The position numbers were made by a program, and so were the translations under genes. From an uncultured Gemmatimonadales bacterium (GTDB taxonomy: Bacteria; Gemmatimonadota; Gemmatimonadetes; Gemmatimonadales; Gemmatimonadaceae), in NCBI GenBank assembly GCA_963701965.1, contig OY969695.1, forward strand, positions 2,880,001 to 2,944,000: a DNA stretch of 64,000 bases, in the 5' to 3' direction. A model generated the notes under the pieces. It worked only from the letters and a program-made list of their open reading frames with translations. It was not told the DNA's origin and did no database searches. This document shows positions 1 to 64,000 of the stretch, in pieces (the first letter of the stretch is position 1; every line of letters starts with the position of its first letter).

Positions 1-997
1 CGCGACCGGCGAGCGTGCGTCGGGACGTGCGGTCGACGCACGTCAGCATGTATTCGTGGGTGTGGGCCAGCGTTCGGGCTTTGCCGCCCTGCGGGTGGTG
101 GTTGACGATGATCATCTCGCGCTTGAGCCGCGGATAGCGCGTGTCGATCATTACCGAGAGCGTGACCATCTCGAAATCATCGACGGCGATGAACAGCACC
201 GGGTCGGGCGCCAGGAGAGACGTCGCCAGGTCCAGGCGGTTCTCCATGAGCATGAGCCACGATGTCCGCGCGTAGGAATTCTTGTACGGGATCTCCGGGC
301 CGCCGGTGTTGTAGGGCGGATCGATGTAGATGCAGGCGACGCGTCGTTCGAGCCGCCGTTGCATGAGGGAGAGCGCGTGAAAATTCTCGCCGTGGACGAG
401 CACCCCATCGGTGCGATCGTCGATGTCGCCGAGTGATTCCAGCAGGCGGTCGGTGAACTCAGCCGGGAAGTGGCGCGTGTCGAGCATCAGAGTGCCACGC
501 GCGCGGAGGAACTCCGGCGTCAGCGGGACGCGGTCGATGTCACACAGGCTGACCCATTCGTCGCGTTGCGCGTCGCTCGCCGCGACCGCCGGCAGAAACG
601 CGTCGGGGATCTGGTCGAGCGTGATGCAGTAGTGCGTTTCGACCACGGGCCGTTTCGTGAGCCATTGTTGCTTGCGCGCTTCTTCGCGGCGCGCCAGCGC
701 GTCAATGATTGGCGCCGCGGCGCGGTGCAAGGCCGGGTCCTCGTGCCCGGGATGGTGGCCCAGCGCGTCGCGGAGGAACCCCCCGAGATCCTTGTGTACC
801 AGGATATCGCGCCGGCCGTCGTCCGTCTTCACGTAGTACTGGTCGCGATGGGAGTTCGTGACCAGGCGGCCGTCGGCGTAGTGGCGCCGGAAGAATGCGA
901 TCAGGTGATCACAGATTTGGTCGGGCAGCCCCGGGCTCAAGGCCGCGGCCAGGTCCGCTTGATCGAGCGCCAAGAGCCCGGTCAGGGCGCCCGTCAC
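1..997 (-). CDS. Type III restriction-modification Mod-like adenine DNA methyltransferase (partial, runs off left edge)
   Basis: Absent from the ORF track because it is open at the edge. Manual translation from GTG at 997 (overlapping the upstream TGA) is open to base 1 and contains HKDLGGFLR, VETHYCITLDQIP, DGVLVHGENFHAL and the catalytic motif CIYIDPPYNTG. Confidence 0.85.
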   Translation of the reverse strand, partial: MTGALTGLLALDQADLAAALSPGLPDQICDHLIAFFRRHYADGRLVTNSHRDQYYVKTDDGRRDILVHKDLGGFLRDALGHHPGHEDPALHRAAAPIIDALARREEARKQQWLTKRPVVETHYCITLDQIPDAFLPAVAASDAQRDEWVSLCDIDRVPLTPEFLRARGTLMLDTRHFPAEFTDRLLESLGDIDDRTDGVLVHGENFHALSLMQRRLERRVACIYIDPPYNTGGPEIPYKNSYARTSWLMLMENRLDLATSLLAPDPVLFIAVDDFEMVTLSVMIDTRYPRLKREMIIVNHHPQGGKARTLAHTHEYMLTCVDRTSRRTLAGR

Positions 998-1683
998 GCG
1001 CAGCGCGACTTCCACCCCGGCGGTGTGAGCAGGTGGACCGCGATGACCACGGCATCCGGCTCCTGCTGCGTCGCGGCCGATGTCAGCGTCAGGTGCGTCG
1101 GGTCGACGCAGGTCAGTCCCGGGAGTCGCGGCGGCGGCATGCCCGGGTCACCGGTGGCCGCGGCCAGTTGGCGGGCCAGGTCGATCTTGACGTTCTGGTT
1201 GACGTATTGGGCGATCTGGTCGTGGGCGACGCCCAGGAATCCATTGAACACCGCGTCCCCGCCGCCGGAGGCGACGGAAGTTTGCGTCATGCGCAGCAAG
1301 TTATCGCGCACGACCGGGACCGCCGCGAGGTCGAGCGTGCCCTCGACGACCGGCGAGAAGAATTGGCTGATCGGGTAGGTGCCCTTGATATGCACGGAGA
1401 GCAGCAGCCGGGCGGCGTCGGTCTTGATCGCCGGGTTCGTGAGGGCGATGTCGTGGCCCCAGTTCTCGCAGCGGCTGCCTTGCACGCGGCACGGATAGAA
1501 GGCGCCGTCCTCGGTGAAGACCACTTGATTGAGCATGGACTGCATGTCGTCGGCGCGGACTACTATTACATAGGTCGTGTCGTGCGGCGCCGCGGGGGGT
1601 AGCGGGTGGCGTACGGCGGCGCGGGGCGCCGCCAGCAGGAGCGGAACGGCGAGCGGGAGCAGGCGGGCAGGAGGGAAGTTCAT
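994..1683 (-). CDS. Hypothetical exported protein (~229 aa)
   Basis: C-terminal part of ORF 994..1977. ATG at 1683 gives a signal-like N-terminus (MNFPPARLLPLAVPLLLAA) followed by protein-like sequence. The stop is coupled to the MTase start. Confidence 0.6.
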   Translation of the reverse strand: MNFPPARLLPLAVPLLLAAPRAAVRHPLPPAAPHDTTYVIVVRADDMQSMLNQVVFTEDGAFYPCRVQGSRCENWGHDIALTNPAIKTDAARLLLSVHIKGTYPISQFFSPVVEGTLDLAAVPVVRDNLLRMTQTSVASGGGDAVFNGFLGVAHDQIAQYVNQNVKIDLARQLAAATGDPGMPPPRLPGLTCVDPTHLTLTSAATQQEPDAVVIAVHLLTPPGWKSRCA

Positions 1684-1708
1684 GCCCCTACTACACACCG
1701 ACCCCCGG

Positions 1709-2521
1709 TTAGGCTCCCTCTTCTTTCTCTTCCTCTTCGCCGCTGGTGAACTGGTCGAATGATCCGGGCCAGGGCAGGTCGCCCAGTCCCTCCAGCGTCG
1801 GGTCGTCGGCATCCGGCAGGGCCAACATGTATCCCATGCTGGGGACCGTGTGGAGGATCGGTTCTTCGTCGGGTCCGTGCAGTTTTTGGCGCAGGCGCGA
1901 GATGCGGGGGAGGAGGGCGCAGTCATTGCCCCGCGGGCCGCTGCGATCGCCCAGCACCTCTTCGCGGAGCCGTTCATTGGAGAGCGGCACTTCCGGGTGC
2001 TCTAGGAAGTAGTGGAGCAGGGGGCACTCCGCTGGCGACAGTTGTATGGCGCGCCGGCCGCGTGTCGCGCAGCGCGTGACCAGGTCCAGCTCGAGATCCC
2101 GATACCGGTAGACCGACTTCTTGACCATGACGCGCCGCAGCGCGGCGATCACGCGCCGGTGGAGCGTCTCGTCGGTGAACGGCTTGGCCATGATGTCGAG
2201 CACCGCGTGCTCGATGGCCGCGAGGTGGACGCAGTCATCCGCTTTTTCGGTGGCGATGATGATGCGCACCCAGTTCCCGCGCGTGCGCAACCGTCGGATG
2301 ACGTCGAGTCCCGACAGGCGCGGCAAGTCGACATTGGTGATGATGAGGTCCGGGCGGGGGAGACCCAGGGCGGCTCTCAGGCCGTCGATGCCATCTACCG
2401 CGCCGCGCATCGTGAAGCCGAGGTCGCCCAGTTGGTCGCACATGAAGTCTCGCGACTCCGCGTCATGGTCGATGACGAGGATGCGCGAGCCGACCAGGTC
2501 CGAAATGCCGTTCGACGCCAT
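1709..2521 (-). CDS. OmpR/PhoB-family response regulator with atypical receiver
   Basis: Receiver fold (ILVIDHD...DLIITNVDLPRLSG...AKPF) plus winged helix (LSPAE...ISRLRQKL...ILHTVPSMGY). Confidence 0.85.
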   Translation of the reverse strand: MASNGISDLVGSRILVIDHDAESRDFMCDQLGDLGFTMRGAVDGIDGLRAALGLPRPDLIITNVDLPRLSGLDVIRRLRTRGNWVRIIIATEKADDCVHLAAIEHAVLDIMAKPFTDETLHRRVIAALRRVMVKKSVYRYRDLELDLVTRCATRGRRAIQLSPAECPLLHYFLEHPEVPLSNERLREEVLGDRSGPRGNDCALLPRISRLRQKLHGPDEEPILHTVPSMGYMLALPDADDPTLEGLGDLPWPGSFDQFTSGEEEEKEEGA

Positions 2522-2732
2522 TATATGGTATCGGTTACAGGGTGGCGGGGCGCTCGCCCCGCAGCGGTGTAGGAGTAGGACGTCCGGGCGGCGCGAACGG
2601 GTGAATCGTCCGGCGGCACGTGTCGCCGCACCCAGCGGGGAGTCGACAGGGAGGCTCCTTGCGTTTAAAACTCCCCCTACCCATCTTCGGCCTCCTGCGG
2701 CACCGTTTGTGTCACTTGACGGTCACGCTAGT

Positions 2733-3419
2733 ATGGAGGCCAGGTCACGGCGGTCGGCGGGTAGTCGCCTCATTTCTCAGGCAGCGGGCGTGGCAGTGCG
2801 CATCGGACGGTTCGGGTTCTTTCACCGTGGGAAGCGCCGGGGGACGGCGCCGCCGCGGAGTGTCGAAGATCTCGCGGGCGTCCTGCAGGCCAGCGACGCC
2901 GACGGATTTCGCGTGATCTTTTACGCCTTTTACGAGCCGCTCACGCGGTACGCGCTGTCGCTGGTGGATACGCGGGCGGACGCCGAGGATGTGGTGCAGG
3001 GCGTGTTTGCCAACGTATGGTGTCGGCGAAAGAGTCTGGCCATCGAGTCGGACTCATCCGCGTATTTGTATCCCGCGGTCCGCAATCGTTGTTTCGACAA
3101 TCTGCGGCAGATCCAGACGCGCTCGCGGGCGCAGACCGTGGTCGATCCGGCGGTGGGCGAGATGCCGCCCGCGGACCGCGAGCCCATTCCCGCGCGTTTG
3201 ATGACGGCGGTGGAAGAGGCGGTGGCCGAGCTGCCGCGTCGCCGGCGGGAAGCGTTGGTGCTCCGGTATATGTGTGAGCTTTCGGAGCGCGAGGTCGCCG
3301 AGTTATTGGGTGTGGGCGTGGCGACGGTGCACACCCATCTCCGGCTCGGGCTCAAGGAGCTGCGCGCGAAGTTGCGCGGCGAGCGGCCGGAGGGTTGGAA
3401 TGGTGGGGTCGACGGCTAG
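2733..3419 (+). CDS. ECF (sigma-70 group 4) sigma factor
   Basis: C-terminal half of ORF 2121..3419: region 2 (DAEDVVQGVFANVW, YLYPAVRNRCFD) and region 4 (LPRRRREALVLRY...SEREVAELLGVGVATVHTHL). Start uncertain. Confidence 0.85.
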   Translation: MEARSRRSAGSRLISQAAGVAVRIGRFGFFHRGKRRGTAPPRSVEDLAGVLQASDADGFRVIFYAFYEPLTRYALSLVDTRADAEDVVQGVFANVWCRRKSLAIESDSSAYLYPAVRNRCFDNLRQIQTRSRAQTVVDPAVGEMPPADREPIPARLMTAVEEAVAELPRRRREALVLRYMCELSEREVAELLGVGVATVHTHLRLGLKELRAKLRGERPEGWNGGVDG

Positions 3420-3736
3420 CGGCGGCGGCCGGACGGTTTTTTGGGCGCGTTCGCGCGCTGGCGGAACGCGTTGATGTCCGTAACGTCCGGCGTGGAGGCG
3501 CGCGGTTTCGGCGGGAGCGCGTCGGGGATCGGTCGATAGTCCCAGGGGCCCGGCTGCGAGTTGCGGTTCATAGTCGCGATTTCGCGATGGAGTTGCTTGA
3601 TCAACTCCGGTAGCGCGTCCTTGTCGGTGGCTGAGAGTTGGCCGGTGAGGTAGCGCTCCCAGACCGAGTTCTGGTCTTTGTCCCGCGGTGGTCGGTGCTT
3701 CATTGCAGCTCCAAGTCTGGATCGGGAGTGGGACAC
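3416..3736 (-). CDS. Small hypothetical protein resembling an anti-sigma N-terminus
   Basis: VWERYLTGQLSATDKDAL resembles the first helix of FecR-type anti-sigmas. Convergent with the ECF gene. Confidence 0.35.
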   Translation of the reverse strand: MSHSRSRLGAAMKHRPPRDKDQNSVWERYLTGQLSATDKDALPELIKQLHREIATMNRNSQPGPWDYRPIPDALPPKPRASTPDVTDINAFRQRANAPKKPSGRRR

Positions 3737-3926
3737 AAGCCTGCGGGCTAATATAGCTATAAGGACCGGCCAGCAGTTTACTTCCCTACCGTGCGTTTAA
3801 GATTCGATCAATACTGAACGGTATAGAGACGCCTTCAGTACGATTGGGTACGTATGCCGCGGGCGAAAAATTGACGTAGCCGGCGGGCGATGACGTTGGG
3901 CACGTAGGGATGACGCGCGATCGCCG

Positions 3927-4541
3927 TTGCGGTGGCACGATGCGCGTATGACCAAGCGATCGAGAGCCAGGGCCCAGTTGCTGTCGCGACTGATTGCCCA
4001 GGCGTTGCGGCGGCGTCAGCAGCAACCCGACAAGTTCGCGGATCTTCGAAGAGCGTTGGCGCGCCTGCTCGGAGTTTTGCCCGGCGCGCTCGCCATCAAG
4101 TCCTTTGAGTCGGCGACGGCGACGATGGATAACAGGCTCGACGAGACCGGCAGACTCGGGAGACGGGTCGGGGTCGCCATCGGCGTGTTTGTGTTGACCG
4201 CCAGCCCAGCGAGCGTCGACCGGCAGGTCCGGGTTGCGGTGAAGAAAGCGTTCGGGGCGATGGGGGAATGGCCCGCCGACGGCTTCGTTCTCATCTACGG
4301 GCGGCCGCACGGCGGGCGGCGCGGCGTCCTGTCGTGGACGTTGCGTGCCGCGGTCGAGCCGATTCCGAACGATACGGTCGAGCGATTGTTGCGCCTGTAC
4401 CCGCAGGCGCACCGGCGGACCGGGCAGCCGGTGCACGCCGGCGCGGCGGCGCCTGTTGCCGGGATGGTCGCTGGGACTATCGGGCCTGTGGATGCCGCGG
4501 CCGAGAAGAAACCGGGAGTAGACGGCGCGGGCGATCCATAA
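3927..4541 (+). CDS. Hypothetical protein
   Basis: 204-aa ORF with protein-like composition filling the gap; no recognised motif. Confidence 0.4.
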   Translation: MRWHDARMTKRSRARAQLLSRLIAQALRRRQQQPDKFADLRRALARLLGVLPGALAIKSFESATATMDNRLDETGRLGRRVGVAIGVFVLTASPASVDRQVRVAVKKAFGAMGEWPADGFVLIYGRPHGGRRGVLSWTLRAAVEPIPNDTVERLLRLYPQAHRRTGQPVHAGAAAPVAGMVAGTIGPVDAAAEKKPGVDGAGDP

Positions 4542-4625
4542 TCGACAGACGCTGCGTCAAACGAGGCATGGTCGATTCGCCGCGATGCGGCACCGTATGG
4601 GACCCTTTCACTCGTGGAGAGTCCT

Positions 4626-4742
4626 ATGCGCCGTATGACCTGGTTTGCATTGATTGGTCTTCTCACGCTAGCCGCGTGCGCCACCCCTTCCGCGCCCCGG
4701 GATTGTGGCGGCTCGGCCGTGGGATCCGACAACCACTGCTGA
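4626..4742 (+). CDS. Small lipoprotein / secreted peptide (38 aa)
   Basis: Not in ORF track. GGAGAG RBS, then MRRMTWFALIGLLTLAAC-ATPSAPRDCGGSAVGSDNHC*, with basic N-region, hydrophobic core and LAAC lipobox. Confidence 0.7.
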   Translation: MRRMTWFALIGLLTLAACATPSAPRDCGGSAVGSDNHC

Positions 4743-4797
4743 TCCTGTCAGGCCGGTGCTGGTGAGCGCGCCGGCGGGCGCTCACCAGTGCCGGGGA

Positions 4798-5886
4798 TCA
4801 TTTGCGGAGCGCGCGCCGAACCCGGCGGAGTATTTCCGTGAATCCCCGGAGTTGGGCGATCTCCGCGACTCGTCGGTAGAGATTTTCGGCTTGGGCTTTC
4901 TGGCCTCGCTTGGCGTGGGCGCCGGCCAGCGTCTCGAGCAATTCGCACTCGAGGCGATCGGTCGGTGGCGAACCCACCAGGCAGGCGAGGAGACGGTCGA
5001 ATTCAGCCCACGCATTTTCCTCGGCATGCATGTCGAGGAGATTGATGGTGGCTGACCAACGGAGGTCGGCCTGTGTGGCCTCGGTGCGTACGGTCTCGAA
5101 GGCACTGCGCGCGACTTTCGACATGCCACCGGCGCGTGCCGCGTTGCCGATATCGTTCACGATGCGGAGCTGACGCGCGGGATCGCTTTGGAGACTGAGC
5201 GCTTCCTGCAGGTACGTGAGGGCCTGCTGGTGGTTTCCTTGGTGCGTCGCGACGAGGGCCCGGTCCTGGAGGGCGAAGGCCAGGGGGGCCAGGCGCTGCG
5301 CGGCGCGCGCCCGGTCGATGATGCTGTCCAGCTGTTGGCACGCGGCCGTGTAGTGATCCTGGTGGATCGCGATCTTGGCGAGGCCGCCTTCGATCAGGAG
5401 CTCGGAAACTTCGTCGCCGAACTCTTGGGCGGCGAGGATGCCGGCGCGGTAGGCGGCTTCGGCCTCGGCGATCCGGTCTTGATTGCGGAGGCAGAAGCCA
5501 GCGCGATGGAGCGCGTGGGGGACGAGCGCGATGTTGGGCTCGCAGCGTCCGAGGTCGGCGGCGAAGTGATAGACGTCGGAGCCGAGATCGTAGGCGCCCG
5601 CGTCTTCGGCCGCTTTGCCAAAGCCGATGAGGCCTGGGGTGGCGGCCACCGGCGAGTCCGTGAGGTCGCGGGCCAGGACGCCGAGTGCGACGGCGAGTCC
5701 TTCGGCCGGCAGCTCGGACGCGGCGGCGCTGAACGCGAGGGATTCGACGGCATTCGGCGGCGACGCGTTGCGATCCAGGCGCCGGGCCAGCGACCGGAAC
5801 ATGATGAGAGCGATCGCCGCGAAATCGCGCTCGGCCGGGGCGCGGTCGGGATCGGCGAGCCAGGCGGAGAAACCGCGGAATCGCAT
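4798..5886 (-). CDS. TPR-like helical repeat protein
   Basis: 362 aa, Ala/Leu-rich, with TPR-like units (ALHRAGFCLRNQDRIAEAEAAYRAG; ALQDRALVATHQGNHQQALTYLQEAL). Confidence 0.75.
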   Translation of the reverse strand: MRFRGFSAWLADPDRAPAERDFAAIALIMFRSLARRLDRNASPPNAVESLAFSAAASELPAEGLAVALGVLARDLTDSPVAATPGLIGFGKAAEDAGAYDLGSDVYHFAADLGRCEPNIALVPHALHRAGFCLRNQDRIAEAEAAYRAGILAAQEFGDEVSELLIEGGLAKIAIHQDHYTAACQQLDSIIDRARAAQRLAPLAFALQDRALVATHQGNHQQALTYLQEALSLQSDPARQLRIVNDIGNAARAGGMSKVARSAFETVRTEATQADLRWSATINLLDMHAEENAWAEFDRLLACLVGSPPTDRLECELLETLAGAHAKRGQKAQAENLYRRVAEIAQLRGFTEILRRVRRALRK

Positions 5887-6114
5887 ACGTCGAGCGGAGG
5901 GGCGCGAGACGGCGAAGCGGTGAAGCCGGGCAGCGCTCCGGCTTCAGTGAAGGTCGCGATGATATCGCACGGGTGAGATTCCCGCTAGTGCATCCGTATG
6001 CCGGTATGGGCAGCATCCGCACGCTCGCGCCGGCCGGGCCGTGCAGGGTAGGGCGACGGCGATTTCGCCTGTCCAACTCGCCGGTGCGAGCACCGTGCTT
6101 TTTCTCCCGGAGCG

Positions 6115-6960
6115 ATGCGATTGAGCCGAAATGTCCGAGGGCGTGTCGCGGAGCTCGAGCTGCAGTGTTTAGCGCGGGCGATGGTGGCGGACGATGTCGT
6201 CACCTTTGTGGGCCCCGCGGTGTCGGTGGAGGCTGGTGCGCCGACGACGGCGGTGGTGGCGATGGAGCTGTGCGCCGAGCTGCACGTGCACCCCGTGCTG
6301 GCGACGGAGTCCTTGGCGACCGCGGCCAAGTACCACCTTTATGAGCACGGGCCGCGGACGTTCCAGCGGCTGCGGCAGATCTATCACCGGTGGCCTTTGC
6401 GGCCGACCGCCGTTCACCGCCTCCTGTGCGGGCTGCCGCTCCGGTTCTTCGTGTTGGCGAGCATCGATCATCTGCTCGAGCGGGCGGTCCGGGCATCGGG
6501 CCGGGAGCCTTTGGTGATCGCCGATGAGGGCGCGTTGGACACGTGGCTCGATGCGTGGGACGATGGGGCGACGGTGCGGATCCTCAAGCCTTATGGGGAT
6601 GTCGATCAGTCCGGGACGCTCGCGCTGACGGAGCAGGATTGTGCCCGGCGGATGGGCGCGGATGGTCGGTTTCGGGAGGCGGTTGGTGATCTCCTGCTGT
6701 GTCACCCGGCCTTGCTGATCGGGTACAGCCTGGGCGATCCGGAGCTCGCGTTGCTGAGCGACGAGTCGACTGGCGGCTTGCTGCCGCATCCGCGTGGGGC
6801 GTTCGTCCTCACGACCGAGACCGAGCCGGAGCAGCTCGCGGAGTGGCGCCGGCGCGGGTTGAGACCGATCGCGGCCGAGGCAGACGGGTATTTGCCGCGC
6901 GAGGCGGTGGAGGCGGCATTGGAGCGGCTGACGGCCTTGGTGCAGCGTTACTCGGCTTGA
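6115..6960 (+). CDS. SIR2_2-family (sirtuin-like) protein with degenerate active site
   Basis: Motif order matches SIR2_2: TFVGPAVS, HRLL, VLASIDHLLERA, ILKPYGDV, LLIGYSLGDPEL. Confidence 0.75.
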   Translation: MRLSRNVRGRVAELELQCLARAMVADDVVTFVGPAVSVEAGAPTTAVVAMELCAELHVHPVLATESLATAAKYHLYEHGPRTFQRLRQIYHRWPLRPTAVHRLLCGLPLRFFVLASIDHLLERAVRASGREPLVIADEGALDTWLDAWDDGATVRILKPYGDVDQSGTLALTEQDCARRMGADGRFREAVGDLLLCHPALLIGYSLGDPELALLSDESTGGLLPHPRGAFVLTTETEPEQLAEWRRRGLRPIAAEADGYLPREAVEAALERLTALVQRYSA

Positions 6961-7148
6961 CGTTCCGGGAAGGGGCGAGTCGCGCCTGTGATTGCCCATC
7001 AATGGGTCGGCGACGGAGCCGGCCGAGTCTCCACGGGGAGAAATGCATTGTCGTCCGGGAGCAGATTCGGCGTTGACGTAGCGATTGGCATCGACCACTG
7101 TGTATCATCCGTGCGCTGATGCTATTTCACGTCTGCCCTCTGCAACCC

Positions 7149-8405
7149 ATGCCTCAGCCTTCCCGACGCGCGGTCCGGTCCTCCGCCGCGAGCCACGCGC
7201 CGTTCCGCGACGCGCTCCGGGCCGCCGCTCCGGCGAGCCAACGTGCTCAACGCTACCGCGCCGGCCTCTTGGCGCTCGAGTATGCCGACCAACCACGCGC
7301 GCGGCGACGCGATGCGGCCAGCAATCGCCAGTTCGCTGCCGTTCGACGCGCGGTCGACGCCGTTCGCCCGGTGCCGGCGCGTGCCGTGCTCCGCGCAGTG
7401 GTCGACGCGGCGGCGACCAGACCGACCAAACGGTCGGAGGTCGGCAGGGCGCTGACCCGGTACGCGGCGTTCCTCCAGTCCGAGGGGGAATTCGCGTTGG
7501 CGAATCACGTCTACCGGACTGTGGTCGACGGAGCGCCTCCCAACGAACCGCGTCGGGCCGCGGCTGCCGCGCATCTCCGGCTCGGCCTGTCGCTCCGAGA
7601 GCCGGGCGACCGAGCGGTCGCCATGGACATCTACAAGTCAGGCCTCGCGGCGGGTGCCCGACGCCAGGACGCCGAGACAGCGCGGGCGATCGGCGTGGCG
7701 AGCGCGGCCGTGCTGCGACTTGGCGGCGAGCATGCCGAGGCCAATGCGTGGCTCGAGCGCGTCCTGCGCGGGCGCCGCCCGTCCGAGCACGGGGAGCTCG
7801 ATGCGCGGGCGCTGCAGGAGCGCGGGGTGGTGGCTTACGCATCGGGGAAGCCCATCGAGGCCCTCGAGTACTACGCGGCGGCGTATGACGCGTACTCGAA
7901 CCGGGATCATCGCAATCAGCTGCTCGTCGACATCGCGCGCAGCTTGCGGGCGATTGGGCGCGTTGCGGATGCGCGTGAGGCGCTGACCTTCGTGCGCGAG
8001 ACGGCGCGCGAGCGCTGCACGCGGTGGATGGCCACCATCGAACTCATGTCGATCGCTGTGGCGGAGCACAAGCGGCATGACTTCGAGCGTCATGCGCGCG
8101 CGTTGGCGCGCGCGCCGATGCCCGCGCGTCTTTCGGCGGCCTATCAATTCGAGCGGCGGGGCGGATACGCCAAATTCAAACGGCCGGCCGATGGGCGACG
8201 AGCGTATCAGGGTGGGTCGCAGCCGGCGACTCCCTCGAAGGCCGAAAATGTGAAAAGACTTGCCAGCGATATCTTGAAGGGCCGTGCGATTGCTAGCACT
8301 GACGCGCGTACCAATGTTCAGAAACGACTCTCTAGCTCGGTCACTGATTTGATTGCCACAAACTCGACTCTCCGGTCGCTATCCAAGGCTGATCGCGGCA
8401 ACTAA
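7149..8405 (+). CDS. TPR-like helical repeat protein, paralogue of 4798..5886
   Basis: Shares segments with the first TPR protein: ALQERGVVA/ALQDRALVA, LLVDIA/IVNDIG, RWMATIELM/RWSATINLL. Start 7149 or 7119. Confidence 0.7.
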   Translation: MPQPSRRAVRSSAASHAPFRDALRAAAPASQRAQRYRAGLLALEYADQPRARRRDAASNRQFAAVRRAVDAVRPVPARAVLRAVVDAAATRPTKRSEVGRALTRYAAFLQSEGEFALANHVYRTVVDGAPPNEPRRAAAAAHLRLGLSLREPGDRAVAMDIYKSGLAAGARRQDAETARAIGVASAAVLRLGGEHAEANAWLERVLRGRRPSEHGELDARALQERGVVAYASGKPIEALEYYAAAYDAYSNRDHRNQLLVDIARSLRAIGRVADAREALTFVRETARERCTRWMATIELMSIAVAEHKRHDFERHARALARAPMPARLSAAYQFERRGGYAKFKRPADGRRAYQGGSQPATPSKAENVKRLASDILKGRAIASTDARTNVQKRLSSSVTDLIATNSTLRSLSKADRGN

Positions 8406-9035
8406 CACAGAGACGAACGACGGACCTGTCGCGTCGGCTCAGACATACGTCGCCTCAATTGCATTTTTGTATCCGAACGTCGTGCCTCGCGTACACGTGG
8501 GGTGGTTATCTGCACCGACGGTGGCGAGTCGACCGTCCGCATCCCTTCGGAGTGCGAGCCGAGAGACGGAGGCGAATCAGCGCACCAATGCTTGTCTCGT
8601 TCCATGACACTCACTTAATGCGCACGCTCCCGGAGTCGGCTTACGCGTTTCCGAGCAGTTCGATTCCATAAGTCATTCCAGCAAAGGCGCTTCGGAGCGA
8701 TTGTTGTAGGGTTGGTGGGGTCGTGCACCGTCTTCTTATTCACCGTTTTCGCACGGCATGTCTCCTCAGCGTCACGCGTCGACGACGCCTCCGTCACATA
8801 GCGGCAGAATGTCCGGGATGAGACTCCCCACTCCTCAGCGGGAGCGTTTTTGGCGCGCATGGTTGGTCATCCCTGCGCCGTTTTCGCGGAGCTTGTGGTC
8901 CCATCGCTCTATCAGATTTTGCGATGAGCTCTAGTCGTACGAAGAAACCGCCCGGGCGTCGATATTGAAACCTCCCCCTTGTAGGTCGGTGCTCATGATC
9001 CAGGTGATTGATCGCCTGCCGCGGAGTATGACGAC

Positions 9036-9656
9036 ATGATGCCCAAGATGCAGATTGGATTAGACCTTGTTGCCGCTGCGAAGAGAGCAGAGGCCCACTT
9101 CGCGCTGAAGCTAAGGGTCGGAATACCACCAGCTGGTATCGAACTTGAGCTTCCGCTCGGCCCTGTCGCTGCTTGCTTTGCGCGCGTGCTGCGCCGCGCC
9201 CCCCGTGGCATTTTTGCCGTTCCTTGCGCCAGTGGAATCAAGCTGACCTCGTACTGCGAGGGCTTTGTAGTTATCCGACTGTGCTTGTTTCATCCAGGCA
9301 GCAAGCGGTGTCCGATTGACGAGATCACCGTTCATGGTTGGCTGTTCGGTGCTCGGCCGTTCGCCATTCAGCCGTTCTCGGTACGAGTCGATCGTGCAGG
9401 TAAGACGCGATGGACGGAGGTCGATTTGTCGCTCAAGCTCGGCGAGTCCGAGGTCAATACCATCAAGATGGTGTTGGGCAGCGAGGTCGTTGACTCGTCA
9501 GTGCTGCGTAGTTTCGGCGTGCCATATGATCAACATCTTTGGATCACCTATCGCACTAACAGGCGCGCCCAGGCCGTTGACCCAAGCTGGGTTTCAGTGC
9601 CGCGAGTGGCGATTCAAGCGGTTGGCTCATTGTCGCGCCCAGCTTCTACAGCGTAG
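9036..9656 (+). CDS. Hypothetical protein
   Basis: Longest ORF (206 aa) in an A/T-richer stretch; GGAG upstream; no motif recognised. Confidence 0.35.
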   Translation: MMPKMQIGLDLVAAAKRAEAHFALKLRVGIPPAGIELELPLGPVAACFARVLRRAPRGIFAVPCASGIKLTSYCEGFVVIRLCLFHPGSKRCPIDEITVHGWLFGARPFAIQPFSVRVDRAGKTRWTEVDLSLKLGESEVNTIKMVLGSEVVDSSVLRSFGVPYDQHLWITYRTNRRAQAVDPSWVSVPRVAIQAVGSLSRPASTA

Positions 9657-10340
9657 TGATGCGCCGTGGCGCGAGAAGACCGCCACAATTCGGCGCAGGC
9701 GCACTCGCACGATTCAGGGACGCATGACCGGACCGTCGCATCGGCCAACGTGATGCTGGCTAAAAAAGTCAACTAAGGCCAACCGTCGCAAACTGCTGTT
9801 CGGGCGACGCCAATTTTGACGCCGCTAGTATTGCATCCTCCGCGGCCCTCGTGCTGCGTCACAAGTCGCACCGTTCGAATCAAAAACGTCGCAAACGCTG
9901 TAGGCGCGCGGGAATCTACTCTGACAATAGGAGTGGCTTGGAAGGCGGTATCATTGGAAAAGAGAACGGAGCAGTTGCGTCACGTCTTGCAAGGCCGGCG
10001 ACGAAAATGACTTGTGTGCGCCTGCCGCGCGTAGAGACGTGTCGTCGGGAATTCCTTTCTCCAGTGACTTGAAGCCGCGAAGCTAGTCTCCGCCCTGGCG
10101 GTACAAACGAAGTCATACGCTACGGGGGGCAATTAGTCGCTTCTTCGCATCGCTCCAAGGCCAGGCGGCGAAGTCAATCTCCGGGGACATTGCGAGCGGC
10201 TAACGATTGTCGCCCTGATTGTTCCATCATGCGACCGAGGTACACCTTCTGAATCGTCTCGGTCCCATCTTGGCGGTCGATGCACGCGCGTTCTCGGCAC
10301 ACTCCGTACACCCTGCCACACTCGCCCACAACGGACCGTA

Positions 10341-13300
10341 ATGCCAAACGCCGGCCTACGCCTAACACTCGGCGTCCTTTTTGTCACGTTCCTATCTGAC
10401 GCGACAGCGCAACCAGCGAACCAAGTCGTCCAAACGTCCTTCCTCGGGGAAACATCCGTCACCGGTGCCGGAGGAACGCTAGATCGACTGATCGATTTGG
10501 ACCTAAGAGCGGTATCCAGACGCGAGGCACTGTTGCGTATCGGAACCGCGGGCGGCGTGACGATCGGAATCAGGGTGCCTTCCGATCGTAATCTGACCGA
10601 GCCTGTTTCTCTCTACGCTCGATCCCTCACGGTCCGTGCGGCTCTCAACGCAATTCTCAAGGGGACAGGTCTTGGCGCCGAGCTGATCGGCGTCCGCGAC
10701 ATCATCATATCGGCAGATTCGGGGCGCGTTCTCACAGATCCAGACGCGTTCGGCATGATTCGTGGCAGTGTACGAGACCGCCGTACCAACGAGCAATTAG
10801 CTGGTGTCGTTGTGCGCATACGAGGGACATCGAGTCACGCGACCTCCGGTCTAGATGGGCGGTATCAGATTGGCCGCGTCATTGGGGGCGATTTGCGCGT
10901 CGAGGCCCGGCGGCTCGGTTATGCACCCGCGACGATTGCCATATCTCTGCACCCTGGCGACACTGCCACGGTGGATTTTCTTCTCAGTCCCTCCGCATAT
11001 CAACTCGACCAAGTAGTCACCACGATCACCGGTGATGCGCCGCTCTTGCAGCTCGGCAATTCCATAGGAACCATTCGCGCTGATAGCGTCGCTGCGACTC
11101 AGCCTGTCACCGATTTGTCCGACATCATCAATGCTCGCGTTCCGGGGGTGCAGGTCATTCTGAACGGTGGGCTGACGGGCGCATCGCCACAAATCAACAT
11201 TCGTGGACAAAACAGTGCGCAGCTCTCGAATCAGCCTCTGTTGTACATCGACGGCGCGCGCGTTGACAACAGCGTCAGCAACGGAGTTGGCAGCGGTCGG
11301 TCGAACGACATCAGTCCCGATGAAATTGAGTCCATTGAGATCGTCAAGGGTCCATCCGCCGCGACTCTGTACGGGACAGACGCTGCAAACGGCGTCATCG
11401 TCGTGCGGACCAAGCGAGGTGCTTCGGGGCGCCGTCTCTGGAGCGCTTACGCGGAATCGGGAACGATCACCCTCGACCGTGACCGTTTTCCAGAGAGCTA
11501 CTATCCCTGGGGAACGACCGTTGGCGGCGCACCCGCTGTCGGTCAATGCACGTTGCAGACCGGTGTCGCCACGGGTGCGTGTACCATCGATAGCGTAACG
11601 CGCTACTCACCGCTGAGGAATCTGGCCACGACGCCAATTGGCACTGGCCAAAGGCAAGCATATGGGTTGCAGCTTAGCGGCGGCGGATCGGACATGCGGT
11701 ACTTTCTTTCCGGTGCGTTCGACGACGAGACGGGTTATCTTAAGCTCCCGACCTCCGATCGGGACGCGTTTGCGGCGGAGCGCGGCGCGGACGGCTTTAG
11801 TCAAGACGACCTGCATCCCAACGGCTTGCAGCGTGCGAGCGCGCGAGAGAATGTCACCGCATCGCTGGGTCGCGATGCCGATCTTACGCTCTCTTCAAGC
11901 TTTTTAACGCAGAATTCCCGAATCCCGAATTCGCAGGTCATTGAGTTCGGTGTTTTCGGTCCTGGGTATCAAGACAGCACGGGCGGTTGGGCTCTGGGGC
12001 TGCGCCCCGCGTATTACATGCTGTCTCGAAACGATGAATCTGTCGATCATTTTACGGGTAGCGCGACGTCGAACTGGCGTCCTGCCTCCTGGCTTACCAC
12101 TCGAGCGACGGCAGGACTCGACTTCTCACTCGACTACTTGAATCAGCTCACTCGCGCCGGCGAGGGACTGCCAGGAGCGACCCAGGGTTCGCGCAACAGT
12201 TCGAAGACATCCAATACGCTTAACAGCATCGATCTCGGTGCGACGGCGTCGTTTGACTTAGCGCAATCCTTCACGTCCCGAACGTCCGTCGGTGCTCAGT
12301 ACAATCGTTCGACCTTACTGGTAACCGGCGCCGGAGCAACAAGTCTCTTACCGGGGGGAGTCGACGTATTTAGCGGAAGTACGCAATCCGCTGCCGAAGA
12401 GACGGTTGAAACCGTCGTTGCCGGTGCCTATGTCGAGCAGACGTTCGCCCTCAACGAACGACTATTCGTCACGGGGGCGGTGCGTGCCGACGGCTCTGGG
12501 AGCTTCGGGTCGGATTTTCAAACGGCGTACTATCCCAAGGGGAGTCTGTCCTGGCTGATCTCGCGTGAGTCGTTCTGGCCCGCAATTCCAGGCCTCAGTA
12601 ATCTGCGATTGCGCGCGGCGTACGGTGAAGCCGGAATCCAGCCTAGCCCGACAGCACGCCTTGCGAGAGAAGGGTACGTACAATCAATCACTGACGGCTC
12701 GCAGCAAGTTGGTGCGATTCTAACCAATGGTGCCAACCCGAATCTGAAGCCAGAGTTTCAACGCGAGTTCGAAGGCGGCTTTGATGCTGGATTCCTTGGT
12801 GGTCGAATTAATGTTGAACTCACGTACTATCAGAAGCACAGCACAGACGCGCTGAGTACTGTGCCACTGGGTCCGTCTATTGGGGGCCCATTTGGGTTCG
12901 AGACAATCAACGTGGGTTCTGTTAATAATCTGGGCTATGAAGCGCTGGTCAATGTCGTCGTTTTAAAATCACGCGACCTGGCCTTAGATCTTACAGCCAA
13001 CGGCTCGATCAATCACAACAAGCTTGTCCGTCTTGAATCGGGAGTCGTTGCTGGACTACCCGCCACGGGTGCGGCCACCAATGTTGCCGGGTATCCTGTT
13101 TCCTCGCTCTTTGACTACCCTATCACCCGCTTTTCCGACGCGAACCACAATGGGATCATCGACCCGTCTGAGATCACGCTCGGATCGTCACCTGTGTTTA
13201 TGGGTCAGACCTATCCCAAGACGCAGTTGACGGTGGGAGGCACGGTCGGTCTCCTGAATAACCACGTTCGCCTGAACGCCCAGCTCGACTATCGCGGTGG

Positions 13301-13688
13301 GTTCGTCATTCTCAATCAAGCCGCCGAATTCGGCTGTCTTCTAGGCTTCTGTAGAGCTACCAGTGTCGTAGGGAGCGATCTCCGCGACCAAGCGGCGGCG
13401 AGCGCCATTTTCACGGGACCCGGGAGTGCCGTTGGATACTATCAAGACGGCTCTTTCACGCGGTTGCGCGAAGTGTCGGTGACCTTCTCCATTCCCGACG
13501 GCATCGCGCGGCGACTACGTACCCGCACGCTTAGCGTGACGCTCGCTGGGCGAAACCTGGCACTGTGGACCAAGTACACGGGTCCCGACCCCGAGGTCAG
13601 CACCGCGGTCGGCGATCACTCATTTAATGATCAAGGGGCCGTACCGCCTGGGACGTACTGGATCGCTCGCGTCAACCTTGGTCTGTAG
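10341..13688 (+). CDS. SusC/RagA-family TonB-dependent receptor with N-terminal STN-like signalling domain
   Basis: Signal peptide, STN-like segment (VSLYARSLTVRAALNAILKGTGL), carboxypeptidase-regulatory-like domain, SusC plug signature DISPDEIESIEIVKGPSAATLYGTDAANGVIVVRTKRG, NPNLKPE and C-terminal ARVNLGL. Confidence 0.95.
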   Translation: MPNAGLRLTLGVLFVTFLSDATAQPANQVVQTSFLGETSVTGAGGTLDRLIDLDLRAVSRREALLRIGTAGGVTIGIRVPSDRNLTEPVSLYARSLTVRAALNAILKGTGLGAELIGVRDIIISADSGRVLTDPDAFGMIRGSVRDRRTNEQLAGVVVRIRGTSSHATSGLDGRYQIGRVIGGDLRVEARRLGYAPATIAISLHPGDTATVDFLLSPSAYQLDQVVTTITGDAPLLQLGNSIGTIRADSVAATQPVTDLSDIINARVPGVQVILNGGLTGASPQINIRGQNSAQLSNQPLLYIDGARVDNSVSNGVGSGRSNDISPDEIESIEIVKGPSAATLYGTDAANGVIVVRTKRGASGRRLWSAYAESGTITLDRDRFPESYYPWGTTVGGAPAVGQCTLQTGVATGACTIDSVTRYSPLRNLATTPIGTGQRQAYGLQLSGGGSDMRYFLSGAFDDETGYLKLPTSDRDAFAAERGADGFSQDDLHPNGLQRASARENVTASLGRDADLTLSSSFLTQNSRIPNSQVIEFGVFGPGYQDSTGGWALGLRPAYYMLSRNDESVDHFTGSATSNWRPASWLTTRATAGLDFSLDYLNQLTRAGEGLPGATQGSRNSSKTSNTLNSIDLGATASFDLAQSFTSRTSVGAQYNRSTLLVTGAGATSLLPGGVDVFSGSTQSAAEETVETVVAGAYVEQTFALNERLFVTGAVRADGSGSFGSDFQTAYYPKGSLSWLISRESFWPAIPGLSNLRLRAAYGEAGIQPSPTARLAREGYVQSITDGSQQVGAILTNGANPNLKPEFQREFEGGFDAGFLGGRINVELTYYQKHSTDALSTVPLGPSIGGPFGFETINVGSVNNLGYEALVNVVVLKSRDLALDLTANGSINHNKLVRLESGVVAGLPATGAATNVAGYPVSSLFDYPITRFSDANHNGIIDPSEITLGSSPVFMGQTYPKTQLTVGGTVGLLNNHVRLNAQLDYRGGFVILNQAAEFGCLLGFCRATSVVGSDLRDQAAASAIFTGPGSAVGYYQDGSFTRLREVSVTFSIPDGIARRLRTRTLSVTLAGRNLALWTKYTGPDPEVSTAVGDHSFNDQGAVPPGTYWIARVNLGL

Positions 13689-13825
13689 AGCAATTGCCGC
13701 GGTGCGTGCTCAACGCTCCGCGTTGCTCGTTACCAACGAATCCCGTCGCAATGGGCGAGTGACCCCCAATCATGTGGTGGCACTCTTCACACAGTGGAAC
13801 CATCTCCTCTAACGGATATCGCGGC

Positions 13826-15121
13826 ATGATCGCACACTTTTGGATTCGCGTAAGCAGGTCACGCGGACGTGCCTCGGCGGCGCTAATGGTCATAGCCATC
13901 TTGGCCGGCTGCGACATAACTCACGTGGCATCGCCAAATGTGGTTACTCCGAGTCAATTTCAAAACGACACGGGTGCGCTCACGCTGCGTGCGGGAGCAA
14001 TTGCCGCCTTTGCTCAGGCATACAGCGACCAGATCGTAATGGCCGGCCTATTGTCGGATGAACTCACCGATCTCACAGGCAGTTTTAAGGCGGATCAGAG
14101 AATAATCGCGACCAACGGGAGCTTGGGGTCGAACTATCCTTATGATGAACTGAGTGGCGCGCGAATCAACGCGCTTTTGGCAATTCATGCGTTGGAACTG
14201 TATAGTCCATCTTCACGTCCTCAGATAGCCGAACTATTTGCGTATCTTGGGAATGTTGAGGTGTTCTTCGCCGAGAACATGTGCTCTGGGGTTCCTCTCG
14301 GAGTACTCGTTGCTGGCAATCCGAGCTATGGAAAGACCTTGTCGCGCCAGCAGTTGCTACAGCGAGCACTGGCTGATCTCGACTCTGCCTCACACTTCTC
14401 GGCCGCAAACGATTCCATAGCTAATCTTGCTCGGATTGCCCGCGCTCGTGCCTTGCTCGACTCGAACCTCGATCTTGCCAGTCGAGCCGCTCAAGTTGCG
14501 GATTCGGTGGGTGAGGGATTCGCTTACAGTACATCGTACGGCAATATCCCGAATCAACAGAACACGGTGTTTGGGGCGTTGAACTTGCGGGGTGTCGCAT
14601 CACTATCCGACCGCGAAGGTATCAATGGTCTGGATTTCATTAGCGCAAACGACCCAAGAGTGCCGCGCGACAGCCTTGGACCTGGAAGGTTTGGGATACT
14701 CAGCGATTCCAGTGTAAGCGCGCCGATCAAGCTCGCGAGTTGGATCGAGGCTCGACTCATTCGGGCTGAGGCCGATCTTCACGCTGGCAATGCGTCGGCT
14801 TGGCTAGCAGATCTCAATGCCTTGCGTGGCGACTCTGCCACCACTGGAGTTCCCGGTCTAATGCCGCTGGCAGATCCCGGCTCCAGCAATGCGCGCATAG
14901 ACCTCATGTTCCGTGAGCGTGCATTCTGGCTGTTCGGGTCCGGCCACCGACAGGGTGACTTACGACGCCTCGTCAGGCAATACAAGAGGCAAACGGAATC
15001 CGTGTTTCCTACGGGGCAATATCGGAATGGACCACAGCGGTACGGTACGGACGTCGTATTTGTACCGTTCGGCGAATCGAATAATCCAAACTTCGCGGGA
15101 TGCTTCGATCGTCTTCCGTAG
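13826..15121 (+). CDS. SusD/RagB-family surface lipoprotein
   Basis: Lipobox ILAGC and SusD C-terminal motifs EARLIRAEA and RERAFWLFGSGHRQGDLRR; directly after SusC. Start 13826 preferred over 13772. Confidence 0.9.
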   Translation: MIAHFWIRVSRSRGRASAALMVIAILAGCDITHVASPNVVTPSQFQNDTGALTLRAGAIAAFAQAYSDQIVMAGLLSDELTDLTGSFKADQRIIATNGSLGSNYPYDELSGARINALLAIHALELYSPSSRPQIAELFAYLGNVEVFFAENMCSGVPLGVLVAGNPSYGKTLSRQQLLQRALADLDSASHFSAANDSIANLARIARARALLDSNLDLASRAAQVADSVGEGFAYSTSYGNIPNQQNTVFGALNLRGVASLSDREGINGLDFISANDPRVPRDSLGPGRFGILSDSSVSAPIKLASWIEARLIRAEADLHAGNASAWLADLNALRGDSATTGVPGLMPLADPGSSNARIDLMFRERAFWLFGSGHRQGDLRRLVRQYKRQTESVFPTGQYRNGPQRYGTDVVFVPFGESNNPNFAGCFDRLP

Positions 15122-15133
15122 AACCCCCATCAA

Positions 15134-17752
15134 ATGCGCTGCAAAGTGTTTGGGTCCTATCTGATATTGGCGGGCTGCTCAATGCAAGCATTGGGCGCGC
15201 AGTCGTCGCTTGGTACCAGCCATCCAACAACCATAGAGGATCTTCTCGTACAAGAGCAGGTCAGCCAAATCGCTCCTTCTCCGGACGGGCGCTGGATTGC
15301 CGTAGTTGTGGACCGAGCGAGGACAGCGAGCGAGTTCTACAGGTCATATAGCAATGACGTGCATGAACGGGGTGACGTGTGGCTGTTCGCTGTTAACGAC
15401 ACGGCCGGCCGCAATCTGACACATGGAGCCGCTCGAGGTGCTGGCTATTGGAGTCCCGTGTGGTCAGCCAGCGGTGATCGAATAGCAATGCTGTCCACCG
15501 AAGGGCGAGACAATGTTCGACTGTTGGTCTGGAGACTGTCCGACAATAGTCTCTCGCGTCTAAGTGATCGCGGTGTGGACCTTAATGCAGATTTCGGAGA
15601 GGGCGGCGGCATACCTCGCCGTTTCCAGTGGTTGGGTGACACAGCAATAGCTTTTGTCGCACTCCCCCCGGGTGAGGCGCCGATCACCTATGGCTACCTC
15701 ACGCAAATGCAGCGCGCCGCTACAACAATGTGGCCAATGGCGGAGCGAGGCGAATTGCCGACGCGCCGTGTATTCAATGTCGGCCCAGGCGCACCACCTC
15801 CTCCAGTGCCTTCGGCCCAATTGTTCGTGGTAGGTGTCTCCAATTCACGACTACGCTCTACTGGAACGTTCCCAGTGGTTGGCCTGGAACAACATCAGAT
15901 TGCCATGTCGCCCACGGGCCGCGCTGTAGCGGTCATTACACAGACTGCGTCCTATACACCAGACCGCTACCCCGTCACAGACAGTCGTGGCTTGGGCACA
16001 TGGCGACTTGGTGTTGCCCGATTGGATTCGTCCGAAGCAATACACTGGAGTTCAATCAATGTCCGGAAGCGCTCCTTCGATACACGGCAAATACGGCCAC
16101 GATGGTCAAGTGATGAGCGGTCCGTTGCGGCTATTGGCTACTCAAACGAAGCCGACAGCGCATCCGGTGTGGCGTATCTCATCTCTGCTTCGACTGGTAA
16201 AGCCGCGCGGCTCACGCCGGATAGTGAGGACGTCTCCGATCTAAGGTGGTCACCCGCTGGCTTCCTCGCTTACGCTGGAGTGCGAGCTCGCGGTTCGTTC
16301 GGGATGAGGATGCCGTCAGGCGCCGATTCATTGGTTGTCCCGACGCGTCGAGACTGGCTGCTAGTTCGCTCCGACAATGCGCGACCGACAAACATTACGT
16401 GGACGTTCGCGAACGTGTCACGCGACCTGCTGGTGTCTCGTGTCGGTGCGCAAGTGTACTTAGCTTCTGCTGGCGCGCTCTGGGCTATTGATCTCAACAC
16501 CGCCCACGCTCGTCGACTGACAGATACGTCAGTGTTCATGGCACAATCCATCCTGTGGCCTGACCCGACGACCGAGCGTGCGGGTTCAATACGCGAAGTC
16601 GTTGCGAGTACTCATTCGCGACTCCGGGTCGACGATCCAAGGCTGGTGTCGACTTTCACACGTGCGTCGGCGCCCGATGGCGTATGGTGTGTTGACGTGT
16701 CAGTCGGCCTGAACTCTGGCGCGGATCGTCCCGTGCTCATGCCGACGTCGGATGCAATCTTTCGCGATTTCATTCCCGCGAACCGTACTGCCGTCGTGAC
16801 CGCCGACCGTTGGGCCGGACAGCAAACTGTTTGGATTTCCGACATTTACCGAGCGCGCGTTGACACCGTGTTGTCCCTCAATCGCGAAGCGAACGCCCTA
16901 ATCGGGGCGCGCCGGATGTCGATCACCTATCTAGGCGCGGATGGCGATAGCTTGGGCGGCACGATTACGCTGCCCGTAAATTATGTCGCCGGCAGACGTT
17001 ACCCCCTCGTCGTAGACGTCTATGGCGGTACGTCTGCTGGTTCTGCCGATACGGTGGCGGAGTCGCCGAATCTCCTGGCAGCTCACGGATATGCGGTGCT
17101 CACTCCAAGTATGCCCTTGTCACATGCCGGCGAAATGTCCGACCCGTATATCGACATGCCTAAAGGCGTCATCGGCGCCGTCGACAAGGCAATCGCTATA
17201 GGGGTAGCTGACCCGGCGCGACTAGCACTCTTTGGTCACAGCTACGGCGGCTACAGCGTAATGTCGATACTGGCCTATACGCATCGCTTCCAAACGGCCA
17301 TTTCCTATGCGGGATTTGCCGATCTACTAAGTCTCTACGGCACACTCTCAGCCCCGTACCGTTATACATCTCAGGCTGCAGACGCGACGTTATTTCCGTG
17401 GTATTTGACTGAGGGAGGGGGAGCTCGCATGGGAGCTCCACCATGGTCCGACATGTGGCGCTATTGGCGCAATAGTCCCATCAGCTATCTGGACCGAATT
17501 CGCACGCCACTGCTCCTCATACATGGCGATGTCGATCCTAACGTACCGGTTGGACAAGCTGAGGAAGTTTTTAGCGGTTTGTACCGGCTCGGTGGAAGGG
17601 TGCGTTTCATTCAGTATAGCGGCGAAGGTCACGGTATAAATTCGCCTGCGAATATGCGCGACTTTTGGCACGAGGTCTTTGGCTGGCTCGACTCATTCCT
17701 GCTACCGAAAGCCACGTTGCAAGGCAAGGATTCGCACTTGGGCACGTCGTGA
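15134..17752 (+). CDS. S9 prolyl-oligopeptidase-family serine hydrolase (candidate lasso isopeptidase)
   Basis: Signal peptide, propeller-like repeats (SPDGRWIA, PVWSASGDRIA) and an intact triad: GHSYGG, HGDVDPNVP, GEGHG. Confidence 0.9.
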   Translation: MRCKVFGSYLILAGCSMQALGAQSSLGTSHPTTIEDLLVQEQVSQIAPSPDGRWIAVVVDRARTASEFYRSYSNDVHERGDVWLFAVNDTAGRNLTHGAARGAGYWSPVWSASGDRIAMLSTEGRDNVRLLVWRLSDNSLSRLSDRGVDLNADFGEGGGIPRRFQWLGDTAIAFVALPPGEAPITYGYLTQMQRAATTMWPMAERGELPTRRVFNVGPGAPPPPVPSAQLFVVGVSNSRLRSTGTFPVVGLEQHQIAMSPTGRAVAVITQTASYTPDRYPVTDSRGLGTWRLGVARLDSSEAIHWSSINVRKRSFDTRQIRPRWSSDERSVAAIGYSNEADSASGVAYLISASTGKAARLTPDSEDVSDLRWSPAGFLAYAGVRARGSFGMRMPSGADSLVVPTRRDWLLVRSDNARPTNITWTFANVSRDLLVSRVGAQVYLASAGALWAIDLNTAHARRLTDTSVFMAQSILWPDPTTERAGSIREVVASTHSRLRVDDPRLVSTFTRASAPDGVWCVDVSVGLNSGADRPVLMPTSDAIFRDFIPANRTAVVTADRWAGQQTVWISDIYRARVDTVLSLNREANALIGARRMSITYLGADGDSLGGTITLPVNYVAGRRYPLVVDVYGGTSAGSADTVAESPNLLAAHGYAVLTPSMPLSHAGEMSDPYIDMPKGVIGAVDKAIAIGVADPARLALFGHSYGGYSVMSILAYTHRFQTAISYAGFADLLSLYGTLSAPYRYTSQAADATLFPWYLTEGGGARMGAPPWSDMWRYWRNSPISYLDRIRTPLLLIHGDVDPNVPVGQAEEVFSGLYRLGGRVRFIQYSGEGHGINSPANMRDFWHEVFGWLDSFLLPKATLQGKDSHLGTS

Positions 17753-17880
17753 GTTCCAATGCCCCCGACGCAGGCCGTCTCTTGTCTCTGCTTACAACGC
17801 GGCGGCCGCGAGCTCAGATGACGAGAAGACTTGCTCACGCAACGCTACTGCGGCCAGTTGCTAGTTGCGCTTGGGAGAGC

Positions 17881-18063
17881 TTACGATCCCACTGTCGTGT
17901 CAGGCGCTTCCACGTCGTCTTCGAACGTCATGCCCGGCGGATTATCGACATAAACCCGAGCTGTAAGGCTACCTACCTCATGGCTCATCGAGAAAGGCCC
18001 ACCGAGCGTTCGCTTGCATGCAGATCCGTGGTCGGTAATGTGAGGTGCCACGTAGGCTCGCAA
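17881..18063 (-). CDS. Lasso peptide precursor A2 (60 aa)
   Basis: TTG start inferred by alignment to A1. Leader MRAYVAPHITDHGSACKRTL has YxxP and Thr(-2). Core GGPFSMSHEVGSLTARVYVDNPPGMTFEDDVEAPDTTVGS has Gly1/Glu9. Confidence 0.85.
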   Translation of the reverse strand: MRAYVAPHITDHGSACKRTLGGPFSMSHEVGSLTARVYVDNPPGMTFEDDVEAPDTTVGS

Positions 18064-18155
18064 AACCCTCTGTTCTTGGTTTAGTCCTCGCCGATCGACT
18101 GTTTGCTTCACGCGTCCGATTCTCCCAGGGGTATATAAGGTCAGTTCGGGCAATG

Positions 18156-18219
18156 CGTGATCGCCGACTGCAGTAGTGGGATCTGGCCAAGGTTTGTTCA
18201 CCTGCAATCGGCGATCACG
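18156..18219 (-). terminator. Stem-loop between the two precursor genes
   Basis: 18-bp arms CGTGATCGCCGACTGCAG (18156-18173) and CTGCAATCGGCGATCACG (18202-18219). The single mismatch is a G:U pair on the minus-strand transcript. No U-tract. Confidence 0.55.
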
Positions 18220-18245
18220 TCCGCGCTAGCTTAGGTTCTGCGAGA

Positions 18246-18428
18246 TTACGATCCCACGGTCGTATCAGCCGCCTGAACGCCGTTCTCGAGCGTCATGCCC
18301 GGCGGGCTGTCAACATCGGCATGTCCCGTCAGGCTACCGGTTTCATGCGTCTGGCTAGCCAGGGATCCGAAAGTCTTGGCGACCACGCTGCCATGGTCGG
18401 TAAACCGGGGAGAATTGTACGCCTTCAT
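18246..18428 (-). CDS. Lasso peptide precursor A1 (60 aa)
   Basis: GGAGGT RBS. Leader MKAYNSPRFTDHGSVVAKTF has YxxP and Thr(-2). Core GSLASQTHETGSLTGHADVDSPPGMTLENGVQAADTTVGS has Gly1/Glu9. Confidence 0.92.
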   Translation of the reverse strand: MKAYNSPRFTDHGSVVAKTFGSLASQTHETGSLTGHADVDSPPGMTLENGVQAADTTVGS

Positions 18429-18469
18429 GTTACACCTCCGTGCCGAAAATTGTGATTTGCCGTCCACTA

Positions 18470-20320
18470 CTAGGCGGCTTGAGGGGTGGCCGCACGCGGC
18501 GGCCAGAGGCCAGATCTCACTTGAAGCCAGGTTTCCAAAGACAGCGCTGCGTAAAGGCGAATGACCGACGTTCCTCGACCGCGGCGAACGAGCGACATAG
18601 CGCCCCGCAGCTTGTCCCTTTGAATGCATCCGAGCTGAGCAAGAACAGGGTCTTTCAACATCGCCTTCAACTTCGACCGCTCCGCCGTAAGCGCCCAACG
18701 GGTACGTGCTCCGAGCGTTCCCTTGCCGACGCGATTTCGCACGCGATCCGGCAGTTCGCTGCCAAGAGCCTGTCGTAGAACCAGCTTTGTGACTCCCGGC
18801 TGCGCTATGAATTCCGGATTTAGACCGAGACAAAATTCGACCAACGGCCGATACAGGAACGGGTATCTAAGATCCACGTAGTGTTCGAAGGGTTCTCTCT
18901 CGATGAACGAAGGGAGTGCTTCGATTTGCCAGGCGAGCTCGCCATTGCCATAGCCGTCCGCACATTCCTCGTACCGACGCAGTCGCGACCGCCGGTCTGC
19001 GATCGCATATTGCTTCTCAAAACGGGGCTCCAGCCATGCAGGGAGCCCGCGCCGCGGCGGAATCAGCTTTCGGCGTAGCACCTGCGGAAGAAGAGGCTGT
19101 ATGGCGCATGCATACGCCAGACGCCAAAACGACGTGTGTGTGGTCGTTGCACGGCGCGCCATTGCGTCAATGGCGCGAAGAATCCGGCCGCCTGCAATGA
19201 GGTCGGTGATGAACCCAAGGTTCCCCGTCAGGTAGTGATCTGACCCGTATCCGCTCAGGAGCACTCTCCCCCCAGATTCTCGGACGATCCTACACATCTC
19301 TTGATCCCGCGCGTAGTACGGATACATCAGGCGTGGCTGATCAGTAATCGGCAGCCTCGTGGCATCTTCCCGCCACGGCCAGTAGTCGGCGATTCGTGCA
19401 TTGGGTATCTCGTACATACGCAGTACTTCGCGCACAAAATCGCTTTCATCGCCGCTACCGAGTGAATCAACGATCGTAACGGTACCCGCGAGGCCTGACG
19501 ATGCTCTACCCGCGCGATGAAGTCGCTCGGCCGCCGCGACGATGGATGACGAATCCAATCCTCCAGACAACTGCGCCCAGGTGCGCCCCTGACCTTCTAT
19601 GCGCGCCCCCACCGCCTCATCGAGGAGTAGCCGCAGCTGTTCTGCCGCCATCTCCGCGGACAGGCAATCGGTGCCACTCCATACGAGATCTCGTGCCCGC
19701 CAAAAATATTCGATACGGATGCCACGGGCCGACGCGACTAACATTGCGCCCGCCGGCACGGCACTCACCCCCCGATAAATGGTCCGCTCGGAAGTGACAC
19801 ACCCGTGGACTAGGAAATCGGCAATGTATTCGTAATCCACCTCGTCATCCGCCGCGATCAGTGATGCATGTGTCGATAGCCATATGCCGTTAGTCGTCGT
19901 GCGGTAGTAGAGAGGGGCCACCCCGAAGCAATCCCGCGCAGCGACGACTTCTTGTCGCCCCGGACGCCATGTCACGATCGCAAAATCCCCAGTTATAGCG
20001 CGCATGGCAGCGGCGCCGTTAAGCAGCGACTGGGCAGCGCACATCATGTCGCGTTCCCCCTTCTCGTGGCCGCTGTCAATGTCGACGAGGCTCGGCGCAT
20101 CGAGCCGTGCCATACCAACACTCACAGCGTCGTCGCTACCGACCGTCGACACTCTCGGCGTTGCCTCGTTGTGGCTGTCAATGTAAGCGGCAAAGCCGCC
20201 ACCGGTCATCCATGTGCCCTTGCCGGCAGCAATCCTCGAGTGACGCAATGCCACAATGTGGCGCTCATCGTGCGATAGGGTTCGGCCATCATAGTTGATG
20301 GCGCACACAAAGGCGCTCAT
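18470..20320 (-). CDS. Lasso cyclase (C protein, asparagine-synthetase-like)
   Basis: AARDCFGVAPLYY, LSGGLDSSSI, LSGYGSD, RYPFLYRPLVEF; ATGA-coupled to B2. Confidence 0.93.
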   Translation of the reverse strand: MSAFVCAINYDGRTLSHDERHIVALRHSRIAAGKGTWMTGGGFAAYIDSHNEATPRVSTVGSDDAVSVGMARLDAPSLVDIDSGHEKGERDMMCAAQSLLNGAAAMRAITGDFAIVTWRPGRQEVVAARDCFGVAPLYYRTTTNGIWLSTHASLIAADDEVDYEYIADFLVHGCVTSERTIYRGVSAVPAGAMLVASARGIRIEYFWRARDLVWSGTDCLSAEMAAEQLRLLLDEAVGARIEGQGRTWAQLSGGLDSSSIVAAAERLHRAGRASSGLAGTVTIVDSLGSGDESDFVREVLRMYEIPNARIADYWPWREDATRLPITDQPRLMYPYYARDQEMCRIVRESGGRVLLSGYGSDHYLTGNLGFITDLIAGGRILRAIDAMARRATTTHTSFWRLAYACAIQPLLPQVLRRKLIPPRRGLPAWLEPRFEKQYAIADRRSRLRRYEECADGYGNGELAWQIEALPSFIEREPFEHYVDLRYPFLYRPLVEFCLGLNPEFIAQPGVTKLVLRQALGSELPDRVRNRVGKGTLGARTRWALTAERSKLKAMLKDPVLAQLGCIQRDKLRGAMSLVRRGRGTSVIRLYAALSLETWLQVRSGLWPPRAATPQAA

Positions 20321-20757
20321 AGCGTCGGCAACGGCAACTGAGCCAACCCGCGCGTAATTTCGCCAGTCTCATTAAGCGGCGCCCCATTGTACTCAACCCA
20401 CGCGTGCGCCGTGAAGCCGTACGGCTGCACCCCCAGGCGAAAGACAGAGTCCACTCCGCTCCGCCGAAGCAGGTGATGCAGTGTCAGCGACTGCTCCAGA
20501 CAGTACGCGCGACCGGGAAAGAATGCACCTGCGACCGCCACTTTCCGTACTATTTCGGTGAGCACCGTCGTCTCGACGCACTGTCGTGGGCGCACCGTGG
20601 CGCATAGTGCATTACTAAGTCTCATCGTCCGACCGAGGCCGCCAACGCGCAATGCAAGCTTGATCCAGATAAGCGTCACTACGCAGGTCATGGTACCGGG
20701 TACCGCTAAACGTCTGCCAGTCATGGCAGCTTGAGATCGGTCATCGTGTGCGCGCAT
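20317..20757 (-). CDS. Lasso leader peptidase (B2, transglutaminase-like)
   Basis: YCLEQSL (catalytic Cys) and LGVQPYGFTAHAWVE (catalytic His). ATG at 20757 overlaps the B1 stop (TGATG). Confidence 0.93.
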   Translation of the reverse strand: MRAHDDRSQAAMTGRRLAVPGTMTCVVTLIWIKLALRVGGLGRTMRLSNALCATVRPRQCVETTVLTEIVRKVAVAGAFFPGRAYCLEQSLTLHHLLRRSGVDSVFRLGVQPYGFTAHAWVEYNGAPLNETGEITRGLAQLPLPTL

Positions 20758-21056
20758 CAGACGGCTACGAGCTGTGACTGATAGAGATCTAGCAAAAGCG
20801 TCACCACGTCCCGTTCGAGACGTTCGCGAGGCACGTCGTAATTCGGTGCTAACTGGTCGACGATAGCTGCCACCGTGTGATACTGCTCGAGCAACGACCA
20901 CACATCACCACCGATTTCGTTGAGGGAGTAGTACCGACTCCGCTTCACGTCAAGAAGCACTGTGGCTTGGCCATGCCGAGTGAAAATGATATGCCTATGT
21001 GCTGAGATAGTGGCGGATAGCCGAATGGTTGCGTCGTTCGCAGATCGCTGGGGCAT
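20757..21056 (-). CDS. Lasso RRE (B1, PqqD-family)
   Basis: TVLLDVKRSRYYSLNEIGGDVWSLL...YDVPRERLERDV is a typical PqqD pattern. Start 21056 gives 99 aa; the track ORF extends to 21179. Confidence 0.92.
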   Translation of the reverse strand: MPQRSANDATIRLSATISAHRHIIFTRHGQATVLLDVKRSRYYSLNEIGGDVWSLLEQYHTVAAIVDQLAPNYDVPRERLERDVVTLLLDLYQSQLVAV

Positions 21057-21309
21057 ACGCCTTACCGGGATGATGGAACGCGCTGTCATCGACACGTGCG
21101 CGAACGTTACGCCACCATGCGTTGGGACGATAGCGTCGGTACGGGCCAGATACCTCCGTGACAGGCTGACAGCACGCATCGCTCATTGAGTCACGAATAC
21201 ACGTACGGTCTATCCTGTCTTTACGACGCTAGGACGAGAACGTGGTGATCGCACGACCCACGGCGCCTCAGAGCGATCGGCACCGCCACACTCTACGTAG
21301 GAGATACGA

Positions 21310-22209
21310 ATGTCTTTGGCGGACTATGCCGTCGGGAAGATTCTGAGCGGCAGATATCGCATCCTCGAACATAGGGCAGGTGGTGGGCAGGCAATCGTGC
21401 TCCGTGTGGAGCACACCTTCCTGCACCGCCAGCTGGCGATGAAAATTGCCAGACGGCGGATCAGCGTTGGCCCACCGCGAATCCTCGAGGAGGCTGAGAC
21501 TCTAGCCGCGATAAATCATCCTGGCATCCCCGCAATCGTCAATGCAGGGGTATTGGCAGACGATCGTCCCTACCTGGTCTCGGAATGGATTGATGGCCGG
21601 TCGCTCGCTGAATTAGCCGCCGTGCACGCCTGTAGCCCGCGTGCCGCTGTTCAAACCATGGCTGCCTTGAGCGCCATTGTTGGCGATTTGCATGCGCTGG
21701 GCGTTCTACATCGTGACCTGAAACCAGCGAACATCCTGATACCTATGAACGGGGAGCACCCAGAGTATGCAACCCCCAAGCTGATTGACTTCGGCGTTTG
21801 TGACACTCTAAATGTCGACGTCGCCGGCGGAGTGCGCACAACTGGCAGCGGACGCACCAGTGGCACGGCGCTCTACAGCGCGCCGGAACAGATCGCTGGA
21901 CGGCGTCAATCAATGACGACCGACGTATTCGGTCTGGGTGCAATCCTGTTCGAGTTGCTGTGCGGCCATCCTCCGCTCGCTCCCACCGGGGAGGTGTCAC
22001 TGTTCGAGCTGGATTGCGGAGGTGAAAAGATGGCAATTCCCGTCGCAGTCAATCGACTTATCGCCAATGTGCCGGTACCGGAGATTGCGGGCGTGCCAAC
22101 CAGTGTTCGCGAAATTGTTCAACAGTGCCTGCGCAACGAACCAGAGGGACGCCCACAATCCGCCGCTGAAGTGGCGGTGACGCTGCAAGGCGCGTTAGCG
22201 ACGTGGTAG
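21310..22209 (+). CDS. Hanks-type Ser/Thr protein kinase (stand-alone catalytic domain)
   Basis: AGGAG RBS; GGGQAIV, AMK, HRDLKPAN, DFG, GTALYSAPE and DVFGLG are all intact; no TM segment. Confidence 0.93.
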   Translation: MSLADYAVGKILSGRYRILEHRAGGGQAIVLRVEHTFLHRQLAMKIARRRISVGPPRILEEAETLAAINHPGIPAIVNAGVLADDRPYLVSEWIDGRSLAELAAVHACSPRAAVQTMAALSAIVGDLHALGVLHRDLKPANILIPMNGEHPEYATPKLIDFGVCDTLNVDVAGGVRTTGSGRTSGTALYSAPEQIAGRRQSMTTDVFGLGAILFELLCGHPPLAPTGEVSLFELDCGGEKMAIPVAVNRLIANVPVPEIAGVPTSVREIVQQCLRNEPEGRPQSAAEVAVTLQGALATW

Positions 22210-22361
22210 GCCAGAGAGTGCTGTCTATCAGCCAGGCTGTGGCTGTGGTCGCCTTGGCTTGCGTCGCGGTATCGACGGCCTGACAATGCTATGCGACCGA
22301 TTGAATGATCAGCGTGAAGTCCCTGTCGGTTCGTGAATTATTAGGCCGGCCGCCTTCACCG

Positions 22362-24254
22362 TCAGCGGTATCCGGCAGCCTGCATCGAGAAGAGTTCACT
22401 GTAGAGCCCTCCCCGACCGAGCAAATCAGTGTGGGTGCCATGATCTGCAATGCAGCCACCCTGAAGCACGATGATCCGGTCCGCCATTCGCACAGTGGAG
22501 AATCGATGCGAAATGAGAACGGCGGTGCGCGCCGTCGCGAGTTCCGAGAAGCGACTGAACACCTCATATTCGGCGCGTGCATCAAGCGCTGAAGTCGGTT
22601 CATCTAATATGAGAACTTGGGCTTGACGCATGTACGCGCGTGCGATCGCGACCTTCTGCCACTCGCCTCCGGACAAGTCTATGCCCCCATCAAAACGACG
22701 TCCGAGAACTTGGCGATAACCGGCGGGTAACTGCGTTAGCAGAGACGATGCCAGGGAACGTTCGGCCGCCCTCGCAATTGCAGGATGCACCGGGTGCTTC
22801 AAATCACCCTTGAGATCGTCGAGCTCATCGAAATGATTGCGAGACGCCTCGATTTCTCCGACGCCAATGTTTTCGTCAAACCGAAAATCGTAACGAACAA
22901 AGTCTTGAAAAATGACGCCAATCGCGCGACGCAGCGATGCGATGTCGTATTCGCGGAGATCAACGCCATCAAGGAAAATCCGACCTTCGGTCGGGTCATA
23001 GAGTCGCGTCAGCAGTTTTGTGAGAGTCGTCTTGCCTGCGCCGTTCTCGCCTACGAGAGCGATGCGTTCACCGACACCCAGCGCCAGGTCAATGTGCCGT
23101 ACGGCCCATCGCTCACTGTTGTGGTAGCGGAACCCGACATCCTGAAAAACGAAGCCTTCGTGAATGTGGGCCGGTACCAGGACGGCGTTGTGCCGGGCAG
23201 CGATAGTCGGACGAATCTCGAAGTAAAGAAAGAGATCGCGGAGATACAGTGTTTGTTCGTAGATGTCACGCCCCGTCTGGAGAATGCTCGCGATGTACGA
23301 ACGACTGCCGGAGAAAGACGAAGCCAGGAAGGTTAAAGCGCCAATGGTTATGCGGCCGCGCATCGCATCTACGAGGATAAACACATAGGCGACGTAGTAT
23401 CCAAGAGTGCCCAAGATTGGCAGGGCACCACTGATGAAGGCGCGCTGAACCGCCAACGCCTTGTTTTCCTCGTAAAATTGCTGCGAAAGGCGCCGAAAAC
23501 GATCAGTCAGCCAGGGTGCGAGACCAAACATCTGCACTTCTTTGGCAGAGCGATCGCTGGACCCCACATAACGAAGATACTCGAGCATGCGCCGTCCTTC
23601 GGTGCGGCCGAAGAACAAGGAGTAGGCTCGGCGACTGTAGTGCGTCTCGCCGAGAAAACTTGGAAGGATGGCTAGCACCAGCAGTGCCAGCAGCCACGGG
23701 TTGAACGCAACGATCGCCCCACTCAAGCTGAGCAGCGTCAGCGCATACTGCGCGATGCTAAGGAGCTGGCCGAGTAGGCCAAGCCGCGCGGTCGAGTTTT
23801 GCCGCGCACGCTCGAGCAGGTCGTAAAACTCCGGATTCTCAAACTGCGCGAGATCGAGCGTCGCCGCGTGCTCCATGATGCGCACACTGACGTGGTTCGT
23901 GAACAGATCCCCAAGCAAAACCTCGACCAACGTCGACGCTCGCGAGATCGCCTGATCCGCGACGACGATCGAGATCTCGATCGCCACCAGCGTCCACAAG
24001 TGATGCCAATCCGGCCCCCGGAGCCGCGCCTTCACCACCGCGTCGATGATGAGCTTGGCCACCCACATCGTGGCGAGCGGCGTCGCGGCGCGCACGATGC
24101 GCAGTACCATCATCGCCACCGTGAGCGGCCAGCTCGTCTCCCAGATGAGCGCGATGAACTTGGGAACGTAGCGGAGCGCCGAGATACGCTCGCGAAGCTT
24201 GGGCGGCTCCTTGGTCGTGCCGGCGCCGGCGCCGTTGCCGTTGTGCGTCGCCAT
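22362..24254 (-). CDS. ABC exporter, fused TMD + ATPase
   Basis: N-terminal TM helices, Walker A GENGAGKTT, signature LSGGEWQ, Walker B ILDEP, ISHR. Confidence 0.95.
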   Translation of the reverse strand: MATHNGNGAGAGTTKEPPKLRERISALRYVPKFIALIWETSWPLTVAMMVLRIVRAATPLATMWVAKLIIDAVVKARLRGPDWHHLWTLVAIEISIVVADQAISRASTLVEVLLGDLFTNHVSVRIMEHAATLDLAQFENPEFYDLLERARQNSTARLGLLGQLLSIAQYALTLLSLSGAIVAFNPWLLALLVLAILPSFLGETHYSRRAYSLFFGRTEGRRMLEYLRYVGSSDRSAKEVQMFGLAPWLTDRFRRLSQQFYEENKALAVQRAFISGALPILGTLGYYVAYVFILVDAMRGRITIGALTFLASSFSGSRSYIASILQTGRDIYEQTLYLRDLFLYFEIRPTIAARHNAVLVPAHIHEGFVFQDVGFRYHNSERWAVRHIDLALGVGERIALVGENGAGKTTLTKLLTRLYDPTEGRIFLDGVDLREYDIASLRRAIGVIFQDFVRYDFRFDENIGVGEIEASRNHFDELDDLKGDLKHPVHPAIARAAERSLASSLLTQLPAGYRQVLGRRFDGGIDLSGGEWQKVAIARAYMRQAQVLILDEPTSALDARAEYEVFSRFSELATARTAVLISHRFSTVRMADRIIVLQGGCIADHGTHTDLLGRGGLYSELFSMQAAGYR

Positions 24255-24260
24255 GCGCGG

Positions 24261-24461
24261 TCAGTGGTGCGTGGCGAGCGACACGGGATCGCTAGAGTGG
24301 AGACCCATCCGCCCCGTCTCGTGACGCCCGTGCCGGTGCCCGCTCCGGTACACCGTGCACAGGGGGTCCACCACGAGCGACCACGTGTACGCGGCGGCGA
24401 TCACGGTAGCGGTAGACAAGACCACGAGGCGCAAACGAAACGACATGACGGTGAGCTCCAC
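24261..24461 (-). CDS. Small hypothetical membrane/secreted peptide
   Basis: Hydrophobic N-terminus and His-rich tail; stop lies 6 nt before the ABC start, same strand. Confidence 0.4.
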   Translation of the reverse strand: MELTVMSFRLRLVVLSTATVIAAAYTWSLVVDPLCTVYRSGHRHGRHETGRMGLHSSDPVSLATHH

Positions 24462-24531
24462 TCACCGCAACGTACGAAACCTCGCCCGCCCGGGATACGA
24501 ACCACCGGGCGAATCGCGGCCGCCTAGTGCG

Positions 24532-25347
24532 CTACCACCGCTCCGGAGGATCCGGCGGATCGTCCAGGTGCAGATCCGAGATCGCGCGCCGCGCGTGAGT
24601 ATCCGGACGCACCCACCCCCACAACATCTTCCGCTTGATGTCCTCGAGCGGCGAGATCATCGTCCACCCGTCCCCGGTCTTCTCGATCAGCTTCGACTCG
24701 TCGGGGTGATGCAGCTTCGCCTTGATGTTCCGAAAAACGCCGGTATACTCGCGACTCGTCGGCGACACACGCCCGCCGAAGTACGCGTCGATCAACGTGT
24801 CGTTCTTCACGCTCTTGCCGTTCACGATCAGCAAGTGGAACAGGACGTCGAGCTCCTTGCCGACGACCCGGAACGTGCGGTTGCCGCGATGCACGACGCC
24901 CGAGCGCAAGTTGATCTTGATCTCGCCGATCTCGACGATCGGCTCGCCCGGCGGCTCCGGCTTGGCCGACCCCTTGAGAAACCCCACGACCTGACGCTCC
25001 AACTGCTCGGCGTCGAACGGCTTCTCGATCAACGACAGACCAAGCTCGATCCGGTCCAGATCCACGAGCTCCGCGGGATAGCCCGTCATCAACAACACCG
25101 GCATCGTGCTGCCGCTCTTCCGCATGATCCGGTAGACGTCGATGCCCCTCACATTTGGCAAGAACACATCGAGCAACAACATTGCCGGCGCCGGGATCGT
25201 CAGCACCGCCCGCAAACACCGCGGCGCATCCAACGCCATGCGCACGTGGTACCCGGCCTCGCGCAACGTTCGATCGGCCAATGCCAGGACCGCGGGCGCG
25301 TCCTCGCATACCACAATCGTCGATTCCGCCGTCGATGAACCAACCAT
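24532..25347 (-). CDS. OmpR-like response regulator
   Basis: Receiver (IVVCED, LLLDVFLP, MTG, EKPF) followed by a winged-helix-like domain. Confidence 0.8.
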   Translation of the reverse strand: MVGSSTAESTIVVCEDAPAVLALADRTLREAGYHVRMALDAPRCLRAVLTIPAPAMLLLDVFLPNVRGIDVYRIMRKSGSTMPVLLMTGYPAELVDLDRIELGLSLIEKPFDAEQLERQVVGFLKGSAKPEPPGEPIVEIGEIKINLRSGVVHRGNRTFRVVGKELDVLFHLLIVNGKSVKNDTLIDAYFGGRVSPTSREYTGVFRNIKAKLHHPDESKLIEKTGDGWTMISPLEDIKRKMLWGWVRPDTHARRAISDLHLDDPPDPPERW

Positions 25348-25633
25348 AGGCCCGGGCCAGTGAAAAAGGGCAGGCTAGGAAGTTGTCAGAAGAAACGCAC
25401 GGCGCAAGGCTCTAGCGAGCTCAACCATACACCGAAGTGAGCCGCAGGTGAGCCAGAATACGCATATTGGTTTGCTTGTGCGTCGTTACATGACGGTCCG
25501 TCCCTTGAACTGACCACGTAACGGGGGATCGCTCGTTGATCCGCTTCGACTTCCGATCCGCGTAGGCAACGCTTCCCTCGAAACGTATAGTATGTAGCCG
25601 CATAGGGTACGGATGAGGCAAACTAGGCACCGT

Positions 25634-25912
25634 ATGACACCACAGGCACCACAGCAGCCTATACCACAAACTGGTTTGGATCGGCCTGAAGCGCCCGCGC
25701 GTATCACGTTCGCGACAAACGTGCGACGCGCGCGGACGCAGTTGGGCATCTCCCAAGAAAAGCTCGCCGAACTGTCCGGGTTACACCGGACATTCGTCAG
25801 CTCGGTGGAACGGGGAGAGCGCAACATCTCGGTCGACAACATGGAACGCGTCGCGTCCGCGCTGCGCGTCAAGTTGGCGATCCTCCTCACCCCCACGCCG
25901 ATCATCGATTGA
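25634..25912 (+). CDS. XRE-family HTH transcriptional regulator
   Basis: NVRRARTQLGISQEKLAELSGLHRTFVSSVERGERNISVDNMERVASAL. Start 25613 or 25634. Confidence 0.92.
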   Translation: MTPQAPQQPIPQTGLDRPEAPARITFATNVRRARTQLGISQEKLAELSGLHRTFVSSVERGERNISVDNMERVASALRVKLAILLTPTPIID

Positions 25913-26054
25913 CGGCGAGGACACACCGGTAACCCACCACCGGTGGTGAGGCGACCGAGCGGCTGTCGGTGCACTTCCCACGCGTCCCGGCGATCCCGCT
26001 GAGAACGCGCCAGCCGCGGATCGACCCACGACTTGCCACACGAGACAAGCGCGC

Positions 26055-27086
26055 CTAACGCGCCGCCGCAGACGGCGCCGTCCCGTACGGCTCGTCGAAC
26101 ACGAGATCCCGCGCCACCAACACCACGAATGACGTCCCGCCCCGCACCGTGATCACCGGCGTGAGTTGGGCGTCGGCGCGCAACATCTCGAGCGTCCGCT
26201 CGGAGATCTGCTCGCCGAACGATCCCGCCACGACCTGGCCCGCGCTCGGCGTCGTATAGGGCGCGCCCGCGCCGGCGTTGGGTTGACTCAACTGCCCCGC
26301 CGCGCCGACCAGCGACAATAGCGCGGCGTCGATATACGCGTGGGCGATATGCGTGTCCACCGCGCCGCGCAGCCCGGCCGTCCCGCTCTCGTCGCCGGCT
26401 TCGAATCCCGGCAGCGCCATCGAACGCCCATCAGGAAAAAGGAGACGCGTCCATACCACGAGCAACGCGTCCTCCCCGCGGCCCACCTGCGTGTCGTAGC
26501 GCCCAATGAGACGGGAGCCGCGCGGCACCAATACCCAACGCTGGCGCGGCGTGTCGTACACGTCGCGCGTGACTTGGGCGACAACCTGACCGGGTATCGT
26601 CGAACGGATCTCGGTCACGAGCGCAACGGACACCACGGTGCCGGTCTGCACGGTGTACGGTGAATCCAACGCGTGCACGCTCGACGACGTGTCCAACCGC
26701 TCGGCCGCGGACAAGAACTGCGCGTGGGGCGCGGTCGATGGCGGCGCGTCGGACGCCGGCGCTCTCTCGCGCGCCGTGCGTACCAACGGTGCGCTCACTA
26801 ATGCGCGGGTGTACGACGTTGGTACGGGTTGGGGAAGTGGGGCGCTCATGATACTGGATACCGGGCGCACCGCAACGCGATGCGAGGTATCGGGAGTGGG
26901 ACTGGGAAACGATGGACGCTGCGCGGCCACGGGCCGCGGCGCCGTGGGATGGTCGGGCGCCACGGGACGCACCGCCGACCACAGAACGACACACGCGGTA
27001 ACGCCGGCAACGATCGCCGCGGCGAGCAGCGCGGTGTGATTGAGACGCGCGGGCTTGGGCGGGGTCGGTCGATAGGCCGAGCTCAC
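26055..27086 (-). CDS. trbI: T4SS TrbI/VirB10
   Basis: TM plus Pro-rich linker; TEIRSTIPGQVVAQVTRDVYD, VPRGSRLIGRY, VVWTRLLFPDG. Confidence 0.92.
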   Translation of the reverse strand: MSSAYRPTPPKPARLNHTALLAAAIVAGVTACVVLWSAVRPVAPDHPTAPRPVAAQRPSFPSPTPDTSHRVAVRPVSSIMSAPLPQPVPTSYTRALVSAPLVRTARERAPASDAPPSTAPHAQFLSAAERLDTSSSVHALDSPYTVQTGTVVSVALVTEIRSTIPGQVVAQVTRDVYDTPRQRWVLVPRGSRLIGRYDTQVGRGEDALLVVWTRLLFPDGRSMALPGFEAGDESGTAGLRGAVDTHIAHAYIDAALLSLVGAAGQLSQPNAGAGAPYTTPSAGQVVAGSFGEQISERTLEMLRADAQLTPVITVRGGTSFVVLVARDLVFDEPYGTAPSAAAR

Positions 27087-27092
27087 GATGCA

Positions 27093-27920
27093 TTACTCGC
27101 GAGCGAACAAGCGCGTGTTGATGATCTCGACCTGACGCGGGCGACGCCCATCCTCGGTCCCGCGCAAAATGGCGCGCGCGAATACGCGATCGGTGATGTA
27201 CGTATCGTTGGCGACGACGTAGTTGAGCACCGCCGTGCTCCCATCGGCGAGCTCCAAAAACAACACGGGCAGCGCACCCTTCCGAGCGTCGGCGCCCAGA
27301 CGCACGAAGGCGTGCACACCGTCGTCGTACACGGCGGCCGGCGCCCAGGGAATCTTCCCATCGGCGCTCCACCGATACGTGAATGCCAATGACTCGGGAC
27401 GCACCGCGTCGCCGCTGGCCGCACCCTCGGCCCGCGCGACGAGAGCGGCGGGATAATAGAACCGCACGTGCCGCGTGTACCGCGCGGCGCGATGCCCGCA
27501 GGCGGGCGCGTCCAACGCCAGATCGTATACGCGCCGGTCGGTCGAGACCACGAGATTGGTGCCGAGGTCGCAGGCGGTGGGCTTCACGATGAGGAGCGGC
27601 GTGCGCCCGCCGGCGCCGCTCCCGGCCTGATCGATGAGCCACCGCTCGGTGTCGCCCAACGCGGTCGCCAACACGCGCTCGCCGGCCTCGAGCTCGATGA
27701 CGCACGCGCGCAAAGGCGCGCACGTCACGGTCGGCTGGCTGTGCCCGAACGGGAACACGACGGCGTCACCGACCTCGACGGTCCGGGGCGACCACCCGCG
27801 CAGGACCTCCCGCTCGGCGATAGCAACAGGATCGGCCGTGGTATCGACCTGGGCCCCGAGGGGCGCCAACCCCACCACCAGGAACCCTACAATCATTAGA
27901 TACGTGAGATACGTCCTCAT
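27093..27920 (-). CDS. trbG: T4SS TrbG/VirB9
   Basis: Signal peptide; PTVTCAPLRACVIELEAGE, GDTERW, TNLVVSTDRRVY, VYDDG. Confidence 0.92.
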   Translation of the reverse strand: MRTYLTYLMIVGFLVVGLAPLGAQVDTTADPVAIAEREVLRGWSPRTVEVGDAVVFPFGHSQPTVTCAPLRACVIELEAGERVLATALGDTERWLIDQAGSGAGGRTPLLIVKPTACDLGTNLVVSTDRRVYDLALDAPACGHRAARYTRHVRFYYPAALVARAEGAASGDAVRPESLAFTYRWSADGKIPWAPAAVYDDGVHAFVRLGADARKGALPVLFLELADGSTAVLNYVVANDTYITDRVFARAILRGTEDGRRPRQVEIINTRLFARE

Positions 27921-28579
27921 GATACCGGCCCTCCCACCCGCGTCCAGGTGATCGACGTGACATAGAGCCCTAAGGGGTTCCGCTCGATGGTCTCCTCGGT
28001 CTCAGGCGGAGACACCCGGACGCTCAAATAGGCGTCCCACGCGTGGGTCACCGCGGGCGCCCCATTGGCGGGATACTCGGTCTCGGTCCACTGCACACGC
28101 CATCCGGCGCCGCCGGTCCGGGGCACCGGCAACACCGCGGTGACGTCCGCCGTCCGCGTCATCGTGCGACCAAGAACGCGCGGGTTGTTCCGGGGATCAC
28201 CGTAGTACGCGTTCAAGAACGCGGCGCCACCTTGGTCGAGATAGGCGTACGCGCGCGCCAACACATCGGCCTCCGCGGCCTCCGATGGCACCACGGTCCG
28301 CACATTGCGCACGAACTCGGCGAGTTGCGCGATCACGAGGCGCGTGTCCGCGTGGCGCAATGGCTCGGCGGGCCCGAACGCCCGCGCCTGCCCGAGCTTG
28401 TCGACTTCCACGAGATAGGGCGTCACGCGCGCGGTGAGCGACAGCCGCACATAGCCGGCGGTCTCGATGATCTGCCCGATGACGAGCGCGAACGCCATGA
28501 GCTGCCAGTTGCGCTTCCCGCGGGCGAGATTGGCGTACACGCCCTCGAACTCGCGCCGGGCCGCCACCCACGTGCTCAT
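27917..28579 (-). CDS. trbF: T4SS TrbF/VirB8
   Basis: AARREFE...RNWQLMAF, PYLVEVDKLG, RNPLGLYVTSITW; start at MSTW (28579) with GAGG RBS. Confidence 0.9.
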   Translation of the reverse strand: MSTWVAARREFEGVYANLARGKRNWQLMAFALVIGQIIETAGYVRLSLTARVTPYLVEVDKLGQARAFGPAEPLRHADTRLVIAQLAEFVRNVRTVVPSEAAEADVLARAYAYLDQGGAAFLNAYYGDPRNNPRVLGRTMTRTADVTAVLPVPRTGGAGWRVQWTETEYPANGAPAVTHAWDAYLSVRVSPPETEETIERNPLGLYVTSITWTRVGGPVS

Positions 28580-28586
28580 GGTTGCC

Positions 28587-29420
28587 TCACGAGCCGCGCA
28601 GGGCACCGGCGAGTCCGAACGACTGCCGCGCAGCGATCCACCGCGCGCCATGCTCGGGCACCCGCGTCGCCAACAGCGCGAATAACACGGCGCCGCCCAA
28701 CACCTGCCCCAGCGGCGAACCCGGACCAAAGAGCTGATCGGCCTGGATCAACGCCACCCACCCGCGCGACAACTCGCTCCCTAAACTCACCATGAGATAG
28801 AGGAGAAAGATCTTGACGCCCACATGCACGGCGTAGGTCAGAAACCCGTCGGCGATCCCCGCCGTCCCCCGAAACGCCGCGAAGCCGAGGAACACCACGC
28901 CCCCGCCCAATACCACGTAGCTCTCGACGAGGACCATCACGAGCTGCGCAGCCACCGCGATGTACGCTCCCAACACGATGACGGCGCTCAACGCGGCGAA
29001 GAGCGCCATTGCGGGGTTCGCCAGTACGCCGACGACGTCGAGGGCCGTCAATAGCTTGGCGGCGAGCGCCATCCCGATGTCGATGATGTCGGACGGATTC
29101 ACGGTGCCGGCCACGCCAATGGCGCGCTCGCCAGCGGCCGCGAACCCGTCGATGAACGGTGGGATCCAGAACGCGAACGATGTGATCAACGACAAGAGCA
29201 CCGCGAGCAGCGCAAACTTGAGCACGAACCGCGCGGCAATGTCGTCCAACGCGTCCCGGCGCAACCCGTACACCAGGCCCGATACCACGACTTCGATGCC
29301 GGCCAAGAGCGCGAACGCCCGCTGGGCCACGGGCACGAGCCGCGCCAGCCAGTCGTGCGAGGCCAACCGGTAGGCGTCGGCGATCCCATCAAGGATCGGC
29401 CCGGTGGTCTGGATCTGCAT
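28587..29420 (-). CDS. trbL: T4SS TrbL/VirB6
   Basis: Polytopic C-terminal half of ORF 28587..30146 (NPSDIIDIG, VESYVVLGGGVVFLGF). ATG at 29420 overlaps the trbJ stop. Confidence 0.88.
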   Translation of the reverse strand: MQIQTTGPILDGIADAYRLASHDWLARLVPVAQRAFALLAGIEVVVSGLVYGLRRDALDDIAARFVLKFALLAVLLSLITSFAFWIPPFIDGFAAAGERAIGVAGTVNPSDIIDIGMALAAKLLTALDVVGVLANPAMALFAALSAVIVLGAYIAVAAQLVMVLVESYVVLGGGVVFLGFAAFRGTAGIADGFLTYAVHVGVKIFLLYLMVSLGSELSRGWVALIQADQLFGPGSPLGQVLGGAVLFALLATRVPEHGARWIAARQSFGLAGALRGS

Positions 29421-30106
29421 CAGGGCCGATACGAAAAGGACGGACGCCGGGGCGGGGTCGCCGCCATCCCGGCCAGCAACGCGCGCGCGTTTTCCTGGGC
29501 CTGGGCTTGGGCGTTGACCTGGCTCGCATAGTACACGGCCTGGGCGTTGGTCTGGGCCGCAATAGCCTGCCGCAACAACAGCAGCTCCTCCGCGCTGTAC
29601 ACGTGCACGGTGTTGGCGAGCTCCAGGGACTCCTCGTGCCCGTTGGATGCGGCGACCTGCGCCTTGAACTGGTCGATCTGCGTGGCGCCGGGCGCGAACG
29701 TGGACGCGCCGACGCGCGTGGCGTCGAGCGCACCGGCCAACGTGGCCATGGTCGCGGCGTTCCGCGCGCGCTCGTCCGCGGGAAAGTCCCGCGTCGCCGC
29801 GGCGGGGAACCGGGCCGCGAATCGCTGATCGAGATCGCTCGACGAATACGCGATCGCGGCGCCCTGACTCTGCGCCACGCTGGCGGCCTGCACGACGCCA
29901 CCGATCTGCCGCCACACCGGCGAGCCGAGCTTCTTCAGGGCCTGCACTTGGTTGGCGATCTGGGACTCGGCCAACCGGATCTGCTCGAGCGCCTTGAGAT
30001 AGTGGGCGACGCTCTCGGCGTAGTTTGTGGGATCGAACACCGTGAACTGGGCCCGCGCACTGGCGGGCAGCATGATGGCCAGCACCGCCACTCTCACTGT
30101 TCGCAT
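29420..30106 (-). CDS. trbJ: T4SS TrbJ/VirB5
   Basis: Signal peptide then VFDPTNY; Gln-rich helical; lies between trbE and trbL. Confidence 0.85.
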   Translation of the reverse strand: MRTVRVAVLAIMLPASARAQFTVFDPTNYAESVAHYLKALEQIRLAESQIANQVQALKKLGSPVWRQIGGVVQAASVAQSQGAAIAYSSSDLDQRFAARFPAAATRDFPADERARNAATMATLAGALDATRVGASTFAPGATQIDQFKAQVAASNGHEESLELANTVHVYSAEELLLLRQAIAAQTNAQAVYYASQVNAQAQAQENARALLAGMAATPPRRPSFSYRP

Positions 30107-32481
30107 GATGCCTCCTCGAGCCAAACGTGAACCCACGCGTCGCCATGGGCCGCCATCAACGCGGCGGCCCGGCGCCGCACGTCGTCGCCCGACGCCAAAA
30201 ACGCCCGGGCCACCGGCCCGAGCGCGAGATCGAACAGCCGGCTGCCGTGGGGCGACGTGAGATAGTAGTCGCGCTTGGGCACGGCCCGGGCGATGGTCTC
30301 GATTTCTCTAGCCCCAAGTCCGAGCGCGGCGTACACGGCGGCGGTGTCGGGAGACGCGGCGTCGGCGTTCGGCAGATAGATGCGCGTCGGACAGGACTCC
30401 CGGATCAAGTGGGCATGGGGCATGTCGCGGAGCTGCGCGGCGCTATGCGCCACCAGCACGACGGCGGCGTTCTGCTTGCGCAGCGTCAAGAGCCACTGCT
30501 TGATCCGGGACGCGAACGTGGTGCGCAGCAGCGGACCCCACAACTCCTCGATCACGATGAGCGCGGGCCGGCCGTCGAGCTGCCGCTCCACGTGTCGGAA
30601 CAGCGCCAACACCGCGGGCACGAGCACGCGGTCGTCCATCTCCAGCAACGACCGCAGCTCATACACGGTATAGCGCGTCGCATCGGCCGGCGACGGGTCT
30701 GCCGTCTCCGTGCCATCGACCACGCCGCCGTACACGCCACCGATGTATGGGGCCAACGCGGCAACGAGGGCCCGGTCCTGCACCTGCCGAGCGAACTCCG
30801 CCAGGGTGCGATGCTCCGGCGCGGTCTCACCCAACAACGCCAACGCGCGCTCGATGCGCGCCCGCATCGCCGCCGTCACCGTTACGCCCTGGAACTCGGC
30901 GATGCTCTCGACCCACTCGGCGCACCACGCGTCAATGACGCGCAGCGGTTGTAGCGCCGTGCCGCCGCCGGGTACCAGGTCGATGTGCCGGCCGCCCAAC
31001 GCTTGACACAGGAGCCATGCCGAATACCCGACGTCGAACACGAACACGCGGGCCCCCGGGTAGCGCAGGAACTGCGCGCCGAGGAGCCCCACCAGAGTGG
31101 ATTTGCCAGCGCCGGTCTGGCCGACGATCAGCGTGTGCCCCACGTCCGACACGTGGAGGTTCACCCGAAACGGCGTCGATCCGTCGGTGGCCGCCCACAG
31201 AAGCGGCGGACTCCCCGCCGGAAAGTACGGACTGGGATTCGCGGCCAAGCCGGGCCACACGCCGGTCACGGGCACCAGATCGGCGATCGCCGCGCCGCTC
31301 ACGATGGGACGGCGCACGTTGGGCGATCCGTGCCCCGGCAGCGTGCCCAGAAAGGCCTCGACCGCGTTCACGGTCTCGATCCGCGCGCCGAAACCGGCAT
31401 CGCCCAATGCGCGCACGATGGCGCGGGCCACGGTATCGGCGCCGCGGTCGTCGTCCGCGGTGACGACCGCCACCTGGTTGTACACGCAAAACCGCGCGCG
31501 CCCGCTGGCGTTCTCGGCCGCGGCGCCGGCCGCATCCTGCGCCATGCGGGCGGCGTCATTGTCGAGCCACTGGGTGTCGGTCAATGCGCTGGCCGAACGG
31601 TGCGTCATCTCCCGCAACCACTCGCCGGCGCCCTTTCGCTTCTGGAACCATCGCAGCTGATGCCGCCGGATGAGCCGCGCCGCTGTCGCCTGCGACAAGG
31701 GCAATATCCGGTGGGACCAGCGATACTCGGCCGGCAGCGCGGCGATGGACTCCAGCATGCCCGGCACAGACGTATCCGGCCAACCGGTGACGGCGACACA
31801 ACGGATCGACTTGCCGCCGATGCGCGGCTCGAACCCGCCCGTCAGCTCACCCGTGGCCAGCGCCATATTGAGATAGGCGCCGGACGGCGGCACGCGCACG
31901 GGATGCCAGAGGCCCGTGAGGCAGCCGTGCAGATGCGTGCACAGTGCGTCGGCGTCCAGCGGCTCCAACACCAGACGGGCGCTGAGCCGGTCCGTGATAC
32001 CGCGTAGCGCGCGCCGGTAGGCGCCCAGCAGGGTGCCCCACGTCGTCTGCGGCGTGGGGCGGTGCGCGTAGAGCAGGGCGCGGGCCCGCGAGCCCGCGTC
32101 CGACGGCGGCAGCCACGTCACGCTCAGCACGTACGTCGTCTCGTAGCGGCGATCGCCGCGGGCGTACGCCGCACGGCGCTCATCGTCGATCATCGCCGCG
32201 ACCGGCGCGGGAAACACCGACGTCGGGTACACCGGCGCGGGTCGGCGCACGGCGTCGAGATGCCAGCACCAGTCGTCGCCGTGCGACAGCAGCGCGTCGC
32301 TCACTGTTCGCGACAACGCCTCGCGCTCGGCGTCCGAGGCGGCCGAGATATCCGGTCCGCGATATGTGAACGCGGAGAGGAGGGCGCCGTCTTTTTGGAG
32401 GACGATCCCGTCGTCGATCATGAACGCCCACGTCAGGAGATCGGCCACGCCGGTGGCGTGGGGGCGGTGCTCGCGCAGCAT
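30094..32481 (-). CDS. trbE: T4SS TrbE/VirB4 ATPase
   Basis: GIVLQKDG, DVGHTLIVGQTGAGKST, FDVGYS, WLLTLRKQNA, SCPTRIYLPN. Confidence 0.95.
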   Translation of the reverse strand: MLREHRPHATGVADLLTWAFMIDDGIVLQKDGALLSAFTYRGPDISAASDAEREALSRTVSDALLSHGDDWCWHLDAVRRPAPVYPTSVFPAPVAAMIDDERRAAYARGDRRYETTYVLSVTWLPPSDAGSRARALLYAHRPTPQTTWGTLLGAYRRALRGITDRLSARLVLEPLDADALCTHLHGCLTGLWHPVRVPPSGAYLNMALATGELTGGFEPRIGGKSIRCVAVTGWPDTSVPGMLESIAALPAEYRWSHRILPLSQATAARLIRRHQLRWFQKRKGAGEWLREMTHRSASALTDTQWLDNDAARMAQDAAGAAAENASGRARFCVYNQVAVVTADDDRGADTVARAIVRALGDAGFGARIETVNAVEAFLGTLPGHGSPNVRRPIVSGAAIADLVPVTGVWPGLAANPSPYFPAGSPPLLWAATDGSTPFRVNLHVSDVGHTLIVGQTGAGKSTLVGLLGAQFLRYPGARVFVFDVGYSAWLLCQALGGRHIDLVPGGGTALQPLRVIDAWCAEWVESIAEFQGVTVTAAMRARIERALALLGETAPEHRTLAEFARQVQDRALVAALAPYIGGVYGGVVDGTETADPSPADATRYTVYELRSLLEMDDRVLVPAVLALFRHVERQLDGRPALIVIEELWGPLLRTTFASRIKQWLLTLRKQNAAVVLVAHSAAQLRDMPHAHLIRESCPTRIYLPNADAASPDTAAVYAALGLGAREIETIARAVPKRDYYLTSPHGSRLFDLALGPVARAFLASGDDVRRRAAALMAAHGDAWVHVWLEEASCEQ

Positions 32482-32482
32482 C

Positions 32483-32791
32483 TCAGTGCCGCGGGATCGA
32501 GACGGGCGCCAGCGGCGGCCGGGCGCGGGGATGCGCGTGCGGCGGATAGTAGTCGCGCCACCGGAGGGAGCGGAGATACACGGCCGCGATCGCCGGATCG
32601 GCGACCGTCGCCCGGACCATCGCCGTATGAATGACCGTGAGATAGAACGCGCATAGCGCGATCGTCGCCACGTGCAGGCCGACTATGATGAGCAGCCCCA
32701 GCACGGCGCTGCCCTCGGCCACCGCGACCGCCGGCTCGACGCCGGCGAACAACACGGGCCGGTGGAGCGAGGCATGGATCGTGGCGCTCAT
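32483..32791 (-). CDS. trbD: T4SS TrbD/VirB3
   Basis: IHASLHRPVLFAGVE, two TM segments and DP motif; ATGA overlap with trbC. Confidence 0.88.
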   Translation of the reverse strand: MSATIHASLHRPVLFAGVEPAVAVAEGSAVLGLLIIVGLHVATIALCAFYLTVIHTAMVRATVADPAIAAVYLRSLRWRDYYPPHAHPRARPPLAPVSIPRH

Positions 32792-33093
32792 ACGGTGGCG
32801 CCCGCGAACTGCAGGAGCGCCACGATCTGCACGGCGCCGAACATGATGGCGATGGCGAAGATCGCCTGGCCAAACCGTTTCGCGCCGTCCTCGTGTCGCG
32901 TGAACCCCCACACGACGCCACCGATCACCAGCATGATGCCCGCCATGACGCGCGCGGTGGGGCCCGAGAGATTGGCCAGCAGCGTCTCGAACGGCAGGTT
33001 CCACGGCATGTCCGTGCCGCCGGTGCCCGCGAACGCCGGGGCCGGCGCTGCGAGCCCGGCTGCGAACAGCATCAGGGCAACGCCAACGCGCAT
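32788..33093 (-). CDS. trbC: T4SS pilin TrbC/VirB2
   Basis: Signal peptide, AGTGGTDMPWN, LSGPTAR and two hydrophobic helices. Confidence 0.9.
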   Translation of the reverse strand: MRVGVALMLFAAGLAAPAPAFAGTGGTDMPWNLPFETLLANLSGPTARVMAGIMLVIGGVVWGFTRHEDGAKRFGQAIFAIAIMFGAVQIVALLQFAGATV

Positions 33094-34055
33094 TGCGCCT
33101 CCGACTCGCCGAAACGGTCGATGCGATAGCGGCCCGCGCCGTCGAGGCCACGGAGCCGGGCCAACCGGCTGACGCGACGGTCGGCGCCGGACATCATCAC
33201 GATCCACTCCACGGCCTCGGCGATCAGCGCCGGTTGCGGCGGCACGTTGGCGCGTTGCGCCAGCCGGTCGAGCCGTGCCAGCGCGCCGGCCGGCGATGTC
33301 GCGTGCAGCGTCGCGACGCCACCCGGGTGTCCGGTCGCCCAGGCGTCGAGGAGATCGAGCGCGGCCTCATCGCGCACTTCGCCGACGATGATGCGGTCCG
33401 GGCTCGCCCGCAGCGTCGCCTTGACCAGCTGCGCCAGCGTGCTGCCGGCGGGCGTGCGGACCGCGAGATGATCGCGGGCCACGCACAGGAGCTCCGCCGT
33501 GTCCTCGAGGATCACGATCCGGTCGTTGGGGCAGACCCGGGTTATCTCATGAAGGACGGCGTTGGCGAACGTCGTCTTGCCGGAGTTCGTGCCGCCGCAC
33601 ACGAGAATGCTTTCCCGGCGCAGCACCGCGTCGCCGAGGGCGTGGCGGTGTGTGGCGGAGAGCGCGCCGCGGGCCACGTAGTCGTCGAGACCGTAGACGA
33701 TCGCCGGCGGTTTCCGGATGGTGAACGCCGGCGCCGGTGTCACTGGCGGCACGAACCCCTGGAGGCGCGCCCGCCGAAAGAACGCGTGCGGGAGCGTGGT
33801 CTGGAGGAACGGCGCCTCGGCGCCCAGCGCGACCCCGGCCCGCGCCGCGGCGGCGTTCAGGAACATCTCGACCTGGTCGCTCTCGATCGTGCACGGGAAC
33901 ACGCTGCGTCCGCCCGAGCGCGTGTCGACGCGTACGAGATGATCGTGCGGGTTGACGTAGACCTCGGTGACATCCTCGTCGGCCAGCGCGCCGGCCGCGA
34001 CCGGGCCCAGATAGCGGAGGAGCGGCTCCGCCTGATCGGTATCTTCGGCGTCCAT
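33072..34055 (-). CDS. trbB: T4SS TrbB/VirB11 ATPase
   Basis: FTIRKP, GGTNSGKTT, ILEDTAE, LRASPDRIIVGEVR, WATGHPGGVATLHA. Confidence 0.95.
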   Translation of the reverse strand: MDAEDTDQAEPLLRYLGPVAAGALADEDVTEVYVNPHDHLVRVDTRSGGRSVFPCTIESDQVEMFLNAAAARAGVALGAEAPFLQTTLPHAFFRRARLQGFVPPVTPAPAFTIRKPPAIVYGLDDYVARGALSATHRHALGDAVLRRESILVCGGTNSGKTTFANAVLHEITRVCPNDRIVILEDTAELLCVARDHLAVRTPAGSTLAQLVKATLRASPDRIIVGEVRDEAALDLLDAWATGHPGGVATLHATSPAGALARLDRLAQRANVPPQPALIAEAVEWIVMMSGADRRVSRLARLRGLDGAGRYRIDRFGESEAQCALALP

Positions 34056-34115
34056 TGGTCTCCTGGGAGAGAGGGTGATCTCTACCAGTCAAGACACACG
34101 CCGAGGCCTCGAGGA

Positions 34116-34832
34116 TCAATTTTGTCGAAAAGTCGCGACGTCAATGTGTTCGCCAGCGTGCACCGCGGACGGCTGGCCGGTGCGCGTGGTGTCCGCCCAG
34201 ACCATCACGCTCCCTTGTTCGACCGAGACGCCGACGGTGGAGTCCCACGTGTTGGCGCGGACGGTGAACACCGTGCCGACGGCCGTCACCAACACGCCTT
34301 GGGCGACGACCTCGAACGGGTGCGCGATGTCGGGATGGACCTGGAATCGCGCTTCGCCGTCGAGCGTGAGCGCGCGCGGCCGCCGGAAATACGACGCCCG
34401 GTAGCCCAACCGCGCCCCAGGCTCGAGCGTCGCCCGTGAGCCATCGGGCAGGCGCACGACGCGACGCGCGTCCATCGGCGCGGCGTATCGCTCGTTGGCG
34501 TGCGCCGCGACCAGCGGCGCCACGGAGAGGTACGTCACGCGGCCGATCACGAGCACGACGACCGCGGCGACAATGATCTCGGCCCACTGCAGGACGCGCC
34601 GCCCGCGCCGCGGGGTTGCGCGCGCCGAGAAGCTGGCCCACGCGGCGTCCACCGGATCGGGCGCATCGACACTCATGCCGAGCGCCAGGAGGTCGGCGGC
34701 GCGCCGGAGTCCCGGATCGCGCGCCAGGTCGCGCGCCACATCCGCCGCCTCGTCGGGTGGCAGGTCGCCCCGGATGTACTCGGCGAGCCGGAGATACACG
34801 CGGTCGCGCCGCGGCAGCCGCGGTGCGCTCAT
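34116..34832 (-). CDS. FecR-family anti-sigma factor (short, no C-terminal domain)
   Basis: LAEYIRG N-helix, one TM, VRLPDGSRATL, LDGEARFQV, VTAVGTVFTV, VSVEQGSV; ends right after the FecR domain. Confidence 0.9.
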   Translation of the reverse strand: MSAPRLPRRDRVYLRLAEYIRGDLPPDEAADVARDLARDPGLRRAADLLALGMSVDAPDPVDAAWASFSARATPRRGRRVLQWAEIIVAAVVVLVIGRVTYLSVAPLVAAHANERYAAPMDARRVVRLPDGSRATLEPGARLGYRASYFRRPRALTLDGEARFQVHPDIAHPFEVVAQGVLVTAVGTVFTVRANTWDSTVGVSVEQGSVMVWADTTRTGQPSAVHAGEHIDVATFRQN

Positions 34833-35443
34833 GATCGGCCGTCCGGTCGCGTGATGCGTCCGAGCGCGTCGGCCCAGTCTGTCTGGGCGAGGTTTCGAGC
34901 CAGCAAGTGCAAGGCTCGCGCGTGATGGCGCTTCACCGTGACGACCGAGATGCCGAGCCGCGCCGCGACCGCGTGCGCGTCGAGGCCCGCGCCGTGGCGG
35001 AGGCGGTAGACATCGCGGCAGCGCCGCGGCATCCCGCGCACTATCGCGTCGACCGTTGCTGCCAGTTCGTGAACGAGCGGCCGGTGTTCGCCGGAGTTGT
35101 CGACCGTCGGTTCTCCGGCGCCGTCCTCGAACGCCCAGGCGACGACCGTGTGCCGCGCCGCGCGCACGCGGTGGGCGCGGTTCAGCACCGCGCCATACAG
35201 GTAGCGCCCGAGACCCTGGTAGATCGTGAGCCGGTCGCGCGCCCGCCAGAGGCTCAAGAACACCTCCTGCACCAGCTCCTGCGCGTCATCGCGCGACAGC
35301 GTGCCCGAGTGGCGCGCGCAGGCCACGAGTGCTGGCCAGAACGCGCGGTAGACCCGTTCGAACGCCGCCCGGTCACCCGCGCGCACGCCCGCGATGACCG
35401 CGGGCTCGTCCTCCAGCTCCACACTGGGCGCGTCCGATTTCAC
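34829..35443 (-). CDS. ECF sigma factor (FecI-like)
   Basis: GDRAAFERVYRAF, DAQELVQEVFLSLW, MPRRCRDVYRLR...VAARLGISVVTVKRH; ATGA overlap with FecR. Confidence 0.92.
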   Translation of the reverse strand: MKSDAPSVELEDEPAVIAGVRAGDRAAFERVYRAFWPALVACARHSGTLSRDDAQELVQEVFLSLWRARDRLTIYQGLGRYLYGAVLNRAHRVRAARHTVVAWAFEDGAGEPTVDNSGEHRPLVHELAATVDAIVRGMPRRCRDVYRLRHGAGLDAHAVAARLGISVVTVKRHHARALHLLARNLAQTDWADALGRITRPDGRS

Positions 35444-35492
35444 TGTCCCCCCGCCGCCGTGACTTCGGCGACCGCTGGCTCGTATCCGTCCG

Positions 35493-36782
35493 ATGACCCT
35501 CGGCCGCGAAACTGGTGAGTGGACGGGACGCCGGCAAGGTGGCCCAAAGACGGTTGATCCTCGGACCCGTCTCGTGTGTCATCCGGCTTTAGCGGCGCTT
35601 GCGGCGCTGATGCTGGCCGTTGGTTGCCACGGTCACCACCCGCCGCCGGCGCCGGTGACGCGGGCCGAGGCTCCGATCGTGACACCCGATCATGCGATCC
35701 TGGCGCTCGACGCCACGCAGCGTCGCGAGCGCTTACAGCACGTCCTCGACGCCTACCGCGCGCGCGGCGGGATGCCGGGCGCGGTCCTCGCGGCGCGCTT
35801 CGGGGACAACACCACGATCGCGGTCGCATTGGGGTTCGCCGATCGCGAGCGCGGCACGCCAATGACGGCTGATGCGCGGATGCTGGCGGGCGGTGTGGCC
35901 CCGACGTTCTTCGCCGCCTTGGCGCTGGAGCTGGCGCGCGAGGGGCGTCTCGCGCTCGACACGCCGATCACCGTGTACCTGCACGGGGTCCCGTGGCTGC
36001 GCCGTTTGCCGAACGCCCAGCGGGTGACGCCGCGCATGCTGCTGTTGCAGACGAGCGGGTACGGCGGGTTCTCAAAGACGTTCTACGATGCGCTGGGGCG
36101 CGACCCGTTGCGGCCGCGGGAGCACGTCGAGATGCTGCGGTCTCTCTTTGAGACCGCGCCACGCGGCCAGCCTGGGGAGCGGTTCGAGGCGAGCGCGCTG
36201 GACTACGATCTCTTGGCGATGATCGAGGAAGCGATCACGCACGACGATCCGTACGCCGAGATCGAGCGCCGGTTCCTGCGGCGTTACGGGCTGCGCGAGA
36301 CGACGCCGGCGCTGAGCCCTCGTCTCGCCGGTCTCGTGCCCGGCTACACGGGGCCGGTCAGTCCGGTCGGCAACGCGCTGACGGGCGAGGGTACGCTCAT
36401 CGTCAATCCGCAGTTCGAGTGGGCGGCGGGCGGGTTCGTGTCGACGGGCGGCGATCTCGCGCGCTGGATCGCGGCGTATTGTCGCGGGGAGGTGGTGCCG
36501 CCGCGCGAGTGGGCGGAGGTCATTCGCGGCGACGGGGTGCCGGCGCCTGCATTCGGGCCCGGCGTGCGTTGGGGGCTGGGGCTCACGATCGAGCACACGG
36601 CGCTGGGACCGGCGTTCGGCACACGGGGGTTCTTCCCGGGGTATATGTCCGAGGCCCGGTGGTATCGTGACATCAATGTGGCGATCGCCATTCAAGTGAA
36701 TACGAGCGATCCCGATGCGTTGCCCGGGTGGGCGGCGGGGGTGGTGCTCGACGAGGCGGCGCAAGCGCTCACGCGGCAGTAG
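35493..36782 (+). CDS. Beta-lactamase-fold (serine hydrolase) lipoprotein lacking catalytic residues
   Basis: LAVGC lipobox; PGAVLAA, LALDTPI, VTPRMLLLQTSG, PGERF, AAGGFVSTGGDLARW. The SxxK position reads GVAP. Confidence 0.85.
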   Translation: MTLGRETGEWTGRRQGGPKTVDPRTRLVCHPALAALAALMLAVGCHGHHPPPAPVTRAEAPIVTPDHAILALDATQRRERLQHVLDAYRARGGMPGAVLAARFGDNTTIAVALGFADRERGTPMTADARMLAGGVAPTFFAALALELAREGRLALDTPITVYLHGVPWLRRLPNAQRVTPRMLLLQTSGYGGFSKTFYDALGRDPLRPREHVEMLRSLFETAPRGQPGERFEASALDYDLLAMIEEAITHDDPYAEIERRFLRRYGLRETTPALSPRLAGLVPGYTGPVSPVGNALTGEGTLIVNPQFEWAAGGFVSTGGDLARWIAAYCRGEVVPPREWAEVIRGDGVPAPAFGPGVRWGLGLTIEHTALGPAFGTRGFFPGYMSEARWYRDINVAIAIQVNTSDPDALPGWAAGVVLDEAAQALTRQ

Positions 36783-36815
36783 TCCTGGCGGGGGACCGCG
36801 TGTCATATTGCAATC

Positions 36816-38012
36816 GTGACCGAGCACGTACAGTCGAGCCCGTTTCGCACGTCGGGCGCGCAGCAGCGCGTGTCGCAGCCGCAGCAGCGCGCGTCGGAGC
36901 AGCGCCTTGCGCGGGTTCCCGATGTCGACTGGACGCTCGACTTGCGGACGGACGCGTTATCGATGTCCGACACGTTGATGGTCTCGTTCGGGTGGCCGAG
37001 TGAGGACGCGACCACGCGCCAGTGGTGGATGGAGCGGTTGCATCCCGACGATCGGGAGCGCATGCTCAGCGAGACGGCCGCGGTGATGGATGGTGCCGAT
37101 GCGCGGTCGGGCGTGAGCTATCGGTTTCGGGATGGGCACGGCGAGTACGTGCGCGTGCTCGATCGATGGGCGATCGAGCGGGACGCGGCGGGGCGGGCGA
37201 CACGGATCGTGGGGACGTTGGTCAATCTGACGGCGCGTCACGCGGCCGATCTCACGGAGACGCGACTGTTGGTGATGGAGAGTGCGGCGCGGGCGAACGC
37301 CGAAGCGGCGAACCGTGCCAAGGCCGAGTTTCTGGCGGCGATGAGTCATGAGCTCCGGACACCGCTCAACGCCATTGCTGGATACTCCGAGCTCTTGGAG
37401 ATGGAAGTGCACGGGCCATTGAGCCCGATGCAGCGCGAGGACGTCAAGCGCATCCAGAACGCCAGCGCGCATTTGTTGGCGCTGATCAGCGACATCCTCG
37501 ACTTCACGCGGATCGAAGCCTCGCGCGTGGAGCTCAGGGTGCGCGACATGCCGATCGACGCGGTGCTGACACCGGCGATGGTGATGGTCGAGCCGCAGGC
37601 GGACGCCAAGGGCGTGTCGGCGTCCTATCTGGGCTGCGATCCGAAGCGCACGGCGCGGGCCGATCCCGAGCGCGTGCGACAGATCGTGCTCAACCTCCTG
37701 TCGAACGCCATCAAGTTCACGCGCTCAGGCGGGTGCGTCGTGTTGGCGTGCGATGGGGGGAGCGATCCCGTTCGCATCACGGTGAGCGACACCGGCCGCG
37801 GGATCCCGCCGGACAAGCTCGAGGCGATCTTCGAGCCGTTCGTGCAGGTCGGTCGCGCGCTCGGCATGGGCGAGCATGGCGGCGTCGGGCTGGGGCTCGC
37901 CATCAGCCGCGAGTTGGCGCGGCGTATGGAGGGCGATCTCACCGTGCAGAGCGTGCACGGCGAGGGGTCGACGTTCACGCTGACGTTGCCGGCGGGACCG
38001 CTCCATGACTGA
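36816..38012 (+). CDS. Soluble PAS-domain histidine kinase
   Basis: PAS (WMERLHPDDRER), HisKA (AMSHELRTPLNAI), HATPase (NLLSNAIKFT, DTGRGIP, GLGLAI). Confidence 0.95.
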   Translation: MTEHVQSSPFRTSGAQQRVSQPQQRASEQRLARVPDVDWTLDLRTDALSMSDTLMVSFGWPSEDATTRQWWMERLHPDDRERMLSETAAVMDGADARSGVSYRFRDGHGEYVRVLDRWAIERDAAGRATRIVGTLVNLTARHAADLTETRLLVMESAARANAEAANRAKAEFLAAMSHELRTPLNAIAGYSELLEMEVHGPLSPMQREDVKRIQNASAHLLALISDILDFTRIEASRVELRVRDMPIDAVLTPAMVMVEPQADAKGVSASYLGCDPKRTARADPERVRQIVLNLLSNAIKFTRSGGCVVLACDGGSDPVRITVSDTGRGIPPDKLEAIFEPFVQVGRALGMGEHGGVGLGLAISRELARRMEGDLTVQSVHGEGSTFTLTLPAGPLHD

Positions 38013-38400
38013 CGATAACAACGGAGAGATTCCCGCCGCCATCGTCGAGGCGGTGCGGGCGTTAGCCGAGTACGAGGCCTCGATGGCCGCCTACGTGTCG
38101 CTGGCCCAAGAGCATCCGACGCCGCGGTCGTTGCGCCGATTTCGCGAGGAGCGCGCCGGTCTTGCCGGCGACCGCCGCCGCGTGCGGCGCGAGTTGCGCG
38201 AGATGCTGGCCGATTTCACGGGCGCGTTGCGCGCGCACGGCGTGCCGCCGGAGCGCATGGTGATCGCGGTCAAGACCATCGCCGAGCGGGCGCTGGGTCG
38301 GTCGAACACGCTGCTGGCGGCGACGCTGCGTAGTGATCTTATGCTGTGGGCGATTGAGACGTACTACGCTGGTGCGCCGGGTGGCAGCGAGGGCGTATAA
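38005..38400 (+). CDS. Hypothetical protein
   Basis: 131-aa helical ORF overlapping the HK stop; LRAHGVPPERMVIAVK...WAIETYY. Confidence 0.65.
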   Translation: MTDDNNGEIPAAIVEAVRALAEYEASMAAYVSLAQEHPTPRSLRRFREERAGLAGDRRRVRRELREMLADFTGALRAHGVPPERMVIAVKTIAERALGRSNTLLAATLRSDLMLWAIETYYAGAPGGSEGV

Positions 38401-38492
38401 CGGAACTCGACGCCGTTCTATCAATCACCAGGCGTTCCATTACGTGCGCATCGCGGTCGTGACTGCGCAGGGACCACCCACTGAGTCGGTGA

Positions 38493-38750
38493 TTGAGCCG
38501 TGAGGCACGCATGTGGAACTTGGTGGTCACGGCGGTCTCGGTTGTGGTGGTCGCCGCACGTATCACACTGAGTATCGCCATCCACGAAGACCGAACGGGT
38601 CGAGACGAGTCTCTACCGGGGTGGCTTTCCACGAAGTGGCGTCCGATCCGCGGTCCTCTGACCGAGCGTGGGCGTTTGCTATGGCGCTTGCGGCTCTTGT
38701 GTGTCGGCGTTGGCGCCTCCGTCATTCTCCTGTGGCACTATGCCGCATAG
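38493..38750 (+). CDS. Small two-TM hypothetical protein
   Basis: Two hydrophobic segments; probable ATG at 38511 after GAGG. Confidence 0.45.
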   Translation: MSREARMWNLVVTAVSVVVVAARITLSIAIHEDRTGRDESLPGWLSTKWRPIRGPLTERGRLLWRLRLLCVGVGASVILLWHYAA

Positions 38751-40193
38751 CAGCGTAGGCCATGCGTGCGTAGCCCCCCGGCGAATCCGGCGGGTGCACC
38801 TGAGTAGCGTTAACTCCGGGTCTTCGCACGCCGCGCGGTAATGTGCTAGACCAACGTGGCTATCCGACGTCGTCCGTTGGAAAACAGCCTATACTCAATG
38901 CACGCGCCAGGAGCACTTTAAGGATGTGAATGGGTACCGACTCGGCCTTGGGCTATCGCCAGGGCCCAGCACTACCGTTGTGGGCCCAGTTTCATCAAGC
39001 CACTGCGCGCGTCGCGAATGAGACCAGGCAGCAAGCCTTCGTCGCGGCGTATGGAATCTCGCAGATCGAGAGTTGGGGCACCCCCGAGTGTGCCCGGGCC
39101 TTGCCCCGCTGATGATGTATCACGCGAAGGAAGAATCTGCAATTCTGAGAAGCCGACGGAACTGACATAGCGGCGAACGCGGTCGGTCGCCGACAACGGC
39201 ACGTCGGAGCGTGTGAACGCAATGGCCACCAGCGACGCAGCATCGATATGGCCTGCGCCGGGTTCCGTGGACACCATCTTTAAGGTGTTCTTTACGGAAT
39301 CGGGGGTGCCGATGGGCACGAGACGGCGGTACAGTCGGGAGTTTAAGCTCGAGGCGGTGCGGCTGGTGTGCGAGCGCGGCGTGACGGTGGCGCAGGCGGC
39401 CCGGGACTTGGATGTGCATGTCAATGTGCTCCGGAGCTGGGTGCGGGAGCATCGCGCGGATCCGGCGCAGGCTTTTCCCGGAGTCGGCCAGCAGAAACCG
39501 GACGACGCCGAGGTGACACAGCTCCGACGGGAGATCGCGCGCCTCAAGATGGAGCGCGACGTACTAAAAAGCCGCGGCCTACTTTGCGAAGGAGTCACTG
39601 TGAAGTTCGGCTTCGTCGCGACGCACCGAGGGATCTGGCCGGTGGCAGTGCAGTGCGAGGCGCTCGGGGTCTCGCGCAGCGGGTTCTATGCCTGGCGCAC
39701 GCGCCCACCGAGTGCCCGCACGCGGACCAATGCGGCGATCCTGGCGACCCTCCGGGTGCGCTTCGCGTTGTCGGACGCCACGTACGGGGCGCGACGTCTG
39801 GTGCTCGACGTACGCGACGCCGGCCATGTCTGCAGTCGGCAGCATGTCGCCCGGCTAATGCGGGGGGCCGCGCTCCGGGCACGACCCCGGCGTCGCGCGC
39901 GGCCCATGGATACGGGTGAGAGTGCGTTGCACGCGATCGCGCCGAACGTGCTCGATCGACAGTTTGGCGCGTCCGCCCCGAATCAGAAATGGGTCGCCGA
40001 CTTTACCTACGTCTGGACGACCGAGGGCTGGCTCTATGTCGCCGCGGTGCTCGATCTCTTCTCGCGCCGCGTGGTCGGCTGGTCGATGCACGCGACAATG
40101 ACCACGCAGCTCGTGGCTGACGCGCTCCTCATGGCGGTGTGGCGCCGCGGTCCACGGGCGACCGTCCTCCATCACTCGGATCAGGGCAGCCAG

Positions 40194-41658
40194 GGTGGAT
40201 TCAATCGGTCGTCGCAACACCTAGCAGAGGGGTTGCGATGTCGACGAAAAGACAGCGGTCTTCAGGTCGAGCCGGGCGAGTCGTCGTGTTGCGCTCACCG
40301 GGCCGGCCCTCGGTGGCACAGCGGGACGAGCGGCGACGATTCTGGGTCGCGATCGCAGTGGGGTGCTCCAGTGATGACGCCGCGATCGCCGTCGGAGTGT
40401 CGCCCGCTGTGGGCAGACAATGGTTCCGGGAGACTGGCGGGATGCCCCCATCACACCTTGCGCCGTCATCGCCACCCCGGTCCGGGCGGTACCTGTCGAT
40501 CGCGGAACGCGAGGAACTGGCGATCCTGCGCACGCACGGGCACGGCGTGCGCGAGATCGCCCGTCGCTTGACACGCGCGCCGTCGACGATCTCGCGCGAG
40601 GTGCGACGGAATGCCGCGACGCGTGGCCGTGGGTTCGCCTATCGGGCCACGACGGCGCAGTGGTACGCCGACCGAGCCGCTCGTTCGTCCGAGGTCGCCC
40701 CGACTGGCGGTCCATGCGGCGCTCCGCGCGTATGTGGAAGACCGTCTGGCCGGTGTGGTCGTCGCGCCTGACGGCGCCGCCGTCCCCGGTCCCGTCGTGG
40801 CGTGGAAGGGTCGTCGGCACGGGCCCCGGCAGCACCGGCGGTGGGCGTCGGCGTGGGGTCCGGAACAAATTGCGCATCGCCTGCGACTCGACTTTCCCAC
40901 GGACCCCTCCATGCACATCAGCCACGAGGCCATCTACCAGGCGCTGTACGTGCAGGGCCGGGGCGCCCTGCGCCGTGAGTTGACCGCGTGCCTGCGGACG
41001 GGGCGGGCGCTGCGCGTGCCGCGGGCGCGCAGCCGCGGGCAGGGCAAGGCCTTTGTCACGCCGGAGCTCATGATCACCGCGCGCCCGCCGGAGGCGGCCG
41101 ACCGCGCGGTGCCGGGCCATTGGGAGGGCGCCCTGATCCTGGGCGTGGGCAGTTCGGCGATCGGCACCTTGGTGGAGCGCACGACGCGGTTCACGCTCTT
41201 GCTGCACCTGCCGCCTATGGCGGGCCATGGCCTCGGCGCTCGCGAGAAGAACGGGCCTGCCCTCGCCGGGCATGGCGCCGAGGCGGTCTGCGACGCGATC
41301 ACGCGCACGATCGCCACCTTACCCGAGCAGCTCCGACGCTCGCTGACGTGGGATCAAGGGGCGGAGATGTCGCAGCACGCCCGCCTGCGCATCGACGCCG
41401 GCCTGCGCGTCTACTTCTGCGACCCCCACAGTCCGTGGCCGCGCGGCACGAACGAGAACACCAACGGCTTGTTGCGACAGTACTTTCCGAAGGGCACGGA
41501 CCTGAGCCTGCACAGCGCGACCGACGTGGAAGCCGTGGCCCTCAACCTCAACACCAGGCCTCGGAAGACCCTCGGTTGGAGAACACCAGCCGAGGCGCTG
41601 GATCAGCTCCTACGTTCCACACATTCAGCCGCTGTTGCGACGACCAGTTGAATCCGGG
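40194..41658 (+). mobile_element. IS30-family insertion sequence
   Basis: IR core GGATTCAA(TC/CT)GGTCGTCGCAACA at both ends; flanked by duplicated CAG (40191-93 and 41659-61). Confidence 0.9.
40238..41651 (+). pseudogene. IS30 transposase, frameshifted
   Basis: RYLSIAEREE/RAPSTISREVRRN in one frame; ISHEAIYQALY, GHWEGALI, TWDQGAEM and RGTNENTNGLLRQYFPKG in another. Shift near 40685; the first DDE Asp reads Ala. Confidence 0.88.
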
Positions 41659-42049
41659 CAGTATACCAGTGAACCCTTTCAGCGCCTGTTGCGGGATCTC
41701 GGCGTCATCTGCAGCATGAGTCGGTCCGGCAACGTCTGGGATAACTCGGTGATGGAGAGCTTCTTCTCCACACTCAAGACGGAGCGCTGTCACCGGCGCG
41801 GTTACGCCACGCGGCAGGCCGCGCGCGCCGACGTCTTTGACTACATCGAACGCTTCTACAATCCCACGCGGAGGCATTCCACCCTGGGCAACATCAGCCC
41901 CATTGCGTTTGAGCGGGCGATGTCAGTAGCGTAACTCACCGTCCACAGAACCCGGCGCAGGCCAATGCGAACTTACTACGTCACCGCGTCCTGAGGGCGG
42001 GTTTCGGAGAGCAGCTCGACGTTCATTCCTGTCTAAAGCGGAGCAAAGT

Positions 42050-42466
42050 GTGACGAACACTGTCGACAGGTCCGCCGATCGAATTCCGAAATTAGTAATT
42101 GTCTGTGTCGTCACCGCTGCGTTAGTGGCAGTCGCCGCGGTGTACCAACCGTCGTACCGGGTAGCAGCCACTGCGAATGGCGATCACTTTCTGGTTGCTG
42201 GCGCCGGGCACGCTGTTGGAACAATGGGTAAGTGGACATATTTTAACTACTTCACGCACGATAGCGAGCCCTCCCGCCTCGACGCGGATGTGGCGGAGCT
42301 GCTGCGGGACGTGGTGGCGCCAGCGGCCGATCGTTACGGAGACACGGTGATCGCCATTCAGGCCATCAAACCTCGATTGCACATAGGGATCCTTGTGAAC
42401 ACCAGCAAGCGATTCTCGTTTCGTTTCGTGAAGCGAGACGGTCGCTGGGTGAACATCGCCTATTAG
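42050..42466 (+). CDS. Hypothetical membrane-anchored protein
   Basis: GGAG before GTG; one N-terminal TM; 138 aa. Confidence 0.55.
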   Translation: MTNTVDRSADRIPKLVIVCVVTAALVAVAAVYQPSYRVAATANGDHFLVAGAGHAVGTMGKWTYFNYFTHDSEPSRLDADVAELLRDVVAPAADRYGDTVIAIQAIKPRLHIGILVNTSKRFSFRFVKRDGRWVNIAY

Positions 42467-42578
42467 TAGATCACAGATCAACAACGCCGTACTGATGTTC
42501 CACGACGTGGCGAGAACAGGAACGCCCTGGTTCTGGACTGGCATCTTCTGTGACTAGGGTCAACGCCTCGATGCCATG

Positions 42579-43112
42579 CTATAAATGCCGTCCCTGGGCT
42601 CGCCGAACGAGGTCCCGCAGCTCTTCAGTCGCTCCAGTGCCGCCACCGGTAAAATTTGCATCCAACGGTATGAATAGGAGAACATCCGCAGATTGAGGAG
42701 CCACGTCGAAACGCACTCGGGTGAATCGCGGCCGATCGTATGGATGCGTTAGTTCGACGTGCGATATGCCAGACAACGGGATACGGCGCGTGCTCCTTCG
42801 AGTGCGCACTTCGAGCTCGTCTCCGACCAGCCACACATCCTTGAACCGACGTCCCCGATAAACACACCACGTTACAAGTGCGAGCCAAAACACACCCGTG
42901 GCGAAGATCATCCAGTGAACGTGCCCCGCCGCAAGAGCCTGCGCGATGCCGGGGATCTGGAATGCGAAACCACCGATTCCCACGAACGCCGGGAGGATCA
43001 GGCGATAGAAGACAGTGATGCTACGCGAGGAGAGCCGGCGTTGCCTGACGGGTATAGCAGTGGAACCGTCCCCGTCACCTGCTCCGGTCCCCTCAGCAAC
43101 TTCGTCTCTCAC
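42579..43112 (-). CDS. Hypothetical two-TM protein, candidate Rhs immunity protein
   Basis: Two TM helices then a small beta-rich domain; first same-strand gene downstream of Rhs1. Confidence 0.55.
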   Translation of the reverse strand: MRDEVAEGTGAGDGDGSTAIPVRQRRLSSRSITVFYRLILPAFVGIGGFAFQIPGIAQALAAGHVHWMIFATGVFWLALVTWCVYRGRRFKDVWLVGDELEVRTRRSTRRIPLSGISHVELTHPYDRPRFTRVRFDVAPQSADVLLFIPLDANFTGGGTGATEELRDLVRRAQGRHL

Positions 43113-43282
43113 GGTGAATTTCGTCCTTGATGGGGGGCCTTGTCAGGACCTTTCGGACACATAACATCCCTCCACCCTCTGCGAAGTCAATCGAAATGCG
43201 TTTCCGGTACGCCTAGCGGCGACGGATTTCGTGCCAACGCAGCCTCCTTCGCCGCCGGTAGGTGCTCCCACTCCGATCCTCG

Positions 43283-46200
43283 CTAGTAATCCAGCAGGCC
43301 GCCAGCACAACCATAGCGGTATCCGTAATAGCGCCCCGGGCTCTGAATAGTGATGCAACCAGTCTTGGGCCCCAGTGGAATCGACAAACTAGGTGGCAAC
43401 CCGAAGCTTCCGCCGTTTCCCCAGTAGAACCCGTTCACGTAGAGTCCTCCTGCGAGTCCCCCACCGCTGATACCCAGACTCAAGGTAGTTGGTGGCCCGA
43501 GTGTGAAGTTCGTCACATTGGAACCGGATACAACGTTGCCTACGATTATGCTGTTCGTATTGGTCATTCCATCGGGGCCAAAAGTCGTGCAATTTTGAAC
43601 TATGCCAATGCTGCCACACAAGGTCTGCGAAATCTGGAAAGGACCGAACAATGACGTACTAGGCGGGGCGCCACAGGGACTTGATTGTGTGGAATTTCCG
43701 TAGTTGCAACTGGAAGGAGGAGGTGGTGGAGGAGGCGGCAGGGTTGAATTCGCATCGCCCGAGTCGCCGCCTCCCTGATCCGAACCGCCGTCGCTTCCGC
43801 CCTCCGGATCACAATCGGCAACAGACGGGTCCGCACAGTCCATCCCGCTCGGATCCCTGCCGTTGATCGGGTCTCCGCCCGCGAACGCGTATTGATTGAT
43901 CCCCGCTGAAAGGCCCAGTGGATCCGGCGAAATGAACCGACGCGTCGTGGGGTCATACCACCGCGCTCTCATGTAGTACAGGGAAGCAACACCTCCCTCG
44001 TAGAGCAGCCCTTTCCACCGCAACTGCGTCGTGTCGCCGGATGACAAGCCGACGGCCGCGGTCCCCCACGGCTCATACGTCAGTAATTGGTCGACGGTGT
44101 CCGCGTGAAACTCGGCAAAGACGTTGCCTAACGCATCCTGCGCGTAATAGTGAATGGCGCCCGCCAATGCTCCTGTAATCCGGGCCAACGGCTGATCTGT
44201 GCCACCCGGCATATACGCGAACTCGGCAATGCGGGTGTTCCCGCTGCTGTCCACAATCGCGAGGAGCTGGCCACTATCCCAGATGTAGTACTGATCGGGC
44301 TGGCCGCTCTCCGCACGATGCACCAACTGCCCTTGCGCATTGTATTCGTACGTGCGGGTAGTGGGTCCAATGATCTGCCGGAGCAGGCCGTCGGCACTCC
44401 ACTTGTAGGTCGTTGTCGCCGAGCCGGAGGTTGTACTCATTCGGTTCCCATCCGAATCGCTGCCGAACGTCAAGCCCGTCCCCGAACTCAGAGCCTTCCA
44501 CGCAGTCATCAAACCGTTGCCTGATGCAAACGTGGCTATCGTGTCTGTCGCACCGACCTTGATCGTATCGAGACCTTGCGCCGAATCGAACGTCAATGCG
44601 TACTGTTGTAGCAGGCTGTATTTGGTGGTATCGCCCTGATGACATCCGTTGCCCTGGAACTGGTGATTCGGACAGGTCGTAACGGTGCTCTTCCAGGTAC
44701 CCAATTGCCGGCCGATAAGCTCGCCGAGTTTATCATAGGTGAAGAACGCGACTGTGTCATTCAGCTGCACAGTGTTGAGGTCTAACTCGTTGATGCGGCC
44801 GGTCGGGTCGTATCCGTAGCTCCGAGACAGAGCACTGGTCAGCCCAGACCATGTGCTGGAGACCAACTGGTCCGTATCGGTGGTAGAGTCCACTCGCATC
44901 ACACTGCTCGGGTAGGTGACCGTATCGCGTCGACGGTCTGCGTCGTAACCAAAGAGCGCCCGCGAAGACCCTCCGAGCCTGAGGCTGTCGAGAAGGCCAC
45001 TGCTGGCATTGAAGAAATAGTGTCGATTGTTCGGTGTGAACGCGGTCGCCGTGGTTTTCAGACCGACCGAGTCGACGCGCCCAAGATTGTCATGGTGATA
45101 GTAGCGTCTGAAGCTCTTTCCATGAATATGCGTCGTCGTTGAGTCGAGCCATCCAAACGCGTCCGAGTAGAAGCTACTATCTGTCGACACCATATCATGC
45201 GTGACAGCGAGGTCCCCGGATATCGAGTACTGCATGATCTCGAGGGTGTCCGCATCCCCGCTGAACGCTGCGGGCCGATGCACGGCCGTGTCACGGCCGA
45301 TCCGGTCGTACCCGTAGGTGATTTGCTGCCCACGCCGGTTCGTTACGACTGCCGGGAGTTCGAACTTATTGTAAGTGGTCGTAGTCGTGCGGCTGGTCGG
45401 GTCCGTCTGACTCGTGGGAAGACCCAAGGCATTGTACACGGTCGTGTACCGCCGACCATTCGGGTCCGTGACCGACACCACGTGCGATGCGGAATCATAG
45501 GTGTAGGACGTCGGCCGGTTGAAGCTATCATGGACGACCGTCGCACGATTGAGCATGTCGTAAGTCGTGGTCGTCAAAGTCGTTTGCCCCGCCGTGGCAC
45601 TTCCTGTGACCGTTGACGTCCGACCACGACCATCGAATCTCTTAGACGTGAACCGGCCGCTCGGCGTAGCCGCCACACTGTCAAGATTGCCAGTCCTCGC
45701 GTCGTAGAACTGTACCGTCGTGTGCCCTAATGCGTCGACGAGCGCGCTATCCCGTCCCAGGTGGTCGGTGAAGTACGTCATCTGGTTGCTGCCGGCCACT
45801 TGTACCGAGTCGACATGGCCGCGCTTGTAGGTGCTGTCGTTGATGAAGAACGTCTGCGTCGGACCGCCACTCACGGTAATCGTACTCACCTCGCCGAACG
45901 GTCCGTACGTATATGTGGTGGTGTTTTGCCCGGCCGGCGTGCTCGACGTGAGAAACGGGCCAGTGTACTCGTAGTTGTCGGTCTTGCCACTGAAACTCTT
46001 GAACTGCGTCGGAAATCCGTTCGCGTCTCGTGTGTAAAAGGAGGAGATGCCAAACGGTATGTCGTACTGCAGCAGCTGGCCCCAAGGATCGAGCGTCACG
46101 AAGTAATTATGGCCCGCCGTGCTGAGCTCATTGGCGCAGGCGACGTTGTTCGACCGGAATGGCGCCGCCGGAGTGCTGGCACTCGTCCGCCCGGTAGGCA

Positions 46201-48193
46201 GCGCGCAAGTCTGGTATGGGTGAAAGGCCTGCCGGAGCGAGATAGTCGCGGGCAACGGCGATCCCGCGGTCCCGGTATCGATCAGCGTGGCCGGATAGAT
46301 GATCGTATCGACCTTCCAGGTCGTACTATCGTAGGCGTAGCGCGTCAGATTCCCGTTGCGGTCTGTCACCGAATTGAGCCGCCCCAGACCGTCGTATCCG
46401 AGTTTTGTAGTGTCGCCGCCCGGATCAATCCAGGCCGTGAGAAACCCACTGGCGTCGACCACAAGGTGCGTGACGCGGGCTTGCGCCGACGTCGAATCTC
46501 CGATCGTCCCGTCCGTATCCGGCTCGATGATCGAGCGGAGACCATTGGCGGTCCAGGTGAGCAGCCAGGCCGTGTGGCCGCCTCCCGGCTTCAGGCGCCA
46601 CGGGTCCGTGATCGAGTCGAGCCGGTTGTTGGAGTTGTACTTGTAATTGATCGTATCGTTCAACCGGTCAATCGTCCGAATGATCTGTCCGCTGGGTGCG
46701 TAGTACTCCTTGGACGAATCAGGGTAGACCACCTCTATCCCGCCGCCGAAGGTACTATCGGCACTCACGAATCGGAGCTGGTTCGCCACGTTGGCTCCTG
46801 GAGGAGCGGACCAGGTGCAACCCCAAGCGAAGCATTGCGCGTTGTTATACATGATCACCGACCCGTCGCCACGCCCAATGGTCTCGTTCTCCGACCCGCC
46901 GTCCTCCGGATTGAATCGGCCGTTCTGACCAAGAATGGTCCAGCCGTGAGCAATGGTCGAGCCTCGAGTATTGTGGATGACCACATGGTGCGACGAATCA
47001 GTCACGGTGTCGCGGTGGCTATCCTGATAGACCGCCACAACGGTCATCCTGAGGGGATAACTGCCATTGGCAAGTCCACTCGCGTCGAACACTCCGGAGA
47101 GTCTGTACGGCTTCGTCGAGCCGTAGACGGAGTCGCCTTTGAAGTAGATCGTGGTGTCGCCGTTCAGAAACACGATCTTCTGCCATGCGCCGCTCTGGTG
47201 CAGGAAGGCCGTGAGTTGCAACTGCGTGACCTTGTACGTCGTATCCGTGGTACCATGGCCAACGGTCACGTCAGCACTCAGGATCGGCCGCGCCGCAACG
47301 CGATCGCCGTTGTAGACCAATGTCACGGATCGCGCGACGTCCCGCGAGATGTAAGGGACCGTGCTGAGCGCCGCCGTCATCGCGTAACACGCCGAGTGGC
47401 AGCGGCTCTCATCCTGATCTTCCTGGTTGGTGTACGCCGTACTGACGACAAGCTGGGGCGCATAGTGAACCGCAATACTGACCGCCGCCGAGTCGGCATT
47501 GCCATTCCATCGCGCCTTGAGTTGCACCGCGCCGCTCGAAGCGGTCGCCGCGGTCTGGTATGTCACGATCACCGCGTGCAGTCCGGGCGGCACCGTATCG
47601 ATGCTCGGCCCGTGACAAGTCGAGATGCCCGATCCGGTGCAAGACGCCGTCAACGTGTCAATTGTGGTGCTGCCCGTATAGTTGTGGACGTAGAAGGTCT
47701 GCAATGTGTCCTGGTTGGGATTCACCAGTGACGGCCCTCCCGAGTCGATCACCGCGATAATCTTGCGTGTGATGGTGAGTGATGCGCTGGTGCAGGTTCC
47801 CATGTTACCGGCCAGCAAACCGCTGCATCCCCATGCTTGGAGGACATTGCCACTACCGATTGACAGCGAGTACGTCGCCGTCTTGGTCCAGCAGCCGCCG
47901 CTATAGGTCAGTCCCGTAATCGTGGTGCCGTTAAACTTGGCCGAATCGCCGGCCGCGGGACTCTCGCAAATGGAGATCATCTCGGTCCTGCTCGCAACGC
48001 TGTCGATCGTTGTCGAAGGATTGAACGTGATGGTCACTGGGTTGATACATGTCCCCGTGCACGCGTTCGGATTAGCCTGCGCTTGCGCGGTCCACGCCAG
48101 TGGACCCATAGTCGCCAGCGACAATACGAATAACAGCGCAGGGAGAATGCGAGACAGGGAGTACCACATCCACTGCGGGACTGACGCTGACAT
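43283..48193 (-). CDS. Rhs/YD-repeat protein 1 with Sec signal peptide and unique C-terminal domain
   Basis: Signal ILPALLFVLSLATMGPLAWTAQA; YD repeats; core YYMRARWYDPTTRRFISPDPLG...NQYAFAGGDPINGRDPSG; ~186-aa tail. Start 48193 (AGAGG RBS) or 48217. Confidence 0.95.
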   Translation of the reverse strand: MSASVPQWMWYSLSRILPALLFVLSLATMGPLAWTAQAQANPNACTGTCINPVTITFNPSTTIDSVASRTEMISICESPAAGDSAKFNGTTITGLTYSGGCWTKTATYSLSIGSGNVLQAWGCSGLLAGNMGTCTSASLTITRKIIAVIDSGGPSLVNPNQDTLQTFYVHNYTGSTTIDTLTASCTGSGISTCHGPSIDTVPPGLHAVIVTYQTAATASSGAVQLKARWNGNADSAAVSIAVHYAPQLVVSTAYTNQEDQDESRCHSACYAMTAALSTVPYISRDVARSVTLVYNGDRVAARPILSADVTVGHGTTDTTYKVTQLQLTAFLHQSGAWQKIVFLNGDTTIYFKGDSVYGSTKPYRLSGVFDASGLANGSYPLRMTVVAVYQDSHRDTVTDSSHHVVIHNTRGSTIAHGWTILGQNGRFNPEDGGSENETIGRGDGSVIMYNNAQCFAWGCTWSAPPGANVANQLRFVSADSTFGGGIEVVYPDSSKEYYAPSGQIIRTIDRLNDTINYKYNSNNRLDSITDPWRLKPGGGHTAWLLTWTANGLRSIIEPDTDGTIGDSTSAQARVTHLVVDASGFLTAWIDPGGDTTKLGYDGLGRLNSVTDRNGNLTRYAYDSTTWKVDTIIYPATLIDTGTAGSPLPATISLRQAFHPYQTCALPTGRTSASTPAAPFRSNNVACANELSTAGHNYFVTLDPWGQLLQYDIPFGISSFYTRDANGFPTQFKSFSGKTDNYEYTGPFLTSSTPAGQNTTTYTYGPFGEVSTITVSGGPTQTFFINDSTYKRGHVDSVQVAGSNQMTYFTDHLGRDSALVDALGHTTVQFYDARTGNLDSVAATPSGRFTSKRFDGRGRTSTVTGSATAGQTTLTTTTYDMLNRATVVHDSFNRPTSYTYDSASHVVSVTDPNGRRYTTVYNALGLPTSQTDPTSRTTTTTYNKFELPAVVTNRRGQQITYGYDRIGRDTAVHRPAAFSGDADTLEIMQYSISGDLAVTHDMVSTDSSFYSDAFGWLDSTTTHIHGKSFRRYYHHDNLGRVDSVGLKTTATAFTPNNRHYFFNASSGLLDSLRLGGSSRALFGYDADRRRDTVTYPSSVMRVDSTTDTDQLVSSTWSGLTSALSRSYGYDPTGRINELDLNTVQLNDTVAFFTYDKLGELIGRQLGTWKSTVTTCPNHQFQGNGCHQGDTTKYSLLQQYALTFDSAQGLDTIKVGATDTIATFASGNGLMTAWKALSSGTGLTFGSDSDGNRMSTTSGSATTTYKWSADGLLRQIIGPTTRTYEYNAQGQLVHRAESGQPDQYYIWDSGQLLAIVDSSGNTRIAEFAYMPGGTDQPLARITGALAGAIHYYAQDALGNVFAEFHADTVDQLLTYEPWGTAAVGLSSGDTTQLRWKGLLYEGGVASLYYMRARWYDPTTRRFISPDPLGLSAGINQYAFAGGDPINGRDPSGMDCADPSVADCDPEGGSDGGSDQGGGDSGDANSTLPPPPPPPPSSCNYGNSTQSSPCGAPPSTSLFGPFQISQTLCGSIGIVQNCTTFGPDGMTNTNSIIVGNVVSGSNVTNFTLGPPTTLSLGISGGGLAGGLYVNGFYWGNGGSFGLPPSLSIPLGPKTGCITIQSPGRYYGYRYGCAGGLLDY

Positions 48194-48653
48194 GGGCCGA
48201 CCTCTGACTGGGGTCAACGGATGCGCCTTCGACGAGGCACGATCTATAGCGCGTCGGCATCATGCACACAGTGCCCGGGTCAGCCAGCGTGTCACGTCGC
48301 GAGACAGGACAATGCAGATGGGCTGAGTAGTCTACGCTTGTTGTCAGTTTTGAAATGGCCGCACGGCGTGATGTAACCGCGCCGTATTATGAGCAAATCG
48401 CCGGATCGATCAGCGACGCTGTGTGACGTGTGCGCGACGTCGGCTAGGTCGGCTTTGGAAGGGGCCGAGAATATAGGGTCTCCCAGGTCGCCCGCAGTGT
48501 CTCCGCCGGACAATGTGTCACCGGATAGGACACCCACGACATTCGTAGATCGCTAGGGCAAACTGCCAGTGGCGAGTCCCGACGCGGTGTCATATACTCG
48601 TCGCCCCGTTCCAGTCGCATCGTGCCGTCGTTTTGATTTGCATCCGACAATCA

Positions 48654-49505
48654 ATGATCTCAGCGTTGCCGCCGTTGGTTGCCGCAGGGGTACCCCCTGA
48701 AGAACGAGACGCGATCGACCGCGCTCTACGTCGCATTGCCCCCACAGAGTTCATTGCCCTACAGCAACTTGGGCCCTATCTGGACACTGGGCGATCCGCA
48801 TCTGGGTTCCTGATCGCGCTCTGGCCCCGCGACCGAATGCAGATCGAGGATTGGATTAGACGCCTCCATCGTGCGCGAGCAGCGACGCCGATCATTGCGC
48901 TCGTGCGCATGGTCGGTGAATGGCCCAATCAAGTGGTAGGCGCTGTTAGGGCAGGGGCCAGTCACTTCGCACTCGACGACATCGACAGTCTGCACAATGT
49001 GGTGGCTCGTGCCCTGGGAGACCTTCAGATCACGGCCGCGTGTGCGCAGACGGCGCGACACGTCATTCCATTGATGCCTCGCGCCGCCCACTCCACCATC
49101 GAGTTCTGCACAATGAATGCGGCGCGCCCCTTGGCAGTATTGGACGTCGCTAATGCTGTCCGCCTTCACCCCCGGAGCTTACATCGTCTGTTACATCGCC
49201 TTGCGCTGCCGTCCCCGTCCGCGACCATAAGTTGGTGCCGCCTGTTCGTAGCGGTTCACATGCTGTCGTCTGGTGCTCAGCGGGTGGATCACATCGCGAC
49301 CACGCTGGGATACGCATCGGGCTCGGGTCTGCGGAATATGCTGCGTCGCTATTGTGGCCTGACCACGTCTGGGACTCGCGAAAATGGCTCCCTCATTCAT
49401 CTTGCGCGCCTCTATCGCAGTGGCGACTTGAGCGGCCGTGGACAGGATGTGATTCAGAATGTCGATCCTCGCGAGCAGGCGTTGGCTCACGCCGCGGTGC
49501 TTTAG
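48654..49505 (+). CDS. AraC-type HTH transcriptional regulator
   Basis: C-terminal double HTH (VLDVANAVRLHPRSLHRLL; VDHIATTLGYASGSGLRNMLRRYCG); receiver-like N-terminus. Confidence 0.8.
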   Translation: MISALPPLVAAGVPPEERDAIDRALRRIAPTEFIALQQLGPYLDTGRSASGFLIALWPRDRMQIEDWIRRLHRARAATPIIALVRMVGEWPNQVVGAVRAGASHFALDDIDSLHNVVARALGDLQITAACAQTARHVIPLMPRAAHSTIEFCTMNAARPLAVLDVANAVRLHPRSLHRLLHRLALPSPSATISWCRLFVAVHMLSSGAQRVDHIATTLGYASGSGLRNMLRRYCGLTTSGTRENGSLIHLARLYRSGDLSGRGQDVIQNVDPREQALAHAAVL

Positions 49506-49514
49506 GCAACCTGA

Positions 49515-50963
49515 GTGTTACACACATTGCGAAACGGCAATCTGCCCTCCGCCGTTCTCCTGGCTGATGGGCTGACGCGCGACTATCTGCTGCACCACGG
49601 CATCTGCCCGGTCGGTCACACTGATGCCGGTGCAGTCCGAGTGGCTGCCGCGCCGGGGGCGTTGCTCGAGGATGCGCTCGACGATCTCTGTTTCGTCTAT
49701 GGCCAGGAAGTCGTGGTGGAGCCCGCGAGTCGCGGGGACGTCGAGCGCGCGATCGAGCGCCTCACGACGCAGGCCGGCCGCGACATCGAGCTCGCGCGGG
49801 TCGACGCCGTCGAAGACGAGCGGACGGCCGACGTGCGCGATCTCGCCACCCAGCCGCCCGTCGTGCGCTTCGTCAACCTGCTGGTACGCGACGCGTACGA
49901 TGCCGCCGCCAGCGACATTCATCTCGAGTCGGCCCGCCATGGGCTCGGCGTCCGGTTCCGGCTCGATGGCGTCCTGACGCCGGCGCCCGAGCCGCCGGCG
50001 GAACTGGCGCACGCCGTGGTGTCGCGGATCAAGTTGTTGGCGGAGCTCGACATCGCCGAGCGGCGGCGCCCGCAGGATGGGCGCATCCGCGTCCGCCTCG
50101 AGGATCGCGAGCTCGATCTTCGCGTGTCGACCGTGCCCACGCTGTTCGGCGAGAGCGTCGTACTCCGGCTGCTCGATCGCGGCGGCCGTCCGGTCGCGTT
50201 GACCGAACTGGGAATGCCGGACGACATCCTGGCCGCCGTGTCGCGCCTCGCCGCACGACCCCACGGGATGATCCTCGTGACCGGCCCCACCGGCAGTGGG
50301 AAGACAACGACGCTCTACGCGGCGTTGCAGCGCCGCGACACGAAAGCGGAGAAGATCATTACCGTCGAAGATCCCGTGGAGTACGAGCTGCCGGGCATCA
50401 CCCAGGTGCCGGTCCATCGGCAAGCGGGCGTGACGTTCGCCGCCGCGCTCCGTTCGATCCTCCGGCAGGATCCCGACGTCGTCATGCTCGGCGAGATGCG
50501 GGATCCCGAGACCGCGGAGGTCGCGGTCCAAGCCGCCATGACCGGACACGTCGTGTTTTCGACGCTGCATACGAACGACGCGGTCAGCGCCGTGCCGCGG
50601 CTCATCGATCTCGGCGTCCCTCCGTATCTCATCGCGGCCACGGTCGACGGCGTGTTGGCGCAGCGCCTCGTGCGCCGGGTCTGCGAGACCTGCCGGGTGC
50701 CGTCTGGCGACGGTGTCAGTTGGGTACGTGGGGACGGATGCCCCACCTGCCGCGGCACCGGATACCGCGGACGACTCGGCGTGTTCGAGCTGTTCACGGT
50801 GAGCGAGGCGGCCAAGCACGCGATCGTGGCCGGCGCGTCGCGCGCCGAGCTGACGGCGCTGGCCCGAGGCGAAGGCATGCGGACGTTGGCCGAGGACGCG
50901 CAGGCGAAGGTCCAGGCGGGACTTACCACGATCGAGGAGGTACGCCGTGCGGCGGACGCGTAA
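49515..50963 (+). CDS. gspE: T2SS ATPase GspE
   Basis: ASDIHLE, LDIAERRRPQDGR, GPTGSGKTTT, LRQDPDVVMLGEMRD, TGHVVFSTLHTN, CxxC...CxxC. Confidence 0.95.
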   Translation: MLHTLRNGNLPSAVLLADGLTRDYLLHHGICPVGHTDAGAVRVAAAPGALLEDALDDLCFVYGQEVVVEPASRGDVERAIERLTTQAGRDIELARVDAVEDERTADVRDLATQPPVVRFVNLLVRDAYDAAASDIHLESARHGLGVRFRLDGVLTPAPEPPAELAHAVVSRIKLLAELDIAERRRPQDGRIRVRLEDRELDLRVSTVPTLFGESVVLRLLDRGGRPVALTELGMPDDILAAVSRLAARPHGMILVTGPTGSGKTTTLYAALQRRDTKAEKIITVEDPVEYELPGITQVPVHRQAGVTFAAALRSILRQDPDVVMLGEMRDPETAEVAVQAAMTGHVVFSTLHTNDAVSAVPRLIDLGVPPYLIAATVDGVLAQRLVRRVCETCRVPSGDGVSWVRGDGCPTCRGTGYRGRLGVFELFTVSEAAKHAIVAGASRAELTALARGEGMRTLAEDAQAKVQAGLTTIEEVRRAADA

Positions 50964-51399
50964 CCAGCGGCGGGGATTCACGCTCATCGAGATGATCGTG
51001 GTCATCGCCATCATCGCGACGTTGGCGGCGGTCGTCGCCCCGTCCGTCTTTCGCAACGTCGGGGACGCGAAGGTCAGCGCCGCCAAGAGTCAGATCGAAG
51101 TGTTCGCGCTGGCGCTCAACGCCTATCGGATGGACAACGACAACTTTCCGACCTCCGATCAGGGGCTGGAAGCGCTCCGCACCCTGCCGACGGCGGGCGA
51201 CCCGCCCCGCAACTGGCGCGGACCGTACCTCGCGCGGATCGTGCCGCTCGATCCGTGGGGACGGCCGTACGTCTACGTCGCCCCCGGAAAAGCCAACCCG
51301 CAGTCGTTCGATCTCTACACGCTGGGCCGGGACGGGAAGCCGGGAGGCGATGGGGAGGACGCGGACGTCACATCGTGGGGCGGCCCCGTCTCGCCGTGA
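50947..51399 (+). CDS. gspG: T2SS major pseudopilin GspG
   Basis: RRG|FTLIEM, PTSDQGLEAL, NWRGPYL, DPWGRPYVY, GRDGKPGGDGEDAD. Confidence 0.95.
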   Translation: MRRTRNQRRGFTLIEMIVVIAIIATLAAVVAPSVFRNVGDAKVSAAKSQIEVFALALNAYRMDNDNFPTSDQGLEALRTLPTAGDPPRNWRGPYLARIVPLDPWGRPYVYVAPGKANPQSFDLYTLGRDGKPGGDGEDADVTSWGGPVSP

Positions 51400-52580
51400 C
51401 GTCGGCGTACGCGTACCGTGCGGCCCGCGGCGATGGCGCGATGGAGCTGGGCACGGTCGACGCGGCGAGCCGCGACGCGGCGTCGGTGGTCCTGTCGGCG
51501 CGAGGACTCTGGGTCCTCGACGTACGGCCGGCGGCGCCAACACTCGCCCGCCGGTCACTGCCCGTCGCCGATCTCGCGCTCGGCCTCCGCCTTCTCGGCT
51601 CCCTGCTGGACGCCGGTCTCCCGGTCGCGCGGGCACTGGCGGCATTCGGCGACGTGGCGCCCGACGCCTGGCGCGAGGCGATCCCCGGCGTCCGCCAGAG
51701 CGTGCGTGAAGGGCAGTCTCTCGGCGCGGCGCTGGCCGCGGCGCCGATCGACGTGCCGGCGGTCGTCATCGGCATGGTCCAGGCGGGCGAAGCCGGCAGC
51801 GGGCTCGCCGCCGCCGTCACCCGCGCGGCCGATCTCATGGAGTCCCAGGCGGCTACGCGGGCGGCCATCCGGGGAGCCCTCATCTATCCGCTGATCCTCA
51901 CCGTCGCCGGATCGGCGTCACTCACGCTCCTGGTCGGCGTCGTGTTGCCGCGGTTCGCGGCGATCCTCGCCGATCTCGGACAGACACTGCCGCCCACCAC
52001 GCGCGTCGTGCTCGATGCCGCGGCGGTCGTCCGCGCTGGTATCATCCCGGGGCTCATCGCACTGGTCGTCGGCCTCGGCGTCTGGCGGGTGTGGGTCGCG
52101 ACGAGCGCCGGTCGGGCGCAGTGGCATGCGTGGCTCCTCACCGTGCCCCTCCTCGGCGCGATCCGGCGCTCGGCCGCGGTCGCGCGCTCCGCGGCGGCGG
52201 TCGCGTCTCTACTCGACAGCGGAGTCCCGCTCGCCTCGGCGATGACCGCCGGTGCCCGCGCCGCCGGCGACGCGTCGCTCGAGACACGACTCAGCGCCGC
52301 GCGCGCCGCCGTCGTCGCCGGCGCACCCTTGGGTCGCGCGCTGCACGACGCCGCGGCGGCGACGTCGACCGTCGTCCGCCTCGTGCGGGCCGGCGAAGAG
52401 AGCGGCAGGCTGGCCGAGATGCTGGCGCGGGCCGCCGCGCTGGAGGCCGAGCGCGCGCGGCGGCTCGTGACGGGCGCCGTGCGGCTCTTGGAGCCCGCAT
52501 TGATCCTCGCCTTCGGCGGCGTCGTGGCGTTTGTCGCGGCGGCGCTACTGCAGGCCGTCTACAGTGTGCGTCCCACGTGA
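51396..52580 (+). CDS. gspF: T2SS inner membrane platform GspF
   Basis: YAYRA N-terminus, LLDAGLP, MVQAGEAGSGL, ALIYP, VRAGEESGRL, LLEPALI; GTGA overlap with gspG. Confidence 0.93.
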   Translation: MTSAYAYRAARGDGAMELGTVDAASRDAASVVLSARGLWVLDVRPAAPTLARRSLPVADLALGLRLLGSLLDAGLPVARALAAFGDVAPDAWREAIPGVRQSVREGQSLGAALAAAPIDVPAVVIGMVQAGEAGSGLAAAVTRAADLMESQAATRAAIRGALIYPLILTVAGSASLTLLVGVVLPRFAAILADLGQTLPPTTRVVLDAAAVVRAGIIPGLIALVVGLGVWRVWVATSAGRAQWHAWLLTVPLLGAIRRSAAVARSAAAVASLLDSGVPLASAMTAGARAAGDASLETRLSAARAAVVAGAPLGRALHDAAAATSTVVRLVRAGEESGRLAEMLARAAALEAERARRLVTGAVRLLEPALILAFGGVVAFVAAALLQAVYSVRPT

Positions 52581-52879
52581 CTCGCGCACGCGGGTCGACG
52601 CTGATCGAGTTGATCGTCGTGCTGGCGATCCTCGGCGTGCTCGCGGGTGTGACGACCTTGGCGTTCCGCCGGGCCGCGCCGGCCGCCGAGGCGCCGAGTT
52701 GGGCCCGCGCCGTGGCCGCCGCCCGGCGCACCGCGCTCGACTCGGCACGGTCCGTCACCATCACCGTCACCGTCGACGCAACGCCGCGTGCCGTGACGGC
52801 GCTACCCGACGGAAGCGTGATCGCCGACCAAGGCCTCACGCTGGATCGCTTGACCGGAGGAGCATCGCGTGTCCGTTAG
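52577..52879 (+). CDS. T2SS minor pseudopilin (GspH-like)
   Basis: RG|STLIELIVVLAILGVLAG prepilin motif; GTGA overlap with gspF. Confidence 0.8.
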   Translation: MTRARGSTLIELIVVLAILGVLAGVTTLAFRRAAPAAEAPSWARAVAAARRTALDSARSVTITVTVDATPRAVTALPDGSVIADQGLTLDRLTGGASRVR

Positions 52880-53225
52880 CGTCCGATCGGGCGTGGTGCT
52901 CCTCGAGACGATGATCGCGTTGACACTATTGACAGTCGCCGGTCTCGCGACCGTCGCCATCGTGCGCCAGGGCGTCGACAGCGCCCGCCGGGCCGAGATC
53001 GCCGACGCCGAGATCCGGCGCGCTAGCGCGTTCCTCGATGCGGTCGCGCTCTGGCCCCGGGCCGATCTCGATCGCCATCTCGGGGATCGCCCCGAGGGTG
53101 CGTGGCGCCTCACGATCGACCGCCCGGTTCCGACCCTCTATCTCGTGGCGTTGAGCGACGGCGGTTCTGGTCGCGAGCTGCTGCGTACGGCCCTCTATCG
53201 TCCGGTGCCACCTGATGCGCCCTAG
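52869..53225 (+). CDS. T2SS minor pseudopilin (GspI-like)
   Basis: SG|VVLLETMIALTLL prepilin motif and operon position. Confidence 0.8.
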   Translation: MSVSVRSGVVLLETMIALTLLTVAGLATVAIVRQGVDSARRAEIADAEIRRASAFLDAVALWPRADLDRHLGDRPEGAWRLTIDRPVPTLYLVALSDGGSGRELLRTALYRPVPPDAP

Positions 53226-53745
53226 GGGATTCACGCTGATCGAGCTTGTGGTCGCGATCGCGATCGGTGGCGTGGTATTGCTCGGCGCCCGCGCGCTGTG
53301 GGAGTCGCTGGCGCTGTCGGTCGATCGTCTGAGCGGTCAGGCGCGTGTCGCTGACGCCCAGGCCAACGGCGACCGGCTGCTGCGGTCGGTCCTCGGCCGC
53401 CTGGAAGTCGGCACGGATCAGTCCAAGGAATTTGCTGGCGACCCGGGCGTTGTCTCGTTCACCACGTGGTGCGACGTCCCGGCGGGCTGGCAGGAACGGT
53501 GCGACGCCCGCCTTTCGATCGAAAACGCGTCGGATTCGGATCTCGCGCTCGTTCTGCGTCTCTCCACCGGCGAGAACGTCACGCTGCGCCGCGGGATACA
53601 CGTCGCCGCGCTGCGCTATCTCAATGATCCGGTCGCTAGCGGCGTGTGGTTCCGCGTCTGGGGCCGTGGCATCACGGCGCCGCTCGCCGTGGGTGTGATC
53701 GCCGACGGGGACACCGCGATCGTGCGCATTGGGGAGCGGGGATGA
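53215..53745 (+). CDS. T2SS minor pseudopilin (GspJ-like)
   Basis: RG|FTLIELVVAIAIG prepilin motif and operon position. Confidence 0.82.
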   Translation: MRPRGFTLIELVVAIAIGGVVLLGARALWESLALSVDRLSGQARVADAQANGDRLLRSVLGRLEVGTDQSKEFAGDPGVVSFTTWCDVPAGWQERCDARLSIENASDSDLALVLRLSTGENVTLRRGIHVAALRYLNDPVASGVWFRVWGRGITAPLAVGVIADGDTAIVRIGERG

Positions 53746-54653
53746 CCCGTCGACGTCAACGCCGCGGGTTCGCCTTGCTCGCGGTGCTCTGGGTCACCGT
53801 AGGCTTGAGCGCCATCGCGCTGGCCGGCCTGCTCGCTGCCCGGGGCGCCGCCGCAACGGCGCGGAATCGCATTGCCCTCACGCGCGGACGGTGGCGCGCC
53901 GAGGATTGTGTGGAACGGGCACGGGCGGTGATCGACGACGCGTTGAGCGGTGGGAATGCGATTCCGCGTCCCATCGCCGGCGGTTGGGATGCGCTCGACC
54001 GTGTCGTCGCCGCGTCGCCCGCAGTCACGGCCGCCCAGTGCGACGTCACGATGACACCTGCCGGTGTGGCCGTCGACGTCAACGTCGCGGACGCCGAGCA
54101 GGTGCGCGCCACGCTGCTGGCGGCGGGCGTCGTTGCGCCACAGGCAGATTCAATGACGGATGCGTTGCTCGACTGGCGCGACCCCGACGACATCCCGCGT
54201 CCACTCGGCGCCGAGCGTGACTGGTACGCGGCGCGAGGGCTGTTCACTCCGCGCAATGGCCGGATCGCGGACATCCGCGAGCTACGGCGCATTCGCGGGT
54301 TCAATGCCACGGTGTTGCCGGACTCGACGCTCGCTGCGCTGTTCACCGTCGAGCCGGGCCGCATCCTCTGGAGTCGTGCGCCGCTCGCTGTGCTGGCCGG
54401 CCTGCCTGGCGTCGACAATGAAGCGCATGGCCTCTTGCGTGAGGCGCGCTTGAGCCTCCCCGATCTACGCGCCTCGCTGTCGCCGGCAGCGCAGAAACGT
54501 ATGGATGCCCATTATGCGGACCTCCAGCGGCTCACGACCGACCATCCGGATGCGTGGTTGCTGACGGCACGGGACAATGGCGCAACTATAGAGGTGCGGC
54601 TGGCGCTCGCCGGCCCCCGTGCCGCCATTGTCCGGCGGCGTACCACGCCATGA
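53742..54653 (+). CDS. gspK: T2SS minor pseudopilin GspK
   Basis: RRG|FALLAVLW, VDVNVA, ALLDWRDPDD...GAE...Y, PRNG...ELRRIRG. Confidence 0.9.
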   Translation: MTRRRQRRGFALLAVLWVTVGLSAIALAGLLAARGAAATARNRIALTRGRWRAEDCVERARAVIDDALSGGNAIPRPIAGGWDALDRVVAASPAVTAAQCDVTMTPAGVAVDVNVADAEQVRATLLAAGVVAPQADSMTDALLDWRDPDDIPRPLGAERDWYAARGLFTPRNGRIADIRELRRIRGFNATVLPDSTLAALFTVEPGRILWSRAPLAVLAGLPGVDNEAHGLLREARLSLPDLRASLSPAAQKRMDAHYADLQRLTTDHPDAWLLTARDNGATIEVRLALAGPRAAIVRRRTTP

Positions 54654-55849
54654 GGATGCTCGTCGGGGTAAGCCTCGATCGCGACCGGGCGCGCGCCGTT
54701 GGCGTGACTGGCGACCGCGTGGCGTGGGGTGTCAATGCGCCGATCGATCCCGCCGCGCCTCTCGCCGATGCCCTTGCCGCTTTCCTGGGCCAGCTTCCGT
54801 TGCCCCGCTGGCCGCGGCCGCGACTCACGGTCGCACTAGGGAGCGCGTTCGCGCAGACGAAGCGGTTGGCCGGGCTGCCGCCTCTCGCTGACGAGCGCCT
54901 ATTGGCTCGCGCGGTGGACGAGCACGTCGGCCGATTCTTTCTCAAGAATGGTATCCCGCTCGTGACGACGTCCGTGCGCGTGGATAGCCCGGACGTCGTA
55001 TGGGCCGCCGCGCTCGACCAGCCCGTGGTCGCCGCGGTGGAGTCCGCCTGTCGCACGACGCGCGTCCGGTTGCACGGCATCGTGCCCGTGGTCGACGTGG
55101 TGGGCCGCGGCCTCGCGCTCGCGGCGAGTGACAGCGTGACATGGCGCGAGTCTGGACCTGGCTCGCGCATCAGTTGGATCAATGGGCGGTTGATCGGAGT
55201 ATCCCGCCACTCGGGCTCCGCCGACCCAGCCCCAGCACCGATCCCCGTCGCCGCGCTGTCGGCCCTGGGCGATAGCGCCTGGCGGTTCGCGGCCGCATAT
55301 GGCGCGACCCAACATCTCGGGCAAACGCTCGTATGGCGTTCGCGCGTCGAAGCGGCGGATGCGGTGCCCCGATGGCGTCTCGGAGTCGCCGGTGCCGCGG
55401 CCGCACTCGCGCTGTGCGCGACCCTGCTGGTCCCGGCGTTGTCAGCGCGACTCGCCGAACGTCGCACGATCGCGCATCTCGGGGCGGTTGGACCGGCGCG
55501 CCAGCGGGCCCTCCGGATCGACCGTGAAACCGATCTGGTCACACGCGCACTCGGCGAAGTCGCCGCGTTCGACGCCGGTCGCCGGCCGGTGACCTTGATA
55601 CTCGGCGCCCTGGCGCGCGCGTTGCCCGCCCAGTCGGCGGTCGTGGCGCTGCATGTCGACAGCCTCGGCGGCTCGGTCGTCGCGCTGGCGCCCCGGGCGG
55701 GTGCTGTTCTCACCGCGCTGGAGCACGTCCCCGGCGTGGCCGCGCCGGAGATCGTCGGTCCGGTCACCCGCGAACTCACGGGTTCCGATGCGGCACATCA
55801 AATCGACGTCGAGCGCGCGACAATGCGATTCCGGTGGTTAGCTCAATGA
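54650..55849 (+). CDS. T2SS GspL-like protein
   Basis: Cytoplasmic N-domain, one TM, periplasmic domain; lies between gspK and the M-like gene with ATGA overlaps. Confidence 0.65.
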   Translation: MRMLVGVSLDRDRARAVGVTGDRVAWGVNAPIDPAAPLADALAAFLGQLPLPRWPRPRLTVALGSAFAQTKRLAGLPPLADERLLARAVDEHVGRFFLKNGIPLVTTSVRVDSPDVVWAAALDQPVVAAVESACRTTRVRLHGIVPVVDVVGRGLALAASDSVTWRESGPGSRISWINGRLIGVSRHSGSADPAPAPIPVAALSALGDSAWRFAAAYGATQHLGQTLVWRSRVEAADAVPRWRLGVAGAAAALALCATLLVPALSARLAERRTIAHLGAVGPARQRALRIDRETDLVTRALGEVAAFDAGRRPVTLILGALARALPAQSAVVALHVDSLGGSVVALAPRAGAVLTALEHVPGVAAPEIVGPVTRELTGSDAAHQIDVERATMRFRWLAQ

Positions 55850-56427
55850 CGCGCATCGCGATGTCACCGCGCGAGCGGCGTCTCGTGATCGTCGGAAGCA
55901 CCGCCATCGCGTTGATCGTCGTTCTCGGCCGCGGGATTCCGGCGTGGCGCGCCTGGGTGCGCGATGCCCGCGCCGGTGCCGCCGAACAAATGCGCGCCGC
56001 CGCGACGGCTGACGCGTTGCTGGCTGGGACTCGCGGGCGGCAGGATACGCTCGCGGTACGCCAGGCGCGATATCTGGCGCTCGCGCCGTCTCTGGTCCCG
56101 GGAACGACCACGGGTCAAGCCTCGGCCGCGTTGGCCTCCTTCGTTTCGAGCAGCGCCGCGGCGGCGGGTGTCAAACTCGGCGCGGTGCAGATTCGACCCG
56201 CCGCCGACACGGGGCACGGCCACGCATTCGCCCGCGTGAGTGTCCACGCGGATCTCGTTGGCGACGTGCGCGGCCTCGCGGCCTTGCTGCTCGCCCTGGA
56301 ACGCGGACCCCTCGGACTCAGGGTGCGCGAGCTGACCGTCAATCAGGCCGCGCCGTCGGCCCCGACGGACCGCGCGGAAGCCTTGCACGCTGATCTCGTG
56401 GTCGACGGGCTCGTACTCATTCAATGA
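55846..56427 (+). CDS. T2SS GspM-like protein
   Basis: MSPRERRLV plus TM, then a ferredoxin-like C-domain (LAALLLALE...LRVRELTV). Confidence 0.78.
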   Translation: MTRIAMSPRERRLVIVGSTAIALIVVLGRGIPAWRAWVRDARAGAAEQMRAAATADALLAGTRGRQDTLAVRQARYLALAPSLVPGTTTGQASAALASFVSSSAAAAGVKLGAVQIRPAADTGHGHAFARVSVHADLVGDVRGLAALLLALERGPLGLRVRELTVNQAAPSAPTDRAEALHADLVVDGLVLIQ

Positions 56428-56434
56428 ATTCGCT

Positions 56435-56905
56435 ATGAACTCGAGCCGCATCGAGATCGCGCTATGGGTCGCGACCGCCACGTTTGGCGTCGGGGCTGGC
56501 ATTGCCGGGCGTATGACGTCTGCGTCACCGGTTGACGCTGCCCGCGGCGCCCCTATCGTCGCCGATCCCCGCGCGCCCGACGCGGACAGCCTCGCCGCCT
56601 CGGCGCGAGCGCTGGCGGATGGCGATCCATTCCGGCTCGACCATCGCCCGACGGCTGTCGCCTATCGGCCCGAGCTCGAGGGCGTCACGCCGCCGCCGAG
56701 ACCACCCAAGCCTGTGCTCGTGGTCGAAGGCGTCGTCGGCCGCTCCGCCCTGCTCAATGGCGTTCCGGGGCGCCCCGTGACCGCACTGGTCCATGCCGGT
56801 GACACCCTGGGAGGCCTGCGTGTGCGGCGTATCACCCCCGACACCGTAATCGTGTCCGATGCGGATACCACCTGGCGACTGATCGTGAGACGTCTATGGC
56901 AATGA
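56435..56905 (+). CDS. T2SS accessory protein (GspC/PilP-like)
   Basis: TM, DPFR, Pro-rich linker, VHAGDTLGGLRVRRITPDTVIV; precedes the secretin. Confidence 0.6.
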   Translation: MNSSRIEIALWVATATFGVGAGIAGRMTSASPVDAARGAPIVADPRAPDADSLAASARALADGDPFRLDHRPTAVAYRPELEGVTPPPRPPKPVLVVEGVVGRSALLNGVPGRPVTALVHAGDTLGGLRVRRITPDTVIVSDADTTWRLIVRRLWQ

Positions 56906-58404
56906 GTTTCCCGCGCGCCGCGCGTGCCCTGTTCGTGATCGCGACAATGGCGGGCGCGACCCAGACATCGGCCCAACGCCCGGTCAGCGATCAGGGCGAC
57001 AGCGTCACGATCCACCTCGTCAATGTCGACCTCCGCGTTGCGGTCTCCGCGCTGGCGCCGTATCTCGACCGGCCGGTCGTATTCGGCGCGGTGCCCGCTC
57101 TCCGCGTGACGTTGGAGACACCGCACCCGGTGCCGCGCGCCGAGATCACGCGGCTGCTCACCGGCGTCGTGATATCGCAGAATCTCGATTTCACGATCGA
57201 TTCGACGGCGGGGCTCTATCGCATCATGCCGCACCCTCCGGCGTCACCGCCCCCACCTCCGGGCGGCATTCGCGGTGCAGACGGCATCGTTCGCGCGGCG
57301 GACGCCCCGCAACTCTTCGTCATTCACTTGAGTCATGCGCGGGCCGCTGACGTCGCGGCGACGGTGAACGCGCTGTACGGCCGCGCGAGTGCGTTGGGCG
57401 AGCCGGGTTCGGAGCGATCCGGCACCGGCACGCTGGGCAGTCAGCTGGCACAGAGCGCTTTTCAACCGCTGGCCACTCCAACAAGTCCCGGGAACCCGTC
57501 GCCCGCTGGCTCCGGCGGCCACGGGGCAACGCTAACGGGGGAAATCGCGATCATCCCCGACGCCGGAACCAACAGCCTCTTGATTCGCGCCAATGCCAGC
57601 GACTATGAGCTCCTCGCGGCCGCCGTCCGGGAGCTCGACGTGCGGCCCCTGCAGGTGCTCATCGAGGTGTTGATCGTCGAAGTCACGAAAAACTCGAACT
57701 TTGCGGCGGGACTCGGTCTCGCGTTTCCCACGCAGCAGGTCAAAGGCTCGCCCGTTAGTATCGGTGGTTCGACGCCGAGCGCGGGACTCGGCGACTTCGC
57801 GCTCAACGTCATGCGGAGCGGCGGACTGGCATTCACGGCCGCGCTGACGTCGGCCGCGACGAAGGGCGAGGCGCGGATTCTGTCGCGGCCCATCGTGCTC
57901 GCTGAGAACAATGAGGAGGCCGAGATCCTGGTCGGGAGCCAGCAGCCGTTCATACAGGTGCAGCAGACGCAAGTCGGCGCCGTTGCGCAGAACCAGGTCG
58001 TGCAGTATCAGGACGTCGGCACCAAGCTCACGGTCAAGCCCACGATCTCAACCGACGGCTACGTGCAGCTGCAGCTCACCCAGGAAGTCAACCAGGCCAC
58101 GGCTACGGTGCAGTTCAACGCCCCGGTGATCTCGACGCGCACCCTGCGCACGCGGCTCCTCGTGCGTGACAGCCAGACCGTCGTCCTTGGCGGGCTCTCG
58201 AGCCGCGAGAAGGACCGGACGTCGGAGGGAATACCGGTGTTGTCCTCGATCCCGGTCTTCGGGACACTGTTTGGACAGCAGAGCCGGACCGGCAGCGAAA
58301 CCGAGTTCTTCTTGTTCCTGACGCCGCGCATCGTCAAGACCGACGCCGACGCCGCGCGGGTGACCCAGCCGATCGATTCGATCATGCAGCGGGAGGTACC
58401 GTGA
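56902..58404 (+). CDS. gspD: T2SS secretin GspD (compact)
   Basis: Signal peptide, IIPDAGTNSLLIRA, LDVRPLQVLIEVLIVEV, YQDVGTKLTVKP, GIPVLSSIPVFGTLF, LFLTPRIV. Confidence 0.93.
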   Translation: MSFPRAARALFVIATMAGATQTSAQRPVSDQGDSVTIHLVNVDLRVAVSALAPYLDRPVVFGAVPALRVTLETPHPVPRAEITRLLTGVVISQNLDFTIDSTAGLYRIMPHPPASPPPPPGGIRGADGIVRAADAPQLFVIHLSHARAADVAATVNALYGRASALGEPGSERSGTGTLGSQLAQSAFQPLATPTSPGNPSPAGSGGHGATLTGEIAIIPDAGTNSLLIRANASDYELLAAAVRELDVRPLQVLIEVLIVEVTKNSNFAAGLGLAFPTQQVKGSPVSIGGSTPSAGLGDFALNVMRSGGLAFTAALTSAATKGEARILSRPIVLAENNEEAEILVGSQQPFIQVQQTQVGAVAQNQVVQYQDVGTKLTVKPTISTDGYVQLQLTQEVNQATATVQFNAPVISTRTLRTRLLVRDSQTVVLGGLSSREKDRTSEGIPVLSSIPVFGTLFGQQSRTGSETEFFLFLTPRIVKTDADAARVTQPIDSIMQREVP

Positions 58405-59420
58405 GAGTAGCGACGACGATCGAGGATCTCCTGATCGGCGACTCGAGGGTGATGTCCGACCTGCGCGCACTCATTCGGCAGGTCGCGCGCTCTTCGCTGC
58501 CGGTCTTGGTGCGTGGTCCACGCGGAGCTGGCAAGGAGCTGGTCGCGCAGGCTTTGCATCGTGCCAGTGAACGCTCGGGTGCTTTCATCGCCTTCAATAT
58601 TTGCGCGATCCCGGACCCCATGTTCGAGGACGCGCTGTTCGGCCACGTCCGTGGCGCGTTCACGGGTGCGGTTTCGGATGCGCCAGGATACCTCACGGAG
58701 GCCCATCGCGGAACGGTCTTACTTGACGAAGTGACCGGGGTGGCGCCCGTCAACCAGCGCAAGTTGTTGCGCGCTCTTGAAACGCAGCGTTTTCGTCCGG
58801 TCGGCGGTCGAACCGATCGGCAAAGCGATTTTCGTCTTATTGCGGCGACGAACGATGACGTCGCTACGATGATCAGCGCGGGTCACTTTCGCGCAGACTT
58901 GGCAGACCGCCTGGCCGGAATTGTTGTCGACGTTCCTCCGCTCGCGAAGCGAATGGACGACTTGCCGTTGCTGGCGCGTCACTTCGTCACCGCGGCTCAG
59001 GTGCGACGACTGATGCACTTGTCCGATGACGCCGTCAGTGAACTGACAAGACACCATTGGCCCGGCAACGTCCGGCAGCTTCGCAGCACGATCGATCGTG
59101 CGATCGCGGTGACGGAGGGCCCGATCATTAGACGAGAAACAATTCTGTGGGCGCTGGCGAGCTCCGTCACGGAGACGGTCAGTCCGCCAGACCAGATTAA
59201 GAGCGTCTTCGAGCGTCGACGACTGATGACACTGCTTGAGGACCATGACTGGAATGTCGCCCGCGCTGCGGCTGCTCTCGGCGTGCATGAGACGACGGTC
59301 TACCGGCGCATGCGCAGACTCGACCTTGATCTTCCCAGAGAGACGCGATGGATCGCGCGCCGGCCGTCGGATGTTGCCAACGCTGGGTCGACTGCTGCAC
59401 GCGAGGAATCGCCGACCTGA
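58401..59420 (+). CDS. Sigma-54 enhancer-binding protein (AAA+ and Fis HTH, no sensory domain)
   Basis: VLVRGPRGAGKE, LFGHVRGAFTGA, LLDEV, FRADL, WPGNVRQL, WNVARAAAALGVHETTVYRRM; GTGA overlap with gspD. Confidence 0.93.
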   Translation: MRVATTIEDLLIGDSRVMSDLRALIRQVARSSLPVLVRGPRGAGKELVAQALHRASERSGAFIAFNICAIPDPMFEDALFGHVRGAFTGAVSDAPGYLTEAHRGTVLLDEVTGVAPVNQRKLLRALETQRFRPVGGRTDRQSDFRLIAATNDDVATMISAGHFRADLADRLAGIVVDVPPLAKRMDDLPLLARHFVTAAQVRRLMHLSDDAVSELTRHHWPGNVRQLRSTIDRAIAVTEGPIIRRETILWALASSVTETVSPPDQIKSVFERRRLMTLLEDHDWNVARAAAALGVHETTVYRRMRRLDLDLPRETRWIARRPSDVANAGSTAAREESPT

Positions 59421-59883
59421 CGGCGCCGCGAGGACTAGTTGCCGTACGTGCGGCCTGGCAGCCAATTGCGAATCAGACTCGATGGTGGGCACCCAATGCC
59501 TGGAGACGAATCGGACTCGTAGATCTCGGAGCCGTCGCCGTAACCGCTCGTCGGGAATTCGGCCCCGGTACCGCCTTCACACGCGCCTCGGTTGCGCCGT
59601 AGCCTGGTCACTAGGCGCCGCAAGCGGTGGGCTGCACGACTTGCGGACTCGCGCGCAACTTCGCGCGCCTGACAGGCAAGAAATGCAAGAGCCGGAGCGT
59701 CATCAATCGCCGTAACATCAGCGTGACCAGCGGGTTAGTACTTCGGCGCGAACGGTACGGCGGGTGCTAAGGAATGCCTGTCTCGATCGTCTTCCTCGTT
59801 CTCGCTGCGCTGGTGAGGGAGACATTGTGGTTCTCGGCTCAGGTGCATCCGCCCATTTGCGCGCTCCCTCAGGAGGTACATTG

Positions 59884-62800
59884 GTGATTCGGCTCTCGAA
59901 GCATGTCCCCGGTTTCGCACTGGCTTGTGCCATACTGCTCGTGGCGCGTGCCGGAAGTGCCCAGACACCTCCGCCACACCTGTCGTTCAGTGTCGGTGGT
60001 GTGGTTGGGTCCGACACTCTCCACGAGATGATCACAGCGTGCTCCGGGACGACGCCGAACAACACGACATGGGCGGTCACGTTCAACGGGGCCACGGTCA
60101 CATCATCGTTCCCGCTGGTTAGCGGTGGAACGTGTACGTCAGGGTCGCCGCAGCACGGCACGGGGATCGTCACACCGTTGCTCATGGGCACCAACACAAT
60201 GACCGCCCACTTATGCGACCTCGGTACCGTGCGCACGGACCCTCCGGGTTGTGTGACGAACACTCTGACGTTTACGCACGATTACGTTCAGGTGACTCCG
60301 AAGAATGCGACAGGAAAGGGCGTGGTCAACGAACCGGACTCCGTGCTCTTCACTGTTCAGAATCTCCGCCCCGCGGCCTCCACTTTTGCGCTCACGGTCA
60401 CATGTAGTGGCACTGGTGTCTCGGCGTGCACTGCGCCGAGCTCGATCACGGTCCCCGCTTCCTCGAGCAGCCCAGTGCCAGTGCATTTCAATGCCGGTGC
60501 ATTGAACTCCACTGGTACTATGCAACTGAAGGCAGTCTACACCGCAAACACGGCTGCCAAGGACTCCGGTGCGGTGATTTTCACGGCGCAATGGAACTCG
60601 TTTCTCTCTGTGAACACCAGTTACACGAATCAGGAGGATCAAGACGTCGGACTCTGTGCGCAGGCCTGTTTCGCGAATGCCCTCACGGTGTCTACCGTGC
60701 CGTACATCTCCAGCGACACCCCTCGTCGGGTTACCCTCGCGTACAACAGTGACGGACATGCTGTGCGCCCCATCATACGTGCGGACGTCACGATGGCCGC
60801 CGGCGCCCAGGCCGTGCAGGAGTTTCAGCTGCAGGCGCAAGTGAACGGTTCTTTCGCCACCTTCACGAACGGTGAAACGATTCTTCACTTCAGCGCCGTA
60901 CCCGTCAACGGCACGACAATGCCATTCCGGCTGGCCGGAGTCTTCGATGCGAGTACGCTGACCTCCGGTGCTTATGGGCTGAAACTGATCGTCACCGCCA
61001 TTATTCGGATCATATGGAGCAGGTAGTCGACAGTTCGCACGTGCTTGGCATCGTCAACACTCGTCACTCGTCGATCGCAGACGGTTGGTCTGTGTCGGGG
61101 GTACCGTTCCTCTATAGCTACTATCATCCGGACGGCACGTTCGACCAACACATGCTCTTGGTGCCGAACGGCAATGGCTCGGCCGTCGTATACGGACCAG
61201 TGGATTGTGTCACTACCTGCCACTGGGGTGCCCCCACCGGCGTATACAATCAGATCCAGGGCCACGACAGTGCGGGTCTCCACAATCAGGGATACGAGAG
61301 ACTGTACCCTGACACATCAAAGGAAGTATTCAACACTACCGGGCAGCTCGTGTACACCGTCTCGCGTAGCGGCGTGGACACGGTGTTCTACACGTACGAC
61401 GGGTGCTGCAATGCGGGACGCTTGATGACGATCTCCGATCCGCATCGTATGAACGGGGCTACGCACGCAGTCACCACGATTCACTACAGCGCAAACGGTA
61501 TTTCGTCGATCGTCGAGCCCGGCGCGAATGGCGCGAGCGGTGGTGGTCGTACGACCACATTCACGGTCGGTACCGACAGTCTCTTACGCGTGGTCACCGA
61601 TCCTGATAGCGTGACAACACACTTTGGATACGATAGCCAGAGGCGGCTCGACTCTTTGACCGATCGACGCGCTAGCCTGTGGGTCTTCGCCTACGAGCCA
61701 GTAGCCTCGAAGCTCACCCAGACGACGCTGCCGCAAGTGCCGATCGACAACGGCGCCGGCTCCACGACGCTACAACACCCTGTGCTCAATCAGGCGGCGT
61801 GGCACCTCGTCGGAGTGCCAACGAGCGCGACCGGGACCGGCACCCCAGCAGTGCCGGTGCGCGCGGACACTGTGCGGGCGAGCGTGACTGACGCTAGTGG
61901 CCAGACGACGCGATTCACTATCGACAAATGGGGTCAGCCGATGGTCAGCACCGATCCAATCGGGCGAGTGACATCGATCGTGCGTGGCGGCCCCGGCCCA
62001 TTCGCGACACAAGTCACGCACCCCACTGGTATGGTCGACACCTACATTTACGACCAATTCTTGACCGGACACCTCAACCAGTCGATCATCGCCGGTGGGA
62101 ACGCAACTGTGTATAGTTACGGCGCCGCGAACCAAGTCCAATCACAGTCGGGCACCAATCAGCCATCCATCACGTACACCCTCGGCCTCCATGGCCGCGT
62201 GGATTCGGTCGCCGTGGCGGGCGTGGTCCGCACACGTATTACATATGATGCTTTGCAACGGCCGATCGTCGTCGCCGATGCCAAGTTTGATTCGACGACC
62301 TTGCACTACGACGCGCGTACCTTGAATCGCGACAGTGTGACGAGTGCTCAGAGTCGCCGATTTGCGAAACGGGTATTCGATGCCTTCGGACGGGATTCCG
62401 TGCGGCGTGCGTCGGGCGAGCCTTCAAGAACAATGTTGTATGACGTCATGAATCACGTGCTCCAGACTTCAGACGGCGTGCACCCATTGCCCACGACATT
62501 CGCCTACGACTCGCTGCATCCGCGCGCCGTGACCGATCCGAAGGGACAGACGTTCGCCACGACCTACAATGCTCTTGGCTGGATCACACAGCGGACCGAT
62601 CCCACCGGGGCATCCGTGGCCTTTACTTATACGCTGAATGGTCTCGAGGCGAGCATCACGAATCGCCGGAACCAGCGCGTGACGAAACGCTATGACGCGG
62701 TCGGGCGGCTCATCGCGAAGCACGACCCAGCGGTCGCAGCCGCGGACACATTTAGTGTCTCGGCGAATGGCAGGGTAGGCGTTGTCGCGAACGGTGTGTC

Positions 62801-64000
62801 CGTCGACACAGCCTACACGAGTGTGCTGGGTGTCGTGGACTCCGTCACAACATGGATGGGCGCTCATCGTTTCCATCGCGCCTACCAGTACGACAGCCGA
62901 CATCGCTTGACATCAATGGTGACAACAACCACCGCCACTGGCATCGATTTCATGTCGCGGGGGGTGACCTGGGATGCCACTACCGACGAACCGTCCCAAC
63001 TGACGCTCAATACGGCCACGATTGGGCTCCATCATGATTCGACATTTTTTCTGACATCGGTCAGTTTCCCCGGAGGTGCAACGCGATCCGACACCCTGTC
63101 GTCGGCCGGGCTGCTGCTGAATTCGCGATTCACGCCGGCGCCGGTCGATTCGGCGCTGGGGCGGAGCTACGCCTATGACTCTGCCTATCGCATCGTGGAG
63201 ATCGACGGACGCTTTTCGGGAGCATCCGAGCCTGTGCGGGCCTTCCAGTTTGATGGAATCGGAGAGCTGGTGCGTGATCTGCGTGCAACATCAACATCGT
63301 CGCGCACGTGCACAATCACGGGCACCCAGATTACCGATTACCAGTGTACGACGACCACGGGCTTGACGACGAACCAACTGTACGGGTTTCTGTATGATGC
63401 GGCCGGCAATCAGACACAGATCGTCGACTCGACTCATGGCAATGCGATCACCGTCGCCGTGTACCTACCGGGAAACCGCGACAGTACCTTCGGCGCCCTG
63501 ACGTATCAGCGCGATGCCGATGGCAACCGTACCGGCAAAAGCGGCGCAGCGACCGCCATCCAATATGGGTGGAGCGCTGACGGCCGCCTTCTGTCCGTTA
63601 CCGCTGGATCCTATGTACTCAACTACGACTACAACGCTCTTGGGCAGGTCGTGCGCCGCCGCCGCAATGGGACGGCGGACCGTTATTACCTCTGGGATGG
63701 CAATAAGCTCTTGGCCGAGCTCGATGGAGCGGCGAACGCCCGTGTCAATGAATACGCGTATTACCCAACTGCTGATCGGCCGCTGGCTGTTATCACCGGG
63801 GCGGCGGGCGCAGCGGTGCCGCATTACTATGCCGTCGATCAGGTTGGTGCCGTTATTGGCACGTTTACGTCGGGCCCGGAGCAAGGCCTCACATACGATC
63901 CCTGGGGCAGGCTCGAAAGTGCCACCACGACTACCGGTGACACGACGCACCTTCGGTGGAAGGGCCTGCTGTGGGAGGGTGATTCGACGCAACTCTACTA
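59884..64000 (+). pseudogene. Rhs/YD-repeat protein 2 with Sec signal peptide; one frameshift near 60999; runs off right edge
   Basis: AGGAGG plus GTG at 59884; signal ...LLVARAGSA|Q; shares YTNQEDQD and STVPYIS with Rhs1. From 60999 the other frame reads HYSDHMEQVVDSSH...IADGW, and the same frame reads LTYDPWG...LRWKGLLWEG at the edge. Confidence 0.88.

Follow-up and report, generated by a model that had tools for sequence, protein, structure and literature searches.

According to a 2026 review (PMC13352647), no lasso peptide longer than 33 aa has been characterised, the current records being pandonodin (33 aa with an 18-aa tail) and achromonodin-1 (30 aa with a 20-aa loop); predicted lasso cores of 12–160 aa are found in RODEO sets (PMC12214591). 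Lasso RREs bind a [Y/W]xxPx[L/V/I/F/A] motif in the leader peptide (PMC13381572). In the PadeK, ThcoK, SyanK, and PsmK systems, a conserved C-terminal serine is phosphorylated on the linear precursor, and PadeK-type kinases are HPr-kinase-like with a His-Lys-Asp-Asp motif, as described in a review (PMC9266682) which also gives an ABC exporter for the rubrinodin cluster. Two Acidobacterial clusters from soil metagenomes, 482.1 and 44.1, are arranged as B1-(kinase)-B2-C-A1-A2 and D1-D2-B1-B2-C-A, with A genes of 141–150 nt (about 46–49 aa in total); the kinase, between B1 and B2, is annotated as aminoglycoside-phosphotransferase-family, and E. coli expression was attempted for these soil clusters (PMC9064862).

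Here, we report a lasso peptide locus of an uncultured Gemmatimonadales bacterium, found in a 64,000-nucleotide stretch of contig OY969695.1 that we call the window. Judged from its genes, the locus is probably a split-B lasso cluster with two tandem long-tailed precursors, the products of which are likely tailored, exported, taken up, and cleaved by a neighboring kinase, ABC pump, and SusC/SusD/S9 set.

Biosynthetic enzymes and tandem precursors

20757..21056, minus strand: B1, PqqD-type RiPP recognition element (PF05402), 99 aa from the ATG used in the earlier note on this DNA
20317..20757, minus strand: B2, transglutaminase-like leader peptidase (NF033537), 146 aa
18470..20320, minus strand: C, asparagine-synthetase-like lasso cyclase (Pfam Asn_synthase), 616 aa
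18246..18428, minus strand: precursor A1, ATG start, 60 aa (20-aa leader and 40-aa core)
18156..18219, minus strand: 18-bp inverted repeat with a 28-nt loop (arms 18156-18173 and 18202-18219, 94% complementary)
17881..18063, minus strand: precursor A2, TTG start, 60 aa (20-aa leader and 40-aa core)

B1 matches Pfam PqqD at 69.2 bits (3.9e-19, cut-off 23.4), as a PqqD-like RRE, and falls under the lasso-specific NCBIfam cut-off (lasso_PqqD NF033536, 60.6 bits versus 80); its reading frame remains open to 21179, beyond the ATG listed above. B2 is recognized as a leader peptidase by the NCBIfam lasso B2 model NF033537 (75.1 bits, cut-off 33) and also matches Pfam Transglut_core3 (67.4 bits). C matches the lactam synthetase family Asn_synthase (PF00733, 104.3 bits, cut-off 21), an SGGLDSS PP-loop is found in its translation, and it stays under both lasso-specific models (NF033535, 170 bits versus 525; NF033561, 135 versus 300); we count it as the lasso cyclase because of the family match together with the context. 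The window C is 33–41% identical to cyclases of relatives that have lasso precursors after them. Only B2 clears a curated lasso cut-off, and B1 and C fit at family level. The B1 stop and the B2 ATG overlap by one base (TGATG) and the B2 stop overlaps the C ATG (ATGA), in agreement with the translational coupling of B1-B2-C proposed earlier.

The A1 start lies 41 nt downstream of the C stop, with a GGAGG ribosome-binding site (18435-18439) 6 nt before the ATG, and A1 is already called as a 60-aa protein in a public protein collection. The ribosome-binding site of A2 is weaker because its GAGGG is spaced just 2 nt from the TTG start; the N-terminus MRAY of A2 is the same as in relative P0006. 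Each gene occupies the 3' end of a longer mechanical ORF (195 and 108 aa), and the earlier note was right that two 60-aa genes are concealed there. Both leaders carry Tyr-17, Pro-14, Phe/Ile-12, and Thr-2, as in lasso precursors, and match the RRE-bound motif reported in PMC13381572, and both cores carry Gly1 and Glu9; the 20-aa YxxP/Thr-2 leader and the 40-aa Gly1/Glu9 core were thus read correctly. Our alignment count (34/60 identical residues over the whole precursors, 24/40 in the core, 1/6 at ring positions 2-7, with GSLT, PPGMT, and DTTVGS unchanged) reproduces the core identity, variable ring, and fixed motifs given before. Both precursors end in Ser, the C-terminal residue of the paeninodin type. 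Nucleotide identity between A1 and A2 is 59% in the coding sequences versus 23% over the 60 nt upstream, so the homology begins at the start codons; this, together with eight residues kept in independent relatives (see below), puts the precursor features beyond chance. All the features on which the call of a lasso cluster had been based are present in the sequence.

The inverted repeat lies within the 182-nt A1-A2 spacer and is not followed by a U-tract. Its RNA fold has a z of -2.94, with 0/200 shuffles as stable, and the hairpin likely stabilises or attenuates the transcript after A1.

The earlier note took the position of the precursors after the enzymes to be unusual. It is not: the precursors come after C, often in tandem, at every clade locus where precursors were found, and this B1-B2-C-A(n) order, common in the clade, has already been published for Acidobacteria (PMC9064862). 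The window genome has a second lasso locus (L043), which carries a TBDT-FecR-ECF sigma set, a likeness to the proteobacterial isopeptidase clusters compared below.

Precursor family and constraint on the tail

The relatives of A1 and A2 are eight metagenome peptides plus one partial, with cores of 37–62 aa, which form with them a small, uncharacterised precursor family. M1, Y4, P7, D11, G13, Thr-2, Gly1, and Glu9 are invariant in the family alignment (10/10 members), four members of which (P0011-P0014) were recovered by a profile built without them (E 1.2e-17 to 7.3e-7). One metagenome contig has the same layout as the window: a cyclase end (47% identical to the window cyclase over 133 aa), then a 79-aa precursor coupled to it by ATGA, and then a second precursor. 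The precursors of the metagenome relatives terminate in acidic residues rather than Ser. The extreme C-terminus (DTTVGS in the window, ETxG in relatives) matches the mid-tail motif in its degree of conservation.

A1 and A2 are old paralogs. Their tails have a dN/dS of 0.20 with a pS of 0.56, and their rings a pN of 0.53; the tail is under purifying selection and the ring is hypervariable and free to vary, so that the tail is a constrained element rather than a spacer. This bears out the contrast of conserved tail and variable ring drawn earlier. The statement that the 40-aa cores exceed characterised lasso peptides also holds (record 33 aa in PMC13352647). The suggestion of a new long-tailed family stood in part: the relatives with cores up to 62 aa support it, but long predicted cores are already present in RODEO sets (PMC12214591).

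We consider it very improbable that the peptides lack the lasso fold, i.e., that they are linear (e.g., phosphorylated) peptides with a lasso-type leader or that the cluster is inactive. Such a reading can draw on the linear polyphosphorylated peptides of Bacillota, whose leader has YxxP and whose C-termini are long and variable (PMC13381572), and on the scores of B1 and C under the NCBI lasso cut-offs. However, both B2 and C are intact, with translational coupling between them, the invariant Gly1 and Glu9 would be needless for a linear product, and the leader peptidase of LPP clusters, which is of the signal-peptidase type, is absent from the Pfam matches of the ORFs scanned at 5–32 kb of the window.

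Peptidase, transporters, and kinase beside the cluster

10341..13688, plus strand: SusC-type TonB-dependent outer-membrane transporter (TIGR04056, TIGR04057, Pfam), 1115 aa
13772..15121, plus strand: SusD-like lipoprotein, 449 aa, lipobox ILAGC
15134..17752, plus strand: S9 serine peptidase (Pfam Peptidase_S9, 95.6 bits), 872 aa, lipobox LILAGC, convergent on A2
21310..22209, plus strand: stand-alone Hanks-type Ser/Thr kinase (Pfam Pkinase), 299 aa, divergent from B1
22362..24254, minus strand: ABCB-type half transporter (Pfam ABC_tran, 111 bits, and ABC_membrane), 630 aa
24532..25347, minus strand: response regulator upstream of the ABC gene (Pfam Response_reg, 50.9 bits; OmpR/PhoB-like by NCBIfam)

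The S9 peptidase, the sole full-length copy in the genome, contains GHSYGG, HGDVD, and GEGHG motifs. In its low-confidence model, beta strands at the N-terminus precede a hydrolase domain at the C-terminus, a predicted propeller-hydrolase layout with Ser-His-Asp/Glu triad motifs; the gene neighbors both the lasso cluster and a TonB-dependent transporter. The nearest solved relatives are S9 carboxypeptidases, and with the same low-confidence model SpI-IsoP comes at rank 37. Assignment to the AtxE2 isopeptidase family by score was rejected: the protein reaches 84.9 bits versus a cut-off of 400 in NF033523, over the catalytic domain only, seven other lasso-adjacent S9s score 56–146 bits, and six non-adjacent paralogs score higher than the window S9, at 133–187. 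Eight lasso-adjacent S9s split from six paralogs with 100/100 support, placing the window protein in a distinct lasso-linked S9 subfamily.

Lasso cyclases across the clade are linked to this S9 subfamily and to TonB-dependent transporters. An S9 gene adjoins 8/15 strong cyclase loci among 61 relatives and 17/22 loci in a 151-genome family sample; with the samples merged, it stands beside the cyclase at 19/28 loci, 6 more having a TonB-dependent receptor only and 3 being cut by contig ends. At these 19 loci, the cyclase is tail-to-tail with a peptidase of the S9 subfamily and with a transporter, TonB-dependent or SusC/SusD, in many genera and in spite of rearrangements. Please note that the adjacency counts overstate independence, since these loci share ancestry. 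Among the 25 best S9-profile matches, 17 adjoin a cyclase, versus 0/125 of the weaker matches listed.

The SusC-type protein scores 364.8 bits in TIGR04056 (cut-off 368.25) and 46.7 in the SusC signature TIGR04057 (cut-off 46.2), with Plug, TonB_dep_Rec, and CarboxypepD_reg domains in Pfam, and copies 43–47% identical to it adjoin lasso clusters at five related loci (L044, L048, L049, L051, L065). The SusD-like protein is under the Pfam SusD_RagB cut-off (E 4e-4, 20.5 bits, cut-off 23.1); for its AF2 model (pLDDT 57, TM about 0.43), almost all Foldseek matches are SusD/RagB, those listed to rank 48 being SusD/RagB-type proteins or SusCD-type transporter complexes, including RagAB (6sln) and ButCD (8ypt).

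The kinase matches Pkinase (PF00069) at 116.5 bits. All three lasso-adjacent kinases retain Lys45, HRD, and APE, and two retain DFG, the third (G003) having DFS. Short Hanks-type kinases occur at 3/15 loci, all of one genus, and precursors ending in Ser/Thr make up 7/8 at these loci versus 4/19 at loci without the kinase. Among the Pfam and NCBIfam matches listed, the HPrK-type family of paeninodin-type kinases is absent. We predict that this is a tailoring kinase of the lasso precursors. With the SusC/SusD pair and the S9 peptidase, it supplies candidate partners for a tail acting as a modification or recognition handle, as the earlier note had imagined.

The ABC protein is MsbA-like by NCBIfam, with MsbA and ABCB1 as best solved relatives. 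NBD-only homologues of its gene lie upstream of B1 at four loci (L052, L054, L055, L070), and no homologue was found at E 1e-5 in nine loci, SusC/SusD-type ones included. The response regulator is possibly a regulator of the cluster.

It is improbable, in our judgment, that the lasso genes just happen to adjoin the SusC/SusD/S9 operon and the kinase, which would then be a peptide-scavenging locus and a signaling kinase functionally unrelated to them. Such families are abundant, with about a dozen SusD-like and 12 S9 matches in the window genome and 12–23 kinase matches in each of five relatives, and none of the curated models matched ties SusC/SusD, S9, or kinase proteins to lasso peptides. 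The persistence of the S9 adjacency and the separate subfamily of the adjacent S9s speak against chance neighborhood, and so do the searches in relatives, in which the lasso-adjacent SusD copies are the top 4/24 matches and the short kinases beside lasso clusters are the top 2 among the 100 kinase matches listed. In addition, at one locus (L049) the SusC-SusD-S9-kinase block lies inside the lasso locus, because its two precursor genes are found beyond the block, on the opposite side from the cyclase.

A more serious alternative, though still on the unlikely side, is that the long tail acts as a follower and is lost on maturation: an ordinary lasso of 22–28 residues would result, cut near the conserved acidic-x-Pro that precedes xGxT[F/L/Y]E or trimmed from the C-terminus, and the tail would be a transient handle for the kinase, exporter, or processing peptidase. 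In 9/10 family members the conserved motif has a Pro before it, and for 8 of these a cut at that point would yield a lasso of the usual size (22–28 aa); the adjacent S9 belongs to the prolyl-oligopeptidase family with carboxypeptidases as its nearest solved relatives, and host carboxypeptidases are known to truncate lasso tails according to the review PMC13352647. On the other hand, an extreme C-terminus as conserved as the mid-tail motif is unexpected in a part that is merely discarded, and trimming by the S9 would come after export, since this peptidase is predicted to be an extracytoplasmic lipoprotein. Judged by context, retention of more than 33 residues in the mature product is slightly less likely than not. 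If the 40-residue cores are untrimmed, they would give the longest lasso peptides known.

Proposed pathway and known systems

In the split-B lasso cluster that we favor, the first steps would follow the known lasso pathway: B1 would bind the YxxPx[F/I] leader, B2 would cut after Thr-x to remove the 20 residues of the leader, and C would adenylate Glu9 and close the 9-residue Gly1-Glu9 isopeptide ring around the tail, leaving a 31-residue, sequence-constrained tail. The cytoplasmic Hanks-type kinase may phosphorylate the Ser/Thr-rich tail on the linear precursor, most likely at the C-terminal Ser, a tentative assignment from context that we rate a little short of an even chance. Export of the product by the ABCB pump is somewhat more probable on the same kind of evidence. 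It is fairly likely that the link between SusC/SusD/S9 and the lasso genes is functional, in that SusC/SusD and the S9 lipoprotein would re-import the product and cleave the isopeptide bond or trim the tail. More speculatively, and rather doubtful as a whole, the window peptides might be the first members of a lasso class with very long tails (cores 40–62 residues), the conserved tail serving as a built-in address label: the kinase would tag the terminal Ser/Thr, a private SusC/SusD "utilisome" would read the label after export, and the S9 would open or trim the peptide, in a secrete-and-recapture cycle (shuttle or signal) evolved in parallel to the proteobacterial isopeptidase/TonB systems.

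The window peptides are predicted to share with pandonodin and achromonodin-1 an exceptionally long segment after the ring. They differ in their predicted 40-aa cores with 31 post-ring residues (cores up to 62 aa in relatives), in a tail sequence conserved family-wide, in the split B1/B2, and in having the precursors last; lacking a Cys pair, they would belong to class II and not to class IV. With paeninodin-type systems they share a kinase gene in the cluster and precursors ending in a hydroxyl residue, but the window kinase is a Hanks-type Pkinase unrelated to the PadeK type described in the review above, and the leader has YxxP rather than the WxxP reported for paeninodin-like precursors (PMC13381572). 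A Hanks-type kinase tailoring a lasso peptide, if true, would be a case of convergent recruitment.

Like clusters 482.1 and 44.1, the window cluster has its precursors last and in tandem, and a kinase is present in one of these two; the window A genes are longer (60 aa), and SusC/SusD/S9 are unmentioned for them in what PMC9064862 describes. The proteobacterial clusters of astexins, sphingopyxin I, benenodin-1, and rubrinodin resemble the window in placing lasso genes beside a propeller-hydrolase S9 and a TonB-dependent transporter, as far as they are described. Unlike in these clusters, GntR and sigma/anti-sigma genes were absent from the immediate neighbors of the window cluster, the window S9 is about 200 residues longer and a predicted lipoprotein, and there are a probable SusC/SusD pair and multi-copy long-tailed precursors. 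By title and abstract, our literature search for lasso peptide plus SusD found no SusCD-type system dedicated to a lasso peptide. The putative import genes resemble RagAB and other SusCD-type importers of peptides or proteins ("utilisomes"), whose operons encode the SusC barrel together with two lipoproteins, the SusD lid and an enzyme at the cell surface, a set likewise predicted in the window.

The lasso genes and their two precursors

The minus strand of 17881-21179 holds five genes, i.e., the enzyme genes B1, B2 and C and, behind them, the lasso precursor genes A1 and A2:

20757-21056, minus strand: B1, 99 aa from the ATG at 21056 (the start chosen in the earlier note), PqqD-type recognition element (PF05402, 69.2 bits)
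20317-20757, minus strand: B2, passing the curated NCBI lasso B2 model NF033537 (75.1 bits, cut-off 33)
18470-20320, minus strand: C, 616 aa, asparagine-synthetase homologue with an SGGLDSS PP-loop
18246-18428, minus strand: A1, 60 aa, ATG 41 nt past C, GGAGG 6 nt upstream of the start
17881-18063, minus strand: A2, 60 aa, TTG 182 nt past A1, GAGGG just 2 nt upstream of the start

The B1 stop and the B2 start have one base in common (TGATG), and B2 and C overlap in ATGA. The top NCBIfam models for C are lasso or macrolactam cyclases with scores under their cut-offs; C used as a query against genome contigs gave 174 pattern matches, none of which was confirmed. Each precursor has a leader of 20 aa with Tyr-17, Pro-14, Phe/Ile-12 and Thr-2 and a core of 40 aa with Gly1 and Glu9. 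The earlier note, made from the sequence alone, had described the translational coupling, the two 60-aa genes and their leader and core residues, and this description is correct in every element.

A1 and A2 are identical at 34 of 60 positions overall and at 24 of 40 in the core. They share 59% of their nucleotides within the coding sequence and 23% over the 60 nt upstream, indicating that the homology begins at the start codons. With synonymous sites close to saturation (pS 0.71), the two are old paralogs rather than a recent duplication. The proposal of a variable ring and a conserved tail holds between them: pN reaches 0.53 in the ring, and dN/dS is 0.20 in the tail (core 10-40). The A1-A2 spacer contains an 18-bp inverted repeat (arms 18156-18173 and 18202-18219) and folds far better than its shuffles (z -2.94), with a U-tract absent; judged by this structure, the repeat 3' of A1 is likely a transcript stabiliser or attenuator. 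A simple scan found no terminator after A1 or A2, and the 128-nt spacer between A2 and the neighbouring S9 gene is no more stably folded than shuffled versions of it (z -0.88).

Core length and the conserved tail

A1 is present in a public protein collection as a called 60-aa protein, and a word-index search of that collection with A1 returned A1 itself as the sole match. HMMER, run exhaustively over 1.84 billion representatives with a two-sequence profile, gave four more short peptides (P0006-P0009), and a six-sequence profile then gave four further peptides outside the profile (P0011-P0014, E 1.2e-17 to 7.3e-7), all from metagenomes. Long repeat proteins that matched the profile in many stretches (P0002-P0005, P0010) were set aside as presumed low-complexity. 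Every member of the alignment of A1, A2 and the eight peptides begins M-x-x-Y; M1, Y4, P7, D11, G13, Thr-2, Gly1 and Glu9 are invariant, and the mid-tail xGxT[F/L/Y]E and the C-terminal (E/T)T-x-G are nearly fixed. The core lengths of the relatives, read from this alignment, are 37, 43, 49, 51, 53, 58, 59 and 62 aa. A protein atlas adds a weak lead, a 'lasso RiPP leader' cluster (score 0.87).

Genomic context was read for one of nine precursor relatives, on a metagenome contig of 1016 bp (L042), in which a cyclase end 47% identical to window C is followed by an ATGA-coupled 79-aa precursor and then by a second precursor, i.e., the same cyclase-then-two-precursors layout as in the window. The family put forward in the earlier note thus gains eight relatives by profile from metagenomes; six-frame searches gave nothing convincing beyond the window either in 61 relatives (best other E 0.01) or in 401 genomes of the phylum (best other E 4.6e-4). 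A stringent degenerate DNA pattern for Y-x2-P-x2-T-D-[HRQ]-G-x4-[RS]-T-x-G-x7-E matched no place in 185,579 species genomes and one metagenome contig.

The main rival to a long mature product is trimming of the tail, which would leave an ordinary lasso peptide of 22-28 residues. Proline stands just before the conserved mid-tail motif in nine of the ten family members, which favours such trimming.

The earlier note regarded precursors behind the enzymes as unusual. This is not borne out: precursors come after C at every related clade locus where precursor genes were found, and the order published for Acidobacterial soil clusters, in the available part of PMC9064862, is B1-(kinase)-B2-C-A1-A2. 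The clade loci usually carry two to five tandem precursors with variable rings and conserved ends.

Tandem precursors at related lasso cyclase loci
L044: three precursors, cores 32, 32 and 36
L049: three precursors, cores 31-32
L048: two precursors, cores 25 and 27
L051: three precursors, cores 21-22
L047: two precursors, cores 22 and 23
L052 (11620-12703): five tandem precursors, leader MKKTY.TP.VTASDVVRATE in common with L054
L054 (11281-12059): four tandem precursors, the same leader as L052

The L052 and L054 arrays have the cyclase on one side and, on the other, a convergent S9 orthologue of full length. All three L049 precursors (3983-4600 and 15432) end in the same C-terminal ASASPDNT. 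In G003, a relative, an IS21-type element (rve integrase and IstB; L044 11299-13211) lies ~1 kb past the three precursors, and the cyclase match of another locus (L053, G003:C5, 9428-11036) falls into two abutting segments (query 64-237 and 239-601), perhaps because this copy is frameshifted or broken.

RODEO-predicted lasso lengths span 12-160 aa as against 14-33 aa in solved structures, according to the portion available of PMC12214591. Because long predicted cores are already published and the same gene order recurs in clade loci and Acidobacterial clusters, the architecture of the window cluster is not new; uncharacterised in the window family are the core length and especially the conserved tail. 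Characterised lasso peptides reach at most 33 residues in the passages available from a June 2026 review (PMC13352647), which names pandonodin (33 aa, 18-aa tail) and achromonodin-1 (30 aa, 20-aa loop) as length records; phrase searches of the literature for the 'longest' or 'largest' lasso peptide found nothing relevant. The long conserved tails bear on the length of tail that the B/C machinery can thread and on what the tail is for. A family with cores of 40-62 residues, a variable ring and a constrained tail lends itself naturally to testing both, and possibly to use as a scaffold for the display of long appended sequences.

The convergent operon: SusC-type transporter, SusD-like lipoprotein and S9 peptidase

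An operon on the plus strand converges on A2:

10341-13688, plus strand: SusC-type TonB-dependent transporter (TIGR04056, 364.8 versus 368 bits; carries the SusC signature)
13772-15121, plus strand: SusD-like lipoprotein (weak Pfam match)
15134-17752, plus strand: S9 serine peptidase, 872 aa, predicted lipoprotein (lipobox)

The fold matches of the SusD-like protein are almost all SusD/RagB; they come from a low-confidence model (pLDDT 57) and confirm the general fold only.

Among 15 strong cyclase matches in the 61 relatives, eight have an adjacent S9 gene, five of these eight also with SusD; six others have no more than a TonB-dependent receptor, and the last is cut by a contig end. In a family sample of 151 genomes, an S9-profile match lies within ~3.5 kb on the same contig at 16 of 22 cyclase loci, tblastn adding a seventeenth; in the 11 of these whose layout was read from this sample, S9 is convergent on the cyclase. 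Both samples merged give an adjacent S9 at 19 of 28 cyclase loci (G012, G491 and G431 enter only the denominators of the two counts). Seventeen of the 25 best-scoring S9-profile matches lie beside a cyclase, as against none of 125 weaker ones among the matches listed. A tree, built without isopeptidases and without paralogs from other genomes, places eight lasso-adjacent S9s apart from six paralogs of their own genomes (support 100/100), and the window genome holds one full-length copy of the window S9 only. SusD behaves likewise: in three relatives, lasso-adjacent copies take the top four of 24 places (45-50% identity versus at most 41% for the rest). At L049, a SusC-SusD-S9-kinase block separates two of the three precursors from the cyclase, which is ~11 kb away from them.

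We considered membership of the S9 protein in the AtxE2 isopeptidase family and rejected it by score: the protein reaches 84.9 bits where the model's cut-off is 400, and non-adjacent paralogs score higher. Among solved structures, S9 carboxypeptidases come nearest to it, the isopeptidase SpI-IsoP ranking 37; the fold search used a low-confidence model (pLDDT 60) and confirms the general fold and no more. We therefore claim from context that S9 and the lasso cluster are functionally linked, whichever bond it may cleave. Literature searches on lasso peptides together with SusD found no linking paper.

At lower coordinates on the plus strand, 7119-8405 encodes a 428-aa TPR-containing protein with 28-33% identical homologues near the L049, L045, L050 and L043 lasso clusters and a tblastn match in L053, and 6115-6960 is an ORF with a SIR2_2 domain (Pfam 1.5e-12), a family common in defence systems.

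Kinase, probable exporter and likeness to isopeptidase clusters

A stand-alone Hanks-type kinase of 299 aa is divergent from B1. The three lasso-locus kinases all keep Lys45, HRD and APE, with DFG changed to DFS in the G003 copy; each of five relatives has 12-23 kinase matches, and the best two across all five are short kinases between S9 and the lasso genes (G003, G005). Precursors end in Ser/Thr in seven of eight cases at the three kinase-bearing loci versus four of 19 at loci without a kinase, a lead rather than a test, given the small number of loci and their relatedness. The lasso kinases known so far belong to another family; on the linear precursor they phosphorylate a C-terminal Ser that is conserved, as described in the available text of PMC9266682; searches on lasso peptides with Hanks-type or Pkinase kinases, judged by titles and abstracts, found no linking paper.

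An ABCB-type half transporter (22362-24254) and, beside it, a response regulator lie upstream of the lasso genes, and NBD homologues of the transporter accompany four other lasso loci. G+C peaks at 0.68 over 24000-24500, where the ABC gene begins and the spacer to the response regulator lies, against 0.55-0.62 around. Some 1.8 kb beyond these two genes starts a conjugation/type IV secretion run (26055-32481, minus strand: TrbI/VirB10, CagX/VirB9, VirB8, TrbL/VirB6, VirB4); the lasso locus may lie at the edge of an integrative conjugative element. The 64-kb window holds no tRNA gene.

By analogy with the established lasso pathway, B1 would bind the YxxPx[F/I] leader, B2 would cut after Thr-x, and C would activate Glu9 and close a 9-residue ring around the tail; from gene context, the kinase may tag the tail, the ABC pump may export the product, and the SusC/SusD/S9 unit may recapture and cleave it.

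To our knowledge, the biological role of 'isopeptidase clade' lasso peptides has been unsettled since 2013. The window clade offers new enzymes for testing a produce-and-recapture design. Proteobacterial isopeptidase clusters combine an S9-family isopeptidase, a TonB-dependent transporter and genes for sigma and anti-sigma factors (PMC9266682, in the part available). The window clade likewise pairs lasso genes with S9 and TonB-dependent uptake, and the second lasso locus of the window genome (L043, G000:C1:4333000-4350000), which encodes B1, a cyclase and a single precursor (19-aa core) and continues with a TonB-dependent receptor (STN domain), FecR and an ECF sigma factor, an S9 gene being absent, bears exactly the TBDT-FecR-ECF sigma regulatory set of those clusters. 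The window clade differs in its parts: the transporter is a candidate SusC/SusD pair, S9 is a predicted lipoprotein, and a Hanks kinase joins them in one genus. Such a repeat of one logic with different parts argues that the proposed produce-and-recapture design is under selection in its own right.

Follow-up and report, generated by a model that had tools for sequence, protein, structure and literature searches.

We found that the window, by which we mean the entire 64,000-nucleotide stretch of DNA analyzed here, contains a gene for a stand-alone Hanks-type Ser/Thr kinase beside a set of lasso peptide genes, and we propose (with a probability of about 0.58) that it encodes a dedicated tailoring kinase that phosphorylates the tail of the lasso precursor, most likely at Thr37 of a D-x-T motif. 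Both the kinase and the D-x-T tail are kept in related clusters, which makes it likely that the kinase phosphorylates the peptide tail. Moreover, because the kinase travels with a distinct type of precursor, tailoring is favoured over a chance association. The original prediction had proposed either convergent tailoring by a different class of kinase or a dedicated regulator of the cluster; this interpretation is borne out in part: same-branch kinases adjoin lasso genes in other genomes, either role remains plausible, with tailoring the one that we prefer, and the terminal serine proposed as the target site holds only in part.

The lasso gene set is complete, comprising A2, A1, C, B2 and B1, and is neighboured by genes encoding an ABC transporter, an S9 peptidase and a SusC/SusD pair (Table 1). 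The top NCBIfam match of cyclase C is the lasso cyclase model NF033535 (170 bits, under the cut-off of 525), that of the S9 protein is the AtxE2 lasso isopeptidase model NF033523 (84.9 bits, under the cut-off of 400), and B1 scores under the cut-offs of the lasso-specific PqqD models. The likely start of B1 is at 21056, with the longest open reading frame extending to 21179; the ATG of B2 overlaps the B1 stop codon, and the longest B2 frame extends to 20901. The SusD/RagB-like protein is 46% identical to its counterparts in genomes G003 and G005. A SIR2/ThsA-like gene is present elsewhere in the window, at 6115-6960.

Table 1. Positions in the window of the kinase, the lasso genes and their neighbours.
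Feature	Position	Strand	Basis
SusC/RagA-like TonB-dependent transporter	10341..13688	+	TIGR04056 364.8 bits (cut-off 368.25); TIGR04057 over cut-off
SusD/RagB-like protein	13772..15121	+	PF07980 weak, 20.5 bits vs 23.1
S9 prolyl-oligopeptidase-family protein, candidate lasso isopeptidase, predicted signal peptide	15134..17752	+	PF00326
Precursor A2, TTG start, 60 aa: leader 20 aa, core 40 aa, predicted Gly1-Glu9 ring	17881..18063	-	translation
A2 tail DTTVGS	17884..17901	-	
Precursor A1, ATG start, 60 aa: leader 20 aa, core 40 aa, predicted Gly1-Glu9 ring	18246..18428	-	translation; aligned with 7 relatives
A1 tail DTTVGS, with candidate phosphosites in the D35-x-T37 motif and at the terminal S40	18249..18266	-	
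Lasso cyclase C, asparagine-synthetase-like, 616 aa	18470..20320	-	PF00733 104 bits, over cut-off
Leader peptidase B2 (transglutaminase-like)	20317..20757	-	PF13471 and NF033537 over cut-off
B1, RiPP recognition element, PqqD-like	20757..21056	-	PF05402 69.2 bits, over cut-off
Stand-alone Hanks-type Ser/Thr kinase, 299 aa, candidate tailoring kinase	21310..22209	+	PF00069, catalytic motifs, PknB-like fold
ABC transporter, presumed exporter	22362..24254	-	PF00005 and PF00664

The kinase matches the Pfam domain Pkinase (PF00069) with 116.5 bits (cut-off 31.7) and contains no second domain. All catalytic residues are present (K45, E61, H134-R135-D136, K138, N141, D160-F161-G162, A191-P192-E193, D205 and R281), K45 being the catalytic Lys, E61 the alpha-C Glu, D205 the alpha-F Asp and R281 the Arg of subdomain XI. 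The predicted structure is a single domain with the bilobed protein-kinase fold (pTM 0.86). PknB was the best Foldseek match of this model (E 4e-23; TM 0.78), and the structures nearest to it are PknB, PknA and StkP. No membrane helix was found in the kinase, the maximum 19-residue hydropathy being 1.49. These results bear out the description of the kinase as an intact, soluble, domain-only protein encoded divergently from B1. The HPr-kinase family profiles gave zero matches at E 0.01, in keeping with the distinction drawn originally between the HPr-kinase-like enzymes of paeninodin-type clusters and a Hanks kinase in the window.

The own genome contains 41 ORFs that match the kinase profile, the window kinase included, and hence the finding of one kinase near one lasso cluster needed a comparative test. 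This genome also has another lasso cluster, which is without a kinase and has a short-core precursor; the next kinase-profile match lies 19 kb from either of the two clusters. We then used the window kinase as sole query against 200 other genomes of the family. The matches ranking second to fourth (G003, G002 and G005) are located within 1.5 kb of lasso genes, and the remaining 11 of the best 14 non-self kinase loci have no such neighbours. The top match is a longer relative in G171, situated where its contig ends, and lasso genes are absent within 8 kb of it. As control loci we took 79 unrelated kinases among the matches listed, obtained by scanning contigs with generic kinase patterns; C, B1, B2 or A matches were present at none of these 79 among the matches listed (1.21 Mb). 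The lasso-adjacent kinases are 31-33% identical to the window kinase and are arranged in three gene orders. In the window and in G003 the kinase gene is divergent to B1, the operon orientations being opposite; in G005 it lies directly downstream of the precursor gene, in the same direction; and in G002 it is again divergent to B1 (three of the four loci in all), within a different context in which a match to the response regulator (RR) is absent at E 1e-30. Because the kinase matches of rank 2-4 also adjoin lasso genes, a link by chance appears unlikely on these sequence comparisons, and the anticipated co-occurrence with homologous clusters was indeed encountered in G002, G003 and G005, where the kinases belong to the same branch.

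Phylogenetic analysis placed the four lasso-adjacent kinases in a branch of 14 rows (support 97/91) formed by 12 stand-alone kinases and two longer ones. The 12 stand-alone kinases alone constitute a clade with support 78/72, and eight of them are metagenomic proteins known from protein sequence without gene context. The 14 own-genome paralogues included all fall outside the branch, as do those of a larger set in a quick tree. Features specific to the branch are P145, R198, Q200, R249, P257, an insert before helix G and the loss of an Arg at position 203. Further branch members were not found in samples of the phylum (400 genomes; E 1e-60; best 5 candidates per genome) and of the order (250 genomes; E 1e-62; best 9 candidates per genome). 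A metagenome scan with the window kinase yielded a single locus, with a generic kinase and no lasso genes, and a plasmid search returned generic kinases only, all of them below 60% identity. The cyclases were also analyzed: the three kinase-linked cyclases form no clade, and their treatment as a monophyletic set is unsupported.

All four kinase-lasso genomes belong to one genus. The G000, G003 and G005 loci share one RR-HTH-VirB-Gsp frame, corresponding to a conjugative element, and for that reason probably have one origin; in the G002 locus the frame is absent on the kinase side. The GC3 of the kinase gene is 0.62, within the range of the genes from SusC to B1 (0.57-0.65), and that of the flanking RR, VirB and Gsp genes is 0.85-0.89, which agrees with the prediction that the kinase lies inside an A/T-richer block. 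In codon use and divergence the kinase thus resembles the lasso cassette and not the frame. An AGGAG ribosome-binding site is located upstream of its ATG, about 250 bp separate the gene from the likely B1 start, and it is convergent with the ABC gene. A promoter and terminator scan of the gap between B1 and the kinase gene found nothing. The GC3 of the ABC gene is 0.93 over the first 100 codons, so frame-like at its 5' end, and 0.64 thereafter. In its divergence between loci the ABC gene sides more with the frame, which is conserved at 69-80% identity, than with the cassette, which varies (27-52%). Since the ABC gene groups more with the frame than with the cassette, its role as exporter is presumptive; the position assigned to the kinase, between B1 and the exporter, is right, and the name exporter is provisional.

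The two precursors in the window have the expected hallmarks, namely a YxxP leader (Tyr4, Pro7), Thr at position -2 (Thr19), Gly1 and Glu9, and neither core contains Cys. They are identical at 34 of 60 residues overall and at 24 of 40 within the core. As stated originally, both cores end in DTTVGS, but as a tail shared between paralogues with this level of core identity, it is weak evidence by itself: the chance that all of the last six core residues match is 0.035, and that of any run of six is 0.53. We therefore did not retain the identity of the A1 and A2 tails as a sign of selection. The comparison of D-x-T between loci covers three kinase clusters; the precursor of G002, which offers the one independent context, was not assembled and was left out. 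In the eight precursors of these clusters the D and T are invariant, the motif lies in the last 10 residues (8/8), and the cores are 31-40 residues long. In the precursors of 14 kinase-less loci the motif is found in the last 10 residues in 0 of 22 cases, and the cores are 15-27 residues long. Fisher's test gave p = 0.0015 for the association between kinase and D-x-T, a value that is overstated, as a single acquisition in an ancestor may underlie the pattern; the motif itself was defined after inspection of the kinase-positive precursors. D-x-T occurs elsewhere in the core in 4 of the 22 kinase-less control cores, and arises in 5-18% of shuffled S/T/D-rich cores. A precursor profile produced full-length matches only in kinase-bearing genomes (241 genomes searched), and a protein search with the precursor alignment yielded no precursors beyond those that match the three known genomes.

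The last core residue of the eight kinase-cluster precursors is Thr in five, Ser in two and Cys in one. A conserved terminal Ser, as in PadeK substrates, was consequently rejected as a family rule. The analogy with PadeK made in the original prediction fails for Ser itself, D-x-T being the invariant element instead, and survives in the broader sense that Ser or Thr ends seven of the eight precursors, so that the terminal hydroxyl stays the second candidate site. If the kinase is a tailoring enzyme, Thr37 is the site we favour, the terminal residue (Ser40 here) is considerably less probable, and phosphorylation at several sites is the least expected. The PknA-dependent phospho-Thr sites described in PMC7164672 are enriched in upstream acids, at -1 and -3 to -6, not at -2. 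The position of the alpha-D Arg of PknB, which we infer to be the acid-reading Arg of bioRxiv 2025.01.12.632604, aligns with Ala100 of the window kinase.

According to the mechanism that we propose, the cytoplasmic kinase would meet the linear precursor, probably while it is held by B1 as for BsfK and PadeK, and would add a phosphate with ATP. For BsfK, B1 has been described to speed precursor phosphorylation (PMC10368454), and PKc-like kinase domains are described to phosphorylate cyanobactins (PMC12639078). B1 and B2 would then cut off the 20-aa leader and C would close the Gly1-Glu9 ring, leaving a 31-residue loop plus tail, after which the ABC transporter would export the phosphopeptide. 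There is a catch-and-release model of isopeptidase-type lasso clusters; in the weakest step of our proposal, SusC/SusD may likewise re-import the peptide, and ring opening by the S9 enzyme may follow in the periplasm. In such a cycle the acidic phospho-tail could be the carrier of a metal ion or serve as a recognition tag.

We consider it unlikely that the kinase is instead a regulator of the cluster whose targets are B1, B2, C, a transcription factor or the ABC transporter, with D-x-T kept on other grounds, for example because SusD or the S9 enzyme binds it. Hanks kinases normally act on proteins, and the nearest structures (PknB, PknA and StkP) would fit such a role, but the window kinase has no sensor or membrane domain, and the neighbouring response regulator is unmatched in G002. 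The divergent orientation to B1, a frequent arrangement for regulators, does not apply to G005, where the kinase gene follows the precursor gene co-directionally. SusC, SusD and S9 co-occur in all three full kinase clusters and so could read the tail; however, locus L024, whose SusC, SusD and S9 genes are of this type too (43-46% identity), lacks a kinase within 19.9 kb, and its cores are short and have no D-x-T.

Even less credit is given to the possibility that the conjugative element carries the kinase as a passenger among its variable cargo, for instance as a stand-alone anti-phage kinase, inherited together with unconnected lasso genes. The VirB frame common to three loci and the richness of the genome in kinases (41 profile matches) are in line with a passenger, but the frame is missing on the kinase side of the G002 locus, and the other cargo differs among loci (DUF6065 and a CxxCxxCC protein in G005; an IS and unknown ORFs in G003), while the kinase stays adjoining B1 or A through rearrangement. 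PADLOC models of the PD-T4-6 defence kinase match the window kinase with up to 162 bits, and the SIR2/ThsA-like gene mentioned above could be read in the same sense; yet 34 kinase models matched, listed without cut-offs, and the matching of 32-34 different models per protein resembles generic kinase similarity. A passenger would also leave the covariation with the precursor unexplained. It is very improbable that the phosphate is an intermediate eliminated by an unlinked lyase to dehydrobutyrine or dehydroalanine, as in the kinase-lyase chemistry of class III/IV lanthipeptides, for although the kinase is weakly similar to the LanL and LanKC kinase-domain models of NCBIfam (75 and 36 bits, far under cut-off), and Ma et al. 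are said to have described in 2025 a hybrid system whose lasso peptide contains dehydroalanine, no lyase domain was found in the kinase or the scanned neighbours and no conserved extra gene in the clusters, PF17914 and PF03536 (OspF/SpvC-type lyase) are each present in 0 of the 4 genomes (for PF03536 the control genomes were likewise without match), and the window cores lack Cys.

A wider scenario, which we put forward as doubtful, is that stand-alone Hanks kinases of one family, with membrane-anchored signalling kinases as their ancestors, were recruited to RiPP tailoring, and that their products, the longest lasso peptides to date (up to 40 residues), bear an acidic tail with phosphothreonine that serves for metal binding or recognition in a SusC/SusD catch-and-release cycle, constituting a second, convergent phosphorylation route. 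The lasso kinases described in the literature cited here are all HprK-like, and the PKc-like RiPP kinases in it are confined to cyanobactins and lanthipeptides. If tailoring by the window kinase is true, a PknB-type lasso kinase would mean that lasso phosphorylation evolved twice; a signalling kinase would have been caught turned into a natural-product enzyme; and a small soluble enzyme would be at hand, perhaps suited to placing phosphothreonine on a short tag. The longest lasso peptides named in a 2026 review have 30 and 33 residues (PMC13352647). The 40-aa cores of the window exceed both, with lasso threading predicted here from the genes, and cores of 31-40 aa that reach past the 33-aa record would offer a test of the length limit for a threaded tail.

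The known lasso kinases PadeK, ThcoK, SyanK and PsmK of paeninodin/pseudomycoidin-type clusters are described as HprK-like enzymes with a His-Lys-Asp-Asp set and a P-loop that target the C-terminal Ser (PMC9266682), and the HprK-like BsfK as targeting Ser3 (PMC10368454). The window cluster shares with these systems the split B1/B2/C organization, a kinase gene, hydroxyl residues ending the core and the proposed action on the linear precursor. It differs from them in its Hanks/PknB-like kinase, the conserved D-x-T and the 31-40-aa cores, and, with respect to the paeninodin-type systems, a nucleotidyltransferase was not seen at the window cluster. The kinase domain of DolG/AphG likewise combines a PKc-like Ser/Thr/Tyr kinase fold with a RiPP substrate (proposed in our case), but is fused to a macrocyclase and acts late, on the cyclic peptide (PMC12639078), whereas the window kinase is a 299-aa ORF of its own beside lasso genes and not part of a PatG-type macrocyclase. 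The class III/IV lanthipeptide synthetases LanKC and LanL also have a Ser/Thr-kinase domain that acts on a RiPP precursor, here the proposed substrate, but in those enzymes a fused or partner lyase eliminates the phosphate, and no lyase was found at the window cluster. As in the isopeptidase-type clusters of AtxE2 with astexins (PMC13352647), an S9-family peptidase and a TonB-dependent transporter are encoded beside the lasso genes, but the window has a SusC/SusD pair, an S9 score far under the AtxE2 cut-off, and a kinase. Finally, the window kinase resembles mycobacterial PknB in its fold and in having all catalytic motifs, and is distinguished from it by being without a membrane or PASTA part and by the branch-specific residues and insert before helix G.

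The window kinase, a stand-alone Hanks-type Ser/Thr kinase, is a single complete Hanks domain with every catalytic residue and no membrane helix, and its predicted fold is PknB-like. As originally noted, this intact, soluble kinase is divergent from B1 and lies between B1 and the ABC transporter, inside an A/T-richer block (56-60% GC, versus 67% for the genome). Its GC3 of 0.62 resembles that of the cassette, the variable lasso/kinase part of the locus. The stop and start codons of B1 and B2 overlap, as do those of B2 and C, and about 250 bp separate B1 from the kinase start. GC3 of the ABC gene is 0.93 in the first 100 codons and 0.64 thereafter, and this change in codon use suggests a recombination boundary inside the gene.

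Features of the lasso cluster and its neighbours in the window
Feature	Position	Strand	Remark
B1	21056-20757 (likely start 21056)	-	RiPP recognition element
B2	20757-20317	-	
C	20320-18470	-	
A1	18428-18246	-	precursor
A2	18063-17881	-	precursor
Kinase	21310-22209	+	
ABC transporter	24254-22362	-	kinase points toward it
SusC, SusD, S9 peptidase	10341-17752	+	converging on A2

Elsewhere in the window, a SIR2-like gene with ThsA similarity is flanked by two TPR proteins (4798-9656), a possible defence module; the 206-aa ORF following it (9036-9656) has no Pfam or PADLOC match. IS3-like and IS30-like transposase ORFs, recognized by eye, and an RHS-repeat-like protein of 1644 aa occupy 39213-41651 and 43283-48217, and a region similar to the N-terminal part of the latter starts at 59764.

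Taken alone, the position of the kinase beside the lasso cluster could be explained by chance, because 41 ORFs of the genome match the kinase profile. The comparative test, based on gene neighbourhoods, changes this. With the window kinase as the sole query, the best non-self matches in 200 other genomes of the family were found in G171, G003, G002 and G005, and the proposed check for co-occurrence gave a positive answer: lasso genes lie within 1.5 kb of the kinase in G003, G002 and G005, and in none of the other 11 among the 14 best loci. A five-kinase profile (E 1e-58, 5 candidates scored per genome) matched 6 of 401 family genomes, namely the four with lasso-adjacent kinases, themselves part of the profile, plus G171 and G568, whose kinases are longer proteins with no lasso match within 8-9 kb. 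In the control, lasso genes were found at none of 79 generic kinase loci. The B2 family PF13471 is present in 258 of the 401 genomes (a tally including three flagged unpublished), and hence most lasso-like clusters lack such a kinase.

In the alignment, the window kinase shares only 29-32% identity with the lasso-adjacent kinases. A careful tree built from 42 domains, with 14 own-genome paralogues included and long-branch and near-duplicate rows excluded, places the four within a 14-row branch (support 97/91), together with eight stand-alone metagenomic kinases of 250-320 aa and two longer kinases; the 12 stand-alone rows make up one side of a split with support of only 78/72. The grouping was unchanged in a quick tree of 80 rows with a larger set of own-genome paralogues. 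The sister group consists of longer kinases (P0287-P0294 and L032, 520-560 aa), with a hydrophobic C-terminal segment in the three checked, and the stand-alone branch may have arisen from it. Branch-specific features include P145, R198, Q200, R249, P257 and a two-strand insert preceding helix G, and the added C-lobe Arg residues could bind an acidic tail. The G002 kinase (L034:766-1728) has HCD instead of HRD and lacks the aligned activation-loop Thr, hinting that activation-loop phosphorylation is perhaps dispensable in the branch.

Gene order differs between the loci. SusC-SusD-S9 is followed in the window by reversed A-A-C-B2-B1 with the kinase divergent, in G003 by a reversed kinase and forward B1-B2-C-A-A-A, and in G005 by B1-B2-C-A-kinase, all reversed. 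Two more G005 precursors (L185:1498-1650 and 1989-2144, contig G005:C261) lie upstream of SusC, about 11 kb from their cyclase; like the in-cluster precursor, both end in PDNT. In G002, kinase and B1 are divergent and lie at a contig end, with unrelated high-GC genes following. One frame is common to G000 (the window's own genome), G003 and G005: it consists of ABC, response regulator, HTH, VirB and FecR/ECF genes, plus Gsp genes in G000 and G003. Because this frame is shared and more conserved (mostly 49-92% identity, a few genes 37-46%) than the cassette (27-52%), the three probably go back to a single inherited locus whose cassette changes quickly, and not to three independent events. In the window, the conjugative-element-like frame (24532-38012), syntenic with G003 and G005, comprises a response regulator, HTH, VirB-like genes (by eye from translations), a FecR/ECF pair, a beta-lactamase-like protein and a histidine kinase. 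In G003, an IS21-like transposase pair (by eye; L017:12299-14211 and 15900-17840) separates the precursors from the ABC gene; the reading frame of this ABC gene ends at codon 468. The G005 cluster is accompanied by a DUF6065 protein and a CxxCxxCC-like protein (L025:12062-12874 and 15709-16872), possible extra tailoring proteins not seen in the window's cluster. What matters is that the kinase was kept beside B1 or A through inversions as other cargo changed. Judged from sequence, the kinase is real, intact and cluster-linked, so far in one genus. That it serves as a dedicated regulator of the cluster is unlikely, and that it is a passenger or defence kinase somewhat more so.

A1 and A2 each consist of a 20-aa leader followed by a 40-aa core that carries Gly1 and Glu9, and their translations bear out that both cores end in DTTVGS; the two are 57% identical, and the probability of all last six residues matching is 0.035. 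An alignment of the eight precursors from three complete clusters revealed invariant leader residues, Gly1, and near the end an Asp and a Thr two apart (D-x-T; Asp35-x-Thr37 in A1/A2, with Ser40 terminal). The tails are DTTVGS (two), DSTPGT, DSTFGT, DSTASGDLRC and PDNT (three), ending in Ser (2), Thr (5) or Cys (1). D-x-T is within the last ten residues in 8/8 kinase-cluster precursors (cores 31-40) versus 0/22 precursors from 14 kinase-less loci (cores 15-27); four of these 22 precursors have it at other core positions. The p-values for this contrast are overstated, because the motif was picked post hoc and the positives are kin. The 22 were chosen by eye from motif scans, with about ten non-precursor-like matches dropped and several loci giving none; contig ends truncate L023 and L029, so that their no-kinase status rests on the five-kinase profile search. 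Locus L024 has SusC/SusD/S9 of the same type but no kinase, and its tails are short and hydrophobic. The second lasso cluster of G000 (L022, G000:C1:4339700-4342400) comprises B1, B2, C, one 19-residue core and a TonB-dependent receptor, with no kinase within 20 kb; close counterparts exist in G001, G004 and G005.

We assign a probability of about 0.58 to the window kinase being a tailoring enzyme. Hanks kinases usually grip the residues either side of an internal Thr. Since, in addition, PknA-dependent sites have upstream acids in the data available from PMC7164672, Thr37 would be the first candidate phosphosite. Against it, -2 is not among the enriched acid positions in those data (PMC7164672), the position of the PknB alpha-D Arg is Ala in the window kinase, and the G005 peptides end at the D-x-T Thr. 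The likely substrate would be the linear precursor, because a kinase in the cytoplasm has access to the peptide only until it is exported; PadeK and BsfK likewise act on the linear precursor, and B1 speeds their reaction (PMC9266682, PMC10368454). No lyase was found among the cluster neighbours or by profile in four genomes (PF17914, and PF03536, which matched no control genome either), so the phosphate would probably be the final product, and it is very improbable that it is a dehydration intermediate. From gene content, the peptide may then be exported and re-imported by SusC/SusD, and the S9 peptidase may open its ring. A catch-and-release idea exists for lasso peptides.

The literature covered (titles and abstract openings, few subscription journals) contained no report of a lasso cluster with a stand-alone Hanks kinase, and a kinase atlas preprint mentions neither lasso peptides nor RiPPs. 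Co-occurrence data of large lasso surveys could bear on novelty, as could the dehydroalanine lasso hybrid reportedly described by Ma et al. in 2025. In the available parts of the sources, lasso kinases are HprK-like, contrasted with the PKc-like domain of the cyanobactin DolG (PMC12639078); linear polyphosphorylated peptides occur with HprK-type kinases (PMC13381572); and a 2026 review names paeninodin as the phosphorylated lasso example and gives record loop and tail lengths of 30 and 33 aa (PMC13352647). Lasso-like clusters are far more common in the family (PF13471, 258/401) than the 29 Gemmatimonadota genomes listed, without detail in the portion available, in PMC11316326. Among phosphorylated lasso peptide systems, the window cluster is probably a new variant, with the kinase as its putative tailoring enzyme.
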